From: an uncultured Candidatus Saccharibacteria bacterium
Lineage (GTDB): Bacteria > Patescibacteriota > Minisyncoccia > Phycocordibacterales > UBA9973
Assembly: GCA_964613525.1 (NCBI GenBank)
Contig: CAZTIN010000002.1
Coordinates: 1 to 32,844 of the forward strand
Direction: 5' to 3'
DNA: 32,844 bases
In this document: one piece after another, positions 1-32,844 of the stretch
How the letters are laid out: the number at the start of each line of letters is the position of its first letter
How positions within the stretch are numbered: the first letter of the stretch is position 1
Position numbers and translations under genes: made by a program
Notes under the pieces: generated by a model
Told to the model about the DNA's origin: nothing
Databases searched by the model: none
Seen by the model: only the letters and a program-made list of their open reading frames with translations

Positions 1-14
1 ATAAAAAGGAAGTT

Positions 15-353
15 TTGTTTAAATGGTTCAATAAACTTAAGAAACATATAATAAATAAAGAAAACGCAATAGTAGAAAAAGGTAATACTATTACAACGAT
101 TGAAATTGATAGCTTTTTATTAAAAGAAATAGGATATTCATTTAATGAAAGAGATCTACAATTTATTATATTAATCAAAGGTACTATAGGCCTTTGTTTG
201 TTATTATCAATTACTTATTCATACTATTTTTTATTTTTTATACTATTATTAACTTTAATTATGATACCAGAGCAGTTAAGATATTTAGAAAGAAAACTAG
301 AAATAGCAAGTTATTTAAAAAAGAGAAGAGATGGTGATGGTGTCACTAAATAA
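15..353 (+). CDS. hypothetical membrane protein (TTG start in the track; frame stays open to the window start, so it may be 5' partial)
   Basis: 112-aa ORF with one long hydrophobic stretch (GLCLLLSITYSYYFLFFILLLTLIMI). A hairpin terminator follows. No family recognised. Confidence 0.35.
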   Translation: MFKWFNKLKKHIINKENAIVEKGNTITTIEIDSFLLKEIGYSFNERDLQFIILIKGTIGLCLLLSITYSYYFLFFILLLTLIMIPEQLRYLERKLEIASYLKKRRDGDGVTK

Positions 354-395
354 ACTAATTTGAACATTGTCTCAATTTCGGATTAAAGATAAAAC

Positions 396-424
396 ACTCG
401 TATTTTACATACGGGTATTTTATT
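396..424 (+). terminator. intrinsic terminator hairpin
   Basis: ACTCGTA (396-402) pairs with TACGGGT (410-416, one G-T wobble) around a 7-nt loop. A T-rich tail follows. Confidence 0.5.
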
Positions 425-433
425 TGTTCAGAA

Positions 434-442
434 TGCTACAAT
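434..442 (+). promoter_or_regulatory. extended -10 promoter TGcTACAAT, 6 nt before ATG 449 (leaderless)
   Basis: TG at 434-435 and hexamer TACAAT at 437-442. The gap 443-448 is 6 nt, then ATG. Confidence 0.5.
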
Positions 443-448
443 ATAATT

Positions 449-622
449 ATGAATAAAACCATTCGTAATATATTATTAATCATAGTTTCATTCTTCCTGT
501 CGCGCTATGCTTTTAGCCTGGTTAATGACCCCGAAGGCCCAAACCTGCTAATAGTTTCAGTGCTAGCTGTAGTGATTTATTTTGTACTGCGTATAATAAT
601 TAAGTTAGCATTTAAGAAATAG
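449..622 (+). CDS. small two-TM membrane protein, 57 aa (below the ORF-track cutoff)
   Basis: Hand translation gives MNKTIRNILLIIVSFFLSRYAFSLVNDPEGPNLLIVSVLAVVIYFVLRIIIKLAFKK, ending in TAG. It has two hydrophobic helices around a DPEGP turn and is preceded by a leaderless-type promoter. Confidence 0.4.
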   Translation: MNKTIRNILLIIVSFFLSRYAFSLVNDPEGPNLLIVSVLAVVIYFVLRIIIKLAFKK

Positions 623-629
623 AAATAAT

Positions 630-1019
630 ATGAAAAAAGAAAGCACAAAATATGTCGATGGGTTCGTAATTCCTATTAAAAAGAAAGACGTCCCAGCTTA
701 TAAGAAAATGGCCGAGTGGGGTAGGGGTACCTGGATGAAGCATGGCGCACTAGACTACTATGAATGCATTGGTGACGACCTAAAGGTTAAAAAGGGTCAA
801 GGTATAGGCTTCGGTAAAATGGCTAATTTAAAACCCAACGAAACAGTAGTATTTGCATATATTGTTTTTAAGTCTAAGAAGCACCGTGATGAAGTAAACA
901 AAAAAGTCATGAAAGAAATGGATAGCGAAGAGAGCAAGAAAAAGTATGAAAGTACGCCAATGCCGTTTGATATGGCGCGCTACGCATACGGGGGATTTAA
1001 TGTAATAGTAGCAGTATAG
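630..1019 (+). CDS. DUF1428 family protein
   Basis: YVDGFVIPI..AYKKMA...W.KHGALDYYECIGDD...VVFAYIVFKS..HRDEVNKKVM...PFD..R..YGGF matches my recollection of the DUF1428 family pattern. A terminator follows. Confidence 0.7.
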   Translation: MKKESTKYVDGFVIPIKKKDVPAYKKMAEWGRGTWMKHGALDYYECIGDDLKVKKGQGIGFGKMANLKPNETVVFAYIVFKSKKHRDEVNKKVMKEMDSEESKKKYESTPMPFDMARYAYGGFNVIVAV

Positions 1020-1022
1020 AAA

Positions 1023-1056
1023 ATCAGCCGTCGTAATATGACGGCTGATTTTATTA
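1023..1056 (+). terminator. intrinsic terminator
   Basis: Perfect 10-bp stem ATCAGCCGTC / GACGGCTGAT with a 7-nt loop, then a T-rich run. Confidence 0.8.
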
Positions 1057-1090
1057 TTTAACTGATACGCACTATCCAATTTTGGGGTTG

Positions 1091-1099
1091 TGCTATAAT
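1091..1099 (+). promoter_or_regulatory. extended -10 promoter TGcTATAAT, 8 nt before ATG 1108
   Basis: TGC plus TATAAT (1094-1099). The gap to the peroxiredoxin start is 8 nt and contains no SD. Confidence 0.55.
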
Positions 1100-1107
1100 A
1101 GCCCAAT

Positions 1108-1671
1108 ATGATAAATATCAATACACTTGTCCCAGACTTTGAACTGGATGCATACCATAATGACGAAATAAAAAAGATCAAATTATCTGATTATAAAGGT
1201 AAATGGGTCGTAATGATTTTTTACCCAGCAGATTTTACTTTTGTTTGTCCTACAGAGCTAGAAGATGCGCAAAAGATATATAGTAAAGTAAAAGAGCTTG
1301 GTGGGGAGATAATGTCCATTAGTACAGATACAGCTTTTGTGCACAAAGCTTGGCACGATAATTCACCTGCTATAGGTAAGATAGAATATCCAATGTTAGC
1401 AGATCCTACAGGTAATGTGTGTAGGATTTTCGGTACTTATATTGAAAACGAAGGCTTGTCATTACGAGGAACATTTATAATAGACCCCGAAGGAATATTA
1501 AAAACTATAGAAATTCACGAAAACAGTATTGGTCGTAGTGCTAAAGAGACATTACGTAAACTAGAATCTGCTAAATTCGTAAAAGAGAACAATGGTAACG
1601 TTTGCCCAGCTAGCTGGGAGCCAGGGGAAGACACATTAATTCCAGGAATAGATCTGATAGGTAAAATCTAA
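1108..1671 (+). CDS. typical 2-Cys peroxiredoxin (AhpC/Prx1 type)
   Basis: Peroxidatic Cys motif FTFVCPTE, then DT.F.HKAW, and a resolving Cys in NVCPASW near the C-terminus. 187 aa. Confidence 0.9.
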   Translation: MININTLVPDFELDAYHNDEIKKIKLSDYKGKWVVMIFYPADFTFVCPTELEDAQKIYSKVKELGGEIMSISTDTAFVHKAWHDNSPAIGKIEYPMLADPTGNVCRIFGTYIENEGLSLRGTFIIDPEGILKTIEIHENSIGRSAKETLRKLESAKFVKENNGNVCPASWEPGEDTLIPGIDLIGKI

Positions 1672-1674
1672 ATT

Positions 1675-1703
1675 AAAAAGCGGACGCTACTGTCCGCTTT
1701 TTA
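1675..1703. terminator. bidirectional terminator between convergent genes
   Basis: AGCGGAC (1679-1685) pairs with GTCCGCT (1692-1698). The stem is flanked by an A-run and a T-run. Confidence 0.75.
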
Positions 1704-1943
1704 TCTATGTGGGCAGCCGGCCCAGCAGCAAGGGCGGCGTTTGCCGGCGGATAGGTTCTCCAGGGCTATTCTGATGCGTCTTACGCGTGTTTCTGTCATT
1801 TTGGCGGATTCTATCCAGCATATCCATTCATTACGCGCCAAGGGCGTTATATCGTCCCAGGTAGCCAAAGATTTGGTCTTTTTAGCTAGCATATCTGCAA
1901 AATCAGCCTTTGTTTTGTGAACTGTGCCATGTTTAATACTCAT
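1701..1943 (-). CDS. YdeI/OmdA-like small protein
   Basis: 80 aa. LARNEWICWIESAK..ETR.RRI......L..GKRRPCCWAGCPHR resembles my recollection of the C-terminal domain of the YdeI/OmpD-associated family. The start lies 2 nt after the kinase stop codon. Confidence 0.55.
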   Translation of the reverse strand: MSIKHGTVHKTKADFADMLAKKTKSLATWDDITPLARNEWICWIESAKMTETRVRRIRIALENLSAGKRRPCCWAGCPHR

Positions 1944-1945
1944 AA

Positions 1946-2833
1946 CTATTTTATCTCGCCGCTTTTGCGCGATATGGGTAGTTCGATGAAGAATTTACTA
2001 CCTTTACCTAGACCTTTGCTTTTTACATATATTTTGCCACCGTGTTTTTCAATGATTTTCTTTGCTAGGTACATGGATAATCCCATTCCGTCAGTATTCA
2101 TTTTTCGGGCAATATCACCACGATAGAACCGGGTAAATATACGCCTCTTGTCACGCGCATCCATACCTATACCACTGTCTTCCGCATAGAATATGACTTT
2201 TTTGGGTTTGTTGATACAACCCAGGGTAATATTACCACCGTCTGGTGTATACCATAATGCGTTTTCCATAATAGCGTCAAAGACAAATGACATTTTCTTC
2301 AGGTCAGCGGTTAGTGGCGGTATCTCTGTAAAAAGTGATATTTTAAAGTTAAACTTTTTCTGGTCTATTATCGCGCGGTATTTTGAAATACTGCCTTCTA
2401 TGACTTTACGGATAGATATTGGACTCCAGAAATAGCTAGCTTTGTTGTCCACGTCTTGCATCCCTACAAGTATGTCCACAATGTTCAGTATTCTGTTAGC
2501 AGAATTATCTACATTTTGGATGTACAGCAATTTTTGCTTGTCTAACTCATTCTCGCGCATTTCTTTCAGTGCCCAGACAATGCGGGTTAAGGGCGTACGA
2601 AATGTATGGTTAACAATAGACATGAATTCATATTCTATAATGTTAACTTTTAAATATATTTTAATATAGCTAATACCAGCCATTATGATACTAATAACCG
2701 TAATAGCTGGGATTAAGAACCAAGGTATTCTGAAGTATTCGTAATAGTATTCGTTGTTTAGCAGTATGTAAATCAATGATAGGAAATACAGAAGTAGGAA
2801 AAACCATTTTACTATACGCCACGCTTTTTTCAT
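1946..2833 (-). CDS. sensor histidine kinase, intramembrane-sensing type (two TM helices, about 12-aa loop, no other input domain)
   Basis: H-box SIVNHTFRTPL. HATPase_c boxes NALWYT, EDSGIGM and DGMGLS. N-terminal TM hairpin. Confidence 0.85.
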   Translation of the reverse strand: MKKAWRIVKWFFLLLYFLSLIYILLNNEYYYEYFRIPWFLIPAITVISIIMAGISYIKIYLKVNIIEYEFMSIVNHTFRTPLTRIVWALKEMRENELDKQKLLYIQNVDNSANRILNIVDILVGMQDVDNKASYFWSPISIRKVIEGSISKYRAIIDQKKFNFKISLFTEIPPLTADLKKMSFVFDAIMENALWYTPDGGNITLGCINKPKKVIFYAEDSGIGMDARDKRRIFTRFYRGDIARKMNTDGMGLSMYLAKKIIEKHGGKIYVKSKGLGKGSKFFIELPISRKSGEIK

Positions 2834-2839
2834 GTTTAT

Positions 2840-2868
2840 ATTATATGTCTTTTATTAAAAATATTCAA
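2840..2868 (-). promoter_or_regulatory. sigma70-type promoter TTGAAT-N17-TATAAT, 6 nt before the kinase ATG (leaderless)
   Basis: The minus strand reads TTGAAT ATTTTTAATAAAAGACA TATAAT ATAAAC ATG. Confidence 0.65.
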
Positions 2869-2876
2869 AGCATATT

Positions 2877-2904
2877 TTGACATTACCTATATATGTGTTA
2901 CTAT
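2877..2904 (+). promoter_or_regulatory. sigma70-type promoter TTGACA-N16-(TGt)TACTAT
   Basis: TTGACA at 2877-2882, TGT at 2896-2898, TACTAT at 2899-2904. The gap to ATG 2931 is 26 nt. Confidence 0.65.
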
Positions 2905-2930
2905 ATTAAAGAACACAAATATATCAAAAT

Positions 2931-3266
2931 ATGCAAACAAAACAAAGAAAAGTTCTAGTCAACTGGAATAAGCTTTTCAAAAAATTAACTTTTACGGGCT
3001 ATGGTCAAGATTCTGACTACATAACCGTAGAACCCATGTCAAAGATCGAAGTCTTTCAAATCCGGGATATAGCAAATACCTTGGGTTTCAAAAATGATCT
3101 TTTTCATCCAGACCATAATGAATTGGGGTATTTTAGTAAATTAGACGAAAATTACAACATCCCACTGTTAAAAGAGTCTATTTTTTTAAAAGTCTATCAT
3201 TATGTTTATTCTAAAAATCGCAAATATTTCAAATACAACCTAATAGGTCATAGTAGGAAGAAATAA
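2931..3266 (+). CDS. hypothetical protein
   Basis: 111-aa ORF framed by its own canonical promoter and terminator. No family recognised. Confidence 0.5.
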   Translation: MQTKQRKVLVNWNKLFKKLTFTGYGQDSDYITVEPMSKIEVFQIRDIANTLGFKNDLFHPDHNELGYFSKLDENYNIPLLKESIFLKVYHYVYSKNRKYFKYNLIGHSRKK

Positions 3267-3300
3267 AGATCTGCTGAATACGTTTGGTTTTATGCAATCA

Positions 3301-3335
3301 ATCCCCCTGAGAGAAATCAAAGGGGGATTTTTTTA
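3301..3335 (+). terminator. intrinsic terminator
   Basis: ATCCCCCT (3301-3308) pairs with AGGGGGAT (3321-3328), followed by a T7 run. Confidence 0.8.
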
Positions 3336-3344
3336 TGATATAAT
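3336..3344 (+). promoter_or_regulatory. extended -10 promoter TGaTATAAT
   Basis: TGA plus TATAAT (3339-3344). The gap to ATG 3376 is 31 nt. Confidence 0.5.
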
Positions 3345-3375
3345 ATAGTTATATAAGTTAACCTATGAAAAGCCT

Positions 3376-3759
3376 ATGAACATAAACATAAAAGCAACCA
3401 ATATCGAGCTCACAAGTGCAATAACAGAATATGTTAACAAAAAAGTTGAAAGTCTAAGTAAATTCTTAAAATCAGAATCACCCGAGGTAAACGTAGAAGT
3501 AGGTAAAACAACTCAGCATCATAAAAATGGTGAATTCTATCGAGCTGAAATCAGGCTAATAGACGGTCCATTATCTAAATATGCAGCAGCTGAGAAGTCT
3601 GATTTGTATGCTGCAATAGACGAAGTTCGCGAGGAAATATTCCGTAGAATAACCGAATCCAATGATCGTAAACATACATTGTTTACTCGCGGCGCTCGTA
3701 GTGTTAAGAAAATGCTCAAAGGTCTATCTAAAAGAAACCCAGAAACAGGCACATATTAA
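3376..3759 (+). CDS. hpf: ribosome hibernation factor (RaiA/HPF, S30AE family)
   Basis: The family-typical N-terminus MNINIKATNIELTSAITEYVNKKVESLSKFL is followed by ...YRAEIRL... and then AAEKSDLYAAIDEV. 127 aa. Confidence 0.8.
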   Translation: MNINIKATNIELTSAITEYVNKKVESLSKFLKSESPEVNVEVGKTTQHHKNGEFYRAEIRLIDGPLSKYAAAEKSDLYAAIDEVREEIFRRITESNDRKHTLFTRGARSVKKMLKGLSKRNPETGTY

Positions 3760-3774
3760 AAGTCCCGTTTGATG

Positions 3775-3783
3775 TGCTAGAAT
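3775..3783 (+). promoter_or_regulatory. extended -10 promoter TGcTAGAAT
   Basis: TGC plus TAGAAT (3778-3783). The gap to ATG 3815 is 31 nt. Confidence 0.45.
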
Positions 3784-3814
3784 ATTAATAGTATTAGTTA
3801 ATTTATTTAAAATC

Positions 3815-4174
3815 ATGGATTTTTTACTTATTGTTGCTCGTGTTCTGTTTGGTGGATATTTTATAATGAATGGTTATAACCATATAGCCAAAGGTAAGCA
3901 TATGTCTGGTTGGGTTGCTAGTAAAAAAGTCCCTAATCCAAGCATGGCTATAATTGTGTCTGGACTAATGATACTTTTAGGAGGCCTAGGAATATTACTA
4001 GGAACTAATACTGAAATCTCAGTTATATTAATCATTGCTTTTCTTATACCAGTTACTTTCATGATGCATGATTTCTGGAAAGAAAAAGATCCAATAGCTA
4101 AAATGAATTCCTATGTAGGATTTACTAAAAACATAGCTTTGATTGGTGGAGCTCTAGCATTTTTATTTATATAG
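3815..4174 (+). CDS. DoxX family membrane protein
   Basis: 119 aa with multiple TM helices. The N-terminus ARVLFGGYFIMNGYNHI resembles DoxX. Confidence 0.7.
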   Translation: MDFLLIVARVLFGGYFIMNGYNHIAKGKHMSGWVASKKVPNPSMAIIVSGLMILLGGLGILLGTNTEISVILIIAFLIPVTFMMHDFWKEKDPIAKMNSYVGFTKNIALIGGALAFLFI

Positions 4175-4185
4175 TTTACTAAATG

Positions 4186-4219
4186 CAAAACCCTGCATTT
4201 TATAAAATGCAGGGTTTTG
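4186..4219 (+). terminator. strong hairpin terminator (17-nt perfect inverted arms)
   Basis: CAAAACCCTGCATTTTA (4186-4202) and TAAAATGCAGGGTTTTG (4203-4219) form the arms. The 3' arm supplies the TG of the next promoter. Confidence 0.75.
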
Positions 4220-4226
4220 ATATTAT
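4218..4226 (+). promoter_or_regulatory. extended -10 promoter TGaTATTAT, 6 nt before ATG 4233 (leaderless)
   Basis: TGA at 4218-4220, TATTAT at 4221-4226, gap AATATT, then ATG. Confidence 0.45.
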
Positions 4227-4232
4227 AATATT

Positions 4233-4955
4233 ATGCCTGTTTATAAAATATATAAAAATCTAGGGGAGACGCCGCTTCAGTCTCTCGAGCGTACTCGAAT
4301 AGAAAAAGAAATTGGTGCAGATATTTCTATGACTTATGCTGGGCGTCTTGACCCAGCTGCCGAAGGCGAAATGTATATAATCACAGGTGATGATATTTCT
4401 AACAAAGACGATTATTTAGCTTCTGATAAAATATACGAAGTTGAATATATTCTAGGCGCTAGCACTGACACTGGTGATTTACTAGGTATTCTAAAGAATC
4501 ATATTAGTAAAGATTTAGTAATTGATACTAAAGAAATCAAAGAATCTCTTAAATCTCTAGTTGGCGAAAGACAGCAGGCCTTCCATAAATTCTCTTCAAA
4601 GACTGTTGCTGGTAAGCCACTGTGGCTACATGCACGCGAAGGCACAGAAGCCAAAGCTACTCATAGTGTAAATATAAAAAGACTAGAATTAGTTAGTAGT
4701 GGATTTATCTCAACTCAAGATATTTTTAATAGGGTAGATATGTTATGTAGAATAGTCCAAGGTGATTTCAGACAAGATGCTATCATTCGCTCTTGGGAAA
4801 ACTTTTCAAAATTAGAATTAACATTGCCAATAATTAAAATATATGCGAATGTATCTACAGGTACCTATATGCGTGTTTTAGGTGAAGAAATAGGTGACCT
4901 ACTCCAAATACCTGTTTGTGCTTATAGCATAATCCGCAAAGAAATTATAAATTAG
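4233..4955 (+). CDS. truB: tRNA pseudouridine synthase, TruB family
   Basis: Catalytic Asp context AGRLDPAAEG, then K.YEVEY.LG.STDTGD..G, F.SK.V.GKPLW..AREG and STGTYMRVLGEEIG. Confidence 0.75.
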   Translation: MPVYKIYKNLGETPLQSLERTRIEKEIGADISMTYAGRLDPAAEGEMYIITGDDISNKDDYLASDKIYEVEYILGASTDTGDLLGILKNHISKDLVIDTKEIKESLKSLVGERQQAFHKFSSKTVAGKPLWLHAREGTEAKATHSVNIKRLELVSSGFISTQDIFNRVDMLCRIVQGDFRQDAIIRSWENFSKLELTLPIIKIYANVSTGTYMRVLGEEIGDLLQIPVCAYSIIRKEIIN

Positions 4956-4966
4956 AATTATATTGA

Positions 4967-5476
4967 ATGAAAAAATTTTTGAATAACTTTTTACCCGAGT
5001 TCGTATACGGGGCATTAGACGGTACTGTTACAACATTTGCTATTATCGCAGGTGTTGCCGGAGCAAGCCTGAGTCCAGGCATTGTACTGATCTTGGGTAT
5101 ATCGAATGTATTAGCTGATGGTTTCTCTATGGCGTCTAGTAACTATCTGTCTGAAAAATCACACCAAGCTCAAAGCGGAATAGTTCCGGAACATACTCCT
5201 ATGAATACTGCGCTAGCTACATTTATATCTTTTATCGTAGTTGGGTGTGTACCATTACTTTCATATGTTATCAGTGCTATTTTTGATGTGTGGCAAGGTC
5301 AAGAGTTTAAGATATCAGCTATTTTAACATCACTTGCTTTTATCGCTGTTGGTCAAGTTCGTGGTAAGATAACAAAAACTTCCAGAGTTAATTCTGCTCT
5401 TGAAACTCTAATCGTTGGCGGAGTTGCAGCTATTGTTGCTTACGGAGTAGGATTCTTCCTAAAAGGCATTGCTTAA
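4967..5476 (+). CDS. VIT1/CCC1 family membrane protein (putative Fe/Mn transporter), short form
   Basis: EFVYGALDGTVTTFAIIAGVAGA and LADGFSMASSNYLSEKS match the VIT family pattern. The C-terminal region contains TM helices. Confidence 0.7.
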   Translation: MKKFLNNFLPEFVYGALDGTVTTFAIIAGVAGASLSPGIVLILGISNVLADGFSMASSNYLSEKSHQAQSGIVPEHTPMNTALATFISFIVVGCVPLLSYVISAIFDVWQGQEFKISAILTSLAFIAVGQVRGKITKTSRVNSALETLIVGGVAAIVAYGVGFFLKGIA

Positions 5477-5487
5477 ACTAATAAAAT

Positions 5488-5519
5488 AAAACCCGTGAGT
5501 CTATAAACTCACGGGTTTT
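5488..5519. terminator. bidirectional terminator (convergent VIT gene and fmt)
   Basis: 13-bp stem AAAACCCGTGAGT / ACTCACGGGTTTT with a 6-nt loop, flanked by A/T runs. Confidence 0.8.
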
Positions 5520-5522
5520 ATT

Positions 5523-6326
5523 TTATTCTTCGATTTTCTTCACTTCTTCAATTTTGAATTTATTGTTTTGCATTGATGCTTTTATTATTTTATTCCTGTA
5601 TCTAACACCACTCTCTTCGGTAAAATAATACACTCCGGGCCAGCCAATATAGGCTTTGTATTTTCTATATTTTGTTTCATCTGTATCAGCATCTTTTAAT
5701 TCACCGTCTGACCTGTTTATTTTTGTTGTATAGGTAGCATTCTCATGGTCCTGAGGCTTCTTTATAGCATTACCAGATTCTATTAAGTCCAAAACATTTT
5801 TTAGTAATTCAGGGGACTTACTAACAACATATTTTTCAATATCTATCCTGTTCATATCGGGCGTTAATTCTATCTCGTCTTGCAGGTATATACTGCCATG
5901 GTCCAGCAGGGAATCCATATCCATAATTGTTATACCGGTTTTAGCATCACCATTTAGTATTGGCCCAGTCAGCGGTGATGCACCGCGGTGTAGAGGTAGC
6001 AGTGATGGGTGTACATTTATTATTCCATGTGGAAATAATTCTAGTAGCCAAATTGGTATTATTTTACCGTATGCAAAAAGTACTGCTACATCTGCACCTA
6101 TATTTTCCAGCTCTTCTTTAATGTCTTTTAGCTTTTCAGGTTGGATTAATTTAATACTATTTTCTTTAGCATAAAGAGCAACTTCAGGAGAAGCCATTTT
6201 CATTCCTCGTCCTTTGGGCGCGTCTTTACTGGATACTATTAGCTCTGGTTTACCGTATATATTAACTAAGCCAGCTAATACATCTTTGGATATCTCAGGT
6301 GTACCAAAATAAATATATTTAAGCAT
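5523..6326 (-). CDS. fmt: methionyl-tRNA formyltransferase (short, 267 aa)
   Basis: IYFGTPEIS start and HPSLLPLHRGASPL motif. It overlaps the def stop region by 8 nt, preserving the conserved def-fmt order. Confidence 0.85.
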   Translation of the reverse strand: MLKYIYFGTPEISKDVLAGLVNIYGKPELIVSSKDAPKGRGMKMASPEVALYAKENSIKLIQPEKLKDIKEELENIGADVAVLFAYGKIIPIWLLELFPHGIINVHPSLLPLHRGASPLTGPILNGDAKTGITIMDMDSLLDHGSIYLQDEIELTPDMNRIDIEKYVVSKSPELLKNVLDLIESGNAIKKPQDHENATYTTKINRSDGELKDADTDETKYRKYKAYIGWPGVYYFTEESGVRYRNKIIKASMQNNKFKIEEVKKIEE

Positions 6327-6867
6327 TTCTTCGGTTTCTATGAGGCTTGTATTCAGATGTAGGAACCTCTTTTATATTAATTGCGGTGTCTATAAATAGT
6401 ACTCCTTCTAGGTGGTCTGTTTCGTGCTGAAATATTTCAGCTAATAAGCCTCGGCCTGTTATCTCAAACCAGTCACCATTTTCGTCTTGGGCGCGCACAA
6501 TAGCGCGAGACGCGCGTCTAATATCACCATAATAAGGTCTAACTGACAGGCAGCCTTCGTGCATCATTTTGCGGTCCTTGGAAATTTTGACAAACTCTGG
6601 GTTAATAAAGAACATATCTTGATAATTATGTCCGTTTGATTTACCCTCTTCGTCTATCCCGAATACTCTACCTGACACTACAAAAATCCTTTTGTTTACT
6701 CCAATCTGAGGCGCAGCTAGGGCCACTCCGTCTGATTCTCCAGCTAGAGTTTCGCTCATATCTCGCAATAAATCCTCTAATTCTTTTGTTCCAAATTCTG
6801 ATTCAGCTACAGGTTTTGAGACATTGCGTAGTATTTTATTCGGATTTTGTAATATTGGTCTCTTCAT
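6319..6867 (-). CDS. def: peptide deformylase
   Basis: Motifs GVALAAPQIG, EGCLS and QHETDHLEG. Confidence 0.95.
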   Translation of the reverse strand: MKRPILQNPNKILRNVSKPVAESEFGTKELEDLLRDMSETLAGESDGVALAAPQIGVNKRIFVVSGRVFGIDEEGKSNGHNYQDMFFINPEFVKISKDRKMMHEGCLSVRPYYGDIRRASRAIVRAQDENGDWFEITGRGLLAEIFQHETDHLEGVLFIDTAINIKEVPTSEYKPHRNRRNA

Positions 6868-8159
6868 TACTTGAGCTCTTTTATGTATTCAACTAGTTTA
6901 TCTATTTTAACTGTTTTTTGAGAATGCTTCTGCAGGTCTTTTACTATGACACTTTTTTCAATAGCCTCTTTTTGTCCGAAAATTATTACGAACTGTACAC
7001 CACTACGCTCTGCAATGGCGAGTTGTGCTGAAAGAGAGTCTTTGGTCAAAGACTGTAGTACTGGTATATGGCTCTTGCGTAATATGTCGATAATAGGCAA
7101 GGCTTTTAGCTTAGCTTCAAAACCAAGTTGAATAAAATAACATTTTGGCTTCTTTTGTATCTTAGGAGTAAGATTTGCCCACCAAGGAGCTTCTATTACT
7201 CTGTCCATACCAATAGCTGCACCTACAGCTGGGACTTCTTTTTTTGAACCAAGCATTGTGCCTAGGTAGTCATAACGTCCGCCTCCTGCAACTGAAAGAG
7301 GCCCAGTTTCTTCGTCGCCTTCGTCTATCATTTCAAATACTGTATGTGTGTAGTAGGAAAGACCGCGTACAAGATTCTTGTTCAGTCTATACATGATACC
7401 CATTTCGTCCAAGTATTCTAGAACTTCTTTTAGATGCTTCTTTGACTCTGGGTTAAGTGAAGCTACTGCTTCTGGGGCATCTTGGTTGATAGCTACCATT
7501 TTAGGGTCTTTGGAATCAAGTAGACGTAAAGGATTAGTCTTTAGTCTTTCTCGCGCTTCAGCTGGCATCTGATTCAAATGCTTCTTGTAATAAGCAGTAA
7601 GTTCTTTTAGGTATGCCGTTCTTGATTCTTTGTCCCCGATACTGTTTATATCAACTACCAAATTCTTTGAACCTGCTTCTTCTAGTATAAGAGCCGTTGA
7701 TTTTATTATAAGAGCGTCAGCAATACTTTTCTTTGTGCCTAAAACTTCTAGGTTGAATTGGTGTAATTGACGGTATCGTCCACGCTGAGGTTTGTCATGG
7801 CGGAATACTGGTCCAGATGAATACAGCATTATAGGCTGCGGTTCTGACTGCATGCCATGTTCAATATAAGCGCGCATTGTACCTGCTGTAAATTCAGGAC
7901 GAAGTGCTAGCTGGTCACCACCTTTGGTTTTCAGAGTGTACATTTCTTTATCTACGATGTCTGTACCTATACCAATAGTTGTCTCAAACAAATTCTGGTC
8001 TTCTACCATAGGCGTAGTTATTGGCTTGAATCCATAATAGACTGCTATTTCTTGCGCTTTTTCAAATAGTCCTTGATATGCATAATATTTATCGGACATT
8101 ATGTCGTGCATGCCTTTTGGGCTTTGAAAAGGTTCTTTTCTTGGTTTTTGTGTTGCCAT
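6867..8159 (-). CDS. hisS: histidine--tRNA ligase
   Basis: Class II motifs LRPEFTAGTMRAY, FRHDKPQRGRYRQLHQ and GGGRYD, plus a C-terminal anticodon-binding domain. It overlaps the def start by 1 nt. Confidence 0.95.
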   Translation of the reverse strand: MATQKPRKEPFQSPKGMHDIMSDKYYAYQGLFEKAQEIAVYYGFKPITTPMVEDQNLFETTIGIGTDIVDKEMYTLKTKGGDQLALRPEFTAGTMRAYIEHGMQSEPQPIMLYSSGPVFRHDKPQRGRYRQLHQFNLEVLGTKKSIADALIIKSTALILEEAGSKNLVVDINSIGDKESRTAYLKELTAYYKKHLNQMPAEARERLKTNPLRLLDSKDPKMVAINQDAPEAVASLNPESKKHLKEVLEYLDEMGIMYRLNKNLVRGLSYYTHTVFEMIDEGDEETGPLSVAGGGRYDYLGTMLGSKKEVPAVGAAIGMDRVIEAPWWANLTPKIQKKPKCYFIQLGFEAKLKALPIIDILRKSHIPVLQSLTKDSLSAQLAIAERSGVQFVIIFGQKEAIEKSVIVKDLQKHSQKTVKIDKLVEYIKELK

Positions 8160-8164
8160 ACTAA

Positions 8165-8797
8165 TTAATTTTGGTTTGGTTTTACTTCTTCTAATTCTGG
8201 ATATTTGTATTCACCAGGGAACATGTCTATTTTCTTAAAAGGATATAGTCTTACTAGTGCGCGACCGGTAGTTAACTTTATAGGTAGGAATCGCCAGTTT
8301 CTAGAATCATAACTCTCAGCTCTGTTGTCTCCCATCACAAATAGGCTGCCCTCGGGGACTATTATGTCTTCTAGTGATTCATAAGATCTATTTTTTACAT
8401 AAGGTTCGTCTAGTTTTAGTGTCCTGCCATCTTTAGTAATAACAGTTACTTCGCCATTGATTATTTGCAAAGTATCACCAGGTAATCCTATAACACGTTT
8501 TACAAAATGTTCTTTAGGGTTTCCAGGGAATTTAAATACTATTACTTCGCCACGTTTCGGACTACGTAAATGGTATGATAACTCATCAACTATAAGATAG
8601 TCGCTCTGATGTAAAGTCGGGTCCATAGACCTGCCTTTAACTAGGAATGGTTGCGCCACAAAAGCTCTGATAGGGATAACGATAACTAGAGCTAATATTA
8701 TGTACTTTATAATGTCCCAAATACTTTCTTTCTTCTTTTCTTCCGGTTTCTGATCTTTTTCAGGTGTATTATTAAATGTGTTTTTAATTATATTCAT
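8165..8797 (-). CDS. lepB: signal peptidase I (start moved to the internal ATG, MNIIKNT...)
   Basis: GRSMDPTL Ser box, KRVIGLPGD Lys box and GDNRAESYDSR. The upstream 45 codons of the track ORF would overlap pth and the promoters. Confidence 0.88.
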   Translation of the reverse strand: MNIIKNTFNNTPEKDQKPEEKKKESIWDIIKYIILALVIVIPIRAFVAQPFLVKGRSMDPTLHQSDYLIVDELSYHLRSPKRGEVIVFKFPGNPKEHFVKRVIGLPGDTLQIINGEVTVITKDGRTLKLDEPYVKNRSYESLEDIIVPEGSLFVMGDNRAESYDSRNWRFLPIKLTTGRALVRLYPFKKIDMFPGEYKYPELEEVKPNQN

Positions 8798-8807
8798 ATA
8801 CACGTCA

Positions 8808-8816
8808 AGTATAGCA
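8808..8816 (-). promoter_or_regulatory. extended -10 promoter TGcTATACT, 10 nt before the lepB ATG
   Basis: The minus strand reads TGCTATACT TGACGTGTAT ATG. Confidence 0.45.
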
Positions 8817-8860
8817 TGTAATTTGTTTGACAACAGTAGTTTTATATTTTTTAATTTATA

Positions 8861-8869
8861 TGTTATAAT
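8861..8869 (+). promoter_or_regulatory. extended -10 promoter TGtTATAAT, 6 nt before the pth ATG (leaderless)
   Basis: TGT plus TATAAT (8864-8869), gap GGTGTT, then ATG 8876. Confidence 0.55.
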
Positions 8870-8875
8870 GGTGTT

Positions 8876-9439
8876 ATGATACCAGTAATTGGGCTCGGAA
8901 ACCCTGGGAGAGAATATGAGAAAACCCGTCATAATGTGGGTTTTATGGTCTTGGACAAACTAGCCGAAGGCTATTCTTGGGATTATGATAAATACTTACT
9001 ATCAAACAAAACTCTTCTTAGGATAGATGACAAGGAAATGCTTCTCCTAAAGCCGGAAACTTTTATGAATGAATCCGGTAAAGTCCTAGAAGGAATCAAA
9101 AGAATTAACCCATACGCTATAAACAGTCTTGTGGTGGTTCATGATGAAATTGATCTACCTATTGGTGTAGTTAAAATTAATTATGACAGGGGAGACGGTG
9201 GTCATAATGGAATCCGTTCTATTAATCAGCATTTTGGTGGCAAGAACTATGTACGTGTACGTGTTGGAATATCAAAAACCGGTGATAATAGGGAAATCCA
9301 TAAACCAAACGTCTTAGGTGAGTTTGATAAAAATGATGCGGAATTGTTAGAAAAATCTATCAGTAAAGCAGTAGACGCGATTAAAGAAATATTAGTCTCA
9401 GGTAAAGACCTAGCAGCTAGTAAAATAAACCAAAAGTAA
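8876..9439 (+). CDS. pth: peptidyl-tRNA hydrolase
   Basis: VIGLGNPG..Y..TRHNVGF start and HDE.DLP.G... GHNG motifs. Confidence 0.95.
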   Translation: MIPVIGLGNPGREYEKTRHNVGFMVLDKLAEGYSWDYDKYLLSNKTLLRIDDKEMLLLKPETFMNESGKVLEGIKRINPYAINSLVVVHDEIDLPIGVVKINYDRGDGGHNGIRSINQHFGGKNYVRVRVGISKTGDNREIHKPNVLGEFDKNDAELLEKSISKAVDAIKEILVSGKDLAASKINQK

Positions 9440-9440
9440 A

Positions 9441-9466
9441 AGCCAGACTTTATGTCTGGCTTTTCT
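9441..9466. terminator. bidirectional terminator (convergent pth and the 9484 gene)
   Basis: AGCCAGAC (9441-9448) pairs with GTCTGGCT (9454-9461), followed by a T-run. Confidence 0.75.
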
Positions 9467-9483
9467 TTAATTTCTTTGATACT

Positions 9484-9909
9484 TCAAGCGGTAGCTTGTT
9501 CTAGCACCATTGTTTTCTTTTTCTTTTCAGTTTCAATTTCTACTGTAGAAACTCGGAGCTCTTCTGCCATATCGTGTTCGGAATTGGCATAAGATACTTT
9601 GTTTAAATCAATAGTTAGGCCTTTTGCAATAGGTACTACTAAAGCTTCTTTTGCTGCATTTCTTGCGTTTTCTTTAGCTTCATAAGCGTCTTGAAATTTG
9701 TCGCTACGGTGCAGTGAATAAGCTGTAATAAGAGTTGAAACCCCAGCAAATAAAATGTATGTCTGAAATAACGACATCTCTTCATTTTGCTCGCGCATGA
9801 TACCTACTATGATTAGTAGAATAATGGCCACTGATCCCACTACGGCAGAAAGGGGAATTTCTTTTTTGTGATTTGTTGTACGGTTTTTGATTTTTAAGTG
9901 TTTGTCCAT
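9484..9909 (-). CDS. hypothetical two-TM membrane protein
   Basis: 141-aa ORF with two hydrophobic helices and a charged C-terminal tail. It is the only gene in the window ending in TGA. Confidence 0.5.
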   Translation of the reverse strand: MDKHLKIKNRTTNHKKEIPLSAVVGSVAIILLIIVGIMREQNEEMSLFQTYILFAGVSTLITAYSLHRSDKFQDAYEAKENARNAAKEALVVPIAKGLTIDLNKVSYANSEHDMAEELRVSTVEIETEKKKKTMVLEQATA

Positions 9910-9966
9910 TAATTATATATATTTTAAACTTTTTTAATTATAACCCATTTTTATATCAAAGTCAAA

Positions 9967-9995
9967 CAGCCCGCAAACTTTTAGTTTGCGGGCTG
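9967..9995 (-). terminator. terminator hairpin after rpsA
   Basis: 13-bp stem CAGCCCGCAAACT / AGTTTGCGGGCTG with a 3-nt loop. The flanking T/A runs are short. Confidence 0.65.
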
Positions 9996-10007
9996 TTTAA
10001 AGGGTTT

Positions 10008-11081
10008 CTATTTTGCGTCTTTTTCCATTAGGACAAGAGTCATTCTTTGATTCTTTGGTTCAAATAGAGTTACTTGGAAGTCGTAAGTTTTACCAAGTGA
10101 CAATTTTTCGCGAAGCTTGTCTTCTCCACCCATTGTAGAATGATGACAAAGTCCTGCTACTCCTTGCTTGATAGAAACTAGTGCGCCATGCTTGTTGAAT
10201 TTGATAACAACACCTGACACAATGTCTCCCTTTTTGATTTTACCTTCGAATTCTGCCCAAGGATTTTCTTTAAGAGCTTTGATAGAAAGAGATATTTTAC
10301 CATCTTTAACTTCTATAACTTTAGCGCGTATTTTTTCGCCAAGTTTAAATAGTGCTCTTGGGTCTTCAACTAGACCCCAGTCTAGTTCAGATATGTGTAC
10401 TAGTCCTTCTAGACCTTCTTCGATTTTTAGGAAAACTCCAAAATCTACGATACCAGAAACTTCACAATCAAGTGAGTCGCCAACATTATATTTAGACAAT
10501 GTTTCAGCTCTTTCTTCAGGATTGTTTTCTTTTTCAGAAAAGATTAGTTTACCTTCTTTAGGTATAGCAGTCAGTATTGTTACTGAAAGCTTTTTACCAA
10601 CTAGCTTCTTTAGTTCACCTAATATCTTATCTTTATCAGAATCATCTACTCTTGGGTAGTTTTCTGGACGAAGTTGGCTTGCTGGTAAGAAGCCACTAAT
10701 ACCTTGCCAGTCTAGTATAAGACCGCCTTTGTTAGCTTCTTTGACTGGTATTTCCAGTACAGTTTTAGCTTTTATGTGACGTTCTGCCTCACTCCAGATT
10801 AGAGCCTGTTTAGCTTCTTTAAGAGATAGCTCTACATAACCATCAGCATTCTTTGTATCAACAACTTTTGCTTTTACAGAGTCACCAATGCTTACTTTTT
10901 TTATAATGTCACGAGCCGCGATAAATTCGCGACCGTATATGATACCAGTACCAAAAGGTGCTAGGTCTATATAGACCGATGACTTTTTGATACCTATCAC
11001 TGGGCCTTCAACAAGAGATTCTAGTGCCGGTGTTGGTGCTGAATCCTCGATGATGGACTTTAGTGTTAGTTCATCATTCAT
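10008..11081 (-). CDS. rpsA: 30S ribosomal protein S1, four S1 domains
   Basis: Four tandem S1 OB-fold repeats, e.g. G.V.G.V..F..FGVFLKIEEGLEGLVHISEL. 357 aa. Confidence 0.88.
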   Translation of the reverse strand: MNDELTLKSIIEDSAPTPALESLVEGPVIGIKKSSVYIDLAPFGTGIIYGREFIAARDIIKKVSIGDSVKAKVVDTKNADGYVELSLKEAKQALIWSEAERHIKAKTVLEIPVKEANKGGLILDWQGISGFLPASQLRPENYPRVDDSDKDKILGELKKLVGKKLSVTILTAIPKEGKLIFSEKENNPEERAETLSKYNVGDSLDCEVSGIVDFGVFLKIEEGLEGLVHISELDWGLVEDPRALFKLGEKIRAKVIEVKDGKISLSIKALKENPWAEFEGKIKKGDIVSGVVIKFNKHGALVSIKQGVAGLCHHSTMGGEDKLREKLSLGKTYDFQVTLFEPKNQRMTLVLMEKDAK

Positions 11082-11190
11082 AATTATATCTTTATTCAGT
11101 TTTGCTTTCTTCTGGTACCGGTAAAACTTGTATACAGGGGACCCAGAGAGGGTTAATGCAAAACCATTACTTTTAATAAAAGACTTTTAA

Positions 11191-11219
11191 AAACTAGCAT
11201 AAATTTCTTATTTTGGCAA
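11191..11219 (-). promoter_or_regulatory. candidate rpsA promoter TTGCCA-N17-(TGc)TAGTTT, implying a roughly 100-nt leader
   Basis: The minus strand reads TTGCCA AAATAAGAAATTTATGC TAGTTT. The -10 match is imperfect. Confidence 0.4.
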
Positions 11220-11230
11220 GTCCTAGGTGG

Positions 11231-11259
11231 TTTACCAGCTAGTAATTTTAGGCTATAAT
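11231..11259 (+). promoter_or_regulatory. promoter TTTACC-N17-TATAAT, 6 nt before ATG 11266 (leaderless)
   Basis: TTTACC at 11231-11236, TATAAT at 11254-11259, gap TGGAAC, then ATG. Confidence 0.55.
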
Positions 11260-11265
11260 TGGAAC

Positions 11266-11883
11266 ATGATTGTTACATATCAAGGCGAAAGTTGTCTGAA
11301 GATTCAGTACGGTGATTTTACGTTAGCTTATAATCCTCCAAAGGTTTCGAGTGACGGTAAAGTTCCAAGGTTTGGGGCTAATGTGGTTCTTGTGTCTACT
11401 CATATAGATTCAGCTAATGGTCCAGAAAATATGGAGTACGGCAGTACCGTACCTTTTGTTATCGATGGTCCAGGTAATTATGAGATAGCAGGCATGTCCA
11501 TAGAAGGCATAGGTAGCGAAGTTGTTCTAGGTAAAGAAAAATTTATTAGTACTGTTTATAGAACACATCTAGACGGTATGAATTTAGTATTCTTAGGTCA
11601 TGTTACAGACGAAGTCTTAACTCCTGAATTTCGCGGCAGGGTAGGAACTTGCGATATAATTTTTATTCCAATAGGTCACGAAGGTCTTAGTAGTCAGATG
11701 GCTTATAAGATGGCTGTTGGTTCAGATGCTGCTATTGTTGTACCAGTTGGTTCAGATACTACAAAGATTAAATCTTTCTTAAAAGAAGCAGGTCAGGATG
11801 CTGTAAAACCTATAGACAAATTAACCGTTAAGAAAAAAGACCTATCTGGTAAAGAAGGCGAAGTTGTAACGCTCGAAATGTAA
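11266..11883 (+). CDS. MBL-fold (UPF0173-like) protein with a degenerate metal-binding motif; start moved to ATG 11266
   Basis: MIVTYQGESCLKIQ start as in MBL-fold hydrolases, but STHIDSAN replaces the HxHxDH motif. Confidence 0.5.
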   Translation: MIVTYQGESCLKIQYGDFTLAYNPPKVSSDGKVPRFGANVVLVSTHIDSANGPENMEYGSTVPFVIDGPGNYEIAGMSIEGIGSEVVLGKEKFISTVYRTHLDGMNLVFLGHVTDEVLTPEFRGRVGTCDIIFIPIGHEGLSSQMAYKMAVGSDAAIVVPVGSDTTKIKSFLKEAGQDAVKPIDKLTVKKKDLSGKEGEVVTLEM

Positions 11884-11887
11884 TACT

Positions 11888-12106
11888 ATGAATGATAATT
11901 CTCATCTCAAAAAGAAAGCATTACTGTATGCAATAGGACTCACTGCTCTAATCGCTATACTTTATATAATATTTGTAAAATATGAAAAAGTAGAAGTTGA
12001 AAATAATAGTGGAGTCTCTAATCTTTCAGAGAGTATTAAAGAGAGTTTCAAATCAGTTTCTAACAGTATAAATACCGGTAAAGAAATATTAAGTAATAAA
12101 GAATAA
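11888..12106 (+). CDS. small membrane-anchored hypothetical protein
   Basis: 72-aa ORF with one TM helix (ALLYAIGLTALIAILYIIFV). It is tightly packed between its neighbours. Confidence 0.45.
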   Translation: MNDNSHLKKKALLYAIGLTALIAILYIIFVKYEKVEVENNSGVSNLSESIKESFKSVSNSINTGKEILSNKE

Positions 12107-12116
12107 TTTATAAGTT

Positions 12117-14594
12117 ATGCCAAAAACACCAAAAAACCAAAACCCTGAAGAAGAAATCGTTCCTCAGACAGACCGCATCCAAAAACACGCTATTGTGTCT
12201 GAAATGCGTGAATCATACTTGGACTATGCAATGAGTGTTATCACTTCACGTGCTCTTCCTGATGTCCGTGATGGTCTTAAACCTGTGCACAGGCGTATTC
12301 TTTATGCGATGCATGAGATGGGTCTTACATCTGGATCAAGATTCCGTAAATCTGCAACAGTTGTGGGTGAAGTTTTAGGTAAATACCATCCTCATGGTGA
12401 TGCATCAGTTTATGATGCTATGGTTAACATGGCGCAAGATTTCTCTTACAGGTATCCATTAGTTACTGGTCAAGGTAACTTTGGCTCTATTGATGGTGAC
12501 GGAGCTGCTGCTATGCGTTATACCGAAGCAAGAATGTCCAAAGTCTCTTCCGTATTCTTGCAAGACCTGGAAAAAAATACTGTTAATTTCCGTCCAAACT
12601 ACGACCAAACAAAAAAAGAACCAGTAGTTTTGCCAGCTATGGTGCCTGGGTTACTACTAAACGGAACTTTGGGTATTGCTGTCGGTATGGCTACAAACAT
12701 TCCACCGCATAACCTAGGTGAAGTTATGGATGCGTGTATTCATTTTAATGATAATCCGGATTCAACCACAGAAGATCTAATGGAATTTATCCAAGGACCG
12801 GACTTTCCAACTGGTGCTGTTGCTTATAATAAAAAAGACATGCTCCATGCTTACCAAACAGGTCGCGGTGGTGTAACTGTACGCGGCGAAGCCGAAGTCA
12901 TAGAACAAAAAGGAGGACAATTCCAAATAATCGTAACTTCTTTACCGTACAGAGTAGTTAAAGCTAACTTTGTTGAATCTATTGCTGACCTAGTTCGCGA
13001 AAAGAAAATAGACGGTATCAAGGGTCTTCGTGATGAGTCTACTCGTGATATGCGCGTCGTTATTGACCTTAAAACCGGCGCTCATCCACAAAAGGTTTTG
13101 AATTATCTTTATAAACACACTCAATTAGAAAGTGTCTTCCACTACAACTTGGTGGCTCTTGTTGATGGTGTTCCACAAACACTGTCTCTTAAGACTTTCA
13201 TAGAAGAATTTATCAAACACCGTCGCGAAGTTATAGTCCGTCGTACTGAGTTTGATTTAGCAAAAGCCAAAGACCGCGAACACATTTTGCTCGGTCTTAA
13301 GAAGGCGCTGGATTTCATAGACGAAGTTATTAAGATAATTCGCGCTTCTAAAGACGGCGCTGCAGCAAAAGAAGCCCTAATAAAACGATTCAAATTTAGC
13401 GACCTGCAAGCTACCGCCATCCTGGAAATGAGACTCCAGAAACTAGCTGGACTTGAACGTAAGGCTGTAGAACTAGAACTGAAAGAAAAGCAAGAATTAA
13501 TTGCTGAACTTGAAAGTATTCTAAAAACTCCAAAGAAAGTTACTAAAATAATAGGTGATGAACTAAACCATATTAAGACTACATATAGTGATGACAGAAA
13601 GACAAAAATAGTAAAAGGTGGTCTTAAATCTATGAGCGACGAAGACCTAATCCCAGAGAAAGAATCTGTCTTGGTTTATACTGCTGGTGGTTATGTTAAA
13701 CGTACTGACCCAACAGAATACCGTAAACAAAATCGTGGCGGAATAGGTACTATTGATATCGAAACAAAAGAAGAAGATTTTGTAACAATGTTAGTCGATG
13801 CGAATACTCATGCTGATCTTTTATTCTTCACGAATCAGGGACGCGCTTACCAAATAAGAATGTTCGACATTCCAGAAGGTAAACGTGCCACAAAAGGTAA
13901 GTCAATTAATAATTTCCTTTCTTTAACAGGTGACGAAAAGGTTACTTCTATTTTACCTATCAGTAAAGGTGATAAATCTAAATATGAATCATTAATGCTA
14001 GTAACTAAACACGGTACAACTAAGAAAGTCGCTTATGAGTCATTCAAAGACGTGCGTCGTAGTGGTCTTATTGCGATTACTCTTGAAAAAGGTGATGAGC
14101 TTATATCAGTTATGGCTCTTGAAAAAGGTGACGATGTCTTGCTCGTAACCAAAGACGGTCAGTCTATTAGATTTACTGAATCTGATGTTCGTCAGATGGG
14201 CCGTGCCGCTGCAGGTGTTATCGGTATGAAGCTAAGCAAAGGTGATATTGTTATAGGTGTTAATGCTATTTCAAATAGTGCCGATACGAAAGATCTAACT
14301 ATACTAACAATCAGTGAAAAAGGTTTAGGTAAAAGAACAAAGCTTTCCGAATACAAAGTCCAGAAACGTGGAGGATCCGGAATTCTTACTGCTAAAGTTA
14401 CAGAAAAAACTGGTGAAATTATGTCAGCACGTATTGCAGGTAACGATGGTGAATTAATCGCTATTTCTAAGAAAGGCCAAACCATCAGGACTGACATAGG
14501 TTCTGTGCCAATACTCGGTAGGTCAACACAAGGCGTAACAATAATGAAGTTAAGAGCAGGTGATGCAATTGCGTCGCTGGCTGTACTAAGTTAG
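12117..14594 (+). CDS. gyrA: DNA gyrase subunit A
   Basis: [30 protein letters not shown], the catalytic Tyr context [10 protein letters not shown], and C-terminal beta-pinwheel repeats. Confidence 0.97.
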
Positions 14595-14596
14595 CT

Positions 14597-15106
14597 ATGA
14601 ATACATCTGTCGCAGATGTTATAAACGGACTACCTCTAAAGCAGAATTCTAAAATCCTAATAATCGGAGATTTACCTCTTCGGTATATAACTTTGTTTAC
14701 TGATAAAGTCGGTAACAATAATGTGACTCTGTTAAAGATTAAAAACGCAGAATCTAAAAAACACGATTTTAAAGAAATTTTCTATGACATTGATAATGGT
14801 AAAAAGCTACCTTTTCGCAGTGAGCTGTTCGATGTTTTGTTTGTGTTTCATACACTGCGCTATGTTATTTACAGAGAATCTCTATTAAAAGAATTTACTC
14901 GTATTTTAAAGCCAGGTGGTCTTAACGTTATCATTGAATCTAAAATTAATGCATTCAGTGCTAGTTCTCACCCTGATGCAAAAATAATTTTTGACGACAT
15001 GCTTGAATATCTAGACCGAGCAAACTTTCTTTTAGGTGAAAATTTTGACACTAATCAAGATGAATATGGTATTATAAGTATATGTCCTATTCGAGAATCA
15101 GAATAG
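14597..15106 (+). CDS. class I methyltransferase-fold protein with a degenerate SAM motif I
   Basis: LPF.SELFDVLFVFHTLRYV and LKPGG resemble Methyltransf_11, but motif I reads ILIIGDLPL with no GxGxG. It starts 2 nt after the gyrA stop. Confidence 0.5.
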   Translation: MNTSVADVINGLPLKQNSKILIIGDLPLRYITLFTDKVGNNNVTLLKIKNAESKKHDFKEIFYDIDNGKKLPFRSELFDVLFVFHTLRYVIYRESLLKEFTRILKPGGLNVIIESKINAFSASSHPDAKIIFDDMLEYLDRANFLLGENFDTNQDEYGIISICPIRESE

Positions 15107-15115
15107 CTAATTTGT

Positions 15116-16453
15116 ATGAATAAATTCCAAACAATTTTACTAATAGTTTTTGGTGTAGGTGCAATTTTTGCGGTTATGGTATTTGCCGGTTATATACCAA
15201 CACCAGCTAGTAAAACCAAAATCAAAGGCACAGGTACAGTAGTCATCTGGGGTACTCAAAATGAAGAAAGATTCGTATCTTATATGACAGACCTTGCCGA
15301 TGGTATTCAGGATTTTCGCATAGTTTATGTTCCGAAAGATGAATCAACTTATGAATCAGAACTAATAGAAGCTTTTGCTGCTGGTAAAGGTCCTGATATG
15401 TTCATGGTTACTAATGAAAATATGCTACGTTTTACTAACCAGATAGAACCAATAAGCTACGTTACTTTGCCTCAGAAGAATTTCATCAGTTCATACCCTA
15501 GCGCCTTCTCAGTATTCCTGACAGGTTCAGGTTCACTGGCTTATCCTTTGATGATTGACCCAATGGTGCTGTATTACAACAGGACATTACTTGCTAATGA
15601 TGGTATTGCTAATCCACCCAAATATTGGGATGAAGTACCGTTAATGGCTGAGAAACTAACCAAGCGTGACACTACTGGTGCGTTTCTGCAAAGCGCAATA
15701 GCTATGGGGCGATTTGAGAATATATCAAACGCTAAAGACATCATTGTACTGCTGCTAACTCAGGTAGGGAATAATATTGTAGGTATTAACAACGAAGGCT
15801 ACTATGTTTCAACTCTTGCGGAACATAGGACTTCTCTTGGTTTAACTTTGCCGGCGGTTATTAACTATTTCACAGATTTTGCTTCACCTGATTCTACTGT
15901 ATATTCTTGGAATAAAAGTTTGCCTGATGCAACCAGTTCATTCTTAACAGAAAGAGTTGCTCTTTATCCTGGCTTTGCTAGCGAATTATTTAACCTGCAG
16001 CAAAGAAATCCTAATTTAGCACTAGCTGTAACAGATATACCTCAGCCACGCGGATTTACTAATAAGAAAACCTATGCCAAAGTCACAGGTATTGCTCTTT
16101 CTAAATATAGTACAAACAAGCTAACGGCTCTTCTAACTATGCAAACTATTGGTAGTCCTTATCATGCAGCTAATATCGCAAAAGTTTTAGCACTGCCGTC
16201 ACCGTACAGTAGCGACTTGTTACAAAGCCCTGATCCTTCGCTGGCGTATCAAACAGTTCTTCAGTCAGCAGCACTGAGAGCCACATCTTTCCGTGACCCT
16301 GGAGCGTCTCAAACGATGGGTATTTTTAGAGAATTAACCCAAGCTATCTTGGCTGGTGGTGCTGATGCAGATGGAGCATATGATAGAGCCGATTCTGGAA
16401 TAACACTTCTCTTAACCAAGTTTAATCAGGCAGCAGTATCTCAAACAAATTAG
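15116..16453 (+). CDS. membrane-anchored extracellular solute-binding protein (SBP family 1-like)
   Basis: N-terminal TM anchor, then VVIWGT...AFAAGKGPDMFMV...YPLMIDPMVLYYNRTLL...PPKYWDEV, typical of MalE-type SBPs. Confidence 0.72.
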   Translation: MNKFQTILLIVFGVGAIFAVMVFAGYIPTPASKTKIKGTGTVVIWGTQNEERFVSYMTDLADGIQDFRIVYVPKDESTYESELIEAFAAGKGPDMFMVTNENMLRFTNQIEPISYVTLPQKNFISSYPSAFSVFLTGSGSLAYPLMIDPMVLYYNRTLLANDGIANPPKYWDEVPLMAEKLTKRDTTGAFLQSAIAMGRFENISNAKDIIVLLLTQVGNNIVGINNEGYYVSTLAEHRTSLGLTLPAVINYFTDFASPDSTVYSWNKSLPDATSSFLTERVALYPGFASELFNLQQRNPNLALAVTDIPQPRGFTNKKTYAKVTGIALSKYSTNKLTALLTMQTIGSPYHAANIAKVLALPSPYSSDLLQSPDPSLAYQTVLQSAALRATSFRDPGASQTMGIFRELTQAILAGGADADGAYDRADSGITLLLTKFNQAAVSQTN

Positions 16454-16454
16454 T

Positions 16455-18761
16455 ATGAAATTTAGGAAAATTTTTCTAACTTTAATAATTGCTTCTTTTG
16501 TTTATATTTTACCTAATTTTGCCAGTGCAGAGATTGTTTTACCTTGTTCACGCGGAACAGCACAAATGTGTGGCTTTAATGATGTTTTTACTCTAATCAA
16601 TAATTTGATAAAGTTTTTCCTCAGTTATGTACTACTACCTCTATCTATAATATTAGTAAGTTATGCTGGATGGCTATTTATGACATCTGGGGGCAATGAA
16701 AGTAAGCGCACTCAAGCTAAAGCCATATTTAAAAACTTGCTCATAGGTATAGCAATATTCCTTTTGGCTTGGTCTATAGTTTATTTTGTATTCAAGGCTT
16801 TTGGGGTAAAAGGTAGTAATGGTCTGTCTGATAAAACTGTCGACTGGAAAGTCGACGGTTCTTCTTTACCACAAATTAATACGGGTACTCAGAGCTCTGG
16901 CCAAAATAACAATAGCAGTAATAATTCCAGTAATCAGGTATTAACCAGCTATGCTGCTACTATTACTTACAATGCAGTAGTTCCTAGCAGTACTCGCGCT
17001 ACTGTAACAATAACTCCAAAAGCACCTTATGAAATGGCAATTCGTATGAAATGTATAGATAGGCTTAGTGGAGATACTGCTACTGGCGAAGCCAAGATAG
17101 CTTCGGGTAGTAGCGTGACAACTATTGTAATTGACCTACAAGAAGAGACAGAATATTCTTGCGCTCTTGAGAATATCGAAGGTCAAATTAAAATGAATGA
17201 TATAACAGATTCAGAAATAATGACCCCTAGGGTTTCTCCAGTAACGGGCGATTTTACTTTTTCTGGTGGTAGTTTCGACTCAGACGAAAATACTATAAAT
17301 ATTCGCTACCGTAATGCTGACAAGCTTTACTCTAGTTCTGGATTTCTTTCTTGTTTTGATTCTACTAATTCAAGAAATTTATTTAACATGTCTGGTATTT
17401 TACTAAATAGGGAAAAGGGTAGTGACTTGCGTTATGCTACATATAATCTACCTTCTAATTTTTCTAGTACTCTGGAAGATAATATTAATGTTAGTTGTAG
17501 TTTCTATACTTATACCCTGGTTAATAAAATAATAACTGAAACAGAAAATAAGTTTACAGGTACTATAAAATCAACTAAAAAAATCCAAAGTATTAAAACC
17601 AGATTCCTAGTAACAGAGAAGCAAATAGGTCAGGACAGCGTAACTATTATATTTAATGGGTCTATAAACATAAATCCTAATTTGTCTTTGGCTTGTTATT
17701 CGAATAATTCGAACCATGTTTTTAGAACACGCGCTACTTTTGACCCAACTACAAATTCCAGGCTTTCACAGGCAATGAATCCGTCTTTTAATAAAGATTC
17801 TATTTATGCACCAATTACGATACCGGTAGCATGGTTCGGCTATGGTCTTAGGCCAGGGTCAGTTTACTCTTGTAATTTAGAAGGAGAAACTCTTGAAAAA
17901 GTCTCTGGTTACGAAGATCAAGTAGTTACTAAACATAATCATTCGTTTAGTCTTAGTACTCCTTTAATTCCAGCACCTATTAAATTAGAATCAAAACTCG
18001 ATTACTATGTTTCCATTGGAGTACCAAGAATTGTTTATGTAAACTATCCATATGTAAAACCAGTAAATGTGCTATCAGGCGGGCCTTATTTATCAGAATC
18101 GCAGTTCAGGCAGCCTATACCAGATTCTATTTTTGTACCAGTTACAAATGGGCTTGTTGTAGATAATTCTCGTATGAACATGGTATGTACTTCTATTGTT
18201 GGTCCAGCAGCTGGGACAACCTATAGTACGCTAGTCTCAGTGTCTGAGACTCAGTCTGCTGATACTTTTGGAATTGCTCAGGTGTATGGAGCTAATAATA
18301 ATCTTGGCTCTGGATTCAGTATACCGATAGTCAGGACTCCGCGAGGTGGATTTATGCATTCGTCCGTATATGCTTGTATGCTGGGGTTTACAGTAGGCTC
18401 TGTGCCTCAGATTAGGTCATTTATGGCATCAGTCCCTATTAGTATCGATCCAACTGAAATTGGCCCTATAAACCTATCAGTCGAAAATATAAATGCTGAT
18501 AAAAGTTACGCAAACTTTACTATAGTTGCATCACCTCGTATCGAAAATAGTGTAAAATATACTTGTAGACATCCGTCTGGTAACTATACAGGCGAAGCAT
18601 ACTGGCCGCCGCAAGCTCTGGGTATAAGAATGCCTGTAGCCATTCCTGTTATGAGTAGCTTGCCAGGATTAAAGCCAGCCACAAATTATAGCTGCACATT
18701 AGAAGGTTCCACCTATCAGAAACAAATCGTAGAATATCAGTTTAATATACAAACACCTTAA
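16455..18761 (+). CDS. TrbC/VirB2-like pilin module (aa 1-118) fused to a large extracellular domain of Cys-pair modules
   Basis: Signal peptide (..NFASA/EI), a two-TM hairpin with loop SGGNESKRTQAK, an N/S-rich linker, then five modules each closed by a Cys pair. See findings. Confidence 0.6.
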   Translation: MKFRKIFLTLIIASFVYILPNFASAEIVLPCSRGTAQMCGFNDVFTLINNLIKFFLSYVLLPLSIILVSYAGWLFMTSGGNESKRTQAKAIFKNLLIGIAIFLLAWSIVYFVFKAFGVKGSNGLSDKTVDWKVDGSSLPQINTGTQSSGQNNNSSNNSSNQVLTSYAATITYNAVVPSSTRATVTITPKAPYEMAIRMKCIDRLSGDTATGEAKIASGSSVTTIVIDLQEETEYSCALENIEGQIKMNDITDSEIMTPRVSPVTGDFTFSGGSFDSDENTINIRYRNADKLYSSSGFLSCFDSTNSRNLFNMSGILLNREKGSDLRYATYNLPSNFSSTLEDNINVSCSFYTYTLVNKIITETENKFTGTIKSTKKIQSIKTRFLVTEKQIGQDSVTIIFNGSININPNLSLACYSNNSNHVFRTRATFDPTTNSRLSQAMNPSFNKDSIYAPITIPVAWFGYGLRPGSVYSCNLEGETLEKVSGYEDQVVTKHNHSFSLSTPLIPAPIKLESKLDYYVSIGVPRIVYVNYPYVKPVNVLSGGPYLSESQFRQPIPDSIFVPVTNGLVVDNSRMNMVCTSIVGPAAGTTYSTLVSVSETQSADTFGIAQVYGANNNLGSGFSIPIVRTPRGGFMHSSVYACMLGFTVGSVPQIRSFMASVPISIDPTEIGPINLSVENINADKSYANFTIVASPRIENSVKYTCRHPSGNYTGEAYWPPQALGIRMPVAIPVMSSLPGLKPATNYSCTLEGSTYQKQIVEYQFNIQTP
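16941..18758 (+). repeat. five divergent protein-level modules (about 85-135 aa), each with one Cys pair and three ending in a (P)xxxYSCxLEG-like motif
   Basis: Cys pairs at aa 200/236, 300/348, 414/473, 578/641 and 704/747. The recurring motifs are ETEYSCALEN, PGSVYSCNLEG and PATNYSCTLEG. The DNA itself is not repeated. Confidence 0.55.
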
Positions 18762-18762
18762 T

Positions 18763-19323
18763 ATGAAAAGATTTTACATGTACATATTGTTTGCATTGAT
18801 CTTACCTACATTAGGTTATGCTCAGTTTACTGGGTTTAATGATGAGACTGGACTAAGCGTGCCAATGTATTCAGTGGATAATACATTCATAGGTAATAAC
18901 GGTGATGTTATTTCAAACGATGCAAGCAAATATACTAATGATGCAAATATTACAACCAGTGCAGAAGTTAACATAAACGTTGCAGGAAGTAACAGAATTT
19001 GCAGTATAGGACGTAAGACATTCGCTTCATATGTTGACTATGTAGGCTGTATTGTGCGAGTTTCTATACTACCATTTATATTTACTCTTGCTCTCCTGGC
19101 ATTTATTTGGGGAGTAACAGTAATGATTAGGCATCCGGATAACCAGGAGTCTCAAAAAGAAGGAAGGATCTTTATACTGTGGGGGATTATTGGATTCTTC
19201 GTTATAACATCAGTTTATGCGCTAGTGGCAATAATTAGGAGAACAGTTGGTTTCGGGTCTAATTTTAAAGATGATGCCACACCTTATGTACAATTAAAAG
19301 AAAAAGTGCAAAAATTAAAATAG
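18763..19323 (+). CDS. TrbC/VirB2-like pilin-family protein with an N-terminal Asn-rich extension
   Basis: Signal peptide (..LGYA/QF), a Cys pair CSIGRKTFASYVDYVGC, and a two-TM hairpin with loop HPDNQESQKEGR, ending in IIRRTVGFG. Confidence 0.55.
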   Translation: MKRFYMYILFALILPTLGYAQFTGFNDETGLSVPMYSVDNTFIGNNGDVISNDASKYTNDANITTSAEVNINVAGSNRICSIGRKTFASYVDYVGCIVRVSILPFIFTLALLAFIWGVTVMIRHPDNQESQKEGRIFILWGIIGFFVITSVYALVAIIRRTVGFGSNFKDDATPYVQLKEKVQKLK

Positions 19324-19324
19324 T

Positions 19325-19711
19325 ATGAAGAAAATAATTTTAAGTATGATCCTGGCATTCTCAGTTATACTGCCTACCTCTGTAGCTTTGGCTGACGACA
19401 ATGCTTTTGAATTAAATGTAGGCATAGAGAATCCTCTTGGTAGCGGTAAAGACAATATAAAGGACATAATAGCTTCTATAATGAAAGTCATAGTAGACAT
19501 TGCTATACCAATAGTTGTGGTAATGGTAATATATTCAGGATTCCTGCTTGTTATGGCTCAGGGTAACCCTGATAAATTAAAAGAAGCCAAAAAGACTATT
19601 ACCTGGACTCTGGTTGGGGCAACCATACTACTAGGCGCCCAGCTTATATCAACAGTACTTGTTGAAACAGTCTCGAATGTTTCAAAAGACGCAGTCTCGT
19701 CTACTAAATAA
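19325..19711 (+). CDS. TrbC/VirB2-like pilin-family protein
   Basis: Signal peptide (..SVALA/DD), an amphipathic helix, TM helix, loop AQGNPDKLKEAKK, then a second TM helix. Confidence 0.6.
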   Translation: MKKIILSMILAFSVILPTSVALADDNAFELNVGIENPLGSGKDNIKDIIASIMKVIVDIAIPIVVVMVIYSGFLLVMAQGNPDKLKEAKKTITWTLVGATILLGAQLISTVLVETVSNVSKDAVSSTK

Positions 19712-19724
19712 GTTATTCACAACA

Positions 19725-19753
19725 GGGCCCAATTACATGCAGTAATTGGGCCC
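19725..19753 (+). other. GC-rich 12-bp hairpin without a U-tract inside the pilin cluster
   Basis: GGGCCCAATTAC (19725-19736) pairs perfectly with GTAATTGGGCCC (19742-19753) around a 5-nt loop. It is followed by AATGTG rather than a T-run. Confidence 0.6.
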
Positions 19754-19757
19754 AATG

Positions 19758-19766
19758 TGTTATAAT
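19758..19766 (+). promoter_or_regulatory. extended -10 promoter TGtTATAAT
   Basis: TGT plus TATAAT (19761-19766). The gap to ATG 19802 is 35 nt. Confidence 0.55.
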
Positions 19767-19801
19767 ATATACATATTAGTATAAATTAATTGTTAATTAT
19801 T

Positions 19802-20200
19802 ATGCGTAAATTTATTGCTCCGGCTCTTGGTTTCTTTTTACCTGTTTTGGCAATGGCACAAAATATAAACGTTGGACCAGCTTATACTGGTAACCAAAAT
19901 GTGTTCACACTGCTTGCTACAGGTCAGAGTCTAATGAACCTATTAATCCGTGTTCTTGTGGGTTTTGCGGTTCTTATGATTATCGTAGGTGTTGTTCAGT
20001 TTATAATAGCTGGTTCAAAAGGTGATTCTGCTGCTTCAGGTAAAGCTAAAAGTACAATACTATACGGTGTATTAGGTCTTTTCGTTATTACAACTATCTG
20101 GGGACTTGTAGGTATCGTGCGTCGTACACTTGGTACTGGTACACCTGGTTCATCTGATGTTGTACTTCCTTGTGTTCCTGGTCAAGACCAGAACTGTTAG
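19802..20200 (+). CDS. TrbC/VirB2-like pilin-family protein (start at ATG 19802, MRKF...)
   Basis: Signal peptide (..VLAMA/QN), a two-TM hairpin with loop AGSKGDSAASGKAK, the motif IVRRTLGTG, and a C-terminal Cys pair CVPGQDQNC. Confidence 0.6.
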   Translation: MRKFIAPALGFFLPVLAMAQNINVGPAYTGNQNVFTLLATGQSLMNLLIRVLVGFAVLMIIVGVVQFIIAGSKGDSAASGKAKSTILYGVLGLFVITTIWGLVGIVRRTLGTGTPGSSDVVLPCVPGQDQNC

Positions 20201-20213
20201 TATCTAATGTCTT

Positions 20214-20462
20214 ATGACTACTAATAGTATTATTGGTTCATTAATTCAACATATCGTTCAGCCTGGGATAAAGCTAATGTTTATCGTTGCTATCCTAGTA
20301 TTTGTCTGGGGTGTAGTAGAAATGATAATGAATGCCGGTAATCAAACCGCCAGAGAAAAGGGAACAAGACATATGATGTGGGGGCTAATAGGACTATTTG
20401 TAATGTTTGCGGTATACGGAATATTAAACTTTCTAGTGGACACGCTGCGAGGTGTAGCATAA
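20214..20462 (+). CDS. TrbC/VirB2-like pilin-family protein lacking a signal peptide
   Basis: 82 aa. Amphipathic N-terminus, TM helix, loop NAGNQTAREKGTR, then a second TM helix. Confidence 0.5.
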   Translation: MTTNSIIGSLIQHIVQPGIKLMFIVAILVFVWGVVEMIMNAGNQTAREKGTRHMMWGLIGLFVMFAVYGILNFLVDTLRGVA

Positions 20463-20463
20463 G

Positions 20464-20503
20464 ACAAACATAAAAGCCGCTTATAAGCGGCTTTTATGTT
20501 TGT
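20464..20503. terminator. bidirectional terminator, 17-bp perfect stem
   Basis: ACAAACATAAAAGCCGC (20464-20480) pairs with GCGGCTTTTATGTTTGT (20487-20503) around the loop TTATAA. It lies between the last pilin gene (+) and tRNA-Lys (-). Confidence 0.8.
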
Positions 20504-20507
20504 TATG

Positions 20508-20580
20508 TGCCCCGTGAGGGGATCGAACCCCCGACCATCTCCTTAAGAGGGAGCTGCTCTACCAGCTGAGCTAACAGGGC
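20508..20580 (-). tRNA. tRNA-Lys (anticodon CTT)
   Basis: Hand-folded 73-nt cloverleaf: acceptor GCCCTGT/ACGGGGC, anticodon loop CTCTTAA, T-loop TTCGATC. No encoded CCA. Confidence 0.85.
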
Positions 20581-20757
20581 GGAATTAGCACTTTATTATG
20601 ACTCTGTACTTCTGCATTGATCTGTATATCTATCAAAACAGCTAACAGGGTATGTAAAATCTTTGTTTAAAAAATTACTAAATCAGTTTACACCATAAAT
20701 CTGCAAAAATCAACAAACTATTGAATTTTATTTGAAAATAGTATAAAGTATATCCAT

Positions 20758-20839
20758 GCCGAGGTGGCGAAATTGGTAGACGCACTTGCCTTAGGAGCAA
20801 GCGGGGTGACCCATGGAGGTTCAAGTCCTCTCCTCGGCA
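20758..20839 (+). tRNA. tRNA-Leu (anticodon TAG)
   Basis: 82 nt. Acceptor GCCGAGG/CCTCGGC, anticodon stem-loop CTTGC CTTAGGA GCAAG, long variable arm, T-loop TTCAAGT. Confidence 0.85.
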
Positions 20840-20852
20840 CTAGTACTTTTGC

Positions 20853-20938
20853 GCCCGAGTGATGGAATGGTAGACATAGGGGACTTAAAATCCCCAGATC
20901 GTAAGGTCGTGTGGGTTCGAGTCCCACCTCGGGCACCA
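20853..20938 (+). tRNA. tRNA-Leu (anticodon TAA), the only tRNA here with an encoded CCA
   Basis: Acceptor GCCCGAG/CTCGGGC, anticodon stem-loop GGGGA CTTAAAA TCCCC, long variable arm, T-loop TTCGAGT, then ACCA. Confidence 0.85.
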
Positions 20939-20951
20939 GTCTCGAGAAAGC

Positions 20952-21023
20952 GACCCAGTCGCCAAGTGGTAAGGCCAGGGTCTGCAAAACCCTTATACGG
21001 CGGTTCGATTCCGCCCTGGGTCT
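20952..21023 (+). tRNA. tRNA-Cys (anticodon GCA)
   Basis: 72 nt. Acceptor GACCCAG/CTGGGTC, discriminator T, anticodon stem-loop AGGGT CTGCAAA ACCCT, T-loop TTCGATT. Confidence 0.85.
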
Positions 21024-21034
21024 CAATATGTAAA

Positions 21035-21066
21035 GAAAAAGCCAGGATTTATTCCTGGTTTTTTTC
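21035..21066. terminator. bidirectional terminator shared by the tRNA array (+) and rbfA (-)
   Basis: CCAGGA (21042-21047) pairs with TCCTGG (21054-21059). An A-run lies on the left and a T7 run on the right. The rbfA stop codon lies in the loop. Confidence 0.7.
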
Positions 21067-21387
21067 TTGCATTTCTATTTCTGTAATTCTTCTTGCTAAC
21101 TTTTCACCTTTGTCTATTGCTACATCTACAAAAGGTATGCGAGCGATAGGTAGGTTCTTCATTATTTCTTTACGAATTTCGTTGCGCTTTCTTTTTAGGA
21201 AGTCTAGCGCTACTTCTTCTTCCTTTTCTGGAATTACGGTAAAGAATATAGTTGCTTTGTCTCCGCGTTCGTTAGTATCAACAGTGGTAACTGTTATTAT
21301 AGATTTACCATTGGATTCACGGCTAATGTATTTTGACACAATTTCCTTAACGCGTGATTTTATTTGGGTGTTTCTGAATTCTGACAT
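21049..21387 (-). CDS. rbfA: ribosome-binding factor A
   Basis: 112 aa with an RbfA-like pattern (R..R....I.......I....), placed 2 nt downstream of infB in the conserved infB-rbfA order. Confidence 0.85.
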   Translation of the reverse strand: MSEFRNTQIKSRVKEIVSKYISRESNGKSIITVTTVDTNERGDKATIFFTVIPEKEEEVALDFLKRKRNEIRKEIMKNLPIARIPFVDVAIDKGEKLARRITEIEMQEKNQE

Positions 21388-21389
21388 AT

Positions 21390-22886
21390 TTACTGTATTT
21401 CTTTAACTATAGCTTCTAGTGTATCACCAGTCGCTAGTGTAATCTTGGTTTCTATTTGGGCGCCACATTCGTCACCCTCGAATACTTCTTTAGTTTTACT
21501 TTTGTTATGCTGGAGTTCAGTAACCTTACCAATAGCAATTTCATTATCACGTCTTAGTACGCGCACCGTAGAGCCTAATTTAATAGAACCCGATTGTACT
21601 TTACCACCAATGACTTGTTTTTCTTTTGTTTGATTGAATAGCTTTAGGATTTTTAGTGAGCCTACTTCTACTTGAACTTCTTTACGAGGACGTCTTTTTT
21701 CTAGTTCTTCTTCTAGCCATTCGGTTAGTTTGTAAATAATATCAAAAGTCATTACAGTTACTGACATTTGGTCGCGAACATCTTCTGCTTTGCGGTCAAT
21801 GTTGACATGGAACCCAACTATAATAGTATCTTTGTCAGCTGTGGCCATTTTAATATCGTTTTCGGATACATTACCTACGGCTGATTTCACAACATGAAAA
21901 CCATTCTCTTCGTTATTTAGCTTAGCAACTTCTTTTTCTATAGCTTCTATTGAACCTACAGTATCAGCTTTTATCATCAGTGGAATAGAGAATTCGCTTG
22001 TTTTTTCAGATATTCTGTTTTTAATTTCTTTTGATTGTTTATTAGCAGCAACTGCTTTTTCAGCTTCTTTCTTTGTATCAAATACTTCAAAATATGAACC
22101 CACCGGAGGAACAGTGTCAAAACCAACTACATTGATAGGGGACGAACAGTAGCTTTCTGTAATAGTCTTACCCATGAAATTTTCCATTATACGGGTTGAT
22201 ACCATAGACTCGCCAGCTACAATAAAAGAGCCTTTTTTAAGCGTACCTTCTTTTAGTATTAGTGTTGCTGTAATGCCACGCTTGGTATCAAGATGTGATT
22301 CAAGCACGATACCTTCAGCTCTTTTAGATAGGTCAGCGCGCATATCATTGAACTCAGCCACGAACAATATTAGGTCTAGTAGATTGTTTATTCCTTCTCC
22401 TGTTACAGCTGAAATCGCCACATGTGGAATATCTCCACCCATGCCTTCCAGGTATATACCGTGCTCTAATAGGGTATTCTTTGTCCTATCGACATTTGCT
22501 CCGGGTTTGTCTATTTTGTTTATAGCTACTATGTAGGGTATACCTGATTCTTTTATAGCTTCTAATGCTTCTAGTGTTTGAGCTTTTACTCCATCTTCTG
22601 CAGACACTACTAATATTGCTATATCGGCAGCACTAGCCCCGCGTACACGCATAGACGTAAAAGCCGCATGTCCTGGAGTATCCAGGAATGTTATTTTCTT
22701 TAGGTCTCCATTTTCTGTTTCGTGGAGTACTTCGTATGCTGCAATGTGTTGAGTAATACCACCAGATTCTCCAGCAACTACGTTTGATTTTCTTATGTAG
22801 TCTAAAAGTGTTGATTTACCATGGTCCACATGTCCCATAACAGAAACAACCGGTGGACGTGCAATTATTTTCGTCTTTTCTCCCAT
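21390..22886 (-). CDS. infB: translation initiation factor IF-2, short form lacking the long N-terminal region
   Basis: The G domain starts at aa 10 (RPPVVSVMGHVDHGKSTLLD, DTPGH, NKID). The IF-2 domains II, C1 and C2 follow. Confidence 0.95.
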   Translation of the reverse strand: MGEKTKIIARPPVVSVMGHVDHGKSTLLDYIRKSNVVAGESGGITQHIAAYEVLHETENGDLKKITFLDTPGHAAFTSMRVRGASAADIAILVVSAEDGVKAQTLEALEAIKESGIPYIVAINKIDKPGANVDRTKNTLLEHGIYLEGMGGDIPHVAISAVTGEGINNLLDLILFVAEFNDMRADLSKRAEGIVLESHLDTKRGITATLILKEGTLKKGSFIVAGESMVSTRIMENFMGKTITESYCSSPINVVGFDTVPPVGSYFEVFDTKKEAEKAVAANKQSKEIKNRISEKTSEFSIPLMIKADTVGSIEAIEKEVAKLNNEENGFHVVKSAVGNVSENDIKMATADKDTIIVGFHVNIDRKAEDVRDQMSVTVMTFDIIYKLTEWLEEELEKRRPRKEVQVEVGSLKILKLFNQTKEKQVIGGKVQSGSIKLGSTVRVLRRDNEIAIGKVTELQHNKSKTKEVFEGDECGAQIETKITLATGDTLEAIVKEIQ

Positions 22887-22905
22887 ATATTATATTTGTT
22901 TTAAA

Positions 22906-23364
22906 TTAAGCTTCACGTTTTGCCGACTCCAAAACACTTTTTTCTTCGTTTGTTAATTCGTATTCAGATTTATTTCCTGTAACAGGTTTTGCAAACACAC
23001 TCATTCTTTCGCGTGTGTATAGGCTAGACAGTACTACGCCATCACCATCGTCATTAACAATAGCAATAGCAAAGCTCTGGGTACTACCAGCATCTTCAAA
23101 AGGTTTAAAGCGCAATGTAGAAACGTTTCTAATACGCTTGCGCATTTTACCGAATAGGTCTTTTATGTCTTCACTGTTTTTAGATATAAAAACTTCGTTA
23201 TTGTAAACTCGGTTTTGTAGATCAACAATGACATCTTCTAATGACTTGCCAGCTTTGCCACGCATCATGTTTTTAATCCTACGTTCAAGTATAAACGCAT
23301 GTATTAAAAGCATTATTATTACAAATGACAGTGCGCAAATAGCAATAAAAGTCCCTGAAAACAT
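22906..23364 (-). CDS. DUF4446 family membrane-anchored protein
   Basis: N-terminal TM helix, then RFKPFEDAGSTQSFAIAIVNDDGDGVVLSSLYTRERMSVFAKPV...YELTNEE, matching my recollection of the DUF4446 core. Confidence 0.65.
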   Translation of the reverse strand: MFSGTFIAICALSFVIIMLLIHAFILERRIKNMMRGKAGKSLEDVIVDLQNRVYNNEVFISKNSEDIKDLFGKMRKRIRNVSTLRFKPFEDAGSTQSFAIAIVNDDGDGVVLSSLYTRERMSVFAKPVTGNKSEYELTNEEKSVLESAKREA

Positions 23365-23371
23365 AAGTATA

Positions 23372-23399
23372 ATTATACATAAAATTCCATATTTTGCAA
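23372..23399 (-). promoter_or_regulatory. promoter TTGCAA-N16-TATAAT, 7 nt before ATG 23364 (leaderless)
   Basis: The minus strand reads TTGCAA AATATGGAATTTTATG TATAAT TATACTT ATG. Confidence 0.55.
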
Positions 23400-23422
23400 G
23401 GATATCTTGCTTGTGTTAGCAT
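23394..23422 (+). promoter_or_regulatory. promoter TTGCAA-N17-(TGt)TAGCAT, 6 nt before ATG 23429 (leaderless)
   Basis: The plus strand reads TTGCAA GGATATCTTGCTTGTGT TAGCAT TAAAAA ATG. It uses the same palindromic TTGCAA hexamer as the divergent promoter. Confidence 0.6.
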
Positions 23423-23428
23423 TAAAAA

Positions 23429-24679
23429 ATGAGGTTATTCCCAGCATTAAAGGTCTATCTAGACTATGCTTCTGGCGCTCTTATGAAAAAGAGCGCTCTT
23501 AGTGCTGTTTACGGGATTTTAAATAAAAAATTAGGTAACCCATCTTCTATTCATTCGTTTGGAGCGGAGCCTAAAACCATATTAGAAAATTCCAGGAAAA
23601 TCATTGCCGATTCTATTAGCGCTAATTCTAATAATATTATCTTTACTTCAAGTGCTACTGAGAGTATCGCCATGGCAATACACGGCACTGTTATGTCAGC
23701 ACGCGTGGAGTTCAGTAAGCCACATATAATTACTTCTACAATAGAGCATAGCGCCATTCTTAAGAATTGCGAATTGTTAGAAAAAAATAATTTAGCCGAA
23801 GTTACTTACATAAAGCCTGACGATAGTACTGGCCTAATCGGCGCTGATTCTATCGTTAAAAATATAAAACCTAATACAGTGCTAGTGTCCATTCATTCAG
23901 TTAATAGCGAAATAGGGATTATGCAAGACATAGGTTCTTATGTTAAAGCATTGAATTCTTATAAAGAAAATAAATATGGTATTAAAAATATGAGATTTAC
24001 AAATAAATCTTACTATCCTTATTTACATATTGATGCTACTCAAGACTATGTACACAATGATATTAGTTCTCATGTATTAAAAGGTGTTGACTTAATATCT
24101 TTCAATAGTGTTAAAATCGGCGGCCCAGCTGGTGTAGGTGTTCTTTATAGGAGAATAAATACGGAAATTAGCCCTATGTATGCTGGCGGTTCTCAGGAAT
24201 TTGGATTTAGGCCTGGAACAGTATCTGTCCACGATATTTATGCATTTGCTTGTACTGCATCTATTCATAAAAAACAAATAGATAAACTAGAGTCTAAATA
24301 TGCAGAATTGAAGAAATATTTACTAGGTGGAATTAGGAATTTGTCTAGCCAGAATAATTTTGATTTTGTGGAAAATAGTAGCGAAAATTCCGTACCTAGT
24401 ATTGTTAGTATTTCGTTTCCTTATTTTTCTGGTCAGCAAATGGCTGTTGAACTTGATGCCAGAGGTGTCGCTGTGTCTAGTAAAAGCGCGTGTAATACAG
24501 GCGATGCAGGGGAATCATACGTAGTATGGCAAATACGTAATATTTCTGAAGAAAAAACGTATAATAATTATGGGACTATCCGAATTTCTTTTGGTCCTGA
24601 GACTAAAAAAAGTCATATTGATAAATTATTAAAATCATTGCAAGAGATAATTAACACATACAAAGGTGTGTTATACTAA
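23429..24679 (+). CDS. cysteine desulfurase family protein (class V aminotransferase, NifS/IscS-like)
   Basis: VYLDYASGA start, PLP-Lys context SFNSVKIGGPAGVGVLY, and the active-site Cys loop SSKSACNTG. Confidence 0.82.
   Translation: MRLFPALKVYLDYASGALMKKSALSAVYGILNKKLGNPSSIHSFGAEPKTILENSRKIIADSISANSNNIIFTSSATESIAMAIHGTVMSARVEFSKPHIITSTIEHSAILKNCELLEKNNLAEVTYIKPDDSTGLIGADSIVKNIKPNTVLVSIHSVNSEIGIMQDIGSYVKALNSYKENKYGIKNMRFTNKSYYPYLHIDATQDYVHNDISSHVLKGVDLISFNSVKIGGPAGVGVLYRRINTEISPMYAGGSQEFGFRPGTVSVHDIYAFACTASIHKKQIDKLESKYAELKKYLLGGIRNLSSQNNFDFVENSSENSVPSIVSISFPYFSGQQMAVELDARGVAVSSKSACNTGDAGESYVVWQIRNISEEKTYNNYGTIRISFGPETKKSHIDKLLKSLQEIINTYKGVLY
24669..24677 (+). promoter_or_regulatory. extended -10 promoter TGtTATACT, 9 nt before the clpB ATG
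   Basis: TGT plus TATACT (24672-24677). It overlaps the last codons of the upstream gene. Confidence 0.4.
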
Positions 24680-24686
24680 ATAATAT

Positions 24687-27377
24687 ATGCCACCATTTAC
24701 ACACTTTACAACCAAAGCAAAAGAAGTAATTAGGCGCGCTCATGAATTCGTCATAGAGCGTGGTCAAAACCACGTGTCTAGTGTGCATTTACTAGCAGCT
24801 CTGGTAACTTCTGAAGATATAGTAATACTGCCAATATTAGAGAAGCTAGACATAGACACTACTCATCTAGTAGACATAATACTGGAGCACATAGAAATAC
24901 CGGAAAGAGGTAATACTCTTTCACCATCATATCAAATATACCTGACACCTGACCTAGCTCAGGTTATTGAGCATTCAAGTAAAGTCGCTGCATCTCAGAA
25001 GAGCGAATTTGTTGATGTGGAACATTTATTCTTGGCATTATTTGATGTTCAGTCTGAAGCAAAAAGAATACTAGAAAGATTTAAAATCAGTAAAGACTCT
25101 GTCTTTAAAGTCTTAGAAGATGCAAAAACTGAATCTGCGGAACCCGCAGTTTCTAATAAGAAAACTAAGAATCTTGAGAAGTATGCTCGTAATTTAACTG
25201 AACTAGCGCGCAACGATAAACTGGATCCAGTTATCGGCCGTGATACTGAAATAATGCGCATAATGCAAATACTTTCACGCAGGACAAAGAACAACCCAGT
25301 GCTTATTGGTGAAGCTGGAACTGGTAAAACAGCAGTTGTAGAAGGTCTTGCAAATAGAATAGTCAAAGGTGATATCCCTGATACGCTCAAAGATAAAGAA
25401 ATAATATCTTTAGACCTAGGATTACTACTTGCTGGTACAAAATACCGTGGTGAATTCGAAGAAAGACTAAGGGCTATTATGAAAGAAGTTGAAAAGTCTG
25501 ACGGTAAAATAATACTATTCATAGATGAGCTTCATACAATAGTCGGCGCAGGTGCGTCAGAAGGCTCATTAGACGCTTCTAATATGCTTAAGCCTGCTCT
25601 TGCTCGCGGTGAGCTTCGTGCCATTGGTGCAACGACTATTAAAGAGTATCAGAAGCATATTGAAAAAGATCCAGCACTAGCTCGTAGATTCCAACCAGTT
25701 TATGTGGAAGAACCAAGCGTAGAAGATGCTGTGGCAATACTGCGTGGTCTTAAGGATAAATATGAAATATTCCACGGTGTTCATATTACTGATGACGCTA
25801 TACTTTCGGCTGTAAACCTTTCTACTCGTTATATTACTAACAGGTTCTTGCCAGACAAGGCGGTGGACTTAATAGATGAAGCATCGTCTTCTCTTAAGAT
25901 AGCGTTAGAAAATAAACCTAAAGAATTAGAAGATTCACATCGCAGAATAATGCGTCTTGAAATAGAGAGAGAAGCAATTCTAAAAGACGTAAAGAAGAAG
26001 GGTTCCCGCGCTCCGAAAGAAATAAAAGAGCGCCTAGAAGTTATAGAGGAAGAAATAGCAACACAGAAAAACAAAATCAAAGACCTAGAAGTAAGATGGG
26101 CTAACGAAAAAGAAATAGTAATTAGTATTAGGCAAATAAAGAAAGATTTAGAGCTACTCCGCAATGAAGCTGATAATGCACAGCTACGTCAGGACCTGTC
26201 ACGTGCTGCGGAGATTCGTTATGGCGAGATACCGCTACTACGTAAAGAACTGGATTCTAAAATGCAAAAGCTAAAAAGAATGCAAAAGACTCGCCGTATT
26301 CTGAAAGAAGAAATAACAGCTGAAGATATAGCTGAAGTTGTAAGCCGCTGGACTGGTATACCACTAATGCGCATGCTAGAAGAAGAAAAACAAAAGCTGC
26401 TTCGTATGGAAGACGAGCTGAAAAAGCGTGTGGTAGGTCAAGATGAAGCAGTCACAAAGGTTGCAGAAACAGTGAGAAGAAGTCGAGCAGGTATCGCTGA
26501 CCCGAACAAACCAATTGGTTCATTTATATTCCTAGGTCCTACAGGTGTTGGTAAAACAGAGCTTACTAAAGCATTAGCTGAATTCATGTTTAACGACGAG
26601 AAGGCATTAGTTCGTGTAGACATGTCCGAATATATGGAACGCCATAGTGTATCTAAACTGGTTGGCTCACCACCAGGTTACGTGGGGCACGATGATTCAG
26701 GTCAGCTTACCGAAGCTGTACGTCACAGACCTTATTCAGTAGTATTGTTTGACGAAGTTGAAAAGGCTCATCCAGAAGTATTTAATATCTTACTGCAAGT
26801 TCTTGATGAAGGCCGCCTAACAGATGCCAAAGGCCGCATCGTTAATTTCCGTAACACTATAATAATCCTGACATCTAATATTGGTTCACAGTTTATTGAT
26901 AAAATGGAATCTATCGGATTTGGCTCTCACTCCCAGGCTTCGGCTTATAATGATGCTAAAGACAAAGTTATGGACTCTTTAAAGAATCATTTCCGTCCAG
27001 AATTCTTGAACAGGTTAGACGAAGTCGTAGTGTTTGATGTACTATCTCCGGAAACTATCCGTGAAATAGTATCTCTAAGAACTCAAGCTGTAAGAGATAG
27101 GCTCTTAACCAAAGGCATTGATCTTCAAATATCAGAAACTGCTTATGCATATTTAGCTAAAGAAGGTTATGACCCGCACTATGGAGCCCGTCCTTTGAAC
27201 AGACTAATTCAGACCAAGATACTAAACCCAATAGCAACACATCTTATTGCTAACGATATAGTGCCAGGTACTGTCGTAGAAGTAACAGAGAAGAATGGTA
27301 TTCTTGTAGTAGAGCACAAAACTAAAAAACGTGTTAAATCAACAATGGTTGTAAAACCAAAGAAAAAAGCAGCCTAG
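24687..27377 (+). CDS. clpB: ATP-dependent chaperone ClpB
   Basis: Clp N-domain, NBD1 Walker A GEAGTGKT, a long coiled-coil middle domain, NBD2 GPTGVGKT, and sensor motifs. 896 aa. Confidence 0.97.
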
Positions 27378-27388
27378 GCTGCTTTTTT
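27363..27388 (+). terminator. intrinsic terminator overlapping the clpB stop codon
   Basis: AAAAAAGCAGCC TAGG... GGCTGCTTTTTT forms a palindrome followed by a T6 run. Confidence 0.7.
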
Positions 27389-27394
27389 CTATTG

Positions 27395-27477
27395 TGCGCC
27401 GGGTTGGATTCGAACCAACGAAGCCCAGGGGCGACAGATTTACAGTCTGTTGTAATTGACCACTCTACCACCGACGC
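27395..27477 (-). tRNA. tRNA-Tyr (anticodon GTA)
   Basis: 83 nt. Acceptor GCGTCGG/CCGGCGC, anticodon stem-loop ACAGA CTGTAAA TCTGT, 14-nt variable arm, T-loop TTCGAAT. Confidence 0.85.
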
Positions 27478-27538
27478 ATTCAAGTAACTGTAGACTATTA
27501 TACATAAATATTATTATTTTTCAATAATTTGTTAATTG

Positions 27539-27547
27539 TGCTAATAT
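27539..27547 (+). promoter_or_regulatory. extended -10 promoter TGcTAATAT, 6 nt before the alr ATG (leaderless)
   Basis: TGC plus TAATAT (27542-27547), gap CTTTAT, then ATG 27554. Confidence 0.5.
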
Positions 27548-27553
27548 CTTTAT

Positions 27554-28669
27554 ATGGATAACAGGACATGGGTAGAAATAAATAAAAAGGCAATCTTGAA
27601 CAATTTGAAAGGCTATCTCAGCGCCATGCCTGATAATGCAGAAGTAATGCCAGTAATAAAGGCTAATGCTTATGGTCACGGACAGGAAATAGTAATGGAC
27701 ATTATAGCGCCATTCGTTAACAACGTTGCCGTATTTACGATGGAAGATGCTTTATCTATTCGTGCAAAATACAAAGATGTAAATATTTTAGTACTAAACC
27801 AGGTATATCTAAACGAACTAGATTTAGCTATTAAGAATAATATCGACATTACAGTAGCCAATATTAATACTCTTAAGAAAATAGTAGTACATAGCAAAGT
27901 ATCTGATATCCTAATCAACCTAAAAATAGATACTGGCTTATCACGTCAAGGTTTACAGATAGATCACATTCCGGATGTCTTAAAAATACTAAAGCAAAAC
28001 CCAAAAGCTAACATTGTTTCTATATATACACACCTTATCGGAGCAGAGAACAAAGAATTTGATAAGTATACTGAAAAGCAATATCACGAAATAAATATTT
28101 GGCAGGACAAGCTAAACAAAAATGGTTACTATCCATTAGTACACACATCGGCTACGTCTGGGTATTTGATGCAAGATCGTATGGCTTTTGATATAGTGCG
28201 TCTCGGTATAGGGCTATATGGACTATGGCCAAGTAATGAAGTAGAAGAATCATCCAGTAATATGGTTAAACTAACCCCAGTATTATCATGGAAAGCCAGC
28301 ATTACCCAAGTTAAAAATATTAAAAAGGGTGACACTGTAGCATACGACGCTACTTTTACAGCAACTAAGGATATGAAGATAGGTATAGTGTCGGTTGGGT
28401 ACTGGGATGGTATACCGCGCAGCCTGTCTAACAATGGCTATATGTTAGTCAAAGGCGTTAAATGTAAAATATTAGGTAGGGTAATGATGAATATGTGCGT
28501 AATTGACCTATCCAGTGTTAAGTCAGTAAAATCAGGGGACACTGCTGCAATAATTGGCCAAAGTCAGGGTTTATCTATCAGCACAGAAGAATTTGCGTCT
28601 CTTGCTGGAACTATAAACTATGAGGTCATTACAAGAATAAACCCGTCTATAAAGCGTATTGCAAAATAA
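27554..28669 (+). CDS. alr: alanine racemase
   Basis: PLP-Lys motif PVIKANAYGHG, then R.GIGLYG and a C-terminal beta domain with NYEVITRI. Confidence 0.92.
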   Translation: MDNRTWVEINKKAILNNLKGYLSAMPDNAEVMPVIKANAYGHGQEIVMDIIAPFVNNVAVFTMEDALSIRAKYKDVNILVLNQVYLNELDLAIKNNIDITVANINTLKKIVVHSKVSDILINLKIDTGLSRQGLQIDHIPDVLKILKQNPKANIVSIYTHLIGAENKEFDKYTEKQYHEINIWQDKLNKNGYYPLVHTSATSGYLMQDRMAFDIVRLGIGLYGLWPSNEVEESSSNMVKLTPVLSWKASITQVKNIKKGDTVAYDATFTATKDMKIGIVSVGYWDGIPRSLSNNGYMLVKGVKCKILGRVMMNMCVIDLSSVKSVKSGDTAAIIGQSQGLSISTEEFASLAGTINYEVITRINPSIKRIAK

Positions 28670-28678
28670 TACAGATTA

Positions 28679-28687
28679 TGCTATAAT
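28679..28687 (+). promoter_or_regulatory. extended -10 promoter TGcTATAAT
   Basis: TGC plus TATAAT (28682-28687). The gap to ATG 28717 is 29 nt. Confidence 0.55.
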
Positions 28688-28716
28688 AGCAGGGTAATTC
28701 AGTTAATAAAATTTTT

Positions 28717-28872
28717 ATGCCACAGAAAGCACTAGTTAAATTACAGAATAAAGACACAAAGGAAGTTTATTTTACTCGTAAGAATAAGAAAACTAACACG
28801 GCAAAGCTAGAGTTTAAAAAGTACTCTCGCAAGCTTAAAAAGCACGTTGTCTTTAAAGAAGTAAAGAAGTAA
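28717..28872 (+). CDS. rpmG: 50S ribosomal protein L33 (Cys-less form), 51 aa, absent from the ORF track
   Basis: Hand translation gives MPQKALVKLQNKDTKEVYFTRKNKKTNTAKLEFKKYSRKLKKHVVFKEVKK. The Y.T.KNKKN....LE.KKY...L.KH..FKE.K pattern fits L33. Confidence 0.8.
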   Translation: MPQKALVKLQNKDTKEVYFTRKNKKTNTAKLEFKKYSRKLKKHVVFKEVKK

Positions 28873-28874
28873 AA

Positions 28875-28898
28875 ATACTCCCAAACGGGGGTATTTTT
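28875..28898 (+). terminator. intrinsic terminator
   Basis: ATACTCCC (28875-28882) pairs with GGGGGTAT (28887-28894, one G-T wobble), followed by a T-run. Confidence 0.7.
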
Positions 28899-28904
28899 AC
28901 TATA

Positions 28905-28933
28905 TTGCAAGATACGCACAAATGTGGTTTAAT
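28905..28933 (+). promoter_or_regulatory. promoter TTGCAA-N17-(TGg)TTTAAT
   Basis: TTGCAA at 28905-28910 and TTTAAT at 28928-28933, preceded by TGG. The gap to ATG 28960 is 26 nt. Confidence 0.55.
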
Positions 28934-28959
28934 TAAGAAACCTTTTAAAATATCTATTT

Positions 28960-29400
28960 ATGGCAAATTTATATACAGTGGAGTTTTTCGCTGTATATCG
29001 CGGAATAACTCTTAGTCAGGATGATAACAAATACTTTTTCTCGCTATTTTTTAATGACGATGACTCAATAAAAGATGATCGAATCTATTTAGAAAAGAAA
29101 TTGTATAATGATCTTTCCACTATCAAGCTAGGTATGCGCGTATGGCCGGTTATCCTAAGAGCATCTTTCTATTTAGGTAATAAGGTAAACCATACTTTCC
29201 GTCGTAGTCTCAAAAGAGAATCATTCAAAATATTCAGAGCCGCTTATAATAAACTCAGTGTTATTACAGGTAAAGCCGAATATTTAATAAAACCAAATTC
29301 TTCAGACAGGTATATACTTGTTAAAATATATCCTAAAACAAAGCTCAGGCTAATATCTGGCAACTCGACAAGACTAATAACATACGACGATCTAAAGTAA
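28960..29400 (+). CDS. hypothetical protein
   Basis: 146-aa ORF with its own promoter and terminator. No family recognised. Confidence 0.5.
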   Translation: MANLYTVEFFAVYRGITLSQDDNKYFFSLFFNDDDSIKDDRIYLEKKLYNDLSTIKLGMRVWPVILRASFYLGNKVNHTFRRSLKRESFKIFRAAYNKLSVITGKAEYLIKPNSSDRYILVKIYPKTKLRLISGNSTRLITYDDLK

Positions 29401-29425
29401 AAAGAGCCTCTCGGCTCTTTTTTTT
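29401..29425 (+). terminator. intrinsic terminator
   Basis: AGAGCC (29403-29408) pairs with GGCTCT (29413-29418), followed by a T7 run. Confidence 0.75.
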
Positions 29426-29428
29426 ATG

Positions 29429-29499
29429 CGGGCGGTGGAAGAATCGAACTCCCGCCAGAGGTTTTGGAGACCCCTGTTCTGCCACTAAACTAACCGCCC
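29429..29499 (-). tRNA. tRNA-Trp (anticodon CCA)
   Basis: 71 nt. Acceptor GGGCGGT/ACCGCCC, discriminator G, anticodon stem-loop GGGGT CTCCAAA ACCTC, T-loop TTCGATT. Confidence 0.85.
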
Positions 29500-29521
29500 G
29501 TGTATCTACTTATATCACAAT

Positions 29522-30439
29522 TTAACCCAAAAGAAAATCCAAGGCTAAATCATCAGCTTCTTTTTGGGATTTGTTTTTATTGCTCATATCAAGCCATGTA
29601 ATATTCTTATTTTTCTTAAACCAGGTTAGCTGACGCTTGGCATAATCAAGAGTTTCTTTGTTTATGGAATTAGTACATTCTTCGTTATTTATTTTACCTT
29701 GCGCTAGTAATGCTAGATATTTATATTCCAAGCCTAATTTTTCCAGCTTACTATAACTAACACCAGAATCTTTTATCTTCATTATCTCTTTTAGCATAAT
29801 TTGAAGACCTCTTTTATTTGTCCTGTCTTTGATGTGTTCTTTGATTGTTTCATTAGGTAGCTTTAGCCCAATAAATAGTGTTTCATATTTTAATTTTGGT
29901 TCTACTAATTTTGGCACTGTACCTAACGCTGCTATTATCTCTAGCGCTCTTATTAGCCTGACTTTATTATGTCTATCTATGTTTTGAGCACGTTCTTTGT
30001 CTAAATTCTCTAGTTTTGTAAAAAGCTCATTAGCTGAGTATTTCTCTAATTCTTTGCGCAATTTTGCATTTGGTTTTACTTCTGGAATTGTTTTACTAAA
30101 AACTAAATTATCTATATATAAACCTGTACCACCACATATGATAGGTATTATGTTTTTACTATGCAGATCTTTTATTATTTTAGTCGCTTCTTTTTTGTAC
30201 CGAGCTACAGAATAATTAGTTTTATAATTTACAACTGAAATCATGTGGTGTTTAATACCCTGCATTTCCTTTTTTGTTATCTTAGCGCTAATTGTGTCTC
30301 CATCTATATAAACTTGTCTTGAGTCAGCTGAAATTATTTCGGATTTTATTCCGTTTTGCTTTAGATAGATAGACAAAGCTACCGACAGGTCACTTTTGCC
30401 GGTAGCTGTTTGTCCGCAAATAACAATGCATTTGTTCAT
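29522..30439 (-). CDS. miaA: tRNA dimethylallyltransferase
   Basis: P-loop ICGQTATGKS and the IPPT family core (GGTGLYI...). The ATG abuts the murA stop codon with no spacer. Confidence 0.92.
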   Translation of the reverse strand: MNKCIVICGQTATGKSDLSVALSIYLKQNGIKSEIISADSRQVYIDGDTISAKITKKEMQGIKHHMISVVNYKTNYSVARYKKEATKIIKDLHSKNIIPIICGGTGLYIDNLVFSKTIPEVKPNAKLRKELEKYSANELFTKLENLDKERAQNIDRHNKVRLIRALEIIAALGTVPKLVEPKLKYETLFIGLKLPNETIKEHIKDRTNKRGLQIMLKEIMKIKDSGVSYSKLEKLGLEYKYLALLAQGKINNEECTNSINKETLDYAKRQLTWFKKNKNITWLDMSNKNKSQKEADDLALDFLLG

Positions 30440-31966
30440 TTAGCCTACACTTTTGATTTGTCTTACATCAGCTCCTAGGTCGCTAAGTCTTTCTATTAGA
30501 CCTTCGTACCCACGGTTAATAGCATAGACATTACGCAGTATTGATTTACCTTCGGCTGCTAGCATGGCAATAAGTATAATAGTTGCTGGGCGCAGTGCTG
30601 GTGGGCAGACTATCTGCGCTCCACGTAAATCTGTTCCTCCGTCTACGTATACACGGTGTGGGTCGGCAAGCATTACTTTTGCTCCTAGGCGGTTTAGTTC
30701 TGTAAAATATATTGCTCGGTTTTCCCATGTCCAGTCGTGTACTAGTGTGGTACCGTCCGCTACAGCAGCTATCGGCACAAAGAAAGGCAAGTTGTCATTA
30801 TTTATACCAGGGAATGGTAATGCATGTATTTTATCAGGTAGAGCTTTAAGCTTACTTTCTTTAATTGTTATATCAACTAGTTCAACATGACCATTTTTAC
30901 CTTTGTATGATTTACTAACAGTAAATTTTAATCCCATTTTTTCTAGTTTTAGTAGTTCAAGTCTTAGAAATTCAATAGGGCATCGTTTAATAGTAATATT
31001 ACTATTTGTTACGATTCCAGCAGCTAGGAAAAACATTGTTTCTATCGGGTCTTCACTGTTGTACCATTCTAGCTCTTCGTCTATTTCTTCTATACCACTA
31101 ACTTCTAGGGTAGTCGAACCGATCCCATTTATCTTTACACCTAGTCTTTCTAAGAAGAAGCACACATCTTGTACTTGGTAGTTAGGCGGAGCAAAACGAA
31201 TTATGGTTTTGCCAGGAGTCAGAGCCGCAGTCATTAACGCGTTTACTGCTGCCATATCGGACGCTTCGTATAGTACTATGTCGGCAGGTTTTATATTAGT
31301 ATTTTTAACTAGGTAATGCTTTGCTTCTGATTTTATTTTTATTCCAAATTTTTCCAGTGCAAACCTATGAGCTGAAATAGTTCTTTCACCCATTTTACAC
31401 CCACCTGGGTTAGGTAGGCGGAATTCTTTTATTCTATGTGCTAGTGGTGGAATCAAATACAAATTAACACGAATTCTACCAGCAATCGCTTCGTCTATAT
31501 TATCTATATCAAATTCATCCGGAGGAGTTATTTTAAGACTATGTTCTTCTACCCAATTAGTTTTGATACCAATACTTTCAAAAACTTCTATAAAACGAAA
31601 AACTTCTTCTATTCTTGGGACGCCATGAATAGTAGTTGCTGATTTATTTAAAAGTGATGCCGCCATCAGAGCCAAAGCTCCATTTTTAGAATAATGAGTT
31701 GTTACTTCGCCGGATAATTTCTTGCCGCCGACTATTTCAAAATCGTCAACTCTTGGAGCAAGAGTAATAAGCCTCTCGCCAAGAGTGTCGCCAATTCTTT
31801 CTAATTCTTTAGTGGTAAAATTTTGGTTACCTTTTTCCATTCTGGCTACTGCTGACTGAGATGTATCCAGCATTTTGGCAAAAGATGACTGGGTTAGGCC
31901 TTCACGTTCGCGGATAGTGCGTATAAGATAGCCTATATAATTTTGTAATGACTTTTTCTTTCCCAT
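30440..31966 (-). CDS. murA: UDP-N-acetylglucosamine 1-carboxyvinyltransferase with an N-terminal XRE-type HTH domain (fusion)
   Basis: aa 8-70 (IGYLIRTIREREGLTQSSFAKMLDTSQSAVARMEKGNQNFTTKELERIGDTLG) is a classic HTH_3 pattern. From about aa 73 the MurA pattern begins: FEIVGGKKLSGEVT..YSKNGALALMAASLL and the catalytic Cys loop PGGCKMGERTISAH. Confidence 0.88.
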   Translation of the reverse strand: MGKKKSLQNYIGYLIRTIREREGLTQSSFAKMLDTSQSAVARMEKGNQNFTTKELERIGDTLGERLITLAPRVDDFEIVGGKKLSGEVTTHYSKNGALALMAASLLNKSATTIHGVPRIEEVFRFIEVFESIGIKTNWVEEHSLKITPPDEFDIDNIDEAIAGRIRVNLYLIPPLAHRIKEFRLPNPGGCKMGERTISAHRFALEKFGIKIKSEAKHYLVKNTNIKPADIVLYEASDMAAVNALMTAALTPGKTIIRFAPPNYQVQDVCFFLERLGVKINGIGSTTLEVSGIEEIDEELEWYNSEDPIETMFFLAAGIVTNSNITIKRCPIEFLRLELLKLEKMGLKFTVSKSYKGKNGHVELVDITIKESKLKALPDKIHALPFPGINNDNLPFFVPIAAVADGTTLVHDWTWENRAIYFTELNRLGAKVMLADPHRVYVDGGTDLRGAQIVCPPALRPATIILIAMLAAEGKSILRNVYAINRGYEGLIERLSDLGADVRQIKSVG

Positions 31967-31972
31967 GGTAAC

Positions 31973-31994
31973 AATATATCATATATGATATATT
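31973..31994. promoter_or_regulatory. perfect 22-bp palindrome AATATATCATATATGATATATT, equal to two divergent TGaTATATT extended -10 elements and a candidate operator
   Basis: The plus strand has TGATATATT at 31986-31994, then a 6-nt gap and ATG 32001 (murB). The minus strand has TGATATATT at 31981-31973, then a 6-nt gap and ATG 31966 (murA). Confidence 0.6.
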
Positions 31995-32000
31995 ATGTAT

Positions 32001-32844
32001 ATGGATTTACACAGTATGGTGATAAACTTAAAGAGCCTGAATACGTTCGGTATTGAAGCCCGGGCGCGTGTTTTTGTGATTAAAAACACGGCTAATTTAG
32101 TAGATTATATGTCTAGTAATTCTAATAATAACTATTTTGTTTTAGGTGGCGGGTCTAATATTATCCTAGATGAAAGTATTAAAGAGAGGGATATTCTAAA
32201 GATAGAAATAAAAGGTAAAGATATAGTTGAAAAAGATGACAGTAGTGCATTTGTGCGTATAGGAGCAGGGGAAAATTGGGATGATGTAGTAGCCTGGAGT
32301 ATAGACCAGGGTCTATCTGGAATAGAAGCATTATCTGCTATACCAGGTAGTGCTGGTGCTACTCCAGTGCAAAATGTAGGAGCCTATGGAACAGAAATAA
32401 AAGACGTTCTTGTTTCGGTAACTGTATTCGATACAAAAGAAAATAAAATTAAAACAATTTATAATAAAGACTGTGAATTTACCTATAGGAATAGTTTATT
32501 CAAGTCTAAAGAAAAAGGACGATATATCATAACTGATATTTTATTAAAACTATCAATGGGTTCCGCTACTATGCCAGACTACCCAGCGGTAAGAAAATAT
32601 TTTGCAGATATAGGTATTACTAGTCCGACAGCTTTGGAAATACGTAACGCTATAACTGAAATTAGGTGGTCTAAATTACCTCATCCGGAAGAGTTAGGTA
32701 ACTGCGGTTCATTCTTTGAAAACCCAATAGTTCCAAACGAAGTTGCAAATAAAATAAAAGAACAATTTCCTGAAATAACTTTGTATAAAATAGACGACAA
32801 TCATTCTAAAATCCCAGCAGGGTTCCTTCTGGAGAAGGCGGGAC
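32001..32844 (+). CDS. murB: UDP-N-acetylenolpyruvoylglucosamine reductase, 3' partial (runs off the window)
   Basis: Hand translation gives MDLHSMVINLKSLNTFGIEA...VLGGGSNIIL...AIPGSAGATPVQNVGAYG...CGSFFENP...KIPAGFLLEKAG. Alternative in-frame starts lie at 31995 and 32016. Confidence 0.85.
   Translation, partial: MDLHSMVINLKSLNTFGIEARARVFVIKNTANLVDYMSSNSNNNYFVLGGGSNIILDESIKERDILKIEIKGKDIVEKDDSSAFVRIGAGENWDDVVAWSIDQGLSGIEALSAIPGSAGATPVQNVGAYGTEIKDVLVSVTVFDTKENKIKTIYNKDCEFTYRNSLFKSKEKGRYIITDILLKLSMGSATMPDYPAVRKYFADIGITSPTALEIRNAITEIRWSKLPHPEELGNCGSFFENPIVPNEVANKIKEQFPEITLYKIDDNHSKIPAGFLLEKAG

Follow-up and report, generated by a model that had tools for sequence, protein, structure and literature searches.

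Which function is encoded by a solute-binding protein (SBP) gene that has no transporter partners but is directly followed by five genes for pilin-like membrane proteins? This gene group lies within the window, the 32,844-nt stretch of DNA from an uncultured member of the Patescibacteriota that was analyzed here as a whole, and the sequence-only reading had described it as a surface-filament-like cluster with pilin paralogues of strongly differing decorations. All six ORFs on the + strand exist as described: the SBP gene (15116–16453), P1 (16455–18761, 768 aa), P2 (18763–19323, 186 aa), P3 (19325–19711, 128 aa), P4 (19802–20200, starting with ATG, with an alternative in-frame TTG at 19790) and P5 (20214–20462, 82 aa). 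The three 1-nt spacers between SBP and P1, P1 and P2, and P2 and P3 are real, with the junction sequences TAGtATG, TAAtATG and TAGtATG, and P5 is convergent with a tRNA-Lys gene on the – strand (20507–20580). When all other ORFs of appreciable size were scanned with Pfam, only housekeeping genes were found, namely GyrA, IF2, RbfA, ClpB, HisRS, Def, Fmt, LepB, Pth, S1, Alr, MiaA, a MurA-like protein, a partial MurB and others. Among all sizeable ORFs of the window, Pfam detected neither VirB4, VirB6, VirD4 or another component of a type IV secretion system (T4SS) nor a type IV pilus gene, and no permease or ATPase partner for the SBP.

The SBP and the five pilin-like proteins

The SBP matched the Pfam models SBP_bac_8 (60 bits) and SBP_bac_1 (54 bits), and the best full-length PDB match of its profile was 4r9f 'MBP1' (E 4e-19). 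Its description as an orphan SBP was borne out, as it is a genuine member of family 1 encoded without permease or ATPase nearby. It has 125 homologues with 80–30% identity. Residues 1–20 were conserved no less than the remainder of the protein, and only 5/82 sequences contained a Cys within the first 40 residues; the SBP itself lacks a lipobox. It is an extracellular, oligosaccharide-type family-1 SBP with a conserved hydrophobic N-terminal anchor.

Profile HMM searches also supported the proposed affiliation of P1–P5 with a VirB2/TrbC-like pilin family that is rich in patescibacterial members. With Pfam PF18895 (T4SS_pilin, curated cut-off 26.6 bits), P1, P3, P4 and P5 scored 36.5, 37.4, 31.2 and 40.1 bits, respectively, whereas P2 as the sole one of the five stayed below the cut-off (25.4 bits); the P2 orthologue in the related locus L068 reached 31.3 bits. 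P3 alone additionally passed the TrbC/VirB2 model PF04956 (28.9 bits, cut-off 27.9 bits), and all five proteins weakly matched NF045849, a Mycoplasma ICE pilin-like family (18–34 bits, each below the curated cut-off of 40). Kyte-Doolittle hydropathy indicated two strong hydrophobic segments approximately 20 residues apart in each protein, in agreement with helical hairpins in the AF2 models of P1 (H40–77/H82–115) and P3 (H45–77/H82–126, pLDDT ~90), as expected from the proposed two-TM topology. Signal peptides had been suggested for four of the five proteins; a signal-like N-terminal segment was clear in P1, P3 and P4 and absent in P5, while the N-terminus of P2, MKRFYMYILFALILPTLGYA, has the appearance of a signal peptide but stayed under the hydropathy threshold used. 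The five loop sequences listed previously were all found in the translations.

The hairpin module is combined with different add-ons. In P1, a signal peptide (residues ~1–25) and a Cys31/Cys39 pair precede the hairpin (40–115), which is followed by an Asn/Ser-rich linker (~116–165) and a C-terminal part of about 600 aa predicted to consist of tandem disulfide-bonded beta-sandwich domains. The AF2 model, which does not include residues 508–671, places these domains at 167–260, 268–371, 384–501 and 674–766, with block pLDDT values mostly between 60 and 87. Foldseek matched the model to tandem FN3 domains (3t1w, 7.8e-9) and to bacterial adhesin extender repeats (6xi3, 1.7e-8), an internal repeat signal of up to z = 8.4 was detected, and 12/12 Cys were invariant across five orthologues. 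The C-terminal region of P1 hence models as a series of tandem FN3/Ig-like domains resembling those of adhesins, as had been suspected; its orthologues were confined to close relatives (5 matches, 61–41% identity). P2 contains a signal peptide-like segment, an Asn-rich extracellular N-terminal region, the hairpin module and a C-terminal IIRRTVG motif, and P4 a signal peptide, the hairpin, an IVRRTLG motif and a C-terminal Cys pair, consistent with the (I/V)(I/V)RRT(L/V)G motif and the other features reported for both. P3 consists of signal peptide and hairpin module, and the Foldseek matches of its model included no solved pilin (best E 2.2). P5 represents the minimal hairpin module without signal peptide.

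A conserved chromosomal module next to gyrA

Relatives of the SBP were present in at least 592 stretches among GTDB species representatives. When the five window proteins were used to build a module HMM, it detected 402 ORFs across 86 related loci, every one on the strand of the SBP gene and all but one directly 3' of it. The array was present in all of the best 80 SBP loci with downstream sequence, usually as five genes, and also beside SBPs of 31–38% identity that were reached by other routes; the gap between the SBP gene and the first pilin gene was mostly –4 to +6 nt. Comparison of neighborhoods thus showed that the SBP-pilin array is conserved in every related locus with enough sequence, comprising 81 species-level genomes and further contigs, whereas the downstream context varies freely.

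The unit begins before position 15116, where its start had been placed. In 75/78 loci, a methyltransferase homologue ends at most 200 nt upstream of the SBP start, often with an overlap of 4–8 nt, and in the window this first gene of the module lies at 14597–15106 on the + strand (Pfam Methyltransf_11 and Ubie_methyltran). The encoded protein is small and resembles class-I SAM methyltransferases. The consensus of motif I in the family is VADlGAGtGfY, with GxGxG in 77/82 copies, but the window copy reads ILIIGDLPLRY at this SAM-binding motif. With the motif lost, a role of the window copy is doubtful. Still further upstream, gyrA (12117–14594, + strand; Pfam DNA_topoisoIV and DNA_gyraseA_C in relatives) serves as anchor of the module and belongs to its context, not to its functional parts. 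Of 70 loci with at least 3 kb of upstream sequence, 68 had gyrA in the same orientation no more than 4.5 kb ahead of the SBP gene. The locus is therefore one instance of a module that is conserved on the chromosomes of Paceibacteria-type Patescibacteria and situated directly 3' of gyrA.

Array proteins clustered according to gene position, and each window protein fell into a different class: P1 into C1, P2 into C3, P3 into C2, P4 into C4 (at a bit-score threshold of 65) and P5 into C5. Among the 72 loci with four or more array genes, each class was retained in 62–72, with C3 in 72, C2 in 70 and C5 in all 72, where it closed the cassette in 70 cases. The canonical order C1-C2-C3-C4-C5 was found in 34 loci; the window has C1-C3-C2-C4-C5. 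P1–P5 thus belong to five ancient orthologous classes, which keep their positions and occur as one of each per genome, and are not recent variable copies. The same-class identity of module cores between species was 44–52%, with SBPs of the same species averaging 44%, while paralogues inside the window array were ~19–42% identical. What does vary is the extracellular add-ons: extensions of more than 200 aa occurred in C1, C2 or C5, depending on the lineage, but were very rare in C3 and C4.

A single long spacer occurs in the array, between P3 and P4. It contains a perfect 12-bp hairpin, GGGCCCAATTAC-ATGCA-GTAATTGGGCCC (19725–19753, + strand), which is not followed by a canonical T-run and is possibly an attenuator or a stabilizer of transcript ends. 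Downstream of it lies an extended –10 box, TGtTATAAT (19758–19766, + strand). Across 72 related cassettes, the spacer preceding the penultimate gene contained TATAAT in 55 and TGnTAnAAT in 43 cases, compared to at most 7/72 with TGnTAnAAT at any other junction, and the median gap at the C3>C4 junction was 119 nt versus 9–20 nt at the other main junctions. This conservation marks out an internal promoter of the extended –10 type in front of P4 and P5. A perfect 40-nt palindrome between the P5 stop codon and the tRNA-Lys gene (20464–20503; half-sites ACAAACATAAAAGCCGCTTA and TAAGCGGCTTTTATGTTTGT) probably acts as a bidirectional terminator at the end of the unit.

Relation to type IV secretion and to known systems

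A VirB4-like ORF (at least 400 aa with a Walker A motif) was present within 10 kb of the cassette in 0 of 86 loci, leaving the cassette without genetic linkage to the presumed assembly machine. The reported lack of secretion machinery is correct for the window but does not extend to whole genomes, as VirB4 is listed elsewhere in the genome for 6/8 cassette-bearing relatives (Table S1 of PMC12102498); for two drafts with the cassette, no VirB4 is listed, although these genomes may simply be incomplete. With 2,474 virB4 genes in 3,035 genomes of the phylum (PMC12102498), this proportion approximates the background rate and co-occurrence is uninformative. In RAAC4_OD1_1, VirB6, VirB3, TrsD and VirB4 are encoded on the scaffold of the cassette, and this T4SS core, ~240 genes off, adjoins a PF18895 gene of its own, indicating that the cassette proteins may not be its pilins.

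The assumption that the function of the family is not experimentally established was overtaken by work on Southlakia epibionticum, in which epibiotic growth requires a pilin array located within the T4SS locus (Wang et al., 2023, PMC10633639; see also PMC12857230), and by a survey that catalogued 441 VirB2-like arrays and noted that many genomes have their pilin genes at a distance from virB4 (Quinonero-Coronel et al., 2025, PMC12102498). A patescibacterial pilin array as such is therefore not novel. Pilin genes were near virB4 in only 1,135/1,948 assemblies, and T4SSs of Gram-positive-type envelopes are generally without pili (PMC12102498). In a Paceibacteria enrichment, T4SS pilins were among the most highly expressed unknown genes (PMC10936435). 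The window array shares with the surveyed arrays the PF18895/PF04956 family, the tandem same-strand arrangement, the chromosomal location with no relaxase nearby, the possibly large distance to virB4 and the low identity among members (~27% compared to 25% reported; PMC12102498). It differs from the six-pilin array of Southlakia, which is placed inside the T4SS cluster (PMC10633639), a location never observed for the window array and the 86 related loci. Further differences from published arrays are the co-translated SBP and the methyltransferase in front, the gyrA anchor, the five positional classes and the internal promoter, none of which we found mentioned in published work on these arrays. 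The five cassette genes of RAAC4_OD1_1 are missing from Table S3 of PMC12102498 despite scores above the Pfam cut-off.

Conjugative pilins of the TrbC/VirB2/TraA type from Gram-negative T4SSs (PF04956) resemble the window proteins in that they are small and have a signal peptide and two hydrophobic helices connected by a short charged loop, but only P3 passes the TrbC model. Genes for pilus biogenesis in Gram-negative T4SSs, such as VirB5 and VirB1, are not found near the window array, which belongs to a cell with a monoderm envelope, and instead of one major pilin there are five distinct subunits, some with large extracellular fusions, for which polymerization is a prediction. The Mycoplasma ICE family Mbov_0395 (NF045849) and PrgF of pCF10-type MPF-FATA systems likewise comprise small two-TM pilin-like proteins, and patescibacterial T4SSs are of MPF-FATA ancestry, with frequent PrgF-profile matches in the phylum (PMC12102498). 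However, these proteins are encoded as single copies inside conjugative elements, in contrast to the five-class chromosomal set with an SBP.

SBPs without a permease of their own can be functionally tied to T4SS-related systems. PrgZ of pCF10 is a pheromone-binding, OppA-like orphan SBP encoded together with T4SS genes, and ChvE of Agrobacterium is a sugar-binding SBP that signals to VirA. Both share the solute-binding fold with the window SBP but belong to other SBP families (family 5 for PrgZ), act ahead of the machinery, in regulation or capture, and lack translational coupling to pilin genes.

Proposed function and alternatives

P1–P5 most likely act together as the different subunits of a heteromeric surface structure that is related to T4SSs and whose adhesin add-ons are specific to lineages. 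After membrane entry via Sec and processing by signal peptidase I, both termini would face outward and the short Lys/Arg-containing loop the cytoplasm. With this predicted topology, all lineage-specific add-ons (the linker and FN3/Ig-like domains of P1, the Asn-rich domain of P2 and the Cys loop of P4) would lie outside the cell. C1–C5 may co-assemble into one short pilus or conduit of the VirB2 type that is built or used by an MPF-FATA-like T4SS core (VirB4, TrsD, VirB3 and VirB6) with genes at another site of the genome. Having a separate promoter and no add-ons, C4 and C5 would make up the bulk of the structure, and C1–C3 would be lower-copy subunits bearing host-contact domains, while the co-translated SBP in the same membrane patch might recognize glycans or capture substrates. 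We give this overall explanation, including the distant T4SS and the SBP partner, a probability of roughly 0.5. Its parts differ in strength: the pilin family identity and the conserved module are close to certain and heteromeric co-assembly of the five classes is fairly probable, but dependence on a distant T4SS together with a filament form falls slightly short of even odds, and the role of the SBP is conjecture that we would sooner doubt than accept. To our knowledge, a filament has never been seen for the PF18895-type pilin family.

Alternatively, P1–P5, with two TM helices each and ten in total, could join the anchored SBP in a self-contained, T4SS-independent hetero-oligomer that acts as uptake channel, receptor or signaling platform and in which the VirB2-like fold would serve to build a membrane complex instead of a filament. 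The consistent separation from VirB4 in 86 loci, the strict retention of one member of each class across deep divergence and the tight coupling of SBP and first pilin gene everywhere speak for such a complex, as do the separate pilin gene at the T4SS locus of RAAC4_OD1_1 and the two drafts without listed VirB4. The well-conserved hydrophobic N-terminus of the SBP, lacking a lipobox, additionally suggests a retained helix with specific contacts. However, the module contains no ATPase or other energizing component, membership in PF18895 points to pilins, long adhesin-like domains attached through a flexible linker are more in keeping with surface display than with transport, and the separate C4–C5 promoter suggests unequal stoichiometry. 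We also know of no SBP-dependent transporter with two-TM subunits among the ABC, TRAP and TTT systems, and consider this explanation rather unlikely, with about one chance in four.

Two other explanations appear improbable. Interchangeable, fast-evolving VirB2 paralogues, any one of which suffices, could permit antigenic variation or host-range switching, as was previously proposed for patescibacterial arrays, Bartonella and Anaplasma. The low within-array identity, similar to the 25% array average (PMC12102498), the strong differences of add-ons by lineage, their shifts between classes and the restriction of P1 orthologues to close relatives are in accordance with this idea. For the module cores, it is largely refuted by the positional retention of the five orthologous classes and by core identities that match or exceed the SBP average and indicate conservation instead of diversification; silent extra copies or recombination repeats were not seen in the window either. 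Equally improbable is that the SBP works with a CUT1 sugar ABC importer whose genes lie at another locus and that its adjacency to pilin-like genes has no functional meaning. Orphan SBP genes do occur in bacteria, the window SBP shows the complete fold signature of family 1 and, among solved structures, its nearest relatives are oligosaccharide binders, but the near-zero spacing to pilin genes, kept at all examined loci even where SBP identity falls to 31%, goes far beyond what synteny drift would leave when the downstream context is free to change, and the window contains no permease or ATPase gene.

The heteromeric T4SS-related structure remains our preferred explanation. While pilin arrays in Patescibacteria have already been published, we found no published description of the module of methyltransferase, SBP and five pilins, and this fixed set of genes, shared by many related species, is the new part.

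Pilin-like genes of the window and their products

Seven tightly packed plus-strand genes occupy positions 14597–20503 of the window: a methyltransferase-like gene (14597–15106, 169 aa), the gene for a family-1 solute-binding protein (SBP; 15116–16453, 445 aa) and five genes for the pilin-like proteins P1 (16455–18761, 768 aa), P2 (18763–19323, 186 aa), P3 (19325–19711, 128 aa), P4 (19802–20200, or from a TTG at 19790; 132 aa) and P5 (20214–20462, 82 aa). As claimed in the sequence-only reading, stop codon and ATG are separated by 1 nt at the SBP/P1, P1/P2 and P2/P3 junctions, and none of these three junctions has a Shine-Dalgarno-like sequence. The same reading had assigned the five proteins to TrbC/VirB2-like pilins. 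In profile searches, the Pfam family T4SS_pilin (PF18895, gathering score 26.6 bits) matched all five, with 36.5, 25.4, 37.4, 31.2 and 40.1 bits for P1 to P5, so that P1, P3, P4 and P5 passed the cut-off and P2 stayed just under it. P2 can nevertheless not be dismissed as a non-member, because it groups firmly with class C3 of the orthologous pilin classes, whose representative in the related locus of RAAC4_OD1_1 (L068) scored 31.3 bits. The TrbC/VirB2 profile (PF04956, 27.9 bits) was passed by P3 alone (28.9 bits) and had no match at E ≤ 1 in P1, P2, P4 or P5; the orthologues from L068 reached 20–21 bits. Matches to NCBIfam were all sub-threshold and pointed to the 'pilin-like conjugal transfer protein' family of Mycoplasma ICEs (NF045849, Mbov_0395; 18–33.6 bits for P1–P5, cut-off 40 bits). 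VirB2 arrays of Patescibacteria have been defined as 2–11 divergent pilin genes in tandem or with one gene between them (PMC12102498), and the window, with five same-strand genes and pairwise local identities of 19–42%, fits this definition.

Hydropathy analysis bore out the proposed two-TM topology: each of P1–P5 has two strongly hydrophobic stretches spaced by about 20 residues. An N-terminal signal-like segment stands out in P1, P3 and P4, is less pronounced in P2 and is missing from P5. The interhelical loops, the RRT(L/V)G motif, the Asn-rich N-terminus of P2 and the terminal Cys pair of P4 that had been pointed out earlier are all present in the translations. AF2 modelled helical hairpins in P1 (residues 40–77 and 82–115) and P3 (45–77 and 82–126). 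The P3 model is a confident two-helix hairpin and no more, and when it was compared to the PDB with Foldseek, the best match had an E of 2.2 and none of the matches was a pilin, a two-helix hairpin being too simple for such a test. In the P1 model, obtained from a five-sequence alignment (mean pLDDT 58.6), the hairpin at residues 40–115 is followed by a disordered Asn/Ser-rich linker and by beta-sandwich domains at 167–260, 268–371, 384–501 and 674–766 (block pLDDT mostly 60–87), while residues 508–671 are unmodelled. This extension is adhesin-like: Foldseek matched the model to tandem fibronectin type III fragments (7.8e-9) and to the extender repeats of a bacterial large adhesion protein (1.7e-8); a phmmer search of P1 against the PDB returned nothing meaningful. 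All twelve Cys of P1 are invariant among five orthologues, and the spacings of the Cys pairs suggest one disulfide per domain. Given a cleaved signal peptide and the Lys/Arg-containing loop, both termini of the pilin-like proteins would face outward, and every extension of the pilin module would therefore be extracellular, which fits the conserved disulfides.

A Pfam scan of all sizeable ORFs identified the other window genes as housekeeping genes, encoding GyrA, IF2, RbfA, ClpB, HisRS, Def, Fmt, LepB, Pth, S1, Alr, MiaA, a MurA-like protein, a partial MurB and tRNAs, and found zero T4SS or type IV pilus components, in line with the absence of secretion machinery claimed before. Together with the family matches, these housekeeping-only surroundings confirm the original observation. 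The G+C content ranges from about 31 to 42% in 1-kb windows, and an exact-sequence look-up of P1 retrieved one 3.8-kb Logan contig and nothing else. Directly 3' of the pilin genes lies a cluster of four tRNA genes (20507–21024) for Lys on the minus strand and for Leu, Leu and Cys on the plus strand; the ORFs 20718–21026 (minus strand) and 20813–21406 (plus strand) overlap these tRNAs and rbfA and are almost certainly spurious. The MurA-like protein (30440–31966, minus strand) combines an EPSP_synthase fold (residues 80–494) with an N-terminal XRE-type helix-turn-helix (residues 13–65), an unusual fusion for a cell-wall enzyme.

A cassette with five pilin classes next to gyrA

Conservation of the SBP-pilin neighbourhood, which had been proposed as a check, was found throughout the relatives examined. 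Scanning of GTDB species representatives with an SBP alignment yielded at least 592 relatives, of which the best 80 loci were analysed. Loci reached through SBP homologues of 71, 63, 38, 32 and 31% identity have the same layout, with gyrA upstream and 4–6 PF18895 genes immediately 3' of the SBP gene, and so does a locus reached through a distant relative of P3. An HMM built from the five pilin modules of the window detected 402 ORFs in the related loci, every one on the SBP strand and all but one directly 3' of the SBP gene; the only loci lacking such matches are those in which the contig ends right there. The modal count is five pilin genes per locus (52 loci), and most gaps between the SBP gene and the first pilin gene measure −4 to +6 nt. 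Of the 70 loci with enough sequence, 68 have gyrA just upstream, and the downstream context varies.

In 75 of 78 loci, the SBP start is no more than 200 nt away from the end of a methyltransferase homologue, and the two genes often overlap. The family has a normal SAM-binding motif I (consensus VADlGAGtGfY), with GxGxG in 77 of 82 copies; the window protein reads ILIIGDLPLRY at this position. The motif is also lost in three further loci (L003, L007 and L009) and kept in L002 and L008, and the window protein may be an inactivated enzyme that was retained for another reason. In another lineage, a three-gene PF18895 array adjoins lepA on a 640-kb contig (L089, 1940–3086), with no SBP gene in the 1.9 kb between the contig start and the array and no VirB4 nearby, indicating that SBP-less arrays in housekeeping contexts also exist.

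Clustering of 381 modules gave five groups that track gene position, and each window protein falls into a separate group (C1, P1; C2, P3; C3, P2; C4, P4; C5, P5). Each class is present in 62–72 of 72 cassettes, usually in the order C1-C2-C3-C4-C5 (34 loci), with C1-C3-C2-C4-C5 in the window and its close relatives. Within a class, module identity across species is 44–52%, so the modules are as conserved as the SBP (44%). Extensions of more than 200 aa occur on C1, C2 or C5 depending on the lineage, and almost never on C3 or C4. Since the classes keep their positions and are more similar across species than the 19–42% identity inside the window array, these comparisons argue for five non-redundant subunits carrying variable outer domains and not for a recently amplified, freely varying repertoire; recent tandem duplication and antigenic variation were rejected on account of the five position-keeping orthologous classes. 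In many relatives, the third gene encodes a 'double pilin' of 190–285 aa with two modules, of classes C4 and C3, in one protein (L013, 12144–12950; L020, 8530–9387; L027, 7075–7836; and about 20 others). Such a tandem-fused protein with four TM helices would make two classes obligatory neighbours.

Probable promoter, leader and terminator signals

The sole long spacer of the window array (19712–19789) contains a perfect 12-bp hairpin (19725–19753) and an extended −10 box, TGtTATAAT (19758–19766). Across 72 cassettes, the long gap precedes the penultimate gene, and at the C3>C4 junction it has a median of 119 nt, compared to 9–20 nt for the remaining main junctions. Within the gap ahead of the penultimate gene, TATAAT is present in 55 and TGnTAnAAT in 43 of the 72 cassettes, whereas TGnTAnAAT was found at most 7 times at any other junction. 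A promoter of their own is therefore probable for C4 and C5. A sigma-70 consensus scan of the whole region was not enriched over shuffled sequences (29 found, 32.8 expected), so that the call of an internal promoter rests on cross-species conservation. A perfect 40-nt palindrome (20464–20503) closes the unit ahead of the convergent tRNA-Lys gene.

In 37 of the 72 leaders of the penultimate gene (L010–L086; for example L010, 12542–12673, and L012, 12731–12861) we observed a GGTCG motif. Its frequent forms are ATTATTAGGTCGC and the loop of a small hairpin, for example CCTACGGTCGGTGGG. Other junctions have the motif at most 3 times in 72, with a chance expectation of about 0.01 per gap, and it is not present in the clade of the window. 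In an Rfam scan that covered the window and five related loci, tRNAs were the only matches, and no family covers the leader before P4 or the GGTCG motif of the relatives. This motif may be an operator or an element of a leader RNA. In the Nomurabacteria genome RIFCSPHIGHO2_02_FULL_33_12 (L003, 14208–14848) and in L004, a nucleotidyltransferase/HepT-like toxin-antitoxin pair is inserted mid-cassette. The insert of L003 lies in the internal-promoter gap, with the promoter-like sequence duplicated and one copy on each side.

Relation to a T4SS and possible function

Arrays of VirB2-like genes without secretion machinery nearby are of a known kind. In a survey for which 3,035 genomes of Patescibacteria were searched with profiles that included PF18895 and PF04956, pilin-like genes were found in 1,948 VirB4-positive assemblies, near virB4 in 1,135 only, and 441 arrays of 2–11 pilin genes had an average identity of 25% (Quinonero-Coronel et al., 2025, PMC12102498). 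The survey cites the pilin array of Southlakia epibionticum, which lies in the T4SS locus and is essential (Wang et al., 2023, PMC10633639), a point also highlighted by a 2025 review (PMC12857230). In a Paceibacteria enrichment, T4SS pilins ranked with the most strongly expressed of the genes whose function is unknown (PMC10936435). The function of the Patescibacteria T4SS with its unusual pilins was described as completely unknown, although it is essential in the one tested species (PMC11665869). As type IV pili, the 'pilin' clusters of PMC9763046 are irrelevant here. The sequence-only reading was correct in finding and classifying the array, and its headline had already been published, while the methyltransferase-SBP-five-class module next to gyrA is, as far as literature searches show, undescribed; these searches also found no link between an SBP or substrate-binding protein and VirB2 or PF18895 in CPR.

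Whereas TrbC/VirB2 pilins of conjugation systems are encoded with VirB4 and its partners, the pilin-like proteins of the window and the related cassettes are not: no VirB4-like ORF (at least 400 aa, with Walker A) lies within 10 kb of the cassette in 86 loci. VirB4 is listed for 6 of 8 matched cassette-bearing genomes, the other two being drafts of about 550 kb (PMC12102498, Table S1); this rate is similar to the phylum background and hence not discriminating, and we counted it neither way. In the single-scaffold genome RAAC4_OD1_1, VirB6, VirB3, TrsD, VirB4 and one PF18895 gene are found at CDS 531–537 (PMC12102498, Table S3), so that the T4SS core is about 240 genes away from the cassette, which we estimate from coordinates to lie near CDS 295–300. 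Table S3 gives CDS 537 as the only VirB2, plus a 'FATA_PrgF' at CDS 287, and omits the five cassette genes (L068, 11301–13276), whose products all score 31–41 bits on PF18895, above the cut-off. The published numbers of pilin genes and arrays in Patescibacteria may thus be too low where Paceibacteria are concerned.

The SBP matches SBP_bac_1 (54 bits) and SBP_bac_8 (60 bits), and the profile of its homologues aligned near end-to-end with the mannooligosaccharide-binding protein 4r9f (E 4e-19), followed by GacH, MalE and similar sugar binders. It has 125 homologues at 80–30% identity, compared to four for P1. The profile match is shared with SBPs of family-1 (CUT1) ABC importers, but permease or ATPase neighbours and the lipoprotein anchor are not: Pfam scans detected no partner permease or ABC ATPase in the window, nor did the Pfam-annotated gene lists of nine related loci contain one. 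A lipoprotein anchor is usual for SBPs of monoderm bacteria. The N-terminal 40 residues of the window SBP contain no Cys, those of its homologues do in 5 of 82 cases, and a conserved hydrophobic segment stands in place of the anchor.

We propose that C1–C5 co-assemble into one T4SS-related surface structure, with C4 and C5 as bulk subunits and C1–C3 as decorated subunits. A distant MPF-FATA-like core would build or use this structure, and the SBP might be its membrane-anchored partner that recognises glycans or captures a substrate. The main rival is a T4SS-independent membrane complex of the SBP and ten helices, which is supported by the complete absence of VirB4 from the neighbourhood of the cassettes and by the fact that the T4SS locus of RAAC4 has a pilin gene of its own. 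Less weight can be given to a variable pilin repertoire: the earlier idea of variable surface modules holds for the extracellular extensions and fits nothing else, as the module cores form five position-keeping classes. Coincidental adjacency of the SBP gene is likewise a weak explanation, hard to reconcile with its universal tight coupling to the array.

Beyond the proposed T4SS-related structure, the module could be imagined as a self-contained organelle found across the Paceibacteria, in which heteropentameric layers with one subunit of each class stack into a host-tapping uptake tube and the SBP, as its receptor, captures host-derived glycans or metabolites. It would then be an uptake device instead of a secretion pilus, with or without a distant T4SS ATPase. 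We consider this picture as a whole improbable. Conjugative pili consist of five-fold layers, as seen in the structures of the F- and T-pilus, and a heteropentameric layer of five classes would echo this arrangement.

A central open question is by what means Patescibacteria supply their needs from host cells. Paceibacteria, a large class, keep a constant complement of five different pilin-like proteins tied to a sugar-binding-type protein, at a core chromosomal position next to gyrA and probably with its own internal promoter. The locus is chiefly useful for sharp hypotheses. In place of a vague 'variable pilin array', it offers a defined target of several subunits with concrete, testable predictions: a fixed subunit composition, a division into bulk and decorated subunits, and a ligand-binding partner.

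Follow-up and report, generated by a model that had tools for sequence, protein, structure and literature searches.

The gene at 16455-18761 is best read as encoding a modular pilin of the VirB2 type (family PF18895) that would display a stalk outside the cell and be co-assembled with short pilins for host contact; we put the probability of this reading at about 0.42. Pilin arrays of Patescibacteria are already known, and what is new is an array pilin with a long five-module stalk. The arrays described so far have been reported as small pilins, with the adhesin undetected (PMC12102498, PMC7427843, PMC10633639). For epibiotic growth, the one genetically tractable Saccharibacterium requires its T4SS-like system and the pilin array of that system, and their function has been called completely unknown (PMC10633639, PMC11665869, PMC12102498). 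The stalked pilin offers a testable candidate for the means by which this apparatus reaches or recognises the host cell.

The fusion gene and its pilin hairpin

The gene lies in a stretch of 32,844 nucleotides (the window) from an uncultured Candidatus Saccharibacteria (TM7) bacterium. Its position and its product of 768 aa were as stated in an earlier note on this DNA. The parts of the gene, with the stalk modules M1 to M5 as predicted, are the following.

16455-18761, + strand: fusion ORF, ATG start, 768 aa, uninterrupted
16455-16529, + strand: Sec-type signal peptide, aa 1-25 (...NFASA/EIV), within the hydrophobic segment aa 1-29 and kept in orthologues
16530-16808, + strand: VirB2-like pilin hairpin, aa 26-118 (PF18895, AF2, hydropathy)
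16809-16940, + strand: linker, aa 119-162 (pLDDT <30; mean identity 0.33)
16941-17240, + strand: M1, FN3-like beta-sandwich, aa 163-262, Cys200/Cys236, motif TEYSCALEN (AF2 pLDDT 75-86, 7-8 strands)
17241-17588, + strand: M2, beta-sandwich, aa 263-378, Cys300/Cys348 (AF2 pLDDT 71-86)
17589-17963, + strand: M3, FN3-like, aa 379-503, Cys414/Cys473, motif GYGLRPGSVYSCNLEG (AF2 model)
17964-18458, + strand: M4, enlarged beta-sandwich with two long loops, aa 504-668, Cys578/Cys641 (AF2, 9 sequences)
18459-18761, + strand: M5, distal FN3-like module, aa 669-768 plus the stop codon, Cys704/Cys747, motif LPGLKPATNYSCTLEG (pLDDT 81-93)

The earlier note had named an assembly chimera of two genes as a danger to its proposal. 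Family members were collected by exhaustive HMM search and contig scans, and full-length orthologues (38-63% identity) were present in at least 10 independent Saccharibacteria assemblies from different projects. The orthologues in these independent MAGs keep the same fusion, the same length class and the same syntenic slot, and all carry a precomputed PF18895 annotation. A word-index homologue search with alignment A3 gave no additional homologues, and one with the bare pilin domain gave nothing new, the query itself also being unrecovered. The recurrence of the fusion at the same slot in independent assemblies rules out a chimera or other assembly artefact. We give next to no weight to the joining, during assembly or gene calling, of a pilin gene with another gene for a surface protein, or to chance spacing of the cysteines: no supporting evidence for either was found, and the single uninterrupted ORF, the uniform composition along the gene, the independent orthologues and the invariance of every cysteine (below) all speak against them.

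The N-terminal part has the make-up of a PF18895 pilin, namely a signal peptide with a cleavage-type site (ASA/E) at aa 23-26 and two hydrophobic helices with a short basic loop. Over aa 44-112 the PF18895 (T4SS_pilin) profile scored 36.5 bits (E=5.3e-9), above its curated gathering cut-off of 26.6. The only hydrophobic segments of the protein are aa 1-29, 47-78 and 87-119, and the AF2 model placed the hairpin helices at about aa 40-77 and about aa 82-115, joined by the basic loop TSGGNESKRTQAKAIFKN (4 K/R vs 1 D/E). The family match, hydropathy and modelled helices bear out the claim of a signal peptide and a complete pilin hairpin with the Cys31/Cys39 pair inside the pilin part. The hairpin is the best-conserved part of the protein, with a mean pairwise identity of 0.63 among orthologues. 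PF18895 pilins are small single-domain proteins of about 80-190 aa, whereas here 650 of the 768 aa lie C-terminal to the hairpin; no C-terminal anchor was found, there being no hydrophobic segment past aa 119.

Directly after helix 2 lies a juxtamembrane motif, G-x-x-GLSD-x-T-x-x-W (aa 119-131), that is nearly invariant in the family, one-module forms included. Residues G120, G123, L124 and W131 vary hardly or not at all, and the remaining linker is unconserved. Its N/S-rich low-complexity stretch GTQSSGQNNNSSNNSSNQ, previously put at about aa 141-162, was placed at aa 144-161.

The five-module stalk

Cysteines were found at positions 31, 39, 200, 236, 300, 348, 414, 473, 578, 641, 704 and 747, exactly as the earlier note gave them, and the roughly 600 aa after the linker hold exactly ten, arranged as five local pairs. 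All 12 cysteine columns were invariant in five orthologues (41-63% identity), and in an 11-sequence alignment every cysteine was invariant wherever its module exists; the pairs are thus conserved in homologues, as the proposal of paired-cysteine modules demanded. Because only 99 of 606 C-terminal columns (about 16%) were invariant among the eight five-module orthologues, the chance that ten chosen columns would all be invariant is about 1e-8, assuming independence. On this sequence comparison the cysteine pattern is beyond chance, and invariant pairs are as expected for oxidised extracellular domains.

A full-length AF2 model from 5 sequences had a mean pLDDT of 58.6, with M1, M2, M3 and M5 at 70-86, and a second model from 9 sequences had a mean of 75.1. 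M4 rose from 25-30 with 5 sequences to a core of 80-90 with the 9-sequence sub-alignment. All five segments were predicted to fold as beta-sandwiches of 7 strands each, the topology of FN3 domains, as seen on predicted structures only. The top Foldseek matches were tandem FN3 arrays (probability 1.0), and M4+M5 matched tandem FN3 pairs; matches, at probability 0.99-1.0 for the FN3 arrays and bacterial stalk adhesins together, included fibronectin 3t1w (E=8e-9), the large adhesion protein 6xi3, SiiE and RbmA, and a search of viral structures returned generic FN3/Ig matches only. The predicted sandwiches and the tandem matches support the repeated beta-sandwich modules that had been proposed.

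The proposed placement of the disulfides fared otherwise. The canonical Ig inter-sheet disulfide joins strands B and F, and the earlier note had expected the same here. In both models, predicted strand 3 carried the first cysteine of a pair close to its end and predicted strand 6 the second close to its start, which puts the pairs on predicted strands C and F in FN3 nomenclature in all five modules, and on predicted strands B and F in none of the five. The F-strand signature L-x-P-x-T-x-Y-x-hydrophobic, with a tyrosine corner, was present in M1, M3 and M5; M4 has a shorter Y-x-C, and M2 has no Tyr. Motifs LQEETEYSCALEN, LRPGSVYSCNLEG and LKPATNYSCTLEG were located at aa 228-240, 465-477 and 739-751, and the recurring Y-x-C F-strand motif, from which the likeness to FN3 domains had first been drawn, is conserved in homologues.

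A Pfam scan of each module at E<=1 gave no fn3 match and no family that reached threshold, the only match being a sub-threshold one of M1 to Cadherin-like (17.8 bits vs a cut-off of 24.2), and none of the modules matched a binding-domain family. A PDB sequence search with the stalk profile returned 0 matches, and one with the pilin profile returned spurious GPCR transmembrane matches only; no solved structure is detectable as a relative by sequence. As modelled, the stalk module is an uncharacterised disulfide-stapled FN3-like unit.

The earlier note had described the modules as very divergent and not recently duplicated. They are old and divergent: only M3 and M5 were clearly homologous by profile-profile comparison (hhalign 97.3%, E=2e-11). 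M4, with the invariant motifs VPV-NG-VVD and GFMHSS-Y-C, was linked only weakly to M3 by profile (E=8e-4), and the F-strand region of M5 aligned with P0014, a true member of PF00041 (hhalign 92%, 22 columns). M1 was homologous to a 98-aa repeat of the giant 3,741-aa protein P0010 (hhalign 86.7%, E=4e-6); this repeat is the only close sequence relative of any module outside the family.

Module number, which the earlier note had suggested might differ between strains, is 1, 4 or 5 among orthologues. The two one-module forms (P0012 and P0013, 250-255 aa) retain M1 as sole module, and the four-module form (P0009) is missing M2, which is losable and the least conserved of the five. M5 is the best-conserved module, conserved as the pilin hairpin is. 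Mean identity is thus high at both ends of the protein (pilin 0.63, M5 0.61) and variable in the middle (M2 0.26), a profile that fits an anchor, a spacer and a functional tip.

The pilin array and its neighbours

The locus runs gyrA, methyltransferase, solute-binding protein and then a five-gene pilin array, in the same order in orthologous loci. The fusion gene is always the first of the array and is accompanied by four further PF18895 pilins. Features on either side of the fusion gene are as follows.

15116-16453, + strand: membrane-anchored solute-binding protein gene (SBP_bac_8, E=3e-16)
18763-19323, + strand: pilin 2, 186 aa, hairpin at aa 106-156 after an N-terminal extension (PF18895, E=1.6e-5, 25.4 bits)
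19325-19711, + strand: pilin 3, 128 aa (PF18895, E=2.7e-9; TrbC/VirB2 PF04956, E=1.3e-6)
19725-19753, + strand: 12-bp GC-rich hairpin between pilin 3 and pilin 4 (terminator-like scan)
19758-19766, + strand: extended -10 box TGTTATAAT, putative internal promoter for pilins 4-5 (consensus match only)
19790-20200, + strand: pilin 4, 136 aa, C-terminal Cys pair (PF18895, E=2.3e-7)
20214-20462, + strand: pilin 5, 82 aa, bare hairpin with no signal peptide (PF18895, E=4e-10)

The four downstream paralogues share 14-27% identity. Pilin 2 scored just under the PF18895 cut-off, and its orthologue in locus L001 is annotated PF18895. The 84-nt region containing the GC-rich hairpin had a fold energy of -29.3 kcal/mol, and TGnTATAAT was kept in 6 of 7 orthologous intergenic regions. 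The hairpin and the conserved extended -10 box suggest that the shortest pilins are transcribed as a unit of their own, possibly a stronger one, and their position before pilins 4-5 counts for the idea that the fusion protein is a minor subunit. Upstream, the solute-binding protein gene stops 1 nt short of the fusion gene, and its synteny is kept in L001, L002 and L005-L009; its membership in the pilin system is uncertain.

Pilin 3, short here, has a 270-540-aa Cys-pair stalk of its own in five relatives (L005-L009). No homology of these stalks to M1-M5 was found, and the two stalk types are therefore either independent acquisitions or diverged past recognition. As judged from the aligned loci, pilin modularity is recurrent, with 1, 4 or 5 modules in pilin 1 and an unrelated Cys-pair stalk on pilin 3 in five relatives.

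PF18895 pilins are expected to be encoded with T4SS machinery, but no VirB4, VirB6, VirB3/PrgI or other T4SS machinery gene was found in the 32.8-kb window or in the L001 and L002 flanks. The remaining neighbours in the window are housekeeping genes. The only peptidase in the window is a general signal peptidase S26 at 8165-8932, and no TraF-like protease/cyclase gene was found at the locus.

VirB2 (PF18895/PF04956) arrays of 2-11 divergent tandem paralogues with about 25% identity have been described in Patescibacteria and are abundant in Saccharimonadia (PMC12102498). The locus shares with them the Pfam family, tandem divergent paralogues, the Sec signal peptide and the two-helix hairpin. 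In Southlakia epibionticum (ML1) the array SEML1_0014-0019 is essential and lies within the T4SS cluster, with short pilins only (PMC10633639, Table S1). Pilins 2-4 parallel SEML1_0015, 0018 and 0019 in size and domain matches, but the ML1 array members are 103-185 aa long, whereas the first member here is 768 aa with a five-module stalk. Described arrays sit in the VirB4/VirB6 cluster beside dnaA, and this one beside gyrA, the methyltransferase and the solute-binding protein; when checked, the ML1 array was not adjacent to gyrA, which makes the present arrangement a feature of this clade alone. Members of the TM7x 'secreted protein array' were called 'small hypothetical proteins' (PMC7427843), and for Patescibacteria a review goes no further than a 'potential to elaborate conjugative pili' (PMC12857230).

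Filament, anchor or precursor

As a modular pilin, the protein would lose its Sec signal peptide and its two-helix hairpin would insert in the cytoplasmic membrane with the basic loop inside, a topology that places the C-terminal 650 aa outside the cell. The extracellular part would consist of a flexible N/S-rich linker followed by five FN3-like modules with one conserved Cys pair each, and a C-F disulfide in each module, as predicted, would make of the stalk a rod some 20 nm in length. Together with the four short paralogous pilins encoded just downstream, the hairpin may be built in as a minor subunit of low copy number. In VirB2/TraA-type pilins the termini lie on the outer face of the filament; the stalk would accordingly stick out from the pilus or from its base, and the strongly conserved distal M4-M5 could be presented to a ligand on the envelope of the host bacterium. 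Other type IV secretion systems use a separate adhesin protein, e.g. VirB5 or PrgB; here the adhesin function would be supplied within the pilin itself. The role of the stalk is probably contact or adhesion. No adhesins, and likewise no PrgB homologues, were detected across 3,035 Patescibacteria genomes (PMC12102498), and the fusion protein could be a candidate for the missing adhesin of the Saccharibacteria pilus-like apparatus.

The architecture of the ORF and its cysteines, the PF18895 match, the AF2 sandwiches and the Foldseek matches to FN3 and stalk-adhesin structures all argue for the modular pilin, as do the independent orthologues with the same synteny and invariant cysteines, the recurrent modularity and the anchor-spacer-tip pattern of conservation. 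The filament context is supported by the four PF18895 paralogues immediately downstream, which match the VirB2 arrays of Saccharimonadia (PMC12102498). Against it count the window, in which T4SS machinery was not found, the essential array of S. epibionticum, which lies within a T4SS cluster and contains short pilins only, and the review's mention of no more than a potential for conjugative pili (PMC12857230). A 65-kDa appendage on every subunit would, we assume, crowd the helical lattice of a VirB2-type filament, which makes the modular pilin plausible at low copy only. The models rest on 5-9 sequences (mean pLDDT 58.6 and 75.1), and no binding-domain family was matched in the modules; both weigh on the same side.

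Some of these observations would also suit a membrane-anchored surface protein outside any filament, with the hairpin as a two-helix anchor only, which we regard as unlikely though a serious rival. The linker and five-module rod (about 20-30 nm) would then span the cell wall or S-layer and bring M4-M5 to the surface, and the protein could act as an adhesin, an epibiont-host spacer or a partner of the co-encoded solute-binding protein. T4SS machinery was not found within 16 kb on either side, the always syntenic gene for the membrane-anchored solute-binding protein is tightly packed against the fusion gene, the hairpin is the only attachment of a protein with no C-terminal anchor, and a bulky appendage would be hard to fit in a VirB2 lattice. 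Host-specific adhesin tips are usually variable; M5, unlike them, is the most conserved module and could bind a self component, which counts against the modular pilin and fits an anchored protein that binds a conserved self or envelope component. A generic anchor would, however, be expected to drift, and the hairpin is as conserved (0.63) as in bona fide array pilins. Moreover, the gene always heads an array of four more PF18895 pilins, and in S. epibionticum the equivalent arrays belong to the T4SS cluster and are essential (PMC10633639).

We consider it improbable that the protein is an exported precursor, in which the hairpin would target export and the stalk would be cleaved near the aa 119-131 motif, to end up as a secreted protein or as a fibre associated with the wall. 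The leftover hairpin would then mature like other pilins. C-terminal processing is known for RP4 TrbC and Ti VirB2, pilins of the VirB2/TrbC family being trimmed C-terminally, and such processing would suit a juxtamembrane motif that stays nearly invariant, even in one-module forms, despite an unconserved linker. That motif is equally explicable as a packing or interaction surface, however, and the locus lacks a detected TraF-like protease/cyclase gene, the general S26 signal peptidase being the only peptidase in the window.

The modular pilin has parallels in several known systems. Its design, a pilin polymerisation module with bulky functional domains, is that of the modular type IV pilins PilB and PilC of Streptococcus sanguinis, whose low-copy incorporation gives the filament adhesive properties (PMC8179133, PMC9934059). 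Type IV pilins are unrelated in fold and machinery: they start with a class III signal peptide and one long alpha-1 helix and rely on a T4P machine, whereas here a Sec signal peptide precedes a VirB2-type hairpin, with neither the class III signal peptide nor the alpha-1 helix; the likeness is one of mechanism only, not of membership. VirB5/TraC tip adhesins and CagL have in common with it a proposed adhesive element on a conjugative-type pilus, but VirB5 proteins are separate and mostly helical, and here a beta-sandwich is covalently part of the pilin. No Pfam or NCBIfam match to VirB5-type families was found, and the stalk is predicted to be all-beta. PrgB-type Gram-positive adhesins share the monoderm context and Ig-like/beta-sandwich stalks shown for cell-cell contact. 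They are anchored by a C-terminal LPXTG and sortase, in contrast to the N-terminal pilin hairpin here, and the C-terminus (...YQFNIQTP) has no LPXTG, hydrophobic segment or basic tail.

Tandem FN3/Ig stalks (6xi3, SiiE 2yn3, RbmA 4be5, eukaryotic FN3 arrays) share the predicted fold, the beads-on-a-string arrangement, the F-strand L-x-P-x-T-x-Y and the T-P module ends. Typical FN3 domains have no Cys pair, whereas these modules carry a conserved pair on predicted strands C and F and miss the Pfam fn3 threshold. The Pam pili of Ca. Mycosynbacter amalyticus (bioRxiv 10.64898/2026.03.03.709456), a bacterium of the same class, likewise have Ig-like modules outside the cell; these, with their paired cysteines, have been proposed to stabilise the filaments that contact the host. 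By their description, Pam pilins are set apart as soluble Sec-exported Ig-like subunits joined by donor-strand exchange, with no VirB2-type hairpin. The Pam pilus was rejected as a match, being a different system built by donor-strand exchange.

If true, the modular pilin would carry the idea of modular pilins, on record until now for type 4 pili, over to the unrelated VirB2/TraA family. More doubtful is a broader reading, a VirB2-like filament with host recognition inside the pilin, in which interchangeable disulfide-stapled FN3-like stalks would set which host envelope the epibiont docks to. Such stalks, borne by pilin 1 here and by pilin 3 in relatives, would sit along or at the tip of a T4SS-associated pilus. 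On that reading this would be the first modular pilin of the VirB2 family, and the adhesin missed by surveys of Patescibacteria would be explained. The disulfide-stapled FN3-like module is also the building block of at least one giant repeat protein (P0010).

The fusion gene and the pilin array

The fusion gene is one uninterrupted frame with an ATG start and 768 codons, and its base composition is uniform throughout. By Kyte-Doolittle hydropathy the encoded fusion protein has just three hydrophobic segments: a signal peptide with an A-S-A↓E site (aa 1-29) and two further segments (aa 47-78 and aa 87-119) separated by a basic loop (4 K/R versus 1 D/E). PF18895 (T4SS_pilin) scored 36.5 bits over aa 44-112, which exceeds its cut-off of 26.6 bits. 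These results support the claim of the earlier note that a signal peptide and pilin module open the protein; the N/S-rich linker that it also proposed was located at aa 144-161. Its HMM match and hairpin anatomy place the protein in the PF18895 pilin family, yet it exceeds the small size of that family. A juxtamembrane motif, G-x-x-GLSD-x-T-x-x-W, was nearly invariant in the alignment of orthologues. In some orthologues, P0005 and P0008 / L005 9407-11785, an insertion of ~28 aa (…TDTTYLNERIAEYQKNHPGTSPEDAKK…) separates the two N-terminal cysteines; it lies between the equivalents of Cys31 and Cys39 and gives a larger loop ahead of helix 1.

The window is a low-GC (~37%) housekeeping region carrying hisS, def, fmt, a signal peptidase gene, pth, an S1 protein gene, gyrA, infB, rbfA, clpB, alr, miaA, murA and six tRNA genes. 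The features around the fusion gene are as follows.

12117-14594 (+), gyrA, in a co-directional run with the fusion gene
14597-15106 (+), small methyltransferase, same run
15116-16453 (+), membrane-anchored SBP_bac_8 solute-binding protein (SBP), stopping 1 nt upstream of the fusion gene
16455-18761 (+), fusion gene (pilin 1)
18763-20462 (+), pilins 2-5, all PF18895 (186, 128, 136 and 82 aa)
19725-19753 (+), 12-bp GC-rich hairpin between pilins 3 and 4
19758-19766 (+), extended -10 box, TGTTATAAT, 3′ of this hairpin
20507-21024, four-tRNA cluster directly past the array: Lys-CTT (-); Leu-TAG, Leu-TAA and Cys-GCA (+)

Two ORFs overlapping the tRNA cluster (20718-21026 and 20813-21406) are spurious. 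The SBP, methyltransferase and gyrA genes were syntenic with the pilin array in every related locus examined. Pilin 5 (20214-20462, +; 82 aa) consists solely of a two-helix hairpin and, in contrast to pilins 1-4, has no signal peptide.

Pairwise identity among the five hairpins was only 14-27%, which is typical of Saccharimonadia 'VirB2 arrays', whose average is 25% (PMC12102498). All five pilins (16455-20462) gave sub-threshold matches (18-34 bits, cut-off 40) to NF045849, the NCBIfam model of a Mycoplasma ICE 'pilin-like conjugal transfer protein', consistent with the proposed monoderm MPF-FATA ancestry. Pilin 3, of 128 aa in the window (19325-19711), measured 403-667 aa in five related loci (L005 12492-13838, L006 3962-5383, L007 4140-6143, L008 8108-9427 and L009 5733-6944), where it bears its own tandem modules of ~100 aa with one Cys pair each. 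Stalk grafting onto pilins thus recurs in this array. Homology between these modules and those of the fusion protein was not detectable by HMM, and the L005 pilin 3 gave a sub-threshold SH3_3 match (23.1 bits, cut-off 27).

The TGnTATAAT box was kept in 6 of 7 orthologous pilin 3-4 spacers. Given the hairpin and this recurring consensus match, a separate promoter for pilins 4-5 is possible; the array may comprise two transcription units, with pilins 1-3 expressed differently.

Predicted fold and paired cysteines of the stalk

The fusion protein has cysteines at positions 31, 39, 200, 236, 300, 348, 414, 473, 578, 641, 704 and 747. The ten in the stalk form five local pairs at the positions proposed earlier, and the three Y-S-C motifs were likewise found where the earlier note had put them. 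One pair lies in each of the modules M1-M5 (aa 163-262, 263-378, 379-503, 504-668 and 669-768). All 12 Cys columns were invariant in a five-sequence alignment, and in an alignment of eleven sequences each was invariant wherever the module was present, so that the expected conservation of the pairs was borne out. Among eight five-module orthologues 99 of 606 stalk columns were invariant; the probability that ten specified columns would all be so by chance is ~1e-8, with columns assumed independent.

A full-length AF2 model from 5 sequences (mean pLDDT 58.6) showed the hairpin as two long helices and seven-stranded beta-sandwiches, with pLDDT 70-86, in M1 (aa 167-256), M2 (268-371), M3 (384-501) and M5 (674-766), and left aa 508-671 unmodelled. 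In a second model of aa 490-768 from nine orthologues (mean pLDDT 75.1, pTM 0.59), M4 too was a beta-sandwich, with pLDDT 80-90 in its core and low confidence in two long loops. Foldseek matched the full-length model to tandem FN3 arrays in the PDB, namely fibronectin 3t1w (E=7.8e-9), contactins, gp130, MG-domain proteins and 6xi3, a repeat from a bacterial large adhesion protein. The M4-M5 model matched FN3 pairs including CD148, fibronectin FN10-12, neogenin, RbmA and SiiE; a viral library returned generic FN3/Ig matches. No Pfam match was found for aa 160-768 or, above threshold, for any single module, and the stalk profile found no relative among PDB sequences. The stalk is FN3-like by predicted fold, yet lies outside PF00041, and its family is uncharacterised.

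In the AF2 models the first cysteine of each module falls near the end of the third strand and the second near the start of the sixth, two residues past a conserved Tyr. The pairs are thereby predicted to sit on strands C and F, adjacent in FN3, and to form C-F disulfides in all five modules. The FN3/Ig reading of the earlier note is supported, with one correction: the predicted disulfide is C-F in place of the Ig-type B-F.

In profile-profile comparisons M3 and M5 were paralogues (97.3%, E=2e-11), the M3-M4 link was weak (E=8e-4), and M1 shared with M3 and M5 only a 12-column F-strand motif. The F-strand region of M5 aligned with a PF00041-positive protein (92%, 22 columns). M1 was homologous to a repeat of P0010 (hhalign 86.7%, E=4e-6), and the stapled FN3-like module therefore occurs beyond the pilin fusion. 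P0010 is an alanine-rich giant of 3,741 aa with at least 35 tandem M1-like repeats of 98 aa, each with a Cys pair and YSCVANQT.

Orthologues and module number

An initial search found four full-length relatives (41-61% identity), each in a separate assembly. All relatives come from MAGs with the title 'uncultured Candidatus Saccharibacteria bacterium'. When 1.84 billion representative proteins were searched exhaustively by HMM, the stalk profile matched only ten, including three more five-module forms (728-781 aa), a form without M2 (611 aa), two forms with pilin, linker and M1 only (250-255 aa), a 203-aa fragment, P0010 and, at borderline E, one true FN3 protein. Contig scans supplied loci L003-L009. 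Mean pairwise identity among five-module orthologues was 0.63 for the hairpin, 0.33 for the linker, and 0.43, 0.26, 0.44, 0.47 and 0.61 for M1 to M5. In these sequences the two ends of the protein, hairpin and M5, are conserved, and between them lies a spacer that varies and can be absent. The L009 orthologue (3016-5174) is broken at its N-terminus: tblastn matches it from 3016, but its longest ORF begins at TTG 3120, within helix 1. A frameshift, a pseudogene or an assembly error could account for this.

Possible role of the fusion protein

From its sequence the fusion protein is predicted to be exported by Sec, and its hairpin to lie with the basic loop inside and therefore with both termini outside, presenting a 650-aa ectodomain of five predicted beta-sandwiches without a C-terminal anchor. 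In F, pED208 and T pili, VirB2/TraA pilins expose their termini on the outer filament face, with the inter-helix loop lining the lumen. An appendage at the C-terminus is therefore topologically compatible with assembly and, if present at all, would project outward. The reading we prefer, tentatively (probability about 0.4), is a modular pilin, present at low copy, that sits along or at the tip of a filament built with its short paralogues, or at the base of that filament, and displays M4-M5 towards the host envelope.

Somewhat less probable is a membrane-anchored, wall-spanning surface protein only, possibly partnering the adjacent SBP. A functional link between the SBP and the array is possible; near the SBP gene the window holds no ABC permease or ATPase gene. 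The nearly invariant juxtamembrane motif could instead mark a site at which the stalk is cleaved from a precursor, by analogy with the C-terminal processing of TrbC/VirB2 pilins, a reading we consider improbable. An artefact is scarcely credible: in every locus examined, in separate assemblies, the fusion gene occupies the identical slot, after the methyltransferase and SBP genes and before the short pilins, and the assembly chimera raised by the earlier note is therefore excluded. The role of 'adhesin' is a reasoned hypothesis for the fusion protein; the high conservation of M5 and the lack of T4SS machinery nearby (no VirB4, VirB6 or PrgI gene in the window) speak against a simple 'host-specific adhesin'.

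T4SS clusters that include VirB2-like arrays have been documented in Patescibacteria. In S. epibionticum the array is essential (PMC10633639), and its members SEML1_0014-0019 are of 103-185 aa (PMC10633639, Table S1). The TM7x counterparts are described as 'small hypothetical proteins' (PMC7427843). A survey of 3,035 genomes reported arrays of 2-11 pilins and did not detect adhesins (PMC12102498), and a FEMS review stresses the 'potential to elaborate conjugative pili' (PMC12857230). Among the papers that text searches of a limited library retrieved, none mentions VirB2-type pilins bearing large additional domains, an absence that falls short of proof. In concept they come closest to the modular type IV pilin of S. 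sanguinis, a member of an unrelated pilin family (PMC8179133). The Pam pili of Saccharibacteria (bioRxiv 10.64898/2026.03.03.709456) likewise contain Ig-like modules with paired cysteines but assemble by donor-strand exchange and lack a hairpin.

Follow-up and report, generated by a model that had tools for sequence, protein, structure and literature searches.

The gene at positions 30440 to 31966 of the window (that is, the whole stretch of 32,844 nucleotides analyzed here) encodes an XRE-type helix-turn-helix (HTH) domain joined to the peptidoglycan enzyme MurA, which raises the question of whether a cell-wall enzyme doubles as a transcriptional regulator. Based on sequence comparison, we consider it probable that the protein is a bifunctional trigger enzyme, acting both as MurA and as an autorepressor of the murA/murB divergon, as catalytic residues and an HTH occur in one chain and a palindrome lies at murA itself and at murB. 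The genes and protein segments are as follows.

30440..31966, minus strand: coding sequence of the HTH-MurA fusion, 508 aa (open reading frame list; Pfam HTH_3 and EPSP_synthase; AF2 model)
31772..31948, minus strand: XRE-type HTH domain, residues 7-65 (Pfam; AF2 secondary structure)
31829..31864, minus strand: recognition helix and the following turn, TSQSAVARMEKG, residues 35-46 (residue conservation; substitutions that track the operator)
31748..31780, minus strand: inter-domain linker, residues 63-73 (AF2; low confidence)
30455..31747, minus strand: MurA (UDP-GlcNAc enolpyruvyl transferase) domain, residues 74-504 (alignment, Foldseek, residues)
31397-31399, minus strand: codon of the catalytic Cys190, within the MurA domain
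29522..30439, minus strand: miaA, tRNA isopentenyltransferase (Pfam IPPT, E 4.8e-56)
32001..32844, plus strand: 5' part of murB, running off the window (Pfam FAD_binding_4 and MurB_C)

The fusion starts with an ATG codon, and Pfam recognizes both of its parts: HTH_3 at residues 15-65 (E 5.7e-9, 36.3 bits vs. a cutoff of 23) and EPSP_synthase at residues 80-494 (E 3.4e-45), with the PF00275 match covering profile positions 3-417 of 417. The AF2 model (a monomer without DNA) has a mean pLDDT of 89.2 and predicts four helices in the HTH domain (residues 7-21, 26-32, 37-45, and 52-62). Linker residues 68-71 are modeled with pLDDT below 50 and without regular secondary structure; the linker consensus in the homologue alignment is LGxxIxSLxxSxDF. 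The murA stop codon directly abuts the miaA start (TAA-ATG), and thus the two genes are probably co-transcribed; miaA is found immediately 3' of the fused gene in about 20 loci. On the opposite side, murB is divergent from the fused gene in about 45 of 78 loci. In the window, murB has a second in-frame ATG at 31995.

The domains PF00275 and PF01381 were found together in 120 of the 120 best homologues (59-100% identity, about 500-515 aa). Likewise, the fusion is present at 80 of 80 species-representative loci from Paceibacteria/Parcubacteria and allies, drawn from at least 583 genomes with relatives. At these loci the alignment begins at query residues 1-23, with the sole exception of L077, where the gene is frameshifted. 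Clustered at 50% identity, the matches at E<=1e-10 form about 114 groups, the majority of the listed ones crossing the HTH-MurA junction. A word-index search with residues 1-75 returned no standalone HTH relatives; its only two hits are P0121, a fused gene that is split by a frameshift and has a divergent murB, and P0122, a truncated fragment. The earlier note on this DNA had described a MurA with an N-terminal XRE domain, while considering that a misassembly at the junction might have produced it or that orthologues might lack the HTH. The fusion stands: its conservation across homologues and loci rules out a misassembly or an internal start as its source, and the HTH is conserved in orthologues, with a nearly invariant recognition helix. 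The note knew of no functional work on such a protein, and our full-text searches likewise returned no paper on an HTH-MurA fusion, nor on leaderless translation in Patescibacteria.

The enzyme part had been judged intact from the Lys of the SKNGA motif and the Cys in PGGCKMGERTISAH; both are present, and the wider comparison agrees. The MurA domain shares about 30% identity with solved MurAs (E 7e-57), and the AF2 model superimposes on MurA structures with TM-scores of 0.85-0.93 (Foldseek). In E. coli numbering, the equivalents of K22, N23, R91, C115, R120, D305, R371, and R397 are all found in the window protein, and in a 116-sequence alignment the Cys of the PGGC loop and the equivalents of Lys22, Asn23, Arg91, Arg120, Asp305, Arg371, and Arg397 are invariant. 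The protein scores 316.8 against the MurA subfamily model NF006873 (NCBIfam), above its cutoff of 297, but only 304.7 against the TIGR01072 equivalog (cutoff 392.7), and it is likewise below the cutoff of NF009470; by these profile scores it belongs to a divergent MurA clade. The motif CPPALRP is invariant in the fused clade; its E. coli counterpart is TDLRA, which places Ala in the position of Asp369. The 32.8-kb window and the +/-4 kb around the fused gene at each of the 80 loci contained no second murA. As part of the preferred reading, the MurA domain is predicted to be catalytically competent.

The HTH domain is even more constrained. Residues T35, Q37, R42, E44, and G46 are invariant in the 116 sequences, S36, S38, A39, and A41 reach at least 90% conservation, and the recognition helix as a whole is almost invariant while the remaining protein is about 60% identical. 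Its closest solved relatives are DNA-binding repressors, including SaPIbov1 Stl, controller proteins of restriction-modification systems, PezA, HipB, and HigA. As in the XRE/Cro-C1 family, the HTH_3 score exceeds the threshold, the predicted fold is helical, and a cognate palindrome (the predicted operator) lies at the promoter. The fused HTH therefore very probably binds DNA in a sequence-specific manner, as predicted from these comparisons.

The intergenic region between murA and murB contains three overlapping elements.

31975..31992, no strand: 18-bp palindromic putative operator TATATCATATATGATATA (unique in the window; conserved at orthologous loci)
31973..31981, minus strand: putative extended -10 box of the murA promoter, TG-A-TATATT (promoter scan)
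31986..31994, plus strand: mirror-image putative extended -10 box of the murB promoter, TG-A-TATATT (sequence reading)

The earlier note had pointed to a perfect palindrome 7 nt from the gene and to a head-to-head murB, and both were recovered: the 20-bp perfect palindrome ATATATCATATATGATATAT occupies 31974-31993, 7 nt from the murA ATG, and the divergent murB begins with the ATG at 32001. At orthologous loci the palindrome TATATCAYATRTGATATA lies 8-13 nt upstream of the fused-gene ATG in 76 of 78 cases with up to 2 mismatches allowed, 52 of them exact. According to the position matrix, all 18 palindrome positions are nearly fixed and the flanks are not. The palindrome occurs in a single copy per locus. 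Its 18-nt core has no other exact match in the 32.8-kb window, and thus no second operator copy that would point to a regulon there; with 3 mismatches allowed (chance expectation 0.15 matches), the other matches were one self-overlap and one site inside murB. An RNA element was considered and rejected: Rfam yielded no match in 31700-32300 at E<=1, and the folding energy of the palindrome, -12.5 kcal/mol (z = -1.96), is only marginally better than that of shuffled sequences. The near-invariant sequence of the palindrome fits recognition by a protein better than a hairpin.

Both halves of the palindrome coincide with the putative extended -10 boxes of murA(-miaA) and murB. The promoter scan for murA gave TATACA-17-TATATT with TG before the -10 and an end at 31973, and the murA ATG begins 6 nt after this putative -10, which implies a leaderless mRNA. 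The putative -10 of murB is also located 6 nt before its ATG at 32001, and the layout in the window is symmetric (ATG-8-palindrome-8-ATG). This spacing is common in the family: the -10 box lies 6-8 nt from the ATG of the fused gene in 45 of 62 loci, and among divergent loci the commonest distance between the left palindrome end and the ATG of the partner is exactly 8 nt. No Shine-Dalgarno-like sequence was found before any gene in the window, and TATAAT-like boxes immediately precede the ATG of many of its other genes. We infer that murA and murB are transcribed without leaders, in which case the palindrome would not itself be transcribed.

The same palindrome was also found outside the family. 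In an unbiased motif scan of metagenomes, 45 of 120 matches were followed at short distance by an HTH of the same subtype, including about 17 small XRE proteins, 13 of which belong to pairs of a Gp49/HigB-like toxin and an XRE antitoxin. The XRE antitoxins of such pairs are classically autorepressors. Their modules have the identical 18-bp palindrome at the promoter and share the HTH subtype, with a near-identical recognition helix, TKQS[ND]IARMETGQQNFT vs. TSQSAVARMEKGNQNFT in the fused proteins; they differ in that the antitoxins are standalone proteins of about 100 aa with a toxin partner and no enzyme domain, which regulate a toxin-antitoxin operon rather than cell-wall genes. The remaining 75 of 120 motif-bearing stretches had no HTH nearby. 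With chance matches estimated at about 1e-9 for each base of AT-rich sequence and a collection assumed, not measured, to comprise about 1e12 bases, these 75 are plausibly noise, and they were left out as regulon members.

Judging from the loci compared, symmetric changes in the half-sites track substitutions in helix 3. Sites of the form TATAACA..TGTTATA occur only with the helix TAQS (the T-to-A change in 3/3, in both halves in two), sites of the form TATAGCA..TGCTATA go with the helix TTQST, and GAGATA accompanies the helix TSQSS[IV]PRME in 7/7 cases vs. 5/69 others. At locus L051 the helix is rewritten and the palindrome is absent. This covariation represents few events, probably at the level of clades and at most 3-4 of them independent, and it is imperfect, since a single GAGATA half-site also occurs at 5 loci whose helix is of the standard type, and the antitoxins combine K at helix position 36 with the standard operator.

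The fused family also includes distant members in which the Cys loop and several Arg/Lys residues are gone and the helix and the operator remain. Several of the Cys-less members retain the equivalents of K22/N23 and D305 in a full-length MurA-like domain, which is compatible with a sensor role. At one distant member, L202, the divergent operon encodes a separate, intact MurA along with Mur ligases.

We propose that, through its N-terminal XRE HTH, MurA represses its own gene. Two copies of the protein would probably bind the half-sites TATATCA and TGATATA, which are about one helical turn apart, within an operator that would fill nearly the whole 34-nt murB-murA intergenic region. Because the operator holds both divergent -10 boxes, a single bound dimer would keep RNA polymerase from transcribing both murA(-miaA) and murB, and the resulting negative feedback would determine how much is made of the first two committed enzymes of peptidoglycan synthesis. 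Since the palindrome overlaps the -10 and the predicted start of transcription, we favor repression over activation. The dimeric state is assumed here; canonical MurA is a monomer. The autoregulation of a murA-miaA / murB divergon suggested in the earlier note thus gains support from the conservation of the palindrome at orthologous loci, its covariation with the helix, and its overlap with the -10 boxes.

Whether the enzyme domain feeds back on this repression is less certain. That its ligand or conformational state modulates DNA binding is a serious possibility, somewhat short of an even chance; candidate gating states would be the closed 'dormant' UDP-MurNAc complex with PEP-Cys, or UDP-GlcNAc binding. 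More tentatively, the catalytic cycle of MurA itself might be the signal of a metabolite-gated repressor, in which the dormant UDP-MurNAc/PEP-Cys form binds the operator or the UDP-GlcNAc-bound form leaves it. Such a circuit would provide transcriptional end-product feedback on exactly murA and murB, the makers of UDP-MurNAc, and covalent modification of the Cys by fosfomycin-type compounds would de-repress the pathway.

A rival to ligand gating, though not to DNA binding, is a plain autorepressor that binds constitutively and is governed by its own concentration, with the MurA domain being the dosed enzyme, perhaps a dimerization surface, and with no UDP-sugar or PEP signal. We regard this as possible, on the doubtful side. 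The predicted flexible linker offers no obvious allosteric path in the model, negative autoregulation alone accounts for an operator over the own promoter, and the antitoxin relatives act at the same operator without a small-molecule sensor. However, the Cys-less members keep a MurA-like domain, as a sensor would, which is hard to reconcile with mere cargo, and known enzyme-repressor fusions such as BirA, PutA, NadR, and BzdR are ligand- or state-gated.

Much less probable is that the palindrome merely represents two back-to-back extended -10 boxes of leaderless murA and murB, with the HTH doing something else. Each half indeed reads TGATATAxT, an extended -10 at 6-8 nt from each ATG, in a window where similar boxes precede many genes that lack Shine-Dalgarno-like sequences, and part of the conservation is owed to promoter function, since the operator halves resemble ordinary extended -10 boxes. 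Nevertheless, the left half-site is equally conserved at 26 loci without a divergent gene start nearby, and the invariant central bases CAYATRTG belong to no -10. Of the dozens of putative promoters, one per locus and a single one in the 32.8-kb window carry the motif; its symmetric double changes follow the helix sequence, and it precedes unrelated operons with the same HTH subtype; a related palindrome even persists in a genome of 70% GC. At several of the 26 loci, a co-directional gene or a terminator is found upstream.

It is very improbable that the HTH is a protein-protein module whose binding target is the cell-wall machinery instead of DNA, so that it would serve to tether MurA there. 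The precedent is RodZ, a peptidoglycan-morphogenesis protein whose XRE-fold N-terminal HTH binds MreB and which also has a transmembrane segment and a domain in the periplasm; here, too, the HTH is attached to a protein of the cell wall pathway, in this case an enzyme. Unlike RodZ, the window protein has no match at E<=0.01 to HTH_25, the Pfam model for the HTH of RodZ, and matches HTH_3, HTH_31, and Xre-like-HTH instead. Its C-terminal part is MurA rather than a transmembrane segment and periplasmic C-terminus, every one of its nearest solved relatives in sequence is a DNA-binding repressor or an antitoxin, and a tether gives no account of the co-occurrence and covariation with a conserved DNA site. 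Equally improbable is a separate regulator, such as a Gp49/XRE antitoxin, acting on the palindrome over a relic HTH: the identical palindrome does occur elsewhere with small XRE proteins whose helix is very similar, but no Gp49/XRE module was found in the window or in the 80 loci, and the fused HTH shows strong purifying selection, covaries with the site, and is kept even where the catalytic Cys loop is lost.

The proposed bifunctional trigger enzyme has several partial analogs. BirA of E. coli, the biotin protein ligase and bio repressor acting at bioO, is the textbook trigger enzyme, and it similarly combines an N-terminal HTH with a pathway enzyme in one chain and a palindrome over two divergent promoters of the same pathway. 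Unlike the window protein, BirA has a winged HTH and another enzyme fold, and its own gene is neither adjacent nor regulated; its co-repressor biotinoyl-AMP and ligand-driven dimerization are established, whereas any ligand or dimer of HTH-MurA is putative. PutA, the flavoenzyme and repressor of proline utilization, autoregulates its own gene and the divergent putP via shared intergenic sites, as proposed here for HTH-MurA, but it uses a ribbon-helix-helix, redox-dependent membrane association as the switch, and belongs to a catabolic pathway. BzdR of Azoarcus has the same order of N-terminal XRE HTH, linker, and C-terminal domain of an enzyme fold, in that case a sensor, and thereby resembles the Cys-less HTH-MurA-like members. 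The window HTH matches the corresponding NCBIfam model NF006015 only weakly (E 1.1e-5, below the cutoff), and the shikimate-kinase-like domain of BzdR is non-catalytic and of another fold, whereas the window protein keeps all catalytic residues.

Canonical MurAs (E. coli, E. cloacae, and the Gram-positive MurAA/MurAB) share the fold, the Cys loop, and the substrate-binding Lys/Arg/Asp residues. None of the solved MurAs matched has a DNA-binding domain; their chains of about 410-460 aa align only to query residues 69-505. Known control of MurA is post-translational, by UDP-MurNAc feedback and, in Firmicutes, by ClpCP/ReoM proteolysis. If the proposal is correct, a committed-step peptidoglycan enzyme that represses murA and murB would add a new layer of cell-wall regulation and a rare, well-defined circuit in the largely uncultivated Patescibacteria (CPR), where, to our knowledge, few regulatory circuits have been characterized. 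The system is compact, comprising one protein and one 18-bp site, and is conserved in hundreds of species. Its members would form a natural series from enzyme-repressors to Cys-less pseudoenzyme-regulators, illustrating a route from enzyme to sensor domain, and could yield biosensors responsive to UDP-sugars or fosfomycin. By extension, since Gp49/XRE antitoxins share this operator, genomes with both systems could have cross-wiring between the state of the toxin-antitoxin module and the synthesis of the cell wall. The fused proteins are already present in public databases under plain MurA names, for example OGI77419.1 / UniRef100_A0A1F6WMN8.

HTH-MurA, a fused protein in which an XRE-type helix-turn-helix (HTH) and a linker precede a MurA domain, is likely to act both as a MurA enzyme and as the autorepressor of the divergon formed by murA(-miaA) and murB. 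Its gene is followed directly by miaA, and the features at its start are as follows:

30440-31966, minus strand: HTH-MurA ORF, 508 aa, ATG start
31974-31993: 20-nt perfect palindrome read from the sequence, 7 nt from the murA ATG
31975-31992: 18-bp palindrome (the putative operator), between the murA ATG at 31966 and the murB ATG at 32001

The fusion of an N-terminal HTH to MurA, as well as the palindrome 7 nt from the ATG and the head-to-head murB proposed in the earlier note, are borne out by the sequence, by Pfam (including the neighboring genes), by NCBIfam and by an AlphaFold2 model. In Pfam, HTH_3 covers residues 15-65 (36.3 bits, cutoff 23) and the full-length EPSP_synthase/MurA domain residues 80-494 (E 3.4e-45). 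The C-terminal part exceeds the NCBIfam cutoff for the MurA subfamily NF006873 (316.8 against 297 bits) and falls below that of the TIGR01072 equivalog (304.7 against 392.7), which places it, judging by sequence, in a divergent MurA clade. The AlphaFold2 model, built from 116 homologues (mean pLDDT 89), predicts four helices within residues 7-62 and, after a linker of low confidence at residues 63-73 (pLDDT below 50 at 68-71), a MurA fold matching crystal structures at TM-scores of 0.85-0.93. Solved MurAs share about 30% identity with the MurA part (best match 5ujs, E 7e-57), and none of the matched sequences or structures carries a DNA-binding domain. The enzyme part also appears intact, as had been claimed, since the PGGC loop is aligned and equivalents of K22, N23, R91, C115, R120, D305, R371 and R397 are all present in an alignment with an E. 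coli MurA sequence. In place of the E. coli TDLRA, the clade has an invariant CPPALRP (residues 454-460, window 30590-30610), and the Asp369 equivalent is therefore Ala, as in 116 of 116 aligned sequences.

The HTH is retained in orthologues, as the earlier reading presupposed. All 120 best matches in a collection of 5.8 billion proteins combine PF00275 with PF01381 (59-100% identity, about 500-515 aa), with source names including Nomurabacteria, Zambryskibacteria, Magasanikbacteria, Parcubacteria and Patescibacteria, and relatives occur in at least 583 genomes when each species is represented by a single genome. In the best 80 loci, the alignments start at query residues 1-23 and thus include the HTH, except for one frameshifted gene (L077). 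Searching exhaustively with residues 1-120, a stretch covering the HTH-MurA junction, gave about 114 clusters at 50% identity (E<=1e-10), and most clusters among the matches listed cover the junction. The recognition helix (helix 3, residues 35-46 region), TSQSAVARME.G.QN, is near-invariant in the family, compared with about 60% overall identity. One fused gene (P0121, L081 2594-4037), also with a divergent murB, is broken by a frameshift or sequencing error into an 82-aa HTH ORF and a 402-aa MurA ORF overlapping by 14 nt.

The motif TATATCAYATRTGATATA is found with at most two mismatches upstream of the fused gene in 76 of 78 loci (exact in 52), as one copy per locus and mostly 8-13 nt from the ATG. 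Across the upstream DNA of these 78 loci, all 18 operator positions are essentially fixed and the flanks are variable. The 32.8-kb window has a single copy, against 0.15 matches expected even with three mismatches allowed; a three-mismatch copy within the murB coding sequence (TATATCATAACTGATATT, 32523-32540, plus strand) is probably due to chance. Of 75 loci, 61 have a divergently oriented upstream gene, and murB is the divergent neighbor in about 45 loci. The commonest distance from the divergent ATG to the left end of the operator is exactly 8 nt, and this spacing on both sides yields a symmetric ATG-8-palindrome-8-ATG layout. Insertions of 100-170 nt separate the operator from the murA ATG at four loci (L049 ~3862-3997, L074 ~1674-1783, L017 and L063); terminal inverted repeats, CCCGTTAGAGAT...ATCTCTAACGGG, make two of them resemble MITEs.

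Both palindrome halves have the sequence of an extended -10 box, TG-A-TATA(xT). A promoter scan of the murA strand identified TATACA-17-TATATT with TG, ending 6 nt before the ATG. In 45 of 62 loci, 6-8 nt separate the ATG from the end of the best-matching -10-like hexamer at the operator's right end. No Shine-Dalgarno-like sequence was found ahead of any window ORF (gene starts at, for example, 1108, 2833, 23364 and 27554). In many of them a TATAAT-like or TGnTATAAT box lies 6-9 nt ahead of the ATG, and this genome may use leaderless mRNAs as a rule. We infer that the murA and murB transcripts are leaderless with both -10 boxes under the operator, a geometry that points to repression as the direction of control.

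HTH-MurA would thus bind one operator, probably as a dimer, and occlude both leaderless promoters. The autoregulated divergon suggested in the earlier note appears probable given the upstream operator, its overlap with the -10 boxes and the helix changes described below. Gating of DNA binding by the ligand state of the enzyme is a more tentative proposal; feedback by UDP-MurNAc would be an elegant candidate signal because murA and murB together make this compound. The main mechanistic rival is negative autoregulation that is independent of ligand. That the palindrome is purely a double promoter, as its -10-like halves might suggest, is unlikely: the left half-site is equally conserved in 26 loci without a nearby divergent start, several of which are directly preceded by a terminator or a co-directional gene.

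Changes in the half-sites are often symmetric and follow the sequence of helix 3. TATAACA half-sites occur in all three loci with TAQS proteins (on both sides in two) and nowhere else. A GAGATA half accompanies seven of seven TSQSS[IV]PRME proteins vs 5 of 69 others, with both halves changed (TATCTCA..TGAGATA) in two of the seven, and the sole TTQST protein has TATAGCA..TGCTATA. Among loci whose upstream sequence is intact, L051 (~1290-1358) alone has no palindrome; its helix is rewritten to TSVSVVNKME, it has another inverted repeat upstream (TGTTAAGGAAT..ATTCTTAACA), and it may represent a switch of specificity. The co-changes are suggestive of operator reading by the fused HTH, and we grade them no higher because they are few and probably clade-level events. 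Use of the palindrome by another regulator is unlikely beside these co-changes, and so is a RodZ-like, protein-binding role of the HTH, whose closest solved sequences are all DNA-binding repressors (SaPIbov1 Stl, restriction-modification controller proteins, PezA, HipB and HigA).

When metagenome contigs were searched for the exact motif in an unbiased way, at least 120 stretches were obtained. In 45 of the 120 listed, an HTH of the HTH-MurA subtype lies just downstream in the correct orientation, comprising about 28 HTH-MurA fusions and about 17 small XRE proteins (~100 aa), and the rest could be chance matches in AT-rich DNA. The small proteins have the helix TKQS[ND]IARMETGQQNFT and a TTGACA-4 nt-palindrome promoter, and 13 of the ~17 occupy the second position in a two-gene pair of Gp49/HigB-like toxin and XRE antitoxin, for example:

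L168 (metagenome locus), 2043-2725: Gp49/HigB-like protein (~125 aa, PF05973), then XRE HTH protein (~100 aa)

Further two-gene modules of this kind are found in L170, L171, L190, L193, L107, L108, L134 and L181. The modules are preceded by TTGACA, 4 nt and the palindrome TATATCAYATATGATATA, identical to the HTH-MurA operator, and the antitoxin helix 3 is almost identical to that of HTH-MurA. There are hints here that the MurA HTH descends from an antitoxin-type repressor, and cross-talk is possible if one genome has both systems.

Eight distant fused clusters (P0130, P0133, P0141, P0161, P0185, P0189, P0199 and P0236) keep TSQSA[VI]ARIE.G.QNL or a close variant and no longer contain the GGC loop or several of the catalytic Arg/Lys residues. 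The P0141 gene (in L202, region 95-6201) carries the operator CATATCATATATGATATA at its start; a divergent gene begins 8 nt to the left, with a Mur ligase and a separately encoded 438-aa MurA that has PGGC coming after it, and this MurA and two Mur-ligase genes flank P0141. For P0189 and P0133, the motif lies at the gene or operon start. The P0130, P0189 and P0133 loci are L204-L206; their proteins are likewise without the catalytic Cys loop and several Arg/Lys residues, with the recognition helix and operator retained, and the L206 operator stands at the head of an operon with the order NUDIX - nucleotidyltransferase - HTH-MurA-like. The HTH-operator pair is therefore kept even where catalytic residues are lost, which argues for regulation as a selected function of the family. 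P0173, with intact catalytic residues, comes from a 70% GC locus (L203, 876-kb contig) and is preceded by the AT-rich variant palindrome CATCTCATATGTGAGATA (4973-5001); the fusion and its site thus reach beyond low-GC Paceibacteria.

In function, HTH-MurA would belong with the trigger enzymes BirA, PutA and NadR, and BzdR offers an architectural parallel (XRE HTH and enzyme-fold sensor). In contrast to these four, it involves a different enzyme, would control its own gene via a single site common to the next pathway gene, and has a leaderless symmetric design. A literature search found no description of the fusion. The architecture itself is not new, because such proteins are already in databases under ordinary MurA names (OGI77419.1 / UniRef100_A0A1F6WMN8 and OHA88819.1 are labeled plain MurA); the new inferences concern the operator, the divergon design, the operator common to antitoxins, and the pseudoenzyme branch.

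Elsewhere in the window, two further features were recorded:

16455-20200: four clustered ORFs encoding T4SS-pilin-like domains (PF18895)
21390-22886: unusually short IF-2, 498 aa

Clusters of T4SS-pilin-like genes are a known feature of Patescibacteria genomes.

Follow-up and report, generated by a model that had tools for sequence, protein, structure and literature searches.

We analysed a stretch of DNA of 32,844 nucleotides from an uncultured Candidatus Saccharibacteria bacterium (hereafter the window), in which two divergent genes, murA and murB, are separated by a short spacer. The leftward gene, HTH-murA (30440..31966, minus strand; its start codon reads CAT at 31964-31966 on the forward strand), encodes a protein of 508 aa that Pfam and NCBIfam models describe as an XRE-type helix-turn-helix (HTH) domain joined to UDP-N-acetylglucosamine 1-carboxyvinyltransferase. 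The rightward gene, murB (32001..32844, plus strand), is represented by its 5' part before it runs off the window; it encodes UDP-N-acetylenolpyruvoylglucosamine reductase, with the Pfam domains FAD_binding_4 and MurB_C. Further in-frame ATGs of murB lie at 31995 and 32016. The fact that two related loci (L001 and L002) retain only the ATG equivalent to 32001 supports that codon as the murB start. On the other side of HTH-murA, the first base of miaA (IPP transferase; 29522..30439, minus strand) directly follows the murA stop codon. Since miaA abuts murA in this way, the two genes probably share a transcript and are under the same control. The murA-IPPT order is also present at L201, and a divergent murB is a frequent neighbour of HTH-murA among the loci of relatives.

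The murA/murB spacer comprises 34 nt (31967-32000). It contains a perfect 22-bp palindrome, AATATATCATATATGATATATT (31973..31994), which is its own reverse complement; a repeat finder resolved it into two 11-nt arms that are 100% complementary, with a gap of 0 nt. A preliminary description of this DNA had reported a perfect 22-bp palindrome at this position within a 34-nt divergent spacer bounded by ATGs at 31966 (minus) and 32001 (plus). The palindrome proved exact, both by sequence and with the repeat finder, and the coordinates of the spacer agree.

HTH-MurA joins an XRE-type HTH to an apparently active MurA

We found that the N-terminal part of HTH-MurA matches the Pfam family HTH_3 (PF01381) over aa 15-65 with 36.3 bits, against a cut-off of 23, and that HTH_31 also scores above its Pfam cut-off. 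The EPSP_synthase/MurA family matches aa 80-494 with 155 bits. Among NCBIfam models, the protein passes the cut-off of the MurA subfamily model NF006873 (316.8 vs 297) and falls below that of the stricter equivalog model TIGR01072 (304.7 vs 392.7). In an AlphaFold2 monomer model with a mean pLDDT of 86.2, the HTH domain (aa 7-62; 31781..31948, minus strand; delimited from the model and Pfam) forms a compact bundle with a helix 2-turn-helix 3 arrangement. Its helices span aa 7-21, 26-33, 37-44 and 52-62, a block with a pLDDT of ~73-88, and the customary fifth helix is absent from the model. A low-confidence linker (aa 63-73) connects the HTH to a standard MurA body. The nearest solved HTHs are those of DNA-binding repressors, namely SaPI Stl ('Orf20') and the R-M controller protein C.Esp1396I.

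Thousands of relatives of MurA were obtained in a search for homologues. Every one of the 120 matches listed, down to 59% identity, combines an HTH-family domain with PF00275, and PF01381 itself is found in 119 of them; Nomurabacteria, Zambryskibacteria, Magasanikbacteria, Parcubacteria and Patescibacteria are named among these listed homologues. In databases the listed fusions are called just MurA or 'helix-turn-helix domain-containing protein', and a full-text literature search found no description of the HTH-MurA fusion or its operator.

We aligned 27 fusions (sample A1) and found T35, S36, Q37, A39, R42, E44 and G46 to be invariant within the recognition-helix motif, T35-S-Q-S-A-V-A-R-M-E-K-G46 (31829..31864, minus strand; located by alignment). 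The near-invariance of this region indicates that the HTH is strongly constrained. In the catalytic domain (aa 74-504; 30455..31747, minus strand; from alignment and NCBIfam), residues C190, which lies in the GGCKMGxR loop, K94, R195, D391 and R459 are invariant in the same 27 fusions. We take these to be the counterparts of E. coli Cys115, Lys22, Arg120, Asp305 and Arg397, respectively. Given the invariance of its catalytic residues, the MurA enzyme appears to be active.

The palindrome embodies two mirror-image extended -10 elements

Within the palindrome, we delimited a predicted 18-bp core operator, TATATCA-TATA-TGATATA (31975..31992), for which the family consensus is TATATCA-YATR-TGATATA. 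It consists of a left half-site, TATATCA (31975..31981), and a right half-site, TGATATA (31986..31992), whose centres are 11 bp apart. On the plus strand, the right half-site is part of the predicted murB extended -10, TGATATATT (31986..31994), which is followed by ATGTAT (6 nt) and then by the ATG at 32001. The left half-site, read on the minus strand, is the TGATATA of the predicted murA extended -10, again TGATATATT (31973..31981, minus strand, read from 31981 to 31973), followed by GTTACC (6 nt) and ATG. The two elements are separated by 4 bp (TATA, 31982-31985). On both strands, TGATATATT conforms to the extended -10 pattern TGn + TAnnnT; a consensus scan flagged the minus-strand promoter, with TG preceding the -10 hexamer and a predicted -35-like TATACA (32001-31996, minus strand) at a 17-nt spacer from the -10. 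The sequence thus confirms the earlier proposal of mirror arms that each carry a TGaTATATT-type extended -10, 6 nt and ATG, with -10 elements 4 bp apart. The accompanying suggestion that two RNA polymerases could not occupy both promoters at once is a reasonable geometric inference.

We found that the distances from the core to the start codons are similar among relatives. Where start codons were assigned by alignment and nearest ATG, a choice that could sharpen spacing distributions, the core and the murA ATG are separated by 8 nt in 21 loci and by 11 nt in 14, and most other loci have 9-13 nt; of 45 divergent loci, 20 have 8 nt between the core and the murB ATG, and a further 10 have 9-11 nt. 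The murB side typically reads TGATATAAT, then TGCAAT, then ATG. Across 62 loci, the best -10 hexamer ends 6 nt before the murA ATG in 27 and 7 nt before it in 13, and TG is present at -15/-14 in 35. A -10 that ends 6-7 nt before the ATG is spaced as it would be if transcription began at the A of the ATG (+1). A Shine-Dalgarno motif is absent from all 34 genes of the window, many of which have TAnAAT followed by 6-8 nt and ATG. Together, the lack of Shine-Dalgarno motifs and the -10-to-ATG spacing suggest that leaderless initiation is habitual in this genome. A literature search on leaderless or Shine-Dalgarno usage in Patescibacteria gave nothing, and the public runs found to contain the window sequence are all DNA metagenomes, with no RNA run among them. 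The two mirror-image leaderless promoters of the preliminary description are well supported as anatomy, with spacing that is conserved on the murA and the murB sides.

As a single sequence, the palindrome is only moderately striking, because alternating AT makes self-complementarity cheap: when the whole 32.8-kb window was shuffled 500 times (Markov-1), 10 of the shuffles contained a perfect palindrome of at least 22 bp. By chance, a window should contain TATATCA-N4-TGATATA, with at most one mismatch, 0.02 times. The three palindromes of the window that are longer than this one are GC-rich hairpins of 30-40 bp that resemble terminators. The decisive evidence for the palindrome is its conservation rather than any single-sequence statistic.

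The core is conserved upstream of HTH-murA, with or without a divergent gene

We examined the DNA 5' of each HTH-murA start in 80 loci of relatives whose proteins are 55-90% identical to that of the window, with one genome per species; 78 of these were usable. We found TATATCA-N4-TGATATA with at least 12 of the 14 specified bases in 77 of the 78 (14/14 in 56 loci, 13/14 in 15 and 12/14 in 6). The loci with the core come from MAGs of Nomurabacteria, Paceibacteria, Zambryskibacteria, Uhrbacteria, Kaiserbacteria, Campbellbacteria and Jorgensenbacteria. The exact core motif is present a single time in each of 55 loci, in every case a short distance 5' of HTH-murA, and it occurs nowhere else in 473 kb. 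Most of the 77 loci with the core have it 3-20 nt upstream of the start codon, and in four it is 109-173 nt from the chosen murA start. The preliminary description had allowed that its reading would fall if the palindrome were not conserved where the fusion is; these data show that it is.

Conservation is confined to the core: the left arm carries 1.89, the centre 1.51 and the right arm 1.84 bits per position, against 0.27-0.29 (within 0.2-0.4) for the 14-nt flanks. The TCA/TGA bases and the central YATR, which is symmetric in itself, are near-invariant. In the window's own clade, made up of the window and its relatives L001-L005 (77-90% protein identity), the whole 22 bp are identical and other bases of the spacer vary.

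Importantly, the left arm does not depend on the presence of a divergent gene. In the 39 loci without a divergent murB within 130 nt, it carries 1.87 bits per position, vs 1.92 in the 38 loci with one. At 13 loci there is no divergent gene, and the upstream neighbour is either a co-directional long ORF that ends 18-46 nt before the core (L007, L009, L021, L022, L023, L054 and L071) or a tRNA gene (L016, L024, L031, L065, L072 and L073). Exact TATATCA is retained in 10 of these 13, and the other three are one base off. In the murA promoter of these loci, the left arm takes up approximately positions -26 to -20, a stretch of spacer that has no known promoter role. Because the left arm is equally conserved without a divergent gene, two promoters alone cannot explain the symmetry. 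The comparison of related spacers that the preliminary description had called for thus reveals symmetry beyond the needs of two -10 elements, both in the near-invariant TCA/TGA and YATR and in the left arm that is kept without divergent murB.

The recognition helix of HTH-MurA covaries with the half-site

We found that residue 36, the second of the recognition helix T-S-Q-S, covaries with base 5 of the half-site: serine goes with T, alanine or lysine with A, and threonine with G. All 56 canonical sites are paired with T-S-Q-[S/P]. Sites of the form TATAACA/TGTTATA accompany TAQS at L038 and L068, as does the one TATAACA arm of L053, and the TATAGCA/TGCTATA site of L029 accompanies TTQS. The sole TKQS variant among the 120 listed homologues, P0016, was used for a prediction: its site was predicted from the protein and only then examined. 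The DNA before this gene (L201) contains TATAACATATATGTTATA, with an A-type half-site, which confirmed the prediction. In addition, a metagenome scan with the pattern TATA[AG]CA-YATR-TG[CT]TATA yielded two further true fusions, L152 and L162, both with TATAGCA sites and both with TTQS. The base for the covariation is thus 7 variant fusion loci. These variants fall in different clades, and their nearest neighbours (L030/L066, L015, L001-L005 and L063) are canonical at base 5, which indicates at least five independent coupled changes.

The only usable locus without the palindrome, L051, serves as a natural negative control for the link between helix and palindrome. Its helix, TSVSVVNKMEAG, no longer has Q37 and R42, two residues that do not vary elsewhere, and a different inverted repeat precedes its HTH-murA start. 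There are also imperfect cases. At L031 and L045, one arm is altered and the helix is canonical. A TGAGATA variant of the right arm shows no clean relation to changes in the helix (A39S/A41P in 8 of the 13 such loci, all in one clade).

The same HTH family also occurs in free-standing proteins. In 72 of the 120 metagenome loci with variant palindromes, a small XRE/antitoxin-like gene of this family lies at most 1.2 kb away. TSQS is found in none of the small proteins near these variant palindromes; threonine at helix position 2 occurs only with G sites, and arginine almost only with A sites. In the wider HTH family, lysine at residue 36 accompanies both A and G half-sites. To judge from these sequences, the HTH family is an operator-binding family with a half-site that resembles an extended -10.

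An operator for the fused HTH accounts best for the symmetry

The preliminary description had left two explanations in competition, a symmetry that simply reflects two promoters and an operator superimposed on both of them. Under the first, the palindrome would be a by-product of two mirror extended -10 promoters that are read by RNA polymerase alone. Each arm is indeed a good TGnTATAnT followed by 6 nt and ATG, and in loci with divergent murB the spacing is conserved on both sides. However, promoters alone do not account for a left arm that is just as well conserved in loci that lack a divergent murB within 130 nt, and that is kept in the 13 loci without any divergent gene. Nor does an extended -10 require the near-invariant TCA/TGA and central YATR, or changes that occur symmetrically in both arms and track a residue of the HTH. 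This reading is largely refuted by the co-directional loci, and we consider it very improbable. We regard as extremely improbable the idea that the palindrome is not an operator but a hairpin or cruciform, such as a terminator, an RNA element or a dif-like recombination site. The changes in the arms are compensatory, as they would be in a stem, and some loci have a co-directional gene upstream of the site; yet the RNA fold is weak (-6.1 kcal/mol, z = -0.92, with 35 of 200 shuffles folding as well), neither a terminator-like site nor an Rfam match was found at the palindrome, and the predicted transcription starts would leave it untranscribed. Moreover, the real terminators in the window are the GC-rich palindromes of 30-40 bp, and a hairpin cannot account for covariation with a protein residue. 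A dif or other recombination site was also rejected: although synteny changes, the site stays with a single gene, and it covaries with the HTH of that gene.

A different possibility is that the site is a real operator but is bound by a separate, free-standing XRE regulator, leaving the HTH of MurA some other task, for example contact with another protein, as in RodZ. An HTH_3 domain can serve as a module for protein interaction, RodZ-MreB being an example, and on many metagenome contigs small XRE proteins with very similar helices are encoded beside very similar palindromes. Against this stand the ties between the site and the fusion gene itself: in 77 of 78 loci the two occur together irrespective of the neighbouring genes, covariation of the fused helix with the site is seen in at least five clades, and L051 has lost both the site and the invariant residues of its fused helix. 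We therefore consider a separate regulator unlikely. An operator for the fused HTH, superimposed on both promoters, is needed to explain the symmetry, as left-arm conservation and helix covariation argue; of the two explanations left in competition, it is this second one that our data favour.

A model for autoregulation by HTH-MurA

On the strength of these sequence comparisons, we consider it likely that the 18-bp core is an autoregulatory operator of HTH-MurA that lies over two back-to-back, extended -10, leaderless promoters. The palindrome overlaps the predicted promoter of HTH-MurA's own gene. The same bases would act as two extended -10 elements, one for leaderless transcription of murA(-miaA) leftward and one for that of murB rightward, with predicted transcription starts 35 bp apart. 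An HTH-MurA dimer would insert one recognition helix into each half-site; because the centres of the half-sites are 11 bp apart, both helices would approach the same face of the DNA. Relative to both promoters the operator extends from about -26 to -9, so that both -10 elements would be covered by a bound dimer and both genes thereby repressed. In this way the first committed enzyme of peptidoglycan synthesis would regulate its own gene negatively and the second would be co-regulated; in some lineages murC, which encodes the third, would have its own copy of the operator. Physical binding, the stoichiometry of a dimer and leaderless starts are predictions from sequence, and we infer repression rather than activation from the overlap of the site with the -10. 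Two points count against a dimer: MurA enzymes are usually described as monomers, and in the AlphaFold2 monomer the HTH has no more than four helices and is followed by a flexible linker.

It is also conceivable, although speculative, that DNA binding is tuned by the MurA domain, through its ligand (UDP-GlcNAc, PEP or UDP-MurNAc) or its conformation, by analogy with trigger enzymes and with BirA and PutA. We put forward only tentatively, and as somewhat doubtful, the fuller idea that HTH-MurA is a metabolite-sensing enzyme-repressor that provides one-protein feedback on murA and murB (and on murC in some lineages), and that TGATATA evolved as a mimic of an extended -10. On that idea, the open or closed, ligand-bound state of MurA would set the affinity of the HTH for the 18-bp site, and repressor and sigma factor would compete for identical bases, a design that appears to be common to a large XRE antitoxin family.

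Comparison with known enzyme-repressors and XRE proteins

In E. coli, BirA is both the biotin protein ligase and the repressor of the bio operon, acting at bioO. Like HTH-MurA, BirA is an enzyme with an N-terminal DNA-binding domain, and its dimer binds one palindromic operator over the divergent, overlapping bioA/bioBFCD promoters. HTH-MurA has an XRE HTH and an 18-bp site, whereas the HTH of BirA is winged and its operator comprises 40 bp; the corepressor biotinyl-5'-AMP drives BirA to dimerise. BirA does not control the gene that encodes it, whereas murA is one of the two genes under the control proposed here. A BirA-type protein would combine a winged HTH with a biotin protein ligase domain; the domains found here are HTH_3 and EPSP_synthase. 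A second parallel is PutA (proline utilisation A), an autoregulated trigger enzyme that also has an N-terminal DNA-binding domain and represses its own gene together with a divergent neighbour, putP. PutA, however, is a catabolic enzyme that binds through a ribbon-helix-helix domain to several GTTGCA sites over a ~420-bp intergenic region, in contrast to the single 18-bp site in a 34-nt spacer described here, and its switch is redox-dependent membrane binding. Because the domains differ, HTH-MurA belongs to neither the BirA nor the PutA family and is an analogue of them in working only.

In its DNA-binding part, HTH-MurA resembles the XRE repressors and antitoxins (434 repressor/Cro, C.Esp1396I, SaPI Stl and HigA-like proteins), which share the HTH_3 fold and a T-x-Q-S-type helix. 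These proteins likewise have a palindromic operator over their own promoter, and free-standing relatives are encoded beside TATA[A/G]CA-YATR-TG[T/C]TATA. XRE repressors, however, are small dedicated regulators, whereas here a linker of 11 residues connects the HTH to a full-length MurA that appears to be catalytically intact, in a fusion that is conserved over a large part of Patescibacteria.

MurA is known to be controlled through feedback inhibition by UDP-MurNAc in Enterobacteria and through ClpCP/ReoM-dependent proteolysis in Bacillus and Listeria. The control point is the same in each case, namely the first committed step of peptidoglycan precursor synthesis, but the known mechanisms are post-translational, whereas we propose transcriptional self-control. 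In the literature that could be searched, we found no case of MurA controlling its own transcription through a DNA-binding domain. If correct, our model would add MurA, an antibiotic target and the enzyme of the first committed step toward the wall, to the few self-regulating enzymes, which include BirA, PutA and NadR. Patescibacteria are mostly uncultured and have tiny genomes with few regulators, and to our knowledge almost nothing is known of gene regulation in this group (CPR). The sequence at this locus offers a concrete circuit that can be read in its parts, consisting of an HTH domain, an 18-bp site, a candidate specificity residue (S36, facing base 5) and targets, and these components are conserved over a large part of Patescibacteria. 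The arrangement is also extremely economical, in that 34 nt would accommodate two promoters, two predicted transcription starts that double as start codons, and one proposed operator.

Matching sites elsewhere in the window and at murC

One further near-match to the core is present in the window, at 32523-32540 within murB, with 1 mismatch, which is beyond chance expectation. In relatives, this stretch shows no conservation except that of its Tyr-Ile-Ile codons, and we treat it as no more than a candidate for a second operator of a regulon in the window. Five related loci (L015, L029, L033, L035 and L053) have a second matching site that lies over the -10 of murC. At L015, the helix is canonical, yet the murC site has a C-variant arm. 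At three others, base 5 of the murC site tracks the HTH residue of the same genome, with G at L029, A at L053 and T at L035.

A second operator-like palindrome at murC

Sequences resembling the 18-bp operator core, the predicted site of the HTH fused to MurA, also occur outside the murA/murB spacer, in loci encoding HTH-MurA relatives and in the window itself. We found a second operator-like palindrome at murC in loci L015 (564-581), L029 (480-497), L033 (1104-1121), L035 (408-425) and L053 (560-577). At these sites the palindrome overlaps the murC -10 element (TGAGATAAT, with the ATG 8 nt further on); the gene divergent from murC carries a GGAGG ribosome-binding site. In L029, L053 and L035, the base-5 variant of the murC site (base 5 being the half-site position that covaries with residue 36 of the fused recognition helix) matches the residue found in that genome's own HTH. 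Together, the murC palindrome and its agreement with the HTH residue suggest a murA-murB-murC regulon in some lineages.

A site matching 12 of the 14 specified bases of the core, TATAGCGTATATGATATA, is kept 5' of a long plus-strand gene in the related loci L042 (5845-5862; 10 nt from the ATG) and L056 (6278-6295; 11 nt), and may mark a further regulon member or merely a promoter. Within murB of the window, TATATCATAACTGATATT (32523-32540) differs from the core by 1 mismatch, where 0.02 matches at no more than 1 mismatch are expected per window. In relatives, conservation of this segment is limited to the Tyr-Ile-Ile codons; the match may be an auxiliary site or may have arisen by chance.

Missing or displaced operators and a possible wider HTH family

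The operator palindrome is absent from the Kaiserbacteria locus L051 (1300-1358), whose fused HTH has a diverged recognition helix, TSVSVVNKMEAG. This locus carries a different inverted repeat, TGTTAAGGAAT...ATTCTTAACA, about 25 nt 5' of the start, and may represent a specificity switch. Four other loci (L017, L049, L063 and L074) have additional DNA between the operator and HTH-murA, so that the operator lies 109-173 nt 5' of the chosen murA start; the L049 insert contains another perfect palindrome, GGAAATGTAAACATTTCC, immediately 5' of the ATG.

Two perfect palindromes, TATAACATATATGTTATA and TATAGCATATATGCTATA, occur widely in metagenome contigs (L081-L200; for example, L103, L105, L120, L179 and L184), and a TTGACn -35 element usually lies directly upstream of these sites. 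In 72 of the 120 contigs, the palindrome is found beside a gene for an XRE protein of about 90 aa whose HTH belongs to the family of the fused domain. These proteins look like antitoxins, and the short first ORF that precedes some of their genes could encode a toxin. The palindromes and XRE genes resemble a large operator/HTH family that may also be the source of the HTH domain of MurA.

Start sites and other features of the window

No Shine-Dalgarno motif was found within 18 nt of the start of any of the 34 long ORFs in the window (for example, those at 1108, 1946, 8876, 22906 and 27554), and many of these ORFs show TGnTAnAAT, then 6-8 nt, then ATG. In this genome, leaderless initiation seems to be the norm.

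Three long perfect palindromes, of 40 bp (20464-20503), 34 bp (4186-4219) and 30 bp (27361-27390), look like bidirectional intrinsic terminators: their stems are GC-rich, with runs of A and T on either side. The 40- and 30-bp palindromes immediately precede tRNA genes on the opposite strand, and the 30-bp one overlaps the clpB stop. A Pfam search with the 146-aa ORF at 28960-29400 gave no match, and two ORFs (16455-18761 and 19790-20200) encode the T4SS_pilin domain, a characteristic component of type IV secretion loci in Patescibacteria.
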